Of a stretch of 43,188 nucleotides of DNA, positions 1-43,188 are shown in pieces. Source of the DNA: Rhizaria sp. SCN 62-66 (Eukaryota); NCBI GenBank assembly GCA_001724265.1, contig MEDY01000336.1, positions 1 to 43,188 of the forward strand, in the 5' to 3' direction. Each line of letters begins with the position of its first letter. Within the stretch, counting starts at the first letter, position 1. Made by a program: the position numbers and the translations under genes. A model generated the notes under the pieces. The model did no database searches and was not told the DNA's origin. It saw only the letters and a program-made list of their open reading frames with translations.

Positions 1-306
1 AATTAAAATGTTGTGCACGAACTCAAACACAATTTTACGACATACCTATCAAGATTTCGTCAATAACAGCAAACGGCCCAATTCGCGACCCCCGTGTCAT
101 CAGACTTTTCTGCAGTTCAGCTTCGACTCGCGTCAAAGGGCTAGTCTCATTAAAACGACGCATATCGTCTTATAAAACCATTAGTATTATTGTTTCAACG
201 TTGATGTGTATTTGAACCAGTCAATTCGGCCACATAACATAGTATATTTTCCTGAATATGCAACTCTTGCTGATATATCAGGGATGAGGTGCATAAGCAT
301 CAGAGC

Positions 307-1479
307 TCAGATCTCCTCGCCTGGGAAGAGCTCCCTAAGCATCTCCTGCTCGTCCTCGGCGGTCCCGTCGCCGACCTCTAGGTCTTCTGCGCCCAGCTCA
401 AAGTCGGCCAGGTCGATCTCCAGGTCCGCCGACTCAAAGATGTGCTTCAGCAGCCCGGGGGTGATTCGGGGTGTGTTGACCGGCGCCGTCGACAGGTGGC
501 GCTGCTCGGCAGGCTTGCTCAGCTCCCAGTGGCCTGTGGCCTCGCTCAGCCCCAGCGCGGGGTCCAGCGCCACGGCCGCGCCCAGCGCCGGCTGCTGGTG
601 CATCAGGTACCGCATCCGCACAGTCGTCGACTCGCGGTAGCCCTCGTGACTGCTTGGATTACCACTTCCACCACTGCCGCTGCCAATAGCAGTGGCCTGC
701 GCGTTCACGGTAGCGACGGGCGCGCTGATGACGGCCAGCGGGGTGCCGGCCAGCAAGTCACTGGCATTGGCCTCCACGCCGGTACCGCTGACGCTGTCGG
801 CGTCGCCCGCGTCGGCGGTCGCGGTAGCGTAGGCGGCGGCAGCGGCAGTGGCGGTGGCGGTGGTGGCGGTGGCGCGGGGAACCGCGTCGATCTCGTCTGC
901 GTATACCTCGGGATCGTCGGCATAAAGCAGCGCGTCAATGGGCGTAGCGTGGCGCAACACCGTCGCGCAGGCGAGCACGGCCGTGTCGGTGGACATCTGC
1001 CGCGGGCCCAGGTGGCGCACCGCGAAGCCCAGCCCGCGGAGGTGGCCGCCGCGGTCGCGCGGGGGGTGGTCGCCCAGGATTCCGCCCACAATGATGTACG
1101 CAAACTGCGCCAGGTCCGCGGGCGCGAGCGGGCCCGTGCCCTGCTCGTCCAGGAAGCAGATGCGCGACTCGCCCGTGGGGCCGCCCGCGGGGAGCGCCCG
1201 CGCCAGGCCCTGCAGCGCGGCGTTGGCGACGGCGCCCGTGTTGTCCGCGGTGAGCGCGGCCGCGTCGGAGAGGAACTCGGTGAGTGACTTAGAGGTCAGC
1301 GCGGCGCATTCACGGAAAGCGGCGGGAAGGTTTGCCTGGTGCTGCGGGGAGATGTTTGTGATGATGAGGCGCTGCGGCGTCACAACGCGGAGGATGTTCT
1401 GATACTCGATGGAGCACCAAAAGTCTTTGGAAAACTCTTCTTCAATGTGCTCAATGATAAAGTAAGGGAAATTCGACAT
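307..1479 (-). CDS. SFM1: SFM1-like SPOUT-family SAM-dependent methyltransferase (about 390 aa, single exon)
   Basis: ATG at 1479 (MSNFPYFIIEHIEEE..WCSIEY). Motifs ICFLD, IIVGGILGDHPPRDR and RHLGPRQMSTDTAV match the Sfm1/RNA_Me_trans family. Ends TGA at 309-307. Confidence 0.85.
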   Translation of the reverse strand: MSNFPYFIIEHIEEEFSKDFWCSIEYQNILRVVTPQRLIITNISPQHQANLPAAFRECAALTSKSLTEFLSDAAALTADNTGAVANAALQGLARALPAGGPTGESRICFLDEQGTGPLAPADLAQFAYIIVGGILGDHPPRDRGGHLRGLGFAVRHLGPRQMSTDTAVLACATVLRHATPIDALLYADDPEVYADEIDAVPRATATTATATAAAAAYATATADAGDADSVSGTGVEANASDLLAGTPLAVISAPVATVNAQATAIGSGSGGSGNPSSHEGYRESTTVRMRYLMHQQPALGAAVALDPALGLSEATGHWELSKPAEQRHLSTAPVNTPRITPGLLKHIFESADLEIDLADFELGAEDLEVGDGTAEDEQEMLRELFPGEEI

Positions 1480-2524
1480 TGGCTGTGGATTGAAAAGAAC
1501 AAAAAGCGCCCTTTTTCTACTTTGAAGTCTGTTCAAGTCAAGAAAACAAGTGGGCAAACACGATAAAACGAAACATTGGTTGATGAGCTTGTTGTCCCAG
1601 TTGCCACTTTAGCCGACGGTCCATCCCACGCCCCAGCCTACATTCATGGACATTGCAAAATCAAAATAAGAAACTAAAACACATGGATAATAACTTAATA
1701 CAACAATATCGCGAGAGAACGGAGATACATGCTCCAGTCTCACTTTGCCGGGGACCTCCTCGCTCGCCCAGCCTGGCGACAACCACGAGGCTGCCACTGC
1801 ACCGACCGCAATCTCTATGATTGTGCGAAAAACTAAAGTGCGAGTTAAAACACAAGAATCTTCGGGAAAAAATGCAAATAATAGCAAAAAGTTGTTATAG
1901 TGTATTCGAAAACAAAATTGAAAACTGTCATACATGCGTGCTATATATGTATAAATATGCATGAGTTCTAGTGCTCTTTAGCTAAAGAGCGAGCCATAAA
2001 TAATGATTATGGTTCATCCAACCAGACAAAACGGCGAGCATATGACTATATAACGCAAAAATGGACTCCATGGCAAGTCCACATAAGTATCACACCTGCA
2101 GATGTGCGACGAGTTTCAAGACTGAAGTCGAACTGACACGCGGGTGATATGCAATCACAATGTTGGCAGTCAAGCAACGAAAGACTTAACAAACAAAATA
2201 ATGCATGCAAAAGTACCAGAATAGACATGAATCGCAATCACTAAGACATTTGCCGGTGCTTAAACAATGATTACGCTGCCTATGCACCGTGGTACAGGCG
2301 GTTCGCTTCACTGATTGTGAATTGCAAGCGAGGCTTTAGCTTAGAAAGTACCAGGTGCCTATGATATGAAGATACGTGTACATGGATATGATAAATTATA
2401 AGCAGTTTGTATAAATTGGCATTTGAATTTCCAGTGTGTAAATCATAATGATATATTTCATTCGCTTCGCGCACTGGCCCTCGCACAGATCGACATACTA
2501 TCACGTCTCACAAGCTTCTCTCCT

Positions 2525-5391
2525 TCAGGCCCTGAGCGCCGCGCGCCCGGCCGCCTTCGCGTCCGCGACAAGGTCGTCAACGCCCTTGCCCGCGACGGGG
2601 CGGTACCCCAGCACCTCGACGGCCTTGTCAACGTCGAAGGTGAGCGTGCGCGTGCCGTCCTCGACCTCGCCCGCCGAGAGGTGCAGCGGCCACGGCGCGC
2701 GCGCGCGGCCCGTCACGGCGCGCACGGCGTGCCCCGCGTAGGCCAGCGGCAGCAGCAGGTGGTTGTAGACGTGGTAGCCGTCCCAGAGGCTCGGCAGTGC
2801 CAAGGCACCGCGCAGCCGCTCCGCCAGGTCCCACGGGTACTGCGCCGCCGCGTCCGACACGACGGTGTAGGCCGCGCTGTCGCGCAGCGCCAGCAGCGTG
2901 TCCACAAAGCTCTCGTCGTCAAAGGCCGCGTTGTCCGTGCCGTCGGCGTTGTTGGCCGCTTCCAGGGGGCTCGGGATCACCGCCGCAGCGGTCGCAGTCG
3001 ACTTCTTAGAGGTCTTGACGGTCTTGGCATCAGTGCTGTTGCCGCTGTTGTTGCTGTTGGCGAGCACGGGGGCCTTGCCGTGCTTGGCGGCGCGCGCGGC
3101 AGCGAGGATGAGCGCGTGCACGGCGTTGTCGGCGTGCGTCACGGACTGCACGTTGGCGCCGCTCGACATGATGTGGCCGCCCATCGCGCGCGCGGCGCCC
3201 AGCAGCCGCCTGCGCGGGGCGAGCGGAGGCAAAGTGCAAAGAAAAGAGGATAACAGCTTGTTGTGAGGGATGCGTGATTCTATGATGAGGCAAAAAAAGT
3301 ACTACGCAAGATAATGCAGAGTGATACACAAGGATAATACATTTCAAAGTCACATACCTCGCGAGCGCCTTGTCGGCGGGGCCGGCGCCGTAGACGTTTG
3401 GCGCGGCGACGACGGCAGCGGTGAGCGCGCTCTTGGCGGCGGGCTTGAGGTTCTCGGAGAGCACGCGCACCTCGGCCATGAGCTGCGCACCGGCGGCCTC
3501 GCCGACCGAGGGCCCGCGGCCCGCCGAGGCGTGGTGCAGCAGCGCCGCCGCCGTCTCGGTCGCCGCGGATACGTCGGGCGCCAGGAACGAGCCCTCGCAG
3601 TGCGCCGCCGCGAAGGGGTCAGTCAGCGCCACAAACGCAATCAGCGGAGCCGCACTCGCGTCAGCGTTGGCACTCCCCGTGGCAGCAGCAGCGTCGGCAG
3701 CGGACGCGGCGGCGGCGGCGAGGAGGCCCTCGGCGGCGCGCACGGTGGCGGCGGCGCGAGAGCCGTGTGAGCGGAGGTGCGGCGGCGTGAGGACCGGGGA
3801 CCGGAGCACGCGCTGCGCGGCGGCGTCGGCGTAGGCGCGCGCGTCCCCGTCGCCCGCATCCACGGGCGACGTGTAGCACGCGTCGTGCTCCTGCTCCTCC
3901 GCGGCCTCCGCCTCGGCTTCGGCAGCAGCGGTCGCGGCGTCGGCCGCGTCCACGATACCGAGATTGTAGTACGAGTACTGCTGCTGCTGGGCCAGGAAGA
4001 ACACTGCCGTGACACCGTTGCGCACGAGAGCGGCCTTGAGCGCGTCAAAAGCAGGCCCACTGGCGTCGGCCGCCGCGGCAGGGTCCACGACCGCCGTCGC
4101 CGTCGCGGTAGCCGCGGCGCGCGGCAGCGCCCCCGCGCGCGCGGCCTCGGCGACGGCCTCGGCGGCCGCGGGCGACGGCACCAGTGCCGTTACGTGTGCC
4201 GCGCCGCGCGCGTGGAGCGCGGCCACCAGGCGCAGGCCCAGCGGCGTGTGTGCGGGGAACACGGCGCAAGACGCGGGCGCGTCGCGCAGCGCGGCCAGCG
4301 CCGCGGGCGAGATGCCGCCAGCGGCGCTGTCGGTGTCGTTAGTGTTGCCGAGCGCGCAGCTGGCCTTGGCGGCGAGGGCGGGGTTGAGCGCCTTGGTGGG
4401 GTACACGGGGAGGCGGTAGGGGCCACCGCCATCAGCAGTGGGCTGCCCGGGGGCGATCTTGACCGGGACCCACTCGTAAAATGTCTTGAAAAGCTACAAA
4501 CAAGAAGACAAGTAAAACGAAGAAGTCAAACAATTCAGAGTGTAGATGAGATGCTAGAATGAGCGTTCAAGTAAGCGCGGAAAGTTATCGACGCAGGTAA
4601 CGAGTAATAGCAGCCCTAATTTCGTCATTTCAGGCGGCAATGCCAATTCAAGCCGTCCGTACCTGATCCCAGACCTGTGTGTACTGCCCGTAGTTGCCCT
4701 TAAGCATCTTGTGGTGTGTGTCGTGGTCCTTGACGCAGAACAGCGTCACGGGGCCCAGCCGCACGTCGATGTCGAAGCGCGTGTGCGACAGCGAGGCCAT
4801 GATGCCGCCCAGCGAGATGAAGGCGACGGCCGTGGCCATGTGGCAGCCGACGGAGAGCGCGACAAGGTGCACGGCGAGCAGGTGGAGGTACTCGCCCACC
4901 ACGAACTCGAACGGGTGCGTGTTGACAGCGTCGTCGTGCCCGTGCACCGGAGCGGCCTCGCGGTGGTGGTGCTTGTGGATAAGCGCGTAGAGAGCGTTGA
5001 TGTGCAGCGCGCGGTGGAACATCGAGTACGGCAGGTCGTAGACGACGTAGAGCAGCGGGAAAGCAATAAGCGTGTTGAGCACCGTGAGCTCCGACGCCAG
5101 GCGCGGCATCGACGCGGAGTAGTAGCAGTAGTGCGCAAGATGGTAGGAGAAGCCCACTGTGGCGGCCTTGTTGAAAGCGATGAAGGCGTAGTCCTTCCAG
5201 CCGCGCTTCCACAGCGCCTGGCCTCCAGCGGGCACGCGGGGACGGATGTGGTTCTCAAACATCCAGAACACACCCCAGTTCAAGGCCTCAATCGCCGCGA
5301 ACATCAGCGCCGCAAAGATGATAAACTCGAGAAGAGACCAGTCTCGCGCGGAGCGGAAAAAGAAAAGCACACCAGCAGCGTTGGCGAGCAT
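2525..5391 (-). CDS. Fusion: sterol desaturase/fatty-acid hydroxylase plus degenerate 3-beta-HSD (NSDHL/ERG26-like) domain; exons 5391-4663, 4493-3358, 3209-2525; about 849 aa
   Basis: His boxes HRALH, HKHHH, HPFE, HDTHH. Splicing restores the family end GNYGQYTQVWDQ|LFKTF. The frame continues through extended-SDR-like segments (LGLRLVAALHARG, GVTAVFFLA, PNVYGAGPAD, GANVQSVTHADNAVHALILAA, TFDVDKAVEVLGYRP). Both introns are GT-AG and frame-consistent. Ends TGA. Confidence 0.8.
3210..3357 (-). other. Spliceosomal intron (148 nt)
   Basis: GTATGT...CCCCGCGCAG, AT-richer than its flanks; joins KALAR|RLLG in frame. Confidence 0.8.
4494..4662 (-). other. Spliceosomal intron (169 nt)
   Basis: GTACGG...TTTGTAG; removal gives WDQ|LFKTF, equivalent to the WDxLFGT motif. 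Confidence 0.85.
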
Positions 5392-5966
5392 TTCGGGGCG
5401 CTGCGCGAAAATGCGACGAGGGTGAGCAGTGGGTGTTGTGTGAAGTTATCCAAGTCAGTCGCTAGGAAGAAAACTATGATATTTTGTGGTATAATTTTAA
5501 AAAACCTAGGTTATATCAGATATAGTAACTGAATACCGGCGCACACGTGCAATAACGGTGTGTACACACGTGTACATTCGAAGTTCTAATTGCGACGGGC
5601 AGAGCCATCGTCTGGTTTTGACCGAAAAGTTAGAAAACAAGCGTTGCTTAAGCTGGACAAACAGCACTGGCTGCGCCAAATCCGAAGATTATCCACACAT
5701 TCACGCGGTTGACCCCTGAGTTCCGTTTATCCAGCAAATTAAAAGTGTACGAACTCCGCGAATCCTTTAACCTATTTCTTATCAGCGTCTGTTTACCCAG
5801 CTCTAAATTAATGTTTGACGAGCTGTATGAAGTACCCGCAGTACTTTGTTAACGAGATCCATATAAGTCACTTGTTAATTTAAGCATTAATAACATTATT
5901 TAAGCTTTAATAGCTACGATGTTTCAATATTTTATGTGTTGTTTCAATCTTCAGCATATCCTATCA

Positions 5967-7091
5967 TTACCGACGCCGACCACCACTTGCGTCACCGGTG
6001 CGAGAGCCAGAGCCTGAGCCCAGTAAGCCCGAGCGGCCCGCCGCCGCGGCTGTGGCTGCAGCGGCCGTGGCGGCCTCCTCAGTCAGTCCGCCGCGAACCA
6101 GCTCCGACACCGACGACGTCGCGGGCGCCCCCGGGTCGATCACACGGCCGTGCTCGTGCCCGCCCTCACGGCCGCGGCCACTGCCGCTGTCGCCGCGACT
6201 GCGCGTGTCTGTGTGCGTGGGAACGTGGGCTCTAGATGGACTGGGGCGCGTGTTCATTGCCAGCGCAGCGCCGCGCTCACGGTCACTTAGCCCACGGTCA
6301 CTCAGCGCAGGGTTAGTGAGATCACGGTCACTGAGGTTAAGGTCGCTGCTGCGAAGGCGCTCGCTACCGCTGTGGACACGCCCACGCTCGCTGCGGTCAC
6401 GCTCGCTGCGGTCACGCTCGGTACGGCCACGCTCGGTACGGTCACGCTCGCGATCATTGGTGTCACGCTCGCGGCTAGGGCTTAGCCGGCGGTCGCGGCT
6501 GCGCTCACCGCCTCGCAACTCGAGGTCGCTGCGCCCGCGGTCGCGGAGGCGCTCACCGGCACTGATGGCGCCAGTGTGCGCGGCGGCGTTGGCGTTGATG
6601 TTGGTGTGCGCGGGAGACTCGGCGCGCGCGGAGTGCACAAACGTAGTCGGCGTAATCACAAAGTTAGATGCCGCGTCGTCGCTGTCATCGCTGTCGCGAA
6701 CAGGAGATGTGCGAGTTGCATCGTCGATGCTTCTGTCGGTGAGCGCGTGCGTGTCAGTGCTTGTGAGGTCGGGGTTGGCGAAGATGATGTCGACGCTGTT
6801 GTTGCTGTTGTCATTTGCAGCGGCAGCAGCCGCAGCATCGTTGCGTAAAGCTGTGCCGCCGCTAGCGTCACTGTTTGCATGCACGCGGCTATGCGTGTGC
6901 GAGCTAGTGCTTGCTGCAGCGTCACTGTCCGCGCCTCCGTCGTCGACGGTGACTGTGGGCCGCGTCACAGTCACGCCGCCAGCGCTGCTGCCGCTGCCGC
7001 CGCTGCTCGCAGGCACCGGCGTTATGCGGGCTTCTGGGGCTGATGTCGGAGCTGCAGTGCCACCGGCGTTCGCTGCAGCGCCAGCGCCACC

Positions 7092-7132
<41 letters not shown>

Positions 7133-8069
7133 AAGCATCAGAGACAGGAACGGGAGCGGGGACGATGGGAACAGGCACCGGTGCAGCAGCAGCTGCAGCG
7201 GCGGCGACTCGGTTTGCCTTTAGCTGCTTGTCATGAGCCTCCGCAGCGGCCTTCTGCTTGATCTGATCGCGCTTCTTGGCCGCGGCGATGGCATTAGCGC
7301 GCGCGTCCTTACAGGTCAAATGGGCATATAAGATATCACAATAAGACAAATTGTAGTCGTGAAAAATATCAAAAAGACATATTACTGTTATTGCATCCTT
7401 TCAAAACAAAAATTAATCATGGGCAGTACAGTATCCCGAAATTATTGCTCACGTTTAGAATACGCGAGTCATCGATTGGTCTCAGGCACGTACCTCGGCC
7501 TGCTCAAAGCTGACCGCAATTGACACAATCGCAATGATTAGCAACACGGCCACAATGAATAGCAGCGCGATGCCCCAGACCCAGCGCCTGCGCCGGGGCG
7601 CGAACATGGAGCTGCCGCCGCTCGGTGCCGCGGCGACGCTGAGCGAGCCGGGCGAGGGCACACGCATCGTCCCGTGGCCCTGCCCCGCCGCGTCCACGCC
7701 GGGAGTTGGGTACGGGAACGCGGCGCCGCTGCCACCCGCGCCGGCCGCGGCCGCACCCTTGCTGGTGGAGGGAATCGTGTTGGTGTAGTGGTGCTGCGTC
7801 GCGGGCGTCAGCGGCAGGGACCCGCCGAGCGTCGTGGGGGCCAGGCCCGAGAGCGAGGTGTTGGCCTCCAGCTCGGACATGTCGGGCACGCGCTCGTAAC
7901 GCCGGGTGCTGGGAGGCACGTTCGCGGTCGACAGGCTGGAGCTTGCGCCGTTCGGAGGGAACGGGGAGGACTCGTGGTATGCCCCGCCGCGAGCGAAGAT
8001 GGGCTGAGAAGACACGCCCGAAGAGCCACTGCCGCGCGGGGACGGCAAGCGGGGGTCGCGAGACGTCAT
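5967..8069 (-). CDS. Uncharacterised single-pass (probably type II) membrane protein; exons 8069-7494 and 7307-5967; about 638 aa
   Basis: ATG at 8069. RRRRWVWGIALLFIVAVLLIIAIVSIAVSF signal anchor. Phase-0 intron joins EQAE|DARANA. Low-complexity tail with AP and ER(D/G)R(S/T) repeats. Ends TAA. Confidence 0.7.
6383..6450. repeat. Coding 15-bp tandem repeat (about 4.5 copies of cacgctcgSTRcggY)
   Basis: Units start at 6383, 6398, 6413, 6428 and 6443; encode ERDRT/ERGRT/ERDRS on the minus strand. Confidence 0.85.
7093..7134. repeat. (GCAGGA)x6 plus one imperfect unit, encoding an Ala-Pro repeat
   Basis: Directly visible; APAPAPAPAPAPA in the minus-strand protein. Confidence 0.9.
7308..7493 (-). 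other. Spliceosomal intron (186 nt)
   Basis: GTACGT...CTGTAAG, AT-rich, phase 0. Confidence 0.75.
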
Positions 8070-8766
8070 GGCGTCTGTTATTCAAAATTGGTTCACAAGA
8101 GGTTGATGAGTGAGAGGATGCTAGAGATGTGTTTGAGGCAAGGAGGACGTAAACAATTTGGGGCAGATGCGTCGCTAGGTTCCAGAAGAGTTGAGATAAA
8201 AATGTTAATCTATGACATAATTCAAGTTTTTACTTGTATATTTGCAATTGATTCACACTTGAACAACGACTATCTGTTCCGCTCTATCTCCGGGAAGAAG
8301 GCGTGGCGGAATTCTTACGACTTGAAAACGACCGACCGCAGAAGCGGCCAACGAGTCTGGCAGCCGACGGGGCTACACAACCGAGCGAGGGGAAAAACGC
8401 AGGAGATTAGCGGCGGGTGAAACACCGATGTGTAGGACTGCACGCGCGAGTTTCGGTTGTTTTCTGGTCGGAGTTGTTTGAATAGTTAATTACAATATGC
8501 GTATCACTTGTTTTGGTCTTGCTCACGAGGTCGGCTTGCCAACGCGCCGCTCCCTTGCTCGCGCTGCATATCGTTCCGGTAGACCCGCATTTGGACTGGA
8601 AAGTCTTGCTTGAATTGATGCGCCATGAATTTCTTGTAAAGGTACAGTGGTATAGTATATTAAAATTGTGGTTTCGGTTCATCACTCATCAGTCCCACTT
8701 CATGACACCCTATTACCTGTTTCCCCCTCCCGTTGTTGCACTCGGTGCTTTTCAGCGGCTCTCCCG

Positions 8767-9396
8767 ATGTCGTCCTCCGCCACGGCCGCGTCCCCGGTGT
8801 CTCTGGCCTTCGACCAGAACGCTCTGTTGTCCATTATCCGCGGTTTCCGCAACGGTGTTATTTACGGCTTTAAGATCCGTCTCCCGCACGCCTTCGTGAT
8901 GACGATGCTGTTCCGCGACGGCCCGCTTTACGACAAGCTCGAGGCCATCTTCCGCGCGACGTACCAGCACTCCAAGAACCTCGGTCTCTACGTCGCCGCG
9001 TTTAAGCTTGCGCGCGCGCTGCTGCGCCACTTCCGCGGCAAGGAGGACCACTGGAACACGACGCTGGCCGGCGCGGTGGGCGGCGCGGTCATGTTCGGCA
9101 CCAACGACCCCATCACGAGCCAGATCAACATGTACGTCATGTCGCGCGTCATCTTCGGCATCGGCCGCACGGCCACCAACAAGGGCCTCGTGACCTACCA
9201 TCCGGCTATGTTCACCGCCTTCGGCGCCTCGGTCTGGGCGCTGGTGATGTACCTGTTCTTCTTCCAGCCTGGGACGCTGCAGTCGTCGCTCATCGCCTCG
9301 ATGCAGTACCTCTATAAGGACTCTGACTACTTCCCCCAGGGCGTCAAGAACGCCTGGGCTTGGCTCACCACCTCCGCCGCCGCGCCCAAGCTCTAA
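8767..9396 (+). CDS. PXMP4: Peroxisomal membrane protein 4 (PMP24, Tim17/22/23 family), about 209 aa
   Basis: IRGFRNGVIYGFKIRLPHAFVMTMLF, ATYQHSKNLG, LAGAVGGAVMFG, QINMYVMSR and TLQSSLIASMQYLY match PXMP4. First ATG is at 8767. Ends TAA. Confidence 0.92.
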   Translation: MSSSATAASPVSLAFDQNALLSIIRGFRNGVIYGFKIRLPHAFVMTMLFRDGPLYDKLEAIFRATYQHSKNLGLYVAAFKLARALLRHFRGKEDHWNTTLAGAVGGAVMFGTNDPITSQINMYVMSRVIFGIGRTATNKGLVTYHPAMFTAFGASVWALVMYLFFFQPGTLQSSLIASMQYLYKDSDYFPQGVKNAWAWLTTSAAAPKL

Positions 9397-10376
9397 AGCC
9401 GCTGTCCGCCGTTGCCAGTCGGCTATCGGGTGACGTAAATTGTCTCAGTTTCCCACACAATACCTCTGTAACACTGCGCGCTGCGTGGTGCGGTGTGACG
9501 CGGACTCGACAACGTCTATGTATGTATCTAAGTTAAATAGTTCTTTTATAAGTAATTATGTTTTTGTTTTGTTGTGATAATCTGCGCTCTTCATTGACGC
9601 GCTATGTATTTTGATTGATTGTGTTGATGCTCACACTCTGCGGCGGTAGAGAAGCTGGCAGAGAGAGCGCACGTTGTTGTGACTCAACAACACGGTGCAA
9701 TAAAAGCTTTTTATTTCACACCATATTGCTCTTACCGGCATCTTCCTAATCGAATCGTGAGATATAGCTTCGCTTCGCAACTGAAACGTGACATAAGCGC
9801 AGCCTGTGGTTCGGTTGGAAGAGGGGACCGAAAAAATCGGGCTGGCATCAGGCTAGACACGCGTCCTTCTTGCAAATCAGCATGATACACATGGCTCCTG
9901 GGCTTCAGTGAATATTTTCTTTTTAGAAGTGTACTCCCTGCCTTATTTTGCTGGTGGTCAGAGAGACAAGTCACCCGGCCACGGTCATAGAGCACAGCAC
10001 AGCCTTGCTTTGTACTCCGCCTCGTATCTGGCCACCAGCATCCCTCTCATCCCCAGCCACGAGGCAGCTCCCGGCCCGCGCCATCGCCGCAAATACCTCT
10101 CACGCACGGTGTCCGGGTACAACTGTGCTAATCCTCTCTAAATTGCGTTTCTTTATGCCATCATGCCCCATTTTTGCGACGATTTATCGCGTCTTCGTCG
10201 TTCACCTCAAAAAAAGGATTGAAACCACACTCGTGCCTGCCGGCCTCGCGCCGGCCGCCTGCACGCGCCACGCGCAGCTCCCTTTCTGCTGCTTTGCCCG
10301 TCATCGTTGCCACACACTCACCCTCTCTCCTTGCATCCCGTTCTCTTCCCCTGCAGACCCCGTTTTCGTTTCCGCT

Positions 10377-10399
10377 CCCCCCCCCCCCCCCCCCCCCCC
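10377..10399 (+). repeat. C23 homopolymer in a pyrimidine-rich region upstream of the RhoGAP gene
   Basis: Directly visible run of 23 C. Confidence 0.9.
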
Positions 10400-10603
10400 G
10401 TTCCTCACCGCCTCTCGCTCGCCTCGCTTACCTCAGCGCCCCTCGAGTCCGTCGGCCTGCCCGCGCGCGCGCCCGCCCCTTCCCTTACCTCCGCGGCCTT
10501 CCCACACCCAATTCAGCTCTCCGCGCTCCCCTCGTTCTTTCTCGCTCTCCAGCTGCTCACTTGAAGCGCAGCCCCCCTCCCTCCCCACTTCTCCTCGCTC
10601 ACA

Positions 10604-12823
10604 ATGGCCGAGGTCTACCGCGCCTCTTCCTCTGCGCAGCACCAGCACCACATGCAACAGCAGCAGCCCTCACCGGGCCACTCGCCGGGCGGCCACGCGC
10701 ACGAGTCGCTGCTGTTCGAGATCTTCTGCGTCGTCTACCGCCTCCACGAGTCGTCATGGGTCGTGCTGGGCGGGGCGTCCTGGTCGCAGCTCCATGTCAT
10801 CAAGAACGACACCACGGGCGAGTGTCGCGTCGTCTCCTGGATCCCCGACGCGAACAGCAACGGCAACGGCAACGCGGCTGTGGACCCCTCCGCGATCCCG
10901 CTGGGCCCGCCTGCCGACACGCCCGCTGCGTCAATCCTCTTCCGCTTCCCGCTCACGGCGGCGTGCCACATCAAGCGCAAGTCCTCCGACTTCATCCGCC
11001 TCACGGACCCGGCCGGCACGACCTGGGGGCTCGGCTTCTACGTCAAGGGCGATGCTAGCACGGAGCCCGCGGACTTGCTGCGTGTCCTGACCGCCGCCGT
11101 CGAGGCTGCCACCGCGCGCGCCAAGGCCCGCAAGGACGCCGCGCCCGCCACGCCCGCTCGCCCCGTCCTTGCGCCGGGCAGTGTGAACCACAGCAACACG
11201 ATGCCGCTGCCCGGCGCTGCAGCAACGGCCAGTGCGAGTAGTCCGCAGCAGCAGCAGCCGCTGATGGCGTCGCCCGCCGCGCCCGAGCGGCCGCGGCGCA
11301 CGACGGTCAAGGCCCCCGCCGTGGCCTCTTCCTCGACCACCGTGCCCGTGTCGTCCTTCTTCACGCGCCGCGTCGAGCCCGGCGCCGAGGCCACGAGTCC
11401 CCCCGCGGGTTACCCCACGGGTACCACGGGTCACCCTAACGCCGCCGCGGGTACCAGCCCGGCGACGGCCGGCGGCAGGGTCTCGGACCTCGCCCTCACG
11501 GCCCCCTCGGCCACCGCCTCTGGCTCAGCCTCTGGCTCCGGCTTAGCCTCTGGCTCTAACACTGGCTCTAACACTGGCTCTGGCTCCAGCGCGCTGGCGT
11601 CGAGCGCGAGCGCGAGCGGGGCCAGCGGCGGCAGCGCGGAGCTGGTGCCGACGCCGCACCCGTTCGGCGCGCCCGTCAGTGAGGCCTACGCGGCGACGGT
11701 CGGCACGCTGGGGCTGCTGACGATCTTCCCCGAGAAGCCTGCCAAGCGCGCCACGGTGACGGCGACGCCCGCCAACGCGGCCGCGTCCCCGGCGGCGGCC
11801 GCGGCGGCCACGGCGCGCGCGCGCAAGAGCGGTGGCAAGCCTGGCAGCGCGCACGGTGCCGAGGACGACGACGACGACGACGAGGAGTATGCGATGCTCG
11901 CGGCGGCCGAGATCACCTCGCCCGTACGCGTGTCGCACGACGTGCACGCCAAGGTGGACCCGCAGACGGGCCGCATCCTGGGACTGCCCTCCGACTGGGA
12001 GGCCATGCTCCACAAGCAGTTCGCGGTGCCCCTCCCGCAGGTATGTTCAATGATAATATTTATCTTTGTTATGAGCTATTTGCAAAAAATTGTGATGTGT
12101 TTGTTCTCATATGATAGTTCGATAACACTTTTTTTCACAAATATCTCCACAACTCTCATACCTTTGCTTTCCTCGACATTATCCTTCTCTGCTCCCGCCA
12201 CCGCCGCCGCGCCCCAGGTGGACACGATCGCGCTGTCGCCGTACCCGGGCAAGGTGCCGCGCGTGCTGCACGTGCTCTTCGCGCTGTTGGAGCGCGCGGG
12301 CGGGCTCGACTCCGAGGGCGTGTTCCGCCTCGCGCCCGAAGGCGGCTCCACCGACGCCGTCAAGGCGCGCATCGACGCTGGCGAGCTCATCGGCGCGCGC
12401 GCGCGCACGGATCCGGTGACGGGGCTGCCCGAATTCGGCGAGCACGGCGCCGCCGTCGACACGCTTGCCACAGTCATTAAGGTCTGGTTCCGCGAGCTCC
12501 CCGTGAAGCTGCTCGAGAAGGTGCCGCAGCGCGTCATCATGGAGCTCACGACGCCCGACGAGGCGTGGCAAAAGGTCGTGCGCGCGCTGCCCGAGCCGTA
12601 CAAGTCGACGTGCGCGTACTTGGTGGACGAGTGCGTGCGCGTGACGGCCAACTCGAAGAAGAACAAGATGACCCCGCAGAACCTGGGCATCGTTATCGGG
12701 CCGAACCTGTTCCTGCCCGACGAGACCAACCCGATGAACACGCTGGCGTACTCGCAGAAGGTCGCGCAGTGGCTCAAGCTCGCCATCGAGTTCCGCGTCG
12801 CCAACCCGCAGGCGGAGATCTGA
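10604..12823 (+). CDS. RhoGAP with CRIB/PBD motif and N-terminal EVH1/WH1-like domain; exons 10604-12040 and 12218-12823; about 680 aa
   Basis: CRIB-like ITSPVRVSHDVH..D...GLPSDW. GAP motifs GGLDSEGVFRLA (Arg finger), IKVWFRELP and NKMTPQNLGIVIGPNLF. N-terminus VYR..SWV..GG..WSQL..CRVVSW..DFIRLTD..WGLGF resembles EVH1. Ends TGA. Confidence 0.88.
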   Translation: MAEVYRASSSAQHQHHMQQQQPSPGHSPGGHAHESLLFEIFCVVYRLHESSWVVLGGASWSQLHVIKNDTTGECRVVSWIPDANSNGNGNAAVDPSAIPLGPPADTPAASILFRFPLTAACHIKRKSSDFIRLTDPAGTTWGLGFYVKGDASTEPADLLRVLTAAVEAATARAKARKDAAPATPARPVLAPGSVNHSNTMPLPGAAATASASSPQQQQPLMASPAAPERPRRTTVKAPAVASSSTTVPVSSFFTRRVEPGAEATSPPAGYPTGTTGHPNAAAGTSPATAGGRVSDLALTAPSATASGSASGSGLASGSNTGSNTGSGSSALASSASASGASGGSAELVPTPHPFGAPVSEAYAATVGTLGLLTIFPEKPAKRATVTATPANAAASPAAAAAATARARKSGGKPGSAHGAEDDDDDDEEYAMLAAAEITSPVRVSHDVHAKVDPQTGRILGLPSDWEAMLHKQFAVPLPQVCSMIIFIFVMSYLQKIVMCLFSYDSSITLFFTNISTTLIPLLSSTLSFSAPATAAAPQVDTIALSPYPGKVPRVLHVLFALLERAGGLDSEGVFRLAPEGGSTDAVKARIDAGELIGARARTDPVTGLPEFGEHGAAVDTLATVIKVWFRELPVKLLEKVPQRVIMELTTPDEAWQKVVRALPEPYKSTCAYLVDECVRVTANSKKNKMTPQNLGIVIGPNLFLPDETNPMNTLAYSQKVAQWLKLAIEFRVANPQAEI
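11517..11586 (+). repeat. Coding 12-bp imperfect tandem repeats (ASGS/NTGS linker)
   Basis: gcctctggctcN and aacactggctct units. Confidence 0.7.
12041..12217 (+). other. Spliceosomal intron (177 nt, 3n, no in-frame stop)
   Basis: CAG|GTATGT...GCCCCAG|GTG; T-rich block inside a GC-rich ORF. Confidence 0.85.
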
Positions 12824-13973
12824 GCCCAGGCGGCGACGGCGGCGTGCGCACCCACTGATCATCCCGGCGACCGTTGGGTAAAAGTTTGGTCACGGCACAC
12901 ACAGCGCGAGAAAGGTTACTTAAATGGTCGAGAGTTCTCGTAATTATACGCTGTCTATGTGCGTTCTTATAGTGATGATGTTCGACAAGTAAGTTTAGTC
13001 TCTACTCTATCGTGTATAGAAAAATAAGAAAATGTAAATTGGTTTCTGTTATTGTTTTGATCATAATGTTCAAATGATGTATGATTTGTGTTTTTGATTT
13101 GTGTTTTCCACGTGTGTGTTTGGGAGACGTCAGTGTGTCCGAGAGTGTTCTCGTTGTCAGCAGTCGTGCCTGCTTGCACGTATTTGTTTGGGAGGCGAAG
13201 GCCCTCCCGACCTGCATCAGCATCAGTGCGGCGACGGTAACAACCACACGACCAAGTGCATCAACAATCAACAAGAGCACCAATGATAGTGAGTAATGCA
13301 TGGCTATCACCTCGTCTGGTGACTGGGGACAGGCATGCATGGCTCGGCAAACACAATGGAACTCTTGGCTGACCGCGGCAGAGTGACGATACATGTCGAC
13401 TGACAGTCCATTTGACTGTGTGTCTGTGTGTGGTCTCCGAGCTGTGCTAAGTTGCAGAGTTCCTGTGACAGCTTTCTGCTTTCGTTTGTTGTTATCAACG
13501 TTGTTCTTCGACTTGGTGCCAATGGTTTGTGTGAACCTAGATATCGACGTCATTTGAATACACATGTATTAATTTTCATTGAAGATACGCTTGGAATTTA
13601 CGCGTTTCACGTCGTTTCGTATCTTTGACCACAAATAGCGTTTTTGCTGACACTGGTAGGCTGCGGGCAGGCGACGCGCACCGAACAAAAGCGTTAAGAT
13701 CACATCAATCGACTCGTCACGAACATGTAGAGGTGAATATGTTAGACCCCGTTTTTATTGTGCTATGTATTTTAAGAAATGTGCTCGCTCGATCTTGGGC
13801 ACGATAAAACCCGCTTTGCTCTTGGATCTGGGCAATGTCCGACTGCACTGATGATGCGCCTCGCTCATCGCGTTCCACACTTTTCAAATAGCAACTCATC
13901 CTATAAGAACCACACTAACTAATTGTACACGCACTGCTCTATCTCTTTTTGCTTTGTTATTGCACAGCCTTAG

Positions 13974-14750
13974 ATGCGTACCGTCGCTCTCCTGCTCGCC
14001 GTGGCCGCGGCCGTGTTCGCGCCCCTGGCCGCCGTGGCCGCGCCCGCCGCCGCCAACTTCACCTCGTTCTCCGCCTTCTTCAAGGGCGAGTGGGAGGTTC
14101 AGCTCAGCACCGCGCCCGCACTTGCTCCTTCCGCGGCCACGACCGTCTACGCGCCCCTGCTGAGCACGTACACGCTGCACAGCGACAATGTGACGCTGAA
14201 CCTCTTCGGCACATCCTTCGACAACAACACCGCGACGGCCGAGGTTACCAACGTGCAGGCGCTCGCCGTGGACTTTACCGACGCCGCGGGCAACGTTGGT
14301 GCGCTCTCTGCCGACGGCAAGAAGCTCTTCGACTTCAACTTCGTGGTGCACCCCAACGGCGTCGCCATCTCGCAGGGCCCCTGGCTGGCTGCGAAGGACG
14401 CCAAGGACGCCAAGGGGACCGCGATCTACACCTTCACGGCGCTGCCCAACGACAAGTTTGTGCTGGTGGTGATTCCCGCGGGCGGCGAGGGCAGCGCGCA
14501 CACCTTCTCGGGCTCGCGCCGCGTGCCCAAGGCTGACAAGACCTTCTTCCAGCAGTACGGCACCTTCGTCATGATCGGCGTCATGATGGTCGTCAACATG
14601 TTTGTCCAGAACAAGACCAAGCAGATGGGCATGCAGACCCCGCCCGCCGCTGGTGCCGCCCCCGCGGTTGCCGGCGCCCCCGCTGCCCCTGCTGTCGCCG
14701 CGCCCGCGCCCGCGGCCGGCAACAAGACCGCCTCCAAGAAGGCCGACTAA
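13974..14750 (+). CDS. Uncharacterised type I membrane protein (signal peptide, lumenal domain, C-terminal TM helix), 258 aa
   Basis: Signal peptide MRTVALLLAVAAAVFAPLAAVAA. KTFFQQYGTFVMIGVMMVVNMFV TM segment, loosely like EMC10-type tails. Strong C/G third-position bias. Ends TAA. Confidence 0.8.
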   Translation: MRTVALLLAVAAAVFAPLAAVAAPAAANFTSFSAFFKGEWEVQLSTAPALAPSAATTVYAPLLSTYTLHSDNVTLNLFGTSFDNNTATAEVTNVQALAVDFTDAAGNVGALSADGKKLFDFNFVVHPNGVAISQGPWLAAKDAKDAKGTAIYTFTALPNDKFVLVVIPAGGEGSAHTFSGSRRVPKADKTFFQQYGTFVMIGVMMVVNMFVQNKTKQMGMQTPPAAGAAPAVAGAPAAPAVAAPAPAAGNKTASKKAD

Positions 14751-15284
14751 GGTTTACCACTGCATATTAACTCAAGAATTGCGGCGGATAGTTGGCGATT
14801 TAAGTTATTTTAAGGCGACGCCAGGAATTGGCGGAATACAATAGCTAGTATTTATCAAAACTGGATCGATATGCTTTTATTGTACAGAGATATATCGTGA
14901 AACGCGAACTCCATGACTGGCTGGAGGGGCAGCGCGGGCCCACGGTCAGTCTCGGTCTGCAGTGTTCTTCTTCTTCGGTCCACCGGCATGGGCCGAGAGT
15001 CAAGACGAGGGAGGCCGAGGGGTGGACCGTGTTTTGATTGATACGCTGGTCCCGACGTTTGGCACTTTGTAGTCAAACGCCTTTTTTTTTGGTTTCACGT
15101 TAAGTCAATACTTTTCCGTTTCAAACACACGGCGATCAACGACTGCTTCGCCGCGCTTTGTTGTGCCTAAACAACGCGACTTTTTTAACGTGTTTTAAAG
15201 AGTCACCGCCCCCCTGCCTTTGACCCCAGCGGCGTCCCGCCCTGTTGCCCCCAGCCCGTCCCCGCGTCGCCCGCAGCTGCCATC

Positions 15285-16618
15285 ATGGACGAAGAGTCGC
15301 TCGCGCGCCTGCGCCACGAGGTTGAGACGCTGGAGATGCGCATTGAGCAATCGCGAGAGAAGAGGAAGCGTGAGGAAGGCCTCGACGTCCGTACGTTCAC
15401 TATCGCACACTTAACACGCATGTTATCACCAGAATCGGTTCTCTGTGCCGCTAAAACGATGTTGATTGCGCAATATTTCTCTATTTCTATCGATTTATCG
15501 TGTTAGTTTTCTCATACGTCTTTCCATTCCGTCGAAATGCTCACGCAACCTCCTCGTCGCCAACACTCGTCCTTCGGGTTTTTTGCCTTGCTTTGCTTCG
15601 CGGTATTCTGCCCTTTTCAACTTAACCATAACCCATAGTCGCCCGCGCTGCGCACGAGGCCGGCATCCAGCCCACTGATTGCAACCTGAAGACGATCCGC
15701 ACCCTGTCGGGCCACTTCGGCAAGGTCTACGCAATGGCGTGGAGCAAGAATTCGAAGCAAATTTGCACTGCCGCGCAAGACGGCAAGCTCATTGTGTGGA
15801 ACGCCTTCGCGGCCGTCAAGAACCTCGTCATCACGCTGCGCACGAACTGGGTCATGACATGCGGCTACAGCGCTTCGGGCACGCTCGTCGCCTCGGGCGG
15901 CCTCGACAACATCGTCACCATCCACAAGCTCCCCGAGGGGCTCAGCAACCTCGCTAACAGTAAGAACGGCTCCTCCACGCCCGGCTCCGCCATCATCTCG
16001 GCCGAGCTGGCGGGCCACCAGGGCTACGTCTCCTCGTGCTCGTTCGTGGACGCCGACCACGTGCTCACGGCATCGGGCGACGGCATGTGCGCGCTCTTCA
16101 ACATCACGACGCAGAACCTGCTGATGGAGTTCCGCGGCCACGACAGCGACGTCATGGACATCTCGCTCTCGCCCGACAACCCCAGCATCTTCCTCTCGTC
16201 CTCGGTCGACTCGACGGTGCGCCTCTGGGACACGCGCGTCGCCAACGCGCAGGGCGTGTTCCTGGGCCACGAGGCAGACGTCAACGCCGTCACCTTCTTC
16301 CCCAACGCCACCACCTTCGCCACCGGCTCCGACGACTGTTCGGCGCGGCTCTTCGACACGCGCGCCTACTCGCAGTTCGGCGTCTTCTCCGACTCAAAGC
16401 AGCTCGCCGGCATGACCTCCGTGGCCGTCTCGCGGTCAGCGCGGCTGCTCTTCACGGGCACTGACGCCAACTCGCTGTGCGCGTGGGACACGCAGACATG
16501 CCAGCCCGTGCAGGCCGTCGAGGCGCACGACAACCGCGTGTGCGGCGTCGCCACCAGCCCCGACGGCATGGTCCTCGCCACCTGCTCTTTCGACTACAGC
16601 ACCAAGATCTGGGCCTAA
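15285..16618 (+). CDS. GNB: Heterotrimeric G-protein beta subunit (N-terminal coiled coil plus WD40 propeller); exons 15285-15390 and 15639-16618; about 361 aa
   Basis: Spliced product gives the coil MDEESLARLRHEVETLE.. then KTIRTLSGHFGKVYAMAW, QDGKLIVWN, WVMTCGY, VASGGLDN, GHEADVNAV, FATGSDDCSARLFD, HDNRV and terminal KIWA. Ends TAA. Confidence 0.93.
15391..15638 (+). other. Spliceosomal intron (248 nt)
   Basis: GTACGT...CCCATAG, phase 1; restores the G-beta frame. Confidence 0.85.
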
Positions 16619-16634
16619 AGATCTGGGCCTAAAG
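16604..16634 (+). repeat. 14-bp perfect tandem duplication spanning the G-beta stop codon
   Basis: aagatctgggccta aagatctgggccta aag. Confidence 0.9.
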
Positions 16635-18808
16635 CAGAGGCGCGTGAACACTGAAGCCGTTGTCGGTTTAAGCACTTAACAAACAAGCGCCAGAGCAAAG
16701 CAAAGCAGCAGTGTGCTGATCCGAGACATTTCTGACTGAGAGAATATGAGCACGCAGCTGAGACGGGGTTGAATACGACAATTATAACTTCCAAGATGGG
16801 ATAACAACTACGAGTATATGATTATTTTGATTGCATTAGTTTTTTGTTTGTTTGTTGTTGTTTTCTTGAATGTGTTTCTTTTTAATAACGGGAACAATTA
16901 CTTCCTCCCTTTGTTCGGTTATTGTCATTCTCTGCTACTACCACCAATATTGTTATCTCGCAATAATCATAACTCGACTCTTCCTCTCGAAGTCGCACTC
17001 TCAAGTCTTTCTTGCGGCTTCGCTCCCCTTGGCCTGGGCCCTCTGCTGCTCTCGTCTCGCCTCGCCTCTCTGTTTTCCTTTGTTTTGTTCGTTCGTTTTC
17101 GCATTTCGCTTTCGCTTCTGTGTCTGTCTTTCTGTCTCTCCATTCTCCCTTATTGTCGCTCTCACACGGTGCGAATATTAACAGTCATGAGCTTAGCAGG
17201 CCAGTACTTCTTGCTTTGTTATGCTTGTGCCATTGGGTGCGACGACATACTGCGTTTTGCGGCAGCTTCAACAAACGTTTACGCCGGTGCTCAAGCTATA
17301 ACGCAACGTGCTTTGTACTTTGTATTTGATCTTTTATGGCTTGTATCTAGTATCTAGTGAAAAAAAATATGTAATCTTGTTTTCTCTTTTGTTTTACTTC
17401 TTTGTCCTTTATGTGTATGTTACCGCTGTCATTGAAGAGTTACGGCAATCGCAACAGCCACATTGTTTTGCTCCTCTCAACTCGCCCCCCTCTGCTGATG
17501 CCAAGCCCCTGTCGTTGCCACTGACGTTGTTGATGTGATCACGTTTGGGTCACAGCCTCAGTTTGCACAACTCACTCGCGACCATCTAATCCGTCCTTAA
17601 CCCTCGCTGCGATCGTGTCTTGAACCGTCGCGCTGCGCGGGCCACGGATTAGCGCAGCACATGCAGTTGTCACCATGCAGTCGACCGTAACACAGCGCAC
17701 ATGCACTCTCGGCTCGCTGACTTAGCGCAGCCAGCCTCAATGTGTTCTTTCATCAGTGTGCCAGGAACAGCAGCAACAGCAGTATCAGCAGTACATGCAT
17801 CGTTTTCCTCGTATTGTCTTTTTGTGACTGTCACTGTTGTTCCGGCATCATAATCTCCCCACTCTCCCCATCCTAATCCTACCAACCAACTCAAACCACT
17901 CAACCAAATCACAATCAAACAGCATTTCATGAATCAGCGCCCTAGCTCTCCTTCTCACTCACGCGTTTTCTCCGATGTGTGGCTGTGCTGGTGCATGTTG
18001 CTTTTCGTCCAGTCTAGTTCTATCCTGCCATGTCTTAATGTCACGCTTCTGCTTGCCTGCTTTGATATGATTTGCTTTGCTTTTTTTTTGTCTTCTTTTT
18101 TAAGTCTTATGTATGTAGAGTTTGTGTATTGTATGTTCTTTTGATCATTTTATTTTTCATTGCTTTCTGTGACGTTTGTATTCCATCTGCTTTGCGATCA
18201 TCCACTTTGTGTTCGTGTGCACTTGTTGCGCAACCATCTCTGTGTCTCGTGTTCAGTGATATGTTTACGTATCTCTGCGCAACGGCCACGGTCGCCATTT
18301 TCGTCGTCTTTGCGCACATATGTCTGTCTATTTACGTAATGTAACAGATCTACATGTGCTTTTTCCCATAGTGTCACTTTTTGTTAAGGAAAACACAGCT
18401 GAGTTAATTCAATCAATCCTTGTCTGCCACTAGTCACTTCAAGTATGTTGTCAAACAATAAACCCGTTATCTATAGCATTTACATTTTCTGCTAACATTC
18501 CCAGTATTATTACAGCGTCATATCTTCTCTGTGGTGAAATGTCCTAATGTAACCAAAAGCTTGCGTTGCAAGTGTGCGGCGGTAGCACCCACTCGAAGCG
18601 AGAACAGAGAAACCGATATGACGATAGATTTGTTCGTGCATGCGTGCTAGATCTTCTTTTCTGGCGGTGTAATTAAACTATTATATTAAATGTTAACGTT
18701 TATATCTGCTCTTCAAAAGCCTACTCTAACCAACGACTATGATGTCCTTTATTATCTTCCCAAAGGTCATCTTCTCTCAATCAACACTTCCCCGCAAGCG
18801 AGAACACA

Positions 18809-21800
18809 ATGTCCCGCTCTGGCACCCCCAAGCTTGCGCCTAACGCAGGTTTGGCGGGATTTGACGCTGCTACCTTGCGTAACCATGCTACAGCTGCGTC
18901 CTTGTCTTCGCAGACACCTAACGCGGACTCTGCCGCTTCATCCAACGGCGGTCTCCACTTCGGCCCACACTTGGCCCCCTCGCCCTCCGTTGTCTCGGCA
19001 GTGTCCCTGGGCTCAACTCTACATAGCCCGGCGTCAGCGCACTCAGCGGTTACCCCCACTGCGGCATCCGGCTCTGCGCGCGGTGGTAAGGATCCACGCG
19101 CTAATGCCGCCCCGGCCCGCGCCTCCGCAGCAACAGACAGCGCTGGCGCTGCTTCTAGCGCTGCAAACCACCTCTCGCTTCCCTCTGGCGCTGTATCCGC
19201 TGCCAACGTTCCCACCGGGCCCGGCATAGCCTCAGGTGGTATGTTGCCCCCGCTGCCGTCACGGCAAACCACAAGCTCAGCACACGAAAGCAAACCCAGC
19301 ACCAGCGCAAACAATGTCGGCATCAACAGCAGCAGCAGTAGCATCACCCGCAGCAGCACTGAGCCAACCCTCGCCGAAGAACCCGCGACGACGATTTCGC
19401 TCTCGTCCGCACTGCTGGACTGCGTGTCCCTCGCGCACACCGCGCTGACCGCGCCCGGCCCCGCGACCTCGCCCTCCGCGGGCAGCGCGGGACCCGGCGG
19501 CGCAGGCACTGGCCCCGCCGCAGCCTCCGCGCTGCTGTCACACGCGCTGTCTTCGCACGCCGCGCGCTCTGCCTCGGTCTCGGGCGTACCCACGGCGCAG
19601 GAGCAGCTGTGGGACCGCGCGGCGCGCTACTACGCGCACTCGCTGCTTGCCGTCGCGCTGTGTCACGGCGGCCGCTTCCCCGCCGCCGCCGAGGCCGCGA
19701 CCGCTGCCTTGGAGCTATCCCCCGGCGACGACTTCGCGCTCGTCACGCGCGCCTACGCGCTCGCGCAGCAGGGCCGCTACGACGAGGCGCGCGCGGACGC
19801 GCACGCGGCGCTGCGGCGCAACCCGCGCAACGACGCGGCCTGGGGCACGCGCGCATCGAGCTACATCGACGTCGGCGACTACGAACAGGCCATCAGCGAC
19901 GCGCGACGCAGTCTGCGCCTGAACCCCGCCAACGAGGCGTCGCGGCTGAATCTGTTGTCAGCGTACCTGCGCAAGGCGGGCACGCACCGCAAGCTGCACT
20001 TCCTGCGGCTCGCGCAAGCCAACGCCGCCGAGAGCGACAGCAAGGCTAAGGACGACGGCGACGGTGACAACGACGGTGACGGCGACAGCGACGACGATCA
20101 TAGCGGCGAGCTGCTGCGGCGCGCGCCGTCGCCCGAGCATGGCGGCATCGACGCCGCGCTGGCCGCCGCGGCCGAGGACGACCCCGCGCTCGCAGCCGCG
20201 GTCAAGGCCGCTGAGGGCTGGGACTGGGACGGCGACGCGGCTGCCGCGGTGCTCAGCCTCTGCGACGCGCGCAACCGCGGCAGTGCGGCCAGCAATGCTA
20301 TGCCGCAAGGCAAGAAGGCGGCTGGCAGGCCCGTGTCGGCCGCTGTGGGTGCGCGGAAAGACTTTGCTGCTGCTGCCGCGAAGGCCAAGAGCAAGGGCAA
20401 AGCGAATGTGAATGTGAAAGGTTGCACCGGCGATTCTAACAGCGCCAACGGTGATGACAATGGCAACGCCGATGGTGATAATGCGGGCGTGCCAGCGCGC
20501 GCAAAATTAAGCCGCGTGTCCCCGTGGCCCTTTAGCAATGCGTACACCGGCACACCTACGGCCCATGGCTCCTCTGCTGCGGAGACCGTGGCTGCTGCCG
20601 AGGCTGCTGAGCGCGACCGCGAGCGTGAGCGTGAGTGCGAGCGTCAGCTTGGCCTGCTCCCCGCCGAAGCGCGCGCGCTCCGCACTCGCGGCTTCGCGAC
20701 TGCGCTGGCGCTGCACAGCGTGCTGCGGCCGACGGACAGTCTGGAGGCCGCGGCGGAGGCGGCGCTCGCCGCGGTGGCGCCGGACGCGCTCGCGCTTCCC
20801 ACTGCCCTGAACAACAGTAAGAATGACATTGGCAGCACCAGCAAGTCGAGTGGTGCTGGTGGCGCTGCTGGAGGACTGCGCATCATGATCACCCCTGGTG
20901 ACAAGGACAGTAGCACTCCCCAAAACACCCACGGTGGCAACAAGGCGGACACTGCCGAGAGCAAACAACTATAGAATGACACGGCAAATGCTGATGCGAG
21001 GCTCGGTCTGGCTCTCGGCCCACGGCTTGCGCGCGCCTTGGCTGACCCCCTCTCTCACCCCACTGTCGCGAACGATATCTTTAACGGCCGCGGTCGCGCT
21101 GATGCTGGCGCTGGCTTGGGCATGAATAGTCTCGACAGCTCCGGCAGCATCGCCCCTGACAGCGCCCTGCTGGCCCGCGCATCGCCCGCCGCCCGCGTCG
21201 CCGCCGCCGTGGCCGCGGGCGCTTGCCAGCCTTCCGCGGCCGCGACAGGTCCTGCACTCGCCGCGGCAGCCGCGGCGACGCGCCGTGCGCTGGCGCTGCT
21301 GCGGCTTACGGGCCGCACGGGTGAGAGCAGTCTACTCGAGCTGTTGTACTCGGTCGGTGCGGTTGCCGCGGCCACGTACGGCGCCGCCAAGGCCGCCGCG
21401 GCGGAGGCTGCAGCGATCGCGGCCGCTGTCGCTGCGGCCGAGGCTGCTAGCATGGGCAATGCGGACGAGTTCGACGCCGACGGTGACGGCGACGGGAGTC
21501 GCGCTGGGTCGCGTCTGCGGCTGCAGAGCTCCCACACTAAGGAGACGGGGGATGGCGGCGACAGCAGCAGTCCGACTCGCAGCGCGTCGCAGCGCCGACT
21601 GCGGACGCCCATCACTGCGAACACTGGCGGCGACAGCAGCCGCAACGCTGGCACCGCGGACGGCAATAGTGCGACTGTGGCCGACACCGACAACGGGGAC
21701 GACGACAGCGCCGGCGGCAAAACGCCCCGGCTCTCATCCCGCCTGCGCAGCCGCGCGCTGTCGCGCCGCAGCGCCCGCGCGGCGCGCCGACTGAGCTCGC

Positions 21801-24800
21801 GTCTGGGGCTCAGCACGCCGCTTGCCACCGACAGCGCCAACGGCTTGCGCGCGGACGGCAACGAGCAGAGCGCGCGCGGGCGCAGGCTCGCACTCGTGTC
21901 TTCGCTCTTCGCCGAGTCCGCGACCGCCGCGGGGCGCGCGTACGCCGCCACCGTCGCAGCAGCGGCGCGCGCGCACGCCGCGGTGTACAAGGCGACCGCG
22001 CTCGCTATCACGAGCAGCGGGACCGCCAACGGCAACGCCAACGCCAGCAGCGGCAGGAGCAAAGCAAGTGCCGGCAGCAACGACGTGGTGGCCGTGAGCG
22101 TGGGCGACTGCGAGCGCGAGGGCTCCGTGGCCGAGGCGCTCGCGGCCGCGGCGGGCCAGGCTGTGGCCGCGGCGCGCGCGTGGCGGGCCGCCACTGCGGC
22201 TGCAGCGGCCGCGGCGAGGGAGCCCGCCGCGGGGGCCGAGCTGTGGGCGTGTTCTTCGAGCTCCAGCATGAGCGCAAACAGCATACATAACAGCGGTACC
22301 AGCGGTCACTCAACCCCGAGTTGCGGCACTGCTCCGGGCGGCATCGCTCCTAGTGACAGCCCCGGCAGCAGTGGTGACAGCGGCATGACCCTCTGGGCCC
22401 GCGTCAAGGCCCTTGCTTAGGGCCGTGTGGGCGTGCCGCTTCCCTCATCAAGCGCTGCTGCGAGACCCGCCAATTCAATCGCGAACAGTAGAGCGAGCGT
22501 CAACACCAGCACGAGCTCTAAGAACAACAGTGATGCGAGCGCGAGCTCTAGCTCTGCCGACGGGAACTTCGCTGGCAGTAGCGCCGGCGGCGAGACCGCT
22601 GGCTCGGTGCCGCCGTTGGCCCTGTTCGATCCTGCCGTGCCCGCTGCGCCCGCGTGGCTCGCTCCCTTCGACCCCTCCGCTGCGGCTGCCGCTACTGCGA
22701 CTGCCGGTAATGCCACTGTGGCGAATTCCATTGCGTTTGGCTCTAACGTTGATGACGCGACCAGCAATGCTAAGAGTGGCACTACCGGTGAGTTTGACGT
22801 ACTGCCAGATGTGTTTCAGGGCCTGGATGATCTCATTACACCCATCAACAGCACTTCAGTGAGCAGCACTAACAACAACAACAACGCGAATGGCTTAGGC
22901 AAGCAGAACGACAGACGCCTTGCTCGTGGCTCTGTGGCCGGCGCTACTTTCACCAATGCGTTTTCGCACAGTACAACTGACCTCCGCAGCGTGAGCCCGA
23001 CTGCAAATACCGGTGCGGGCGCAAGCGGTGTTGGCTACTGCGGCTACGTCTGGACTGCGGCCCGCGGTTTGCCGTTGCCTGTGGGCGCTGACTTGCCTGC
23101 TTTCTGGCGCAAACATGTGCCGCCCTATTCCTACGCCAATGTCAGCAGCACGAGCGCAAGCGCCGCTGCTAATGTTGCTGAAGCGGAGGCAAGCGCGGTT
23201 GACACAGCCCTCGCCGCCGCGCTGCCTCCCGTGGCCGCAGCCGCGCTTGCCACCGCGACCGCGACGGCCGCGCTGCGTCCCCGCGCGCTGCCGCAGCCCT
23301 TCGCTGCCACCATGAACGCCAACACCGCTGCGGCCGCGTCTGCGACCTCGGCGACAGCTGCGGCGGCGGCAGTGAGCGGCGCGTCGCTGGGCCCGCTGAC
23401 CGCAGCGATGGCGCTCGCGCAGGAGCAGGCGCAGGGCCACGGCACGAGCGACGGGCTGCCCGTGCCCGCGGCGCTGTTGTCGCAGCGGCAGCACGGGCTT
23501 CTGTCTGCGCACGCTGCGGCCAAGCGCGACCGTGAGCCGACTCTCTGGCTCGCGGTGTCTCCTAACAGTTGCAATATTGCAAGCGCGAATTACGGTGCAA
23601 TGGGCCCCGCTGCAGTTGCGAACGCTCTGCACTCAGCTGCATTCCCCGTCGCTCTCTCCGACTGCAACAACAATAGCGGTTCTGCGTCTTGCGGCAGGCA
23701 CAGCACTGCGCGCGTGCCGCTGCTGTCTGTGGCGCCGGCCCTGCTGCCCGCATCCGTGACTGCGCTGTCCGCGAGCGGCTCCGCGGGCCCGGGGCCCGTA
23801 TGGGTGCCGCTCACGGTCACCGCGCTCGCCGCGGTGCCCGCGTTCGATGGCGTCTCGGTCAGCTTCGCGGCCTCGTACGCGCCCATCGCAAGTGCGCTCC
23901 CGGCCGCGAACGCAGCAAACGCAAGCACTTCTGGCAAGAGCGCGACTGCGGTGGCATCGGCACTGGCGGCCGCTGTGGCGGGCGTTTTTGCGCCCGGCGC
24001 GAGCTACAACCCCCACAGCCACCCCGGCCTGCTCGCCGCCTCCGCCGCCGCTGCCACGGCCGCTGCCAACGCGCTGCGCGCGCAAAACAGGCGCGACCGC
24101 GACCGCGAGCAGAGCGGCAGCCCGAACCGCAGGGGCACTGTGGTGCTCGGCGCGAGCCGCGGCAACAGCTTCGGCGACGGCTCTGCTTCAGTCAATGCGA
24201 CGACGAACAACGTCAGCGTGAGCAATACTGGGAACAACAGCACGACCATTGCGACAGCGCTGCCCCGACTGCTCGCCGCCTCTGCGCCCCCGCCCTCTGC
24301 CTTTGCCGCCGCACCGGTCTCAGCTGCAGCAACTGCGAGTGCGGGCGCAAGCGCGGGCCCCGTGCTGCTCACAGTGCCTCACGCCGTCACCGTGACCTCC
24401 GTGCCGGACGCGCTCGCGCTGCTGCTCAGCGGCGCCGACCTCGCGCTGCACCTCTACGCCACCGCGCGCGACGCCGCCCTCCCGCGCGCGCGCGCTGCCG
24501 CTGCCGCCGCCGCTGCTGCCGCCGCCTCTGCTGCGGCGGCCAGCGCGGAGAGCGCATTGAGCACCGAGAGCGATGCAACTGCGGCCGCCGGCCTGATTGA
24601 CTCCGACGCCGTCATGCTCCCCGCCGCAGCGACGGCGACTGCTGCGACCGCGAGTGGAACGCCGTTGCAGCCCACGCGCCGCGCGTCTCGTCGTATGACT
24701 GCAGCGGCTAGCGCGGCTGCGGCGCGCGCGTCCCCCGCCGCCGTTGGCGCCGCCGCTGCGTACGCCGCGCTCGCAGCTGTCGCGTGCACGCGCGCGTCGC

Positions 24801-27800
24801 CCGCCGCACTGCTCGCGCTCGCCGCGCCGCCGCCGCTCGCGCGCGCGCTGGCGCTCCCGGCGCCACCGCTCGCGCCCACGCTGCCGACGACGCTGGCGGC
24901 CGGCGTGCCCGTGCCCGCTGTGGCCTCGCAGCGCGCGCGCGTGGCGGCCGCCGCGGGCGACGGCTGGCCCTTTGCCCACGCCAAGGCCCGGCTCGCGCGC
25001 GCAGTCGCGGCTGCGGGCGCGGTAGCCAGCGCCTCAGGTGCGGTGACAGTGGGGGGGGCGCTCTTGCCTGCGCGCGCCGCGGCGGCGATCGCTGCGGCTG
25101 CGTTGGGCCGGGCCGCCGCGCCCGCTCTCGCGCCGGCGCTCGTCGCCCTCGCTGCAGCCGGCGCGCTTAGCAACAGCAACAGCGGCAACGGTGGCCTCGA
25201 CGGGTTGCCGTCGCCGGCGCCGCTCTCGGGTTCGCTGTCACCGCGCACCATCGCCGCGAGCGGCCACGGTCACGGCCACGGCTACTACCAATACCAGTAC
25301 GGACCTGTGCAGGGCCAGTCCGGGCTGGTGACGCCGCGCCGCACGCCCGCGCCCTTGCTGCTGCTGTCGCCGCCGTCGGGCCACGCGACGCCGTTGCTCC
25401 ACGCCGAGAGCGCCGGCACGCCCGCGCCGTACGCGCACGCGCTCCCGCTCTCGCACCAGCTGCAATCGCAGACGCAGTCGCGCTTGTCGGGTGCGGCCTC
25501 CGCCCGCGACGGCGACGGCGACGTCGCGACGCCGCTGCTCTCCAGCATCAGCGCGGGCGGCCACGTCGCCGCGATCCCGAGCATCGGCGTGGGCAGCCGC
25601 GGCGCCCCTCGCGGGCGCGGTGCGCTCTATAAGCAGCAGCATCAGCAGCACCAGCACCAGCACCAGCGGGGGTCGCACTCGCTCATCGCGCTGCTTTCCG
25701 CACAGCCGCAGCTGCTGGCGCGCATGCAGTCGGTCCTCGCCGCGACTGCTGATGCCGCCGCGGCCGCCGCGCGCTCCCGCCGCGCCCTCGCTGCAATTGG
25801 CTCAAATGCAAATTCGGGGTTCTACACTGCGGCTGATAACGCAGCTGATGCTGCCGAAAGCGCTGCATCCATTGCGTCTCTGCCGCTGCCGCTGTTCCTG
25901 GCCCATACGGCCGCCGCGGCGGGCGCCGTGTCCGCCTCCGACGCGCTCGTGGGCGACTTTTTCGGAACCAACACGCTGCGCCGTCTGCGTCGGCACGCGC
26001 GTCCCCCTCGCCCGCAACGCACTACCCCAGCTCGCGCTGCTGTCCCTGCAAACCCGGACGCGAACGCATCAGTGGCCTCTGTCGATGCCGTGCCAGCGCC
26101 CGAGAACGAGATTGCAGCTGCGCCGAAGCGCGGCGTCGGCAGGCGAGCGACTCTGCGCGCGTCCATCCGCATTCCCCCGTCTACCTCCACGGCCTCGATC
26201 GGGGGCGACGGTGACAGCGTCGCGGACGGCGAGATGCGACCGGTGTACTCGGTGCGCGAGCAGCGCCACCTCAGCTACAGCCGCAGCCGCAGTAACAACA
26301 AAGGCGGCGAGCTCGCTGGCGAGGAAGACGAGGATGAGGACGAGTTCTACGACCAAGACGACGAGGACGACTACGAGGACGAGGATGAGGATGACGAAGA
26401 TGAGGACAAGGTGCTGCTGGAGGAAGAGGAGGACGAGTACGACGACGATGACGATGATGCGGGCTTCCGCGTCGTGCTGCCGCCGCCCTCACTCGCGCTG
26501 GTGCCCGAGGACCCTTTCTCGCCCTCCGCCGCAGCCGCCGCGGCCACCGCAGAAGACGCGGACACAGATGCTGACGCAGACGCTGAGGCGGCTGCGGCTG
26601 CTGCAGCGGCTGCGGCAGCAGCTGCAACCGCCGCCGCGGCCGCGGGCGCCGCCGAAGCCGAGGCCGCAGCGGCAGCAGCAGCAGCAGCGGCCGCGGCGGC
26701 TGCGGCTGCGGCGGCCAGCGCGCGGCTGCGGCGTCGTGGCTCCGCGCAGATGGCCGCCGGCACGCCCGGCCGCGGCCGCGGCCCTGCTACCGCGTCTGGC
26801 ACCGCTGCCGCTGCTGGCGCTACTCCGGTCGCAGCCGTGGCGAGCCGCTTTGCTGGCCCGCCCGCGGGTGCGCTCGACGCCGTCGCGACGCCGTACTACC
26901 TGTCGCCCACCTCACCTGACTCTAGTATGACCGGTATTGCGAGCACCGACGTTGCAGGTGCGGTCGCGTGCGCTTTGTTTGCGCCTATCGCGGCGCTGAC
27001 TGCCGCTGCGGATGCCGCAGCGGCGCGGCACCACCCAGCCGCCGCGGTCGCTCGCGCCGCCATCGCCGCCGCGACCACCGCCGCGGCCGCTGCAACGCCT
27101 GTCTCCCCCACTGCAGGCGGCGGCGCGAGTCCCTGCGTGCTGGCGGACGAGGCCACCGCGGCCGCGGTCGCGCCGCTGCTTGCCGCCGTCGCGACGCGCG
27201 TGCGCCCCGCGCTTCTGGCCGCCTTCCTCCCCTCGCTGCCCGCCGGCGCCGCCGCGGCGGCAGCCCCGGCCGCGGGCAACACGGGCGCCGGGTTGCTGCT
27301 CGCGGCCTCTGCGGCGGCCGTCGCGGCTGCCCCCGTTGCCGCGGCAGCCGTGGCGCCCTCCGTCGGCGCGCCGCTCACTCTGGCAGCTGTGTCTGACTTC
27401 GCGTCGTCACTGGCGACCGGCACCGGCAGCGGCGTTGCGCTCCTCTCCTCAGCGCTCTCCAACAACAGCATGGCATCTGCTGCGAATGCCGCTCCTGTTG
27501 CGTTCCCGCTGTTGGTCACCGCGCCCGTGCCCGCGTCGCTGCTGCCGCTGCACGTGGCGCTGCTGCGCGACGCCCCCGCGGCCGCGGCCGCGCTGTTGTG
27601 GGCCGCCGGGCACGCGTTCGAGGGCGAGCGCAGGGCCCGCGCGCGCGCCCGCGCCACGGCCGCTGCGCCCGCGCCCGTGCTGTTCCTGCTGCGGCGCCGG
27701 CTCGAGCAGACGGCGGCCCTGGTGCTGCTCGCCTCGGAGCACCCCGCGCCCAACGCGCGCAGCGGCGCGACGACTGCGGTCGCGGTGGCCGCGAGCGTGG

Positions 27801-30800
27801 CGACGCACGTGCGCGGCGGGAGGAAGGCCAGTCTCGCGGCTGCCGGCGCGCTGGCCGCCGCCGCCGCTGCCGCTACTGCCGCGGCGAACAGCGCGGGCTT
27901 CGGCGCCGCGCTGGCGCTGGACGCGGCCGCCGCAGTGCGCGCCGTGGCGGCCCGCGCCGCCGCCGCGCACCCCGACCTCGCGGTGCTGACGGAACAGTGC
28001 GCGGCCGCCGCGACGCACTTGAAGCAGGTCACGGTCGGCGGCGCGGGCAGGGCCGAGGGCGTGCGCGCGGGGCTGCGGCGCGCGGCCGACACGCTGGCGA
28101 TGCTCGAGCTCGCGCTGTGGGACACCGAGCGCGACGCGGAGAAACGCGTCGCCACGGCGCTCGCCACCGCGGTGCCGCTGCTGCCCGCCGGCGCCGCTGA
28201 CGGCAACGCCGGCGACAGCGCCGAGGACGAGGACGAGGAGGGCGCTGCCGAGGGCGTCGCCGCGCTGGCCGCGGCGCTGCCGGGCGCGATGGCGCGGCGG
28301 CACGCGCGCGAGACGCGCAACGGCCGCTACCACAACAACAGCAGTGCGGGCGGCGGCTACTGGCAGGGCGGCGATGTTGTCGACGGGGCTGGGCTGGACG
28401 TCGGCAGTGGCAGCGAGGCGACTTGCGACGACTTGAGCAACAACAGCGACGGTGACAGCGACGTCAACGCCAGTAGCAACGACGACGATGACAAGAACGA
28501 CGAAGAAGATTGTGGCAACAGTGACAGTGAAAGAGACAACAGCGGCGGCGAGGGCAAAGTCGGTGCGCGTGCCCGCTTTGCGCCGTCGCCGCACTTCCCC
28601 CCGCGCCCCCGTGGCCGCACCAACGGAAACTCTTTCAGCAGCGCCAGCAACAAGAATGGTAACACTGAGAAGAAGCACCGCCATGGTGCTCGCGCTCGTT
28701 CTCGCCTCGCCAATCAGCAGGAGAAGAAGCCCTCCCCGGCCGAGGCTGCGGCTGTGGACGCTGCGGAGGCCCTCGCGGCGCGGCTCTACCCGGTCGCTGC
28801 GGGCGCGCTCGCCCGCGTGTTTGCGTCGCGCCGCCTGCTCACGCAGCTCGTCGCCGTGCTGCGCGGTGCGCTGCTGCACAAGGCCCAGCTGCTCACGGCC
28901 ACGGCCGCGGCCGGCGACGCGGCGGGGAGCGAGGCGGCGGACGGTGGCGCGCTCGTGGTGCCGGCGCTGAGTCCGTTCGCGCTGCTAGGCCGCGAGGCGC
29001 GCGCGCTCAAGGTCGCCGTGCGCGCGCTCGCTGCCAACAGCAGTGGCGCTCTCTCCGGCTCCGACTCGGACTCCGAATCCGAATCTAACGATGAAGATGA
29101 CGGCGACCACGGCGACGGCGATGATGAAGATGGCGTTGAGCTCCGTGGCGCTGCTGCGCCGCTGCGTGCGCTGCGCTCGTGGGCTGCGCGCTGGCTGGGC
29201 TTGCCCGCGCGCCCCGTCGCGCTCCCCGCGCCCACACTCGGTCTCGGTGAAACCGCGAACAAGAGCGCCGACAACATCCATGACAGCAATATTGGTATTG
29301 ATGCAGATGCTGCGTTCTGGTGGCAGCGCCCGCGCCGCCGCGCCGCGCCCCCCGCGCAAGCACACGCGCTGTGGTGCATCGTCCACCTCGCCGACGCCGC
29401 CGCGGCTGGCAACGCGGCCGCCACGCTCGCGGCTATCACCGCTCTCCGCGACGCCCTGTGTCCGTCCCCCGCCGCCACAGCCGCCGCCGCCGCCGCCGCT
29501 GCCGCCAAGAGCGACGCGGACGCCACGGCAGTGCCGCCCAGCGCGGCGCTGTCGGCCATCGCGCCCGTGCTGACTGCGGTCACGGCCGTGTCGACGCTGT
29601 CGCGCCTGTGGCCCGCCGCCGAGCGCGCGCCGCCGCTGGCGTGGGTCGAGCGCGCCGCCGCAGTCGCCGCTGCCGTCGCGCCCGCCGCGGCCGCCGCTGC
29701 GCTGGGCACCGCGGCCGGTGCGCGCGCGCGCGTGCGCTGCTGGGGCCGCGACCTGCGCGCCGCCGTGGCGACGCTGGAAGTCGCTGAGGCTGCGTACGCT
29801 GCTGCACTCGTGCGCCGGCAAGAGAGGCTTGCGCTCGTCGCAGCGGTCGCCGCGGCTGACGCCGACGCTGCCGCCAATGCAGTTTCTGCTTCGGATGTCA
29901 GTGTGCGCCTGAGCGTAACTGTGCCCGTGGGCGACGGCGACGGTCACGGCCACACTGCGCGCGAGCGGTCGCTGACGCGCGCGCGGCCGATGCTGGTGAC
30001 CAAGGGGCGCAACGGCCCGACGACGAGCGAGTTCCCGCCGTCTCCGCGTCGCCAGCAGGCCGTTGGGGCAGCGCAGGGGTCCGCAGCGGCAGATGCGAGC
30101 AAGAGCAGGGCGACAGTGCTGTCCGCCGCCGCTGCCACTGCCGCTGCAGCTGCTGCACTGGCAGCAGGTGCTGCGCTGCGCATGCAGCGCCGTGTTCGCT
30201 GGCTCCGTGCGGTCTATAATAATAGCGCAAGCTCTAGTAGTAACAACGGCACGGCGGATGGCGTCGATTGGGAATGCGACGCCGACGCCGCGGCCGCAGG
30301 TGTGGACGGCGCTGGCGACGATGACGGCGACGGCGACGACGGCGACGACGACGCCGAGGTTGACGCCTTCTCCGAGACCGCCGTCTTCGCGCCCGCGCTG
30401 CCCGCTGGCGCCGCCGCTGCGGGACCGGGCTCAGAGTCCGATTCCGCCGCCGCGGCCGCGATGGGCGGCACTGCGTCCGGCGCGGGGCTCGCGTCGGCTT
30501 TCGACGCCGCAGCCAGCGCGGCCTCCGCTGCGGGCGCGGCGGCTGGCGCGCCGGCCTCGCGCGGACTGCGTTTGCGCCCCGCGGCCAACAACAGCACCGG
30601 TCCTGGCGCTAGTGTGGGTGCTGCTGCTGCTACTGCTGCTGCTCCCGCTGGGCCTGCAGCAGGACGCGGCACGCCCGCGCGCGCGCCTAGCGTGCACCGC
30701 CTGCTGGCCCCCGCCAGCGCCCTCGCCAGCACGCCCAGCGAAAGCGCGTACGCCGGTGCCAGTAGCAGCAGTGTCGTTGTTGCTGGCTCCAGCAGCGCAG

Positions 30801-33800
30801 CCACGGGTCCGTTGCGCGGCGTCGGTCTCTGGGCCGTGTCAGCGGCTGTCCGCTTCCGAGCCGGCGGGCGCCGCGGTGCTGCTGCTGCAGCCGCCGCAGC
30901 CGCCGCCTGTATCACTGGCGCGCTGATGCTGCCAACACCGACTGTGTCCCCCGCCCCGGGAGCCACGGGCGGCGCTGCTGCCTCTGCGCTGCGCGCTCCC
31001 GCACTTCTGCCTCTCCCAATGTCGCACCAGCCCTCGCTGGCTGCTAACCCGTTCACGACACTCTTCGAGCCCGCGCGCGCACCCGCTGCCGCAGCGCTGT
31101 CCGCGGCCGCAGCGCGCGCGCTGGCGCTGGAGCGCCGTCCCCCGCGCGCGCCCAAGGTCATCCGCAAAGCGCGCGACATCGGCCTGGCTCCGACCCCGCG
31201 TAACGCCTCGAGTGGCGGCAGCGGCAGCATGAGGCCGCGGTCGACGAACCGGCCGAGATCGAAGTCAGGCCGCCCGCGCTCGGGCATGCCCTCGCCCAGC
31301 CCGAGTCCCAGCCCCGCATTCGGGCTTGCCGCCCCCATCGGCAGCAGCCACAGCATCAGCGGCGACCGCGGCCACCTCCTCTCAATCGAGCGAGGACACA
31401 CGGGCCTCGCGCCATGGGCCGACGACGAGCCCGACGGGCTTTTGGACGGCATCGTCGGTCCCAGCGCCAGCAACGGCACCAACAGCGGTCGCGACAGCAA
31501 TATGAGCACGCCGTCGGCGTCGCCAATGCGTCCGCTACCGCTGCGCTCTCGCAGCATCCTGGTTGCGGCCGCAATGACCGGCTCCGCCGCGCCGTCCCCG
31601 CCGCCCGCTCCGTTGCCGCTGCCGCTCCCGTTGCCTTTGAACGGCGCGAGCGTGAGCAACAATGGCGCAATGCAGTCGCATCACACAGGTGGACATACTC
31701 AATCTCCGTCTCCGCGCCGCCGCCCGCCGGGTCGCCGCGCTGCGGCTGCAGTCGCTGCGATTGTGTCCAACCTCAGCTTGCTGTCTCCCTCCGCGCGCGC
31801 GCGGCGCCAGCGTCACCGCCGCCGCCAGACTGACGGCTTCGGCAGCGACCGTGCTGAGGAGGAAGCTGGTGATATCGCAGCTGCCGCCGCCAATGTCGCC
31901 GCTGCACGTGCTGCAGTGACCGCACTGCTCTACGGCACGAAGCCCGAAGACTCCAGCCGCGCTGTGGCAGTGAGTGATTACAGTGACGCGAACAAGAACG
32001 CCAGCGGTGAGAAGGACGATGACGACGATGATGGCTACGACGACGACGGCGCCGTCATCGCTTCAGTGCCGTGCGCCGCCGCCGCGCCCCCCGCGTCACT
32101 GCTGGCCGGCCTCGGTGATCTGGCCTGGGCGCTCGACGCCGCTGCCACGCCCTCCGCGTCTCTCGCCGGCCCTGCGGCGGCGGGCAGCAACGCTGCGGCG
32201 GCCGCGGCGACCGCGGGCTGCTCGCTGTGGGGCGGCGCGGACCTGGGCGAGGAGCTCTTGGTCGCGGTGCTGTCGGGCACGCTCTTCGCGCAGCCCGACG
32301 CCGCCGCTCACTACGGGCTCACGCCGCTGCTCGCCACACCCGCGCTCGCTGCCGCGGCCGCCGTCGCCGCCACAGCCGCCGCCTCAGGTACCGCAGCGCC
32401 CGCGGTGGCCATCAGCGACATCGCGGCGCTCACGGCTGCGCTCATCAATCCCCCGGCCGCCGCCGCAGGCGCCGCAGCCGCTGTTGCCGCCGCCACGGCC
32501 ACCACGCCCGCAGCCGTACTCGCGACCGCCGCGGCCGCGGGGGGCAGTGCTGCGGGCGGTGCGACGAGTGCGAGTGCTGCGGCGACGGCTGCGGCTGCAG
32601 ATGGAGCATTTGAGTGTCTCTCCGGCGCGCCCGCCTCTGTCCCCACGCTGTCTGCTGCGAGTGCGGCCGCCAGTGGCGCTGCGACTGTGGGCGCGGTGCA
32701 CGCGCGGCTTGACTTCCTGCACGCGTATCTTGTCGCCACAGGCGCGCTCCCTCCTCAGCCCGTCGTATCTGCGTCTGCTAGCAACAGCAGCAGTGGTGAC
32801 CGTGACCGTGAGCGCGAGCGAGAGTTCATGCAGCTGCTTGCGCTGTCCCCCGCAGTGTGGAACGCGGCACACGCGCCCGCTGCGGGGCCGCTGACCGTGC
32901 CCGCTTCGCTGGCGGTCGACGCGACGCCGCTGCCTCTGGTGGTGTTTGCCAACGGCTCGTATACTGCAGCCGCTGCGGCCGCTGTCGGTGCAAGTGTGAG
33001 CGCGAGTGCAAACGCTGGTGCCAGTATGGACGCTTCGCAGCAACAGCCGCAGACTGCCGCAATGCTGGGGACTCCGCAACAGCAGCCGCCGCAGACCCCT
33101 GCGTCGACTGCGACTGCGAATTATGCCACGCCTTTACGCGTCTCACTCCCTATTGCTGGTAATGCTGCTGCTGCTGCCTCAACCCCCGTCACGGCCACTG
33201 CGCAGCCACAGCAACAGCAAGCGAGTGGTGTGCCTGGCGCCCCGACCGCTGCCTCTGTCGCCCTTGCGCGCGCGCGCTTTGCGCTGCTGTCGACGCGTGA
33301 GCGCGTGGCGCTGCTCTCGCACACGCTCGCCCTGGCTGCCGCGGTCGCCGCCCGCGCGCGTGCCCGCGCCTCCGCGGCCGCGGTGGTGACCCGCGCAGTG
33401 CACCTGCTGCTGACGGTCTCGCCTGCCGCGCCGCTGGCGCCGGTGGACCTGCTCGGCGCCGACCCGGACGCGCTGCTCCTCCACATGCACGCCACCTGCT
33501 TCCCCCACAGCAGCCACAGCGATGGCAGCGTCGACGGCTTCGAGAGTGCAGGCGATGACGCGCAGCGTGACGACGCGCGTGACACTGTTTCCTCGGCGGC
33601 GCTCGCGGCACCGCGCGTGGCGCTCGCCACGCAACGCGGCGCGCTGCTGCGGTGCATCGCTCTGGCGCGCGCTGCGGTTGCCGCAGAGGCCGTGCGCGGC
33701 GTCGCCCGCGCCGGTGCAGACGCTGCCACTAATGCCGCTACTGCTGCTGCGGCCGCACACTTCACGACTGCTGCCGCAGAGCGCCTGCGCTTGTTCCCAG

Positions 33801-36800
33801 CCTCCGCGTCCGCTTTTGCACGCGATGCTTTAAGCGGCAGCAGCAGTGCTGACTCCTGCGTGTCAGTCGCGGGACGCGTGTTGAACGCTGCTGAGACGGC
33901 GTTGGTGCTGCCTGCGTTGATTCCTCTGCTCGCGAGCCTCTACTCGCGCCGCCTCGCGGCCGCGGGACTCACCACAGCGCTGCAGGCGCCCGCGGCCGTG
34001 CGCGCACACGAAGAGGCGGAGCGCGATGCCGCGGCCGCAGGCTTACTTGTCACAGCAACGCCTCGCAACGCCATTGTGTGTGTCGCGCCGGTGATGCTCT
34101 CTGCTAATGCCACCAGCGGAGCCCATGACAATTCTCACCGCCATGGTTACGGCCATAGCTACGGCAACTCGCGTGGCAATGGCAGTGGCAGCAACAGCGG
34201 CAGGTCGCTGTCCGCCGCTGGCGCGGCTTCAGGCGCTTCCGCTGTGTCGAGCAGCGCCGGCGCTAGCCCCGCCTCGAGCCGACCCACCAGCAGGCTGAGT
34301 CTCGAGGCGCCCCCGCGTGCGGGCCGATTGTCCCCGACAGGCGGTTACAGCAGTGGCAGCGACGACGACGATCATGACGGTGCCAGTACGCATGATAATG
34401 AGCACGACCTTGACTGCCCCGCGTTCTACGCAGGCAGTACAGACGCAGATTACTTCGCCAACGCTGCAGTCAATGCCCAGTGCGTCTGCGGCGGCGGTGC
34501 GCGCGGCCGCGGCGGTGCCCGTGGCAGCGCCGTCGTCGACGCTGCCGACGACCCCGACGCTCTTGTCCTGCGCTACCGCGCCGCCGCTGCAGCCGGCGCA
34601 CGCCGCCACGCGCTGCGCGTTGGCCGCGCCCGTGCGCATACCGTGCTGCTGGCCACGGCTGCGGAGCTCGGTGGTGGCGCGGCCACGCAGGCGGCAATTT
34701 GTTCAGGCGCCGCGGCGGCGCGAGACGCGCTCGGCGCCATCGGGATTCACGCTGCTCGCACCGCGAGTGCGCGCGCGCGTGCGGCCGAGCTGAGCGCGCT
34801 GATGAACGCTGTCGACGAGACAGGTAGTCTTGTCAAGCTTGCCGGCACTGCGGCCGCGCTTCCGATTGCGCGCTGGATCGCGTCAGTTGCAAGCGCAGTT
34901 GTGGCAGCCGCTGGTAGCGATCCTATGCTGATCACTGTTGCAGCACAAACTGAGGTACGCAAGCACGTATACGACTTCTACTTTCTTTTAATATTAAATC
35001 TTACATTGACTTTGTTTTTAGATGACTTGTGTCTAATCTCACCCTGCCTCTTTGTTGTGATTTTTCTCCACTTATAGCAATTGGCCGTGTCTGGCGCTCT
35101 CGGCGAGACGGCTGCATCTCTGCTGCTCTGGCGTCACCGCTACCGTCTGCTCATTCCCGCGCCCCGCGCCTCTGACTCTTCGTCCGCGGCGAATAACGTC
35201 GGTCCGGGCTTGGGCCCCAACGCCACGGCCGGCGTCGCTGCGACCGCTGCTGCATCGCAGACGCACTACTTGCCGTCACTCGCACTGGGCGGACTTGCGC
35301 GCGCTCTGTCCGCCGCCGCGGCCGCTGCGCCCACGCCCGCACCCGGCTGCGCGTGGCTCCTCTCCAACGCGCTTGGGACAGACGCAGAGAGCAACAACAG
35401 CGTTGCGAGTGCGCGGAGCAAGCCCCGTGCCGTGCTGTACATCTCTGCGGCAGCCGCGCTGCTGCCTCATCTCTCTGCGGTGGCCGCCGTCGTCGCCGCG
35501 TTTGAGGCGCACGTGGCGACGCTGCCGCACGATGTGTTGGCGCAGCTTGGCTGGGACGTGTTCTTGCCCACCGCCGCTGCTGTCACAGGCCCAAATGGCA
35601 CCAACAGTGCAAACGCGCCCGTGATGGCGATGGGCGGCGCAAGCGACGTTGCGGCGACCGTAGCTGGGACTGCAGCCACGCCGTGGCACGAGCGCCTGTT
35701 GGCCGCGCTCGCCGCCCCTGCGCCGGCCGACGTCGCCGCCGCCACGGCGGCTTCCGTGGCTGCAACGCCCGCCGCTGCGGCAAACGCGGCCGCTGCCGCA
35801 GCCGCCACTGCAGCCGCCGCGGCTGCAGCGAGCGCGACGAGTCCCGTGCTGCTGTGTCTGGCAGAGGCGCGCGTAGCACTCGGCTGGGCGCTGCACCGCA
35901 CCGTCGGCTCCACCGTGGCCGCCGCGGACGCCGCCGCCGCGCGCGGGGCCGTTGCCGCAGCAGATGCCGCCGAGTCCGCTGCGCGCCAGCCGCGGCTCCT
36001 GGGCGCGCGCGCGCAGACGCCCGTCGCCTCGGCGCGCGCCCGCAGGCGTGGCGCCATCGCGTTGCGCTTTACTGCCGCAATGACTACCGCGCTCAGCAGT
36101 ACCGCGACCCGTGGCGCCGGAACAAGCAACGTTTCCGGTCCTGCTATGGCGGCGGCGTTGCTGCGGGCCGCGTATGTCGCTGCGCGCGCGGTGCCGTCGC
36201 TCACGCCGCGGTGGTTCCAGGCGCCCGCAGCCTTCCTCGTCGCCGCCGCCACTGCGGCCGGCCATGGCAGGGGCGCGGACAAGGACAGAAGCAGGGCTGG
36301 CCGTGGCCGCAGAGGCGCGCCCACACTGGCGGCGGCTGCGGGCACGCACGCGCAGCAGCGGCACTGGGGCCCTGCGCCTGCAGCGACCGCGGGCACGAGC
36401 GCGAGCGCGAACGCCACCGCTGCTGCCTCCGCGGCGGCAGCGGCCAAGGGAGAGGCTCGGTGGACCGCGGAGGCCGCGCTTGTCAAGGCGATGAGCGCGA
36501 CTCTCGGCACGGACAACAACGCGCACAGCGCGACTAATCCCGGTGCGCGCGATGTCGGCGCCGGTCGCGCGTCGCAGCGGCTGGCGCACGTCGTGATCGG
36601 CATGCACACGCGTAACTTCCCGGCCTTCGTGGCGCACGCGCTTTCGACCGCAGCTGCGTCCGTTAACGCAAATATTGCGATCAATCGCAGCAACAGCGAC
36701 GGTAACGGTAACAGCCATGAGAAGCCTAACAGTGTCGTTACTAGATCAAAGGCAAATGCCAGTGCGCGTGCGCAGATGTGGGGCGGTGTGGTGCCGGTGC

Positions 36801-39175
36801 TGCTCGCGCGCGCGCTGGCGGCCGAGCGCGCGGCCGTGTCCGCCGCAGTACAGCGCGGCTGGGTGCGCGCGCTCGTTGCGGTCAACGCACTGCCTGCGTC
36901 TGCCTTGACAGACTCTGTCTTTGCGAACAGCAACGCTAACAGCGGCCTAGAGGCCGGGCACTATGGCGAGGCAGATAGTGCCTTTAGTGGCTCTGTTGCG
37001 CCCACAGCCACTAGCACGACTACCGCAGCGCCGAACTCGGGCACCGGCGCTTCTGCGACTGCTGGTGGCAGTGCTGCCAGTGCCAAGAAGCCTGCTCGCC
37101 ACGCCACAGCTAAGCTGGCCAACGCAACCTCAACCGCGGGCCTGCCTGTGGCTGCTGCTCCGATTGCAGAGCTCAGTCTCGCCGGCTCCGCGCCGGTCCC
37201 ATCGTCCGCGGCGACCGCGGCCGAGGTCGGCGCGCTGTCTGCGCTTGCGGAGGCGTGGATCGGCGAAGTCGACACCGAGCTGCTCGCCGCGGCGCGCCTG
37301 TCCGCGCCCACGGGTGGCACTGAGGACGCCGCCGCGGGACAGCAGCGCGCGCTCGCCACGCGCAGGCACGCACAGCTGCACGCAGCGCGCCTCGCCCTGC
37401 AGCGCGCGGCCGCCGCGGTGCGCACGCTCCAGGGCATAACGCCGTCCGACTGCGGCGCTCTGGGCGCCACCGACAACGCGCTCGTGGCCGTTCCCAGCAA
37501 GGGCGGCGCGCTATCGCTGCGCGCGCTGTCCGAGGCTGAGGGCCGCATGCTCGCTGCGGGCGTCAACACGCTCGCCATGGCGCCCGGCGCGCGCGCAGAC
37601 GCTGCGGCCGCCCCGCGCCCGCCGCGCCAGGGCGTCGCGCTGGCGGCCGCGACGGGCGCCGCGGGATCCGGCACGGCGCCCGTGGCCGCCGTGGAGCCCC
37701 GCATGTTGCTGCTCGACGGCTCCGCGGTGCCCGCGCCCGTCTCGGCGCGCGACGCCGCGGCGCGCATGGCGCGGTCTGCGGCCTTCGGACTGCCCGTGCG
37801 CCCACTGCCTTCTGCAACGGCGGCCGCGGCGGCCGCGGAGTCGGCTGCCGCGGCGCGCAGCGCGGCTGCTGCGGCGGCCGCGGCTGCGACGACTGGCAAT
37901 GACGGCGCGACCGCGGTCGGCGTGGCTGGGGCCGACCTCGCTGTGCTGGCGCACACTGCATCGCGCGGCTTTAATGTCTTCGGCAACAGCAGTAGCACGG
38001 GCTCTCTTGTTCACGTGACTGCTGTGAGTGCTGGCGTTGCAAACAACAACAATAGCGGGGACAGCACGATGCTGGTTCAGTCAGGCACGCGTGCGGGTTG
38101 GCTGTCGTTTAACGAAGGAGCCAACAAGCGTCCTCTCATTGCAAACAACGCCAACACTAGCGCAGGCTCCCACACCGCAAGTCCGAGTGCGCAGGGCAAC
38201 GAAGATGCTCTTATGTTGCTTGCATCCGCCTTTCCATCACTCGCGCTTACCGCAGGCGCGCCCCCCGCGGCCGCGCGCGCGCTGGCCGCCGCCGGCCTCT
38301 CGCTTCGCCCCTACGCGGCTCCTGCACTGGGGCCCGCGCGCCCCTTTGCGCCCGCCCGCTCGGGCCTCGGCGGTGGCGCGGCCGCCGCGCCGGGAGCACA
38401 CGGAGCGGCGCACGGCACGGGCCCCGGCGTCGGCGTAGTGGCGCGCACGTGGGAGCGCGACGACGCGCGCGACTGGGAAACGGGCGCGCTGCTCTCGCTC
38501 GTCGCGCTGGGCACCTCGGCCGCCGCGCCGCTCGCCGGGCTCTGGCACGGGCTTGCGGGCGCTGCTGACGACGGCGCGGCCGAGGGCGGCGCGATCGAGT
38601 CGCCCCGTTGGCCGCCGACGGCCGCCGCGTCTACCGGTGAACAGCATCACAGTCCGCACCTGTCCTCGGCGCCGGCACACGTGCCCGTGAGTGCGTATCT
38701 GCCGAGTTCGCGCCAAGACCGCGTAGTGAGCGTGGCCGTGCCGCCGCCGCTGCCGCCCGCGCTTGCGGGTACGGGGCCGCTGTCGCGCCCGGGCGCTACG
38801 TCCACCGCCGCGGTGGCGGGGGCGAGGCTGCCGCGCGCGCTCAGGCGGGCGCTCGCGCCGACACTGGTGCGCTCCGCGGTGCTCCCGATCGCCGGTTCTG
38901 GCCACCACGGCAGCCACGGCATGAGCACTGCAGCCGAGAGTACCGACGCTGCGAGTGCAAGTGCGACCGGGGACAGGCTCACGCTGCCCTCGATCTTCCA
39001 GCCGTCCGGCAACGCTGCCAACGCCCCGCTACCGCTGACGCGCGGTGCAGAGGCGAGCGAGCGGCTGCGGCCCTTCACGCGGTACTACATGGACCCCGCG
39101 GCGGTGAGCACCGTTACGGCGCAGCTCGTGGCCGCAGCGAAGGCCGCCAAGGATGCGGGCAAGCACGTGGAATGA
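18809..39175 (+). CDS. Giant TPR-containing, Ala-rich low-complexity protein; exons 18809-34954 and 35078-39175; about 6747 codons including two in-frame TAG (20972-20974, 22418-22420)
   Basis: ORFs 18809-20974, 21038-22420, 22427-35077 and 35081-39175 are all in one frame with continuous coding-like composition. About three TPRs at roughly 19630-19975 (ALELSPGDDFALVTRAYALAQQGRYDEA..RNPRNDAAWGTRA..GDYEQAISDARRSLRLNP). One AT-rich intron. Ends TGA. The single-gene model requires TAG to be decoded. Confidence 0.65.
34955..35077 (+). other. Spliceosomal intron (123 nt, 3n)
   Basis: GAG|GTACGC...CTAAT...CTTATAG|CAA; T-rich block. Confidence 0.85.
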
Positions 39176-39944
39176 ATGGTTCCGCGTGTTAGTCGACATC
39201 GTGATAACAGTCGAAAGCAAAACTAAGCATTGTGAAGTCCGAGACAATGCTCAAAATCAATAACTCACATTTTTATGTTTCTATAGCTTGATATCCAGAA
39301 TATACCACTCTTAATAATAATACACATAACTTTCTTCATTCTCTGTGATCGCAAACATCATTGCAGCAACCGACACGACGAACCGTGTGGACTAAGTCAA
39401 GTTAATAGTGTGAGGACTCACACAGTGTTCTAAATATAGATCGGGTTGTATTTGACCACAATTGAGTGAGAACCAGAGTTGAAGTTGTTAAAAGTGAGAG
39501 GATGTTGATGTGACCGTATAATTTAAGTAACGATTGTTCGTAAAACGTAACAAGTTGCACAGGAACTCTGAATTGGTGTAAGTAGGTAAATTCAGTAGCA
39601 AAAAGCAGTCTGAGACACTAACTAAGACTGTGACTTTAAAATTGTGATTATGATGAGGGTATGGAGGTAAATATATGAAAATTAAGAACATTAGACTCAA
39701 AACAGACCAAGAAAGTGAAACAAGAACAAATACATATCCAAGAGCAAGTGCTATAACAAAGACCAAGAAAAATTTGGAGTAATAGCACTAAGCGGCGCAG
39801 ACAGGCCGAATAGAAAGGTGCACTGGGTAACTCGTGTGACTTTCCTTGTTGCCTTTTACTGCGTCATAAGTGCAAACCATGTCAACTTGGGCTCACTCGC
39901 TTACACATCAGTGTGCGCTGCTGTCACATGTTGCCGCTGTCGCT

Positions 39945-40854
39945 TCAGTTCTTCTGCAGCGCGGCGCGCGCGTACTCGGCGAAGGGTCCCTTGCCGCTGG
40001 CGGGGAGCACGGGCGGCGGAGGGTGCGGGTGCTTCTTGACCCTGTTCTCGACGCCGCGCGCGACAGTCTCGGCGTCGACCGTCTCCGCGGGCGCGAGCGA
40101 GTAGTGCGTCAGCCACTGCAGCAGCACGTCGATGCCAGCGCCCGTCTTGGCCGTCGTCGGGATCACCGCGTACAGACGCTCGAAGCGCTCGAAGCCGAGG
40201 CCTGTGCCAAAGTAGTGTGCGTGAGAGGCGCGTGAGGGCGGTGAGACAGAACAGCAAAACAAAATATAGTGAAGCAAAATAGAGGAGGGTGGGAGTATAA
40301 AACGTGAGTTATATGCAAGGTGTCTAAGGTTGATGATAAAACAAAAGCGTCAATGGAGATATCCATTGGAAATTGTAAAAGTGACGTGGCAAGTCGCTCC
40401 GTAACGACACATGAAGCAATGAGAATGTATCGAGTCCGTGAGACGTACGTTGAGCAAGGACTTGCGGCGACACCGCGTACTCTGAATCCTGCTTGTTTGC
40501 GAGCACGATGACGGGGACCCCAGCGAGGGCCTCTTCGTGGAGCACCTTAGCGAGCTCTTCCTTGGCGCTGTCAATGCGCTCCGTGTCGCTCGAGTCGACG
40601 ACGTAGATGATGGCGCCCGTGCCTGTGCCAAAGTAGTTGCGCCAGAAGGGCCGCAGAGTGTCCTGCCCGCCCACGTCCCAAAAGGAGAACTTCAACGAGG
40701 CGTGCTTGAGTGTGGCGACGTTATACGTCAGCGTTGGCCCTTGCTCCACGGATAGACGGCCCAGCTTCTGCAGGACGGTGGTTTTTCCCGCGGCATCAAT
40801 GCCCAGGATAACCACGCGGCGGGAACTCTGATCTACGGAGCTTGACCCACCCAT
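39945..40854 (-). CDS. ARF/ARL-family small GTPase; exons 40854-40449 and 40201-39945; about 220 aa
   Basis: MG N-terminus, GIDAAGKTT, WDVGGQ, WRNYF, IYVVDSSD and LANKQD. Spliced C-terminus RLG..PTTAKTGAGIDVLLQWL supplies G5 and the final helix. Ends TGA. Confidence 0.92.
40202..40448 (-). other. Spliceosomal intron (247 nt)
   Basis: GTACGT...TTTGGCACAG, phase 1. Confidence 0.85.
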
Positions 40855-42336
40855 GATGGGGTGAAAGATGAACGAAAGACGCGAAAAAGGGGGCGCGAGT
40901 GCCTGAAACGGGGCAACTGGAGGAACTTCAGAAAGCTGTTCGAAGCCGCGGGGGGAGAATGCGCGATGTGAGGCAGAACCGTGAACTCAAGCAATTTAAT
41001 TAGAATATTTTGATTGTGAGATTTATTTTAAACCAGAAATTCTGCTACATTCAACATTGGCGCTGCAAATAGTGCACTTTGGTCTAACGAAAATCATCGA
41101 CACTTGCTAGTAGTGATCGGTCAACGCTGGAAGGGCTGGACTGGGACGGCTAATGCGCGATGGTCAATGCGTGTGTGAGAGATGTAGAAGAGCTGGCCAA
41201 GGATGCGTGTAATTGCTCCGTTATTATTGAGCGCCGTTTGCTCCTATTCCATGATTATTTTACCTCTTCTGACTGACTGTGCTGGGTCCACCGGGGAATG
41301 GTGAACAGGTACTCCACAAAACGCACTCGTGACTTGTCACTCCAAGTTATCATGACATTAGAAAGCCTTCAACGATAAATAAGCTCTGAATTATGCTTTG
41401 TGTAGCACAACGTACACCCGATCATTGGCGGGCGTACATCGGGACATCGACAACATTAATACACGCTCCTGCAGTTACCGTGTTGGACCAACATTGGCAC
41501 CACTCTGTTACACGTAGATCTACGTGTGTGGAAATCAGAAACTTTGTTGCAATGCTCTGCGCTGCCGTCTGTCAGCGTTCAGCCTCCACTGAAGCAACTG
41601 ACTCTGATGCAAATTCTCAACGAAGAAGATCGCGGAGACAAATTTGGTAACGTTGCGTAACTAACCCCTGATGACGACGCCACTACCGTATCCACTGTTG
41701 CATCGGCTGATGCACGTGTTTCCTTGTCAATTGGCACTCTTGTAACCTCTGTGAATACGGCCTCTCGAACAGCTGCGTCCTCCGACGCTACGTCTGAGCC
41801 CGACTGTTCGTCTGTGGCAAGCTGCGCTTCGCGCCGTCGCGTAGACTGAGCGCGCGCTTATCTTTTGCAAGTCGAAGCCTCACACAACGTTGCCTCAAAG
41901 TTAGAGATGTATGCCATATGTGTTATTCAGGTTGAGTATGTTATGCTGAGTCTCTTATACTCATCTCGTTTCCATTTGCCCCTGGAAACGACCTGCATCG
42001 TCAGTATTTTAGCAGTTATATGACTCAAATTGGAAGTCTTTAAGTTCAAATAATCATTTTATCAATTTAAAGTGGCCTTGAATGAAGTAGAAATAAATAA
42101 TTTTAACGAACAATCACGCTTAGCATGAAATATGAATCAAGATCTGAAATCATTTTTTTTTGTGGTGGACCGATGACTGTGAGCCGGCTGAAGCTGACAG
42201 ATCGCTCACGGTCAGGCGGCTAAAGTTCAAAGCAGTGGTTGAGGAGTCGAGAGGGACCGAACGGACGACAAAAAGTGTCTTTGTTACCGAATCAAAACGA
42301 TTTCTCCGCTCTCATGCCTAAAATAAGATAAAATAC

Positions 42337-42467
42337 GTATGGGCTGACTTTGTTTTTTGGCGTCATGCGTCCTGTGGCCTCTCTTTCTCTCGATTTATGC
42401 CCTACTTCATGGCTCGTCTCTCACCCCCCTTTGGCTCCTCGTCTGCTTCCTTGTCCCCCTTGTACAG
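42337..42467 (+). other. Probable 5'-UTR intron (131 nt) ending immediately before the ATG
   Basis: GTATGG donor, pyrimidine-rich body, TGTACAG|ATG. Confidence 0.55.
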
Positions 42468-43188
42468 ATGAGTGGCAAAGTCCTTTTGACGCTTATCTCT
42501 GTGATGGCAGTCGCCTACGGCGCCACTGTCGAAATGGTACGTCTTGCACTCTCTTGTCGCGGCACCATTGCCTCTGTTTTCCCTCTCTTTTGAGCTCGAC
42601 TGACCTCCTTGTCCTCATGCCCCCACTTGCACATGCCCTTTCTTTCGTGCCCCGTAGGAGTCCTCGCTGGACCTCCAGGCTGCTGCGGAGCTTGCCATGC
42701 TCTCTGCTGCGGACCCCGTCACCGCCGCCACGGCCACTAACAACAGTGCGTGGTTCATCCGTGCGTTCGACGGCGCTGCGCTCGCGAACGCGGTCAACCC
42801 CGATCCCGTGGGCCCCTTCTCCCACCTCGGCCTCAACCCTGTGACGGAGAACGGCAAGCCCATCCCGGCGACCGCGGGCAAGCCCACCGCGGCGGAGATC
42901 ATCAACTCGATCATCAAGACCGGCAACCCGAACCCCGCCCCGAAGGCTGTGGGTGCGCTTGTCAAGGCCAAGATCCTCGAGGAGGACCCCGTCAACCCGC
43001 TGCTGCCGTATAACTACTCGGCGCCCATCAAGACCATCGACGCTGCCACGCTCAAGACGCTGCAGCCCGCCACCGTTCTTGGTGTCCCGGACCGCTTCCT
43101 GAACCGTGAGGCGTACCAGGCGTACAAGGAGTCGCAGCAGGCCTTCGGCTACCTCGGCATGCAGCCCATCAACACGACCAAGAACATC
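42468..43188 (+). CDS. Uncharacterised secreted protein, 3' end beyond the window; exons 42468-42536 and 42658-43188
   Basis: Signal peptide MSGKVLLTLISVMAVAYGA. Phase-0 intron. Exon 2 is open to the window end (ESSLDLQAAAELAML..SAWFIRAFDG..YLGMQPINTTKNI) with strong C/G third-position bias. Absent from the ORF track because there is no stop. Confidence 0.75.
42537..42657 (+). other. Spliceosomal intron (121 nt)
   Basis: ATG|GTACGT...CCCCGTAG|GAG. Confidence 0.8.

Follow-up and report, generated by a model that had tools for sequence, protein, structure and literature searches.

Does this organism translate UAG inside a nuclear gene, or has a very long gene been broken by mutation? The window, which is the whole stretch of 43,188 nucleotides analysed here (Rhizaria sp. 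SCN 62-66, contig MEDY01000336.1), contains a giant gene whose reading frame is interrupted at 20972 and 22418 by in-frame TAG codons. The cell may translate UAG in this gene; the window alone also allows two recent nonsense mutations. The following features are used below.

18809..39175, forward strand: giant alanine-rich orphan gene, defined by its open frame, the list of its stops, and even codon usage across its segments
19607..19969, forward strand: TPR repeat region (Pfam TPR_2, 1.5e-16; TPR_1, 2.1e-14; related families)
20972..20974, forward strand: first in-frame TAG, codon 722, CTA TAG AAT (stop list; DNA contigs)
20975..22417, forward strand: segment between both TAGs, 481 codons, with a positive coding score throughout
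22418..22420, forward strand: second in-frame TAG, codon 1204, GCT TAG GGC (stop list; DNA contigs)
34955..35077, forward strand: canonical AT-rich intron of 123 nt, GTACGC...TTATAG, with a local GC of 0.28-0.38
39173..39175, forward strand: TGA that closes the giant gene; AT-rich sequence comes next (36% GC over 200 nt)

From its first ATG at 18809 to the TGA at 39173-39175, the giant gene comprises 6747 codons when one intron is removed and both TAGs are counted in. The forward frame from 18743 to 39175 was found to contain three internal stops in approximately 6800 codons, all of them TAG (20972, 22418, and 35075), whereas the two alternative forward frames of the same stretch contained 86 and 181 stops. 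The third TAG, at 35075-35077, is the acceptor end of the intron listed above. No in-frame TAA or TGA was detected across the 20 kb, and the gene was judged free of frameshifts because the frame stays open. The TPR region, at approximately residues 267-387 of the first segment, was the sole recognised domain, and Pfam returned no family for the segment between the TAGs.

Protein searches yielded no homologue covering either TAG site besides ORFs of the gene itself. An 882-residue read-through stretch, compared with 1.84 billion representatives, matched its own ORF P0121 alone; among 8000 candidates sharing most words and having 0.55-1.75 times the query length, segment 1 matched only P0121 and segment 4 only its own ORF P0122. 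A metagenome scan with the TPR part recovered one identical fragment of 2196 nt (L001), which stopped before the TAGs, and scans of genome_contigs and viral_contigs gave no match. Within the giant gene, no internal repeat could be aligned to either TAG site. A short likeness between 20810-20828 and 20963-20980, in which the first TAG stands opposite AAG, was attributed to chance, given that a one-base shift puts the copies in different phases.

Contigs from several sequencing runs were compared with the 20 kb at 90% likeness, a comparison that included many GC-rich contigs of other organisms. The two TAGs read as originally quoted (AAA CAA CTA TAG AAT GAC and CTT GCT TAG GGC CGT) and were unchanged in DNA contigs from two studies. 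The X3 contigs, from a run that may itself have yielded the window, covered 19895-21184 and 21227-23226, and the X4 contigs, from another study, covered 20826-21253 and 22258-22670, in each case with 0 differences. X4 was treated as DNA-like because the intron at 34955-35077 was retained in it. An X6 contig over the first TAG had just 12 letters on one side and was not counted as bridging. The X3 and X4 populations differed at other sites of the giant gene, yet shared both TAGs. Among the single-base differences listed between runs, six of eight changed an amino acid, indicating that constraint on the giant protein is weak; among the variants listed for four runs, the only indel was one of 3 nt.

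The TAGs were surrounded by uninterrupted GC-rich coding sequence. Codon usage in four segments of the giant gene was correlated at r = 0.90-0.97, compared with 0.37-0.49 for shifted frames, in agreement with the original observation that one frame and one codon style continue on both sides of the TAGs. In all 34 windows from 20252 to 23222, the codon log-odds score was above zero for frame 0 and below zero for the two alternative frames. The observed separation from splice donors was also borne out: every intron in the window (7/7) has a GTAYG donor and is AT-rich (local GC approximately 0.28-0.42), and the 1500 nt preceding the first TAG hold no GTAYG, while for the second the distance is at least 478 nt (the closest are at 21940 and 21376). 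The two introns that were measured are 123 nt and approximately 169 nt long, a YAG acceptor belongs to the intron type of this genome, and no intron-like dip in GC was seen across either TAG.

Two explanations that keep UAG a stop in the mature message, or remove it from there, can be weighed against these data. The TAGs could be true terminators parting two or three independently translated frames that lie head to tail in one phase; a prokaryote-style gene caller does close ORF P0121 at the first TAG, and an in-frame ATG follows it after 49 codons. However, over the 200 nt downstream of each TAG the GC content was 65%, compared with 32-49% after nine probable gene ends, so the AT-rich spacer is absent, as had been noted. 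The original observation of no ATG restart at the junctions was likewise upheld, the next in-frame ATG past the second TAG being 297 codons away across sequence that is open and coding by score. A single frame and a single codon usage are common to all segments, and we consider separate translation very improbable. Alternatively, an unconventional intron lacking GTAYG, or base editing (e.g., UAG to UGG, A-to-I), might alter the TAGs in the mRNA. GT/GC..AG pairs with a length divisible by three span the first TAG in 314 cases and the second in 554, and minimum-energy folds centred on the TAGs put both within hairpin loops or at loop margins, with z only -1.27 and -1.47. The poly(A) RNA library X5 has, among the contigs listed, two inside the inter-TAG segment (21065-21404 and 21490-21864) and none that bridges either TAG or the control intron at 34955-35077. 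Against such repair, none of the candidate pairs with a length divisible by three resembled the seven real introns, the best-ranked ones listed being 65-73% GC and mostly longer than 350 nt; the coding score was positive over every candidate; and no A>G was listed at either TAG in X5, whose listed contigs leave both sites unbridged. Repair at the RNA level is therefore improbable. At 20972 and 22418 the DNA does read TAG, and since these codons neither end a gene nor belong to a canonical intron, UAG may be translated at both sites.

Usage of TAG in the giant gene and in the rest of the window bears on how such translation could work. With expected counts calculated from position-specific base frequencies of the giant gene, TAG was observed 2 times versus 34.9 expected (ratio 0.07), TAA 0 versus 7.0, and TGA 0 versus 8.9; even for the scarcest sense codons relative to expectation, GGG (0.24) and ATA (0.25), the ratio is well above that of TAG. 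TAG is thus depleted in frame like TAA and TGA, so selection acts against it as against a stop. Across the window, in-frame TAG occurs 2 times in approximately 10,000 codons, and none was found in exons of the other Pfam-supported genes of this window (G-beta, Tim17, RhoGAP, SFM1-like, FA hydroxylase, and Arf). As a separate observation on G-beta, one metagenome relative was 81% identical, the remaining matches, named proteins included, were at most 47% identical, and the protein atlas gave generic WD40 clusters only.

The nine probable terminators in the window comprise five TGA, four TAA, and no TAG. TAG makes up 15-33% of stops in other eukaryotes; with its share set in that range, the chance of 0/9 is 0.23 to 0.03 in this small sample, a result in keeping with a UAG that does not serve as an ordinary terminator. 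The claim that UAG is decoded as an amino acid therefore stands in part: the two TAGs are real and TAG terminates none of the nine probable genes, but UAG as an ordinary sense codon is not supported, given its rarity in frame. That every break in the frame is TAG, never TAA or TGA, was correct as an observation; as evidence it weighs little because 62% of the one-step nonsense routes in the giant gene yield TAG, and both stops would be TAG by chance with p ~0.39.

Under the standard code, two recent nonsense mutations would leave a 721-residue TPR protein and an 18-kb tail, either recently turned pseudogene or an extension that the cell can spare. Several observations suit this explanation: in-frame depletion of TAG equals that of the other stops, TAG is the prevailing outcome of single-base stop routes, and the sole recognised domain precedes the first TAG. 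The gene, an orphan, has a GC3 of 0.76-0.80, compared with 0.91-0.96 in conserved neighbours, and most of the listed differences between runs are non-synonymous. Fixation of the TAGs in all sampled populations says little about their age because no more than a handful of bases separates these populations over the 20 kb. On the other hand, 18 kb downstream without a frameshift, TAA, or TGA would be unexpected if drift had lasted long enough for a second stop to arise. At usual indel-to-substitution ratios, a drifting tail is expected to gain frameshifts. Neither frameshifts nor a mixture of stop types, as expected of a pseudogene in decay, occur along the 20 kb; a very young pseudogene would still be compatible with this. 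The lack of TAG among the nine terminators also speaks against nonsense mutations, and an intact allele was not seen in X3 or X4, both of which bridge the sites. We regard this explanation as possible but unlikely. An established reassignment of UAG to sense, served by an abundant tRNA of its own, such as that of exLh (Leu) or Iotanema (Gln), would account for a frame broken by TAG alone and for the missing TAG terminators. It is extremely improbable given 2 TAGs where 34.9 were expected and none in other genes; exLh, by contrast, is described as having 384 in-frame UAG codons in 71 transcripts (PMC5304391).

Our preferred reading, to which we assign a probability of about 40%, is that UAG is translated at 20972 and 22418 as a leaky or rare codon. 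A single coding sequence would then run on through both TAGs, and ribosomes would pass them. UAG would be a poor terminator in this organism, and either a near-cognate tRNA or a suppressor tRNA in short supply might decode both sites. It would not serve as a routine sense codon, being avoided as a terminator and within frames, and its survival would be limited to this long, weakly constrained, and weakly codon-biased gene. From the TAGs in the DNA and the continuity of coding across them, we infer continued translation, the agent responsible for it, and the insertion of an amino acid. No tRNA gene was found in the window, and Rfam gave 0 matches on it. Translation of UAG is opposed by the TAG-depleted frame and the TAG-free exons of neighbouring genes. 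With two TAGs to be read through in succession, little full-length product would be expected unless decoding were efficient, and to our knowledge the TAG-A and TAG-G surroundings found here match no known leaky context.

More broadly, it is conceivable, if doubtful, that this uncultured, GC-rich eukaryote is in a transitional code state in which UAG, no longer a terminator and still shunned as a sense codon, is nevertheless translated where it occurs. Nuclear code changes confined to UAG are rare, and the known cases were seen afterwards, when UAG was already common. If UAG is translated here while being neither a terminator nor a common codon, the locus would show how reassignment begins, and this wastewater-reactor eukaryote would exemplify, in a living organism, the intermediate stage that has been proposed for the reassignment of stop codons. 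In practical terms, gene callers would then be truncating proteins of this organism, as with the database ORF P0121, which is on record on seven contigs and breaks off at the first TAG. If the TAGs are nonsense mutations instead, the locus is a giant orphan gene turned into a young pseudogene of an ordinary kind.

Known systems offer partial likenesses. Programmed UAG readthrough is exemplified by gammaretroviral gag-pol, in which UAG-G is followed by a pseudoknot, and by the UAG-CAR-YYA signal of tobamoviruses. As in these cases, the frame here stays open over a long distance past an in-frame UAG, without a change of phase, and the second site is UAG-G. The gammaretrovirus-like readthrough that had been proposed found no support, however: the 100 nt downstream of the TAGs folded no better than 200 shuffles (z = +0.43 and +0.25). 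The CAR-YYA context of tobamoviruses is also absent (TAG AAT GAC and TAG GGC CGT here), and, unlike viral readthrough, this case concerns a cellular gene in which two sites 1.4 kb apart come before 18 kb of extension. In filamentous fungi, A-to-I editing of mRNA corrects premature UAG stops. The giant gene resembles such cases in having a genomic in-frame UAG within an otherwise intact gene, and differs from them in that edited RNA is not among the X5 contigs listed, which span neither TAG. In phyllopharyngean ciliates, UAG reassignments have been described (PMC11687900), and a change of meaning in the present organism would likewise concern UAG alone. The window is probably not linked to ciliates because it is GC-rich, has introns of 123 nt and approximately 169 nt, and carries a G-protein beta gene. 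The UAG-only nuclear reassignments described in PMC5304391 are those of the rhizarian exLh (UAG=Leu) and Iotanema spirale (UAG=Gln). UAG is a frequent codon in exLh and is given as the top Leu codon in its proteasome genes (PMC5304391), in contrast to the two TAGs reported here, which are depleted like true stops. What the giant gene shares with exLh and Iotanema spirale is a frame interrupted by UAG and never by UAA or UGA, in a window where UAG ends none of nine probable genes.

The plus-strand frame of the giant gene opens at 18743, has its earliest ATG at 18809 and closes at the TGA at 39173-39175. Three internal stops interrupt it, all TAG (20972, 22418 and 35075), compared with 86 and 181 stops in the remaining two plus-strand frames of the same stretch; over 20 kb the gene contains no frameshift and no in-frame TAA or TGA. 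The positions and sequence originally quoted at 20972 and 22418 agreed exactly. The TAG at 35075 represents the final three bases of an intron of the same type as six further introns found in the window, all seven having a GTAYG donor and a local GC of ~0.28-0.42:

34955-35077, plus strand: giant-gene intron, 123 nt, AT-rich, GTACGC...TTATAG

The RhoGAP intron (12041 to ~12200, plus strand, GTATGT donor) is without a stop in the exon's frame, so that ORF 10565-12823 runs unbroken through it; an open frame by itself is no proof of an exon in this genome.

The introns, together with the G-beta, Tim17, Arf and RhoGAP genes, indicate that the host is a eukaryote. No tRNA or Rfam match was detected in the window, scans of sequence collections returned one identical 2196-nt fragment and nothing else, and we found no published description of this organism. 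The following neighboring genes were delineated:

15263-16618, plus strand: G-protein beta gene, two exons, GTACGT intron at 15391
5445-2525, minus strand: fatty-acid hydroxylase gene, ORF 4648-5445 spliced to alanine-rich ORFs 3030-4493 and 2525-3301
40986-39945, minus strand: Arf-family GTPase gene, two exons, GTACGC donor at 40480, TGA end
13974-14750, plus strand: ORF of 258 residues, signal-peptide-like start, hydrophobic stretch near the end, no Pfam family, TAA end

G-beta is unusually divergent: a single metagenome-derived relative stands at 81%, and all remaining matches, named or not, are at most 47% identical; these matches do not allow the organism to be placed. Removal of the ~169-nt hydroxylase intron (GTACGG at 4662 to TTGTAG at 4494, minus strand) rejoins a ...WDQ/LFKT... 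motif over the junction (slash), and the C-terminal part of this long, single spliced gene matched no Pfam family. An in-frame TAG at 40324 lies inside the Arf intron. Among nine probable terminators in the window, five were TGA (SFM1-like, fatty-acid hydroxylase, RhoGAP, giant gene and Arf), four were TAA (Tim17, G-beta, the gene at 13974 and the gene ending at 5967) and none was TAG. TAG accounts for 15-33% of terminators in other eukaryotes; at this share, the probability of none in nine is 0.23-0.03.

Codon usage was correlated at r = 0.90-0.97 among the four segments of the giant gene (before, between and after the two TAGs, and after the intron), compared with 0.37-0.49 for shifted frames. 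We trained a codon log-odds score on the gene's distal part and applied it in 60-codon windows over 20252-23222; in 34/34 windows frame 0 scored above zero and the other two frames below, with no dip at either TAG. The 200 nt after each TAG are 65% GC, in contrast to 32-49% after all nine probable gene ends, and the next in-frame ATGs lie 49 and 297 codons downstream. The absence of a GTAYG donor within about 400 nt also held, as the 1500 nt preceding the first TAG contain none and, for the second TAG, the closest lie 478 and 1042 nt upstream. The original prediction of one continuous frame, with unchanged codon style and neither an AT-rich gap nor an ATG restart, was thus borne out. A canonical intron spanning the TAGs is excluded by sequence, and the TAGs as borders of separate genes are disfavored by the composition after them and by 297 ATG-less coding codons. 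The two TAGs are neither gene ends, nor canonical introns, nor restarts.

Both TAGs are present in DNA. The window derives from a metagenome and is carried by bioreactor, wastewater and activated-sludge runs. Contigs of run X3, which may be the window's source, span 19895-21184 and 21227-23226, and those of X4, from another study, span 20826-21253 and 22258-22670, all with 0 differences; X4 retains the intron at 34955-35077, indicating that it behaves as DNA. The gene-caller ORF closing at the first TAG (P0121) was recorded on 7 contigs. Contigs of the poly(A) RNA run X5 lie between the TAGs (21065-21404 and 21490-21864) and over its remaining length; none of those listed spans either TAG or the intron. 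The X4/X5 population departs from the window at a few other giant-gene sites, three single-base differences common to both runs marking a second population. Eight single-base differences separate the runs over 19723-36614, two synonymous and six amino-acid changing. The only indel variant listed among four runs over the 20 kb is 3 nt long, an in-frame deletion at 26390 within an acidic GAT/GAG repeat, carried by a single contig in X4 and another in X3.

The sole recognized domain, TPR repeats, lies 5' of the first TAG, and the rest of the protein is alanine-rich without a Pfam family. An 882-residue stretch spanning both TAGs matched only its own ORF among 1.84 billion representatives, searches with segments 1 and 4 likewise returned only self ORFs among the 8000 candidates scored for each, and no internal repeat could be aligned to the TAG sites; therefore, the amino acid at the TAGs cannot be inferred, as anticipated. 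GC3 is 0.76-0.80, versus 0.91-0.96 in conserved neighbors. The giant gene is weakly constrained, and slightly harmful codons or nonsense mutations are expected to persist in it.

Using position-specific base frequencies, we expected 34.9 TAG codons in the giant gene and found 2 (ratio 0.07), compared with 0 against 7.0 for TAA and 0 against 8.9 for TGA; the most depleted sense codons reached 0.24-0.25. In-frame selection against TAG is therefore as strong as that against the recognized stops. The remaining exons of the window contain no in-frame TAG.

We propose, at a probability of roughly 40% (a judgement, like all odds here, and not a computed value), that UAG terminates poorly in this organism and would be translated at the two sites, though it is still avoided. 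Decoding of UAG as an amino acid is thus partly retained from the original prediction, in keeping with the absence of TAG terminators and the intact frame; UAG as an ordinary sense codon through established reassignment is disfavored by the depletion. The intact frame also disfavors a decaying pseudogene. Programmed readthrough of the gammaretroviral UAG-G type fared poorly: TAG-A and TAG-G are not known to be leaky contexts, and the 100 nt 3' of the TAGs folded no better than shuffles (z = +0.43 and +0.25).

The alternative that two nonsense mutations arose recently in a tail the gene can dispense with is, in our view, somewhat less likely than translated UAG; such mutations should persist in so weakly constrained a gene, and 62% of the one-step stop-creating substitutions here yield TAG. 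At that share two TAGs out of two have p ~0.39, so the remark that both breaks are TAG, although true in the giant gene, is weak as evidence. This explanation and translated UAG are the two that fit most of the data; the lack of TAG terminators (nine genes only) and of frameshifts makes us lean to translation. Repair of the TAGs in RNA, by splicing or editing, appears unlikely. The first and second TAG are crossed by 314 and 554 GT/GC..AG pairs of 3n length, respectively, and the best-ranked of those listed are 65-73% GC, unlike every real intron of the window. Even if UAG is translated, the pattern differs from that of the rhizarian exLh, for which PMC5304391 gives 384 in-frame UAG in 71 transcripts; UAG is abundant in frame there, whereas the giant gene carries a small fraction of the number expected.
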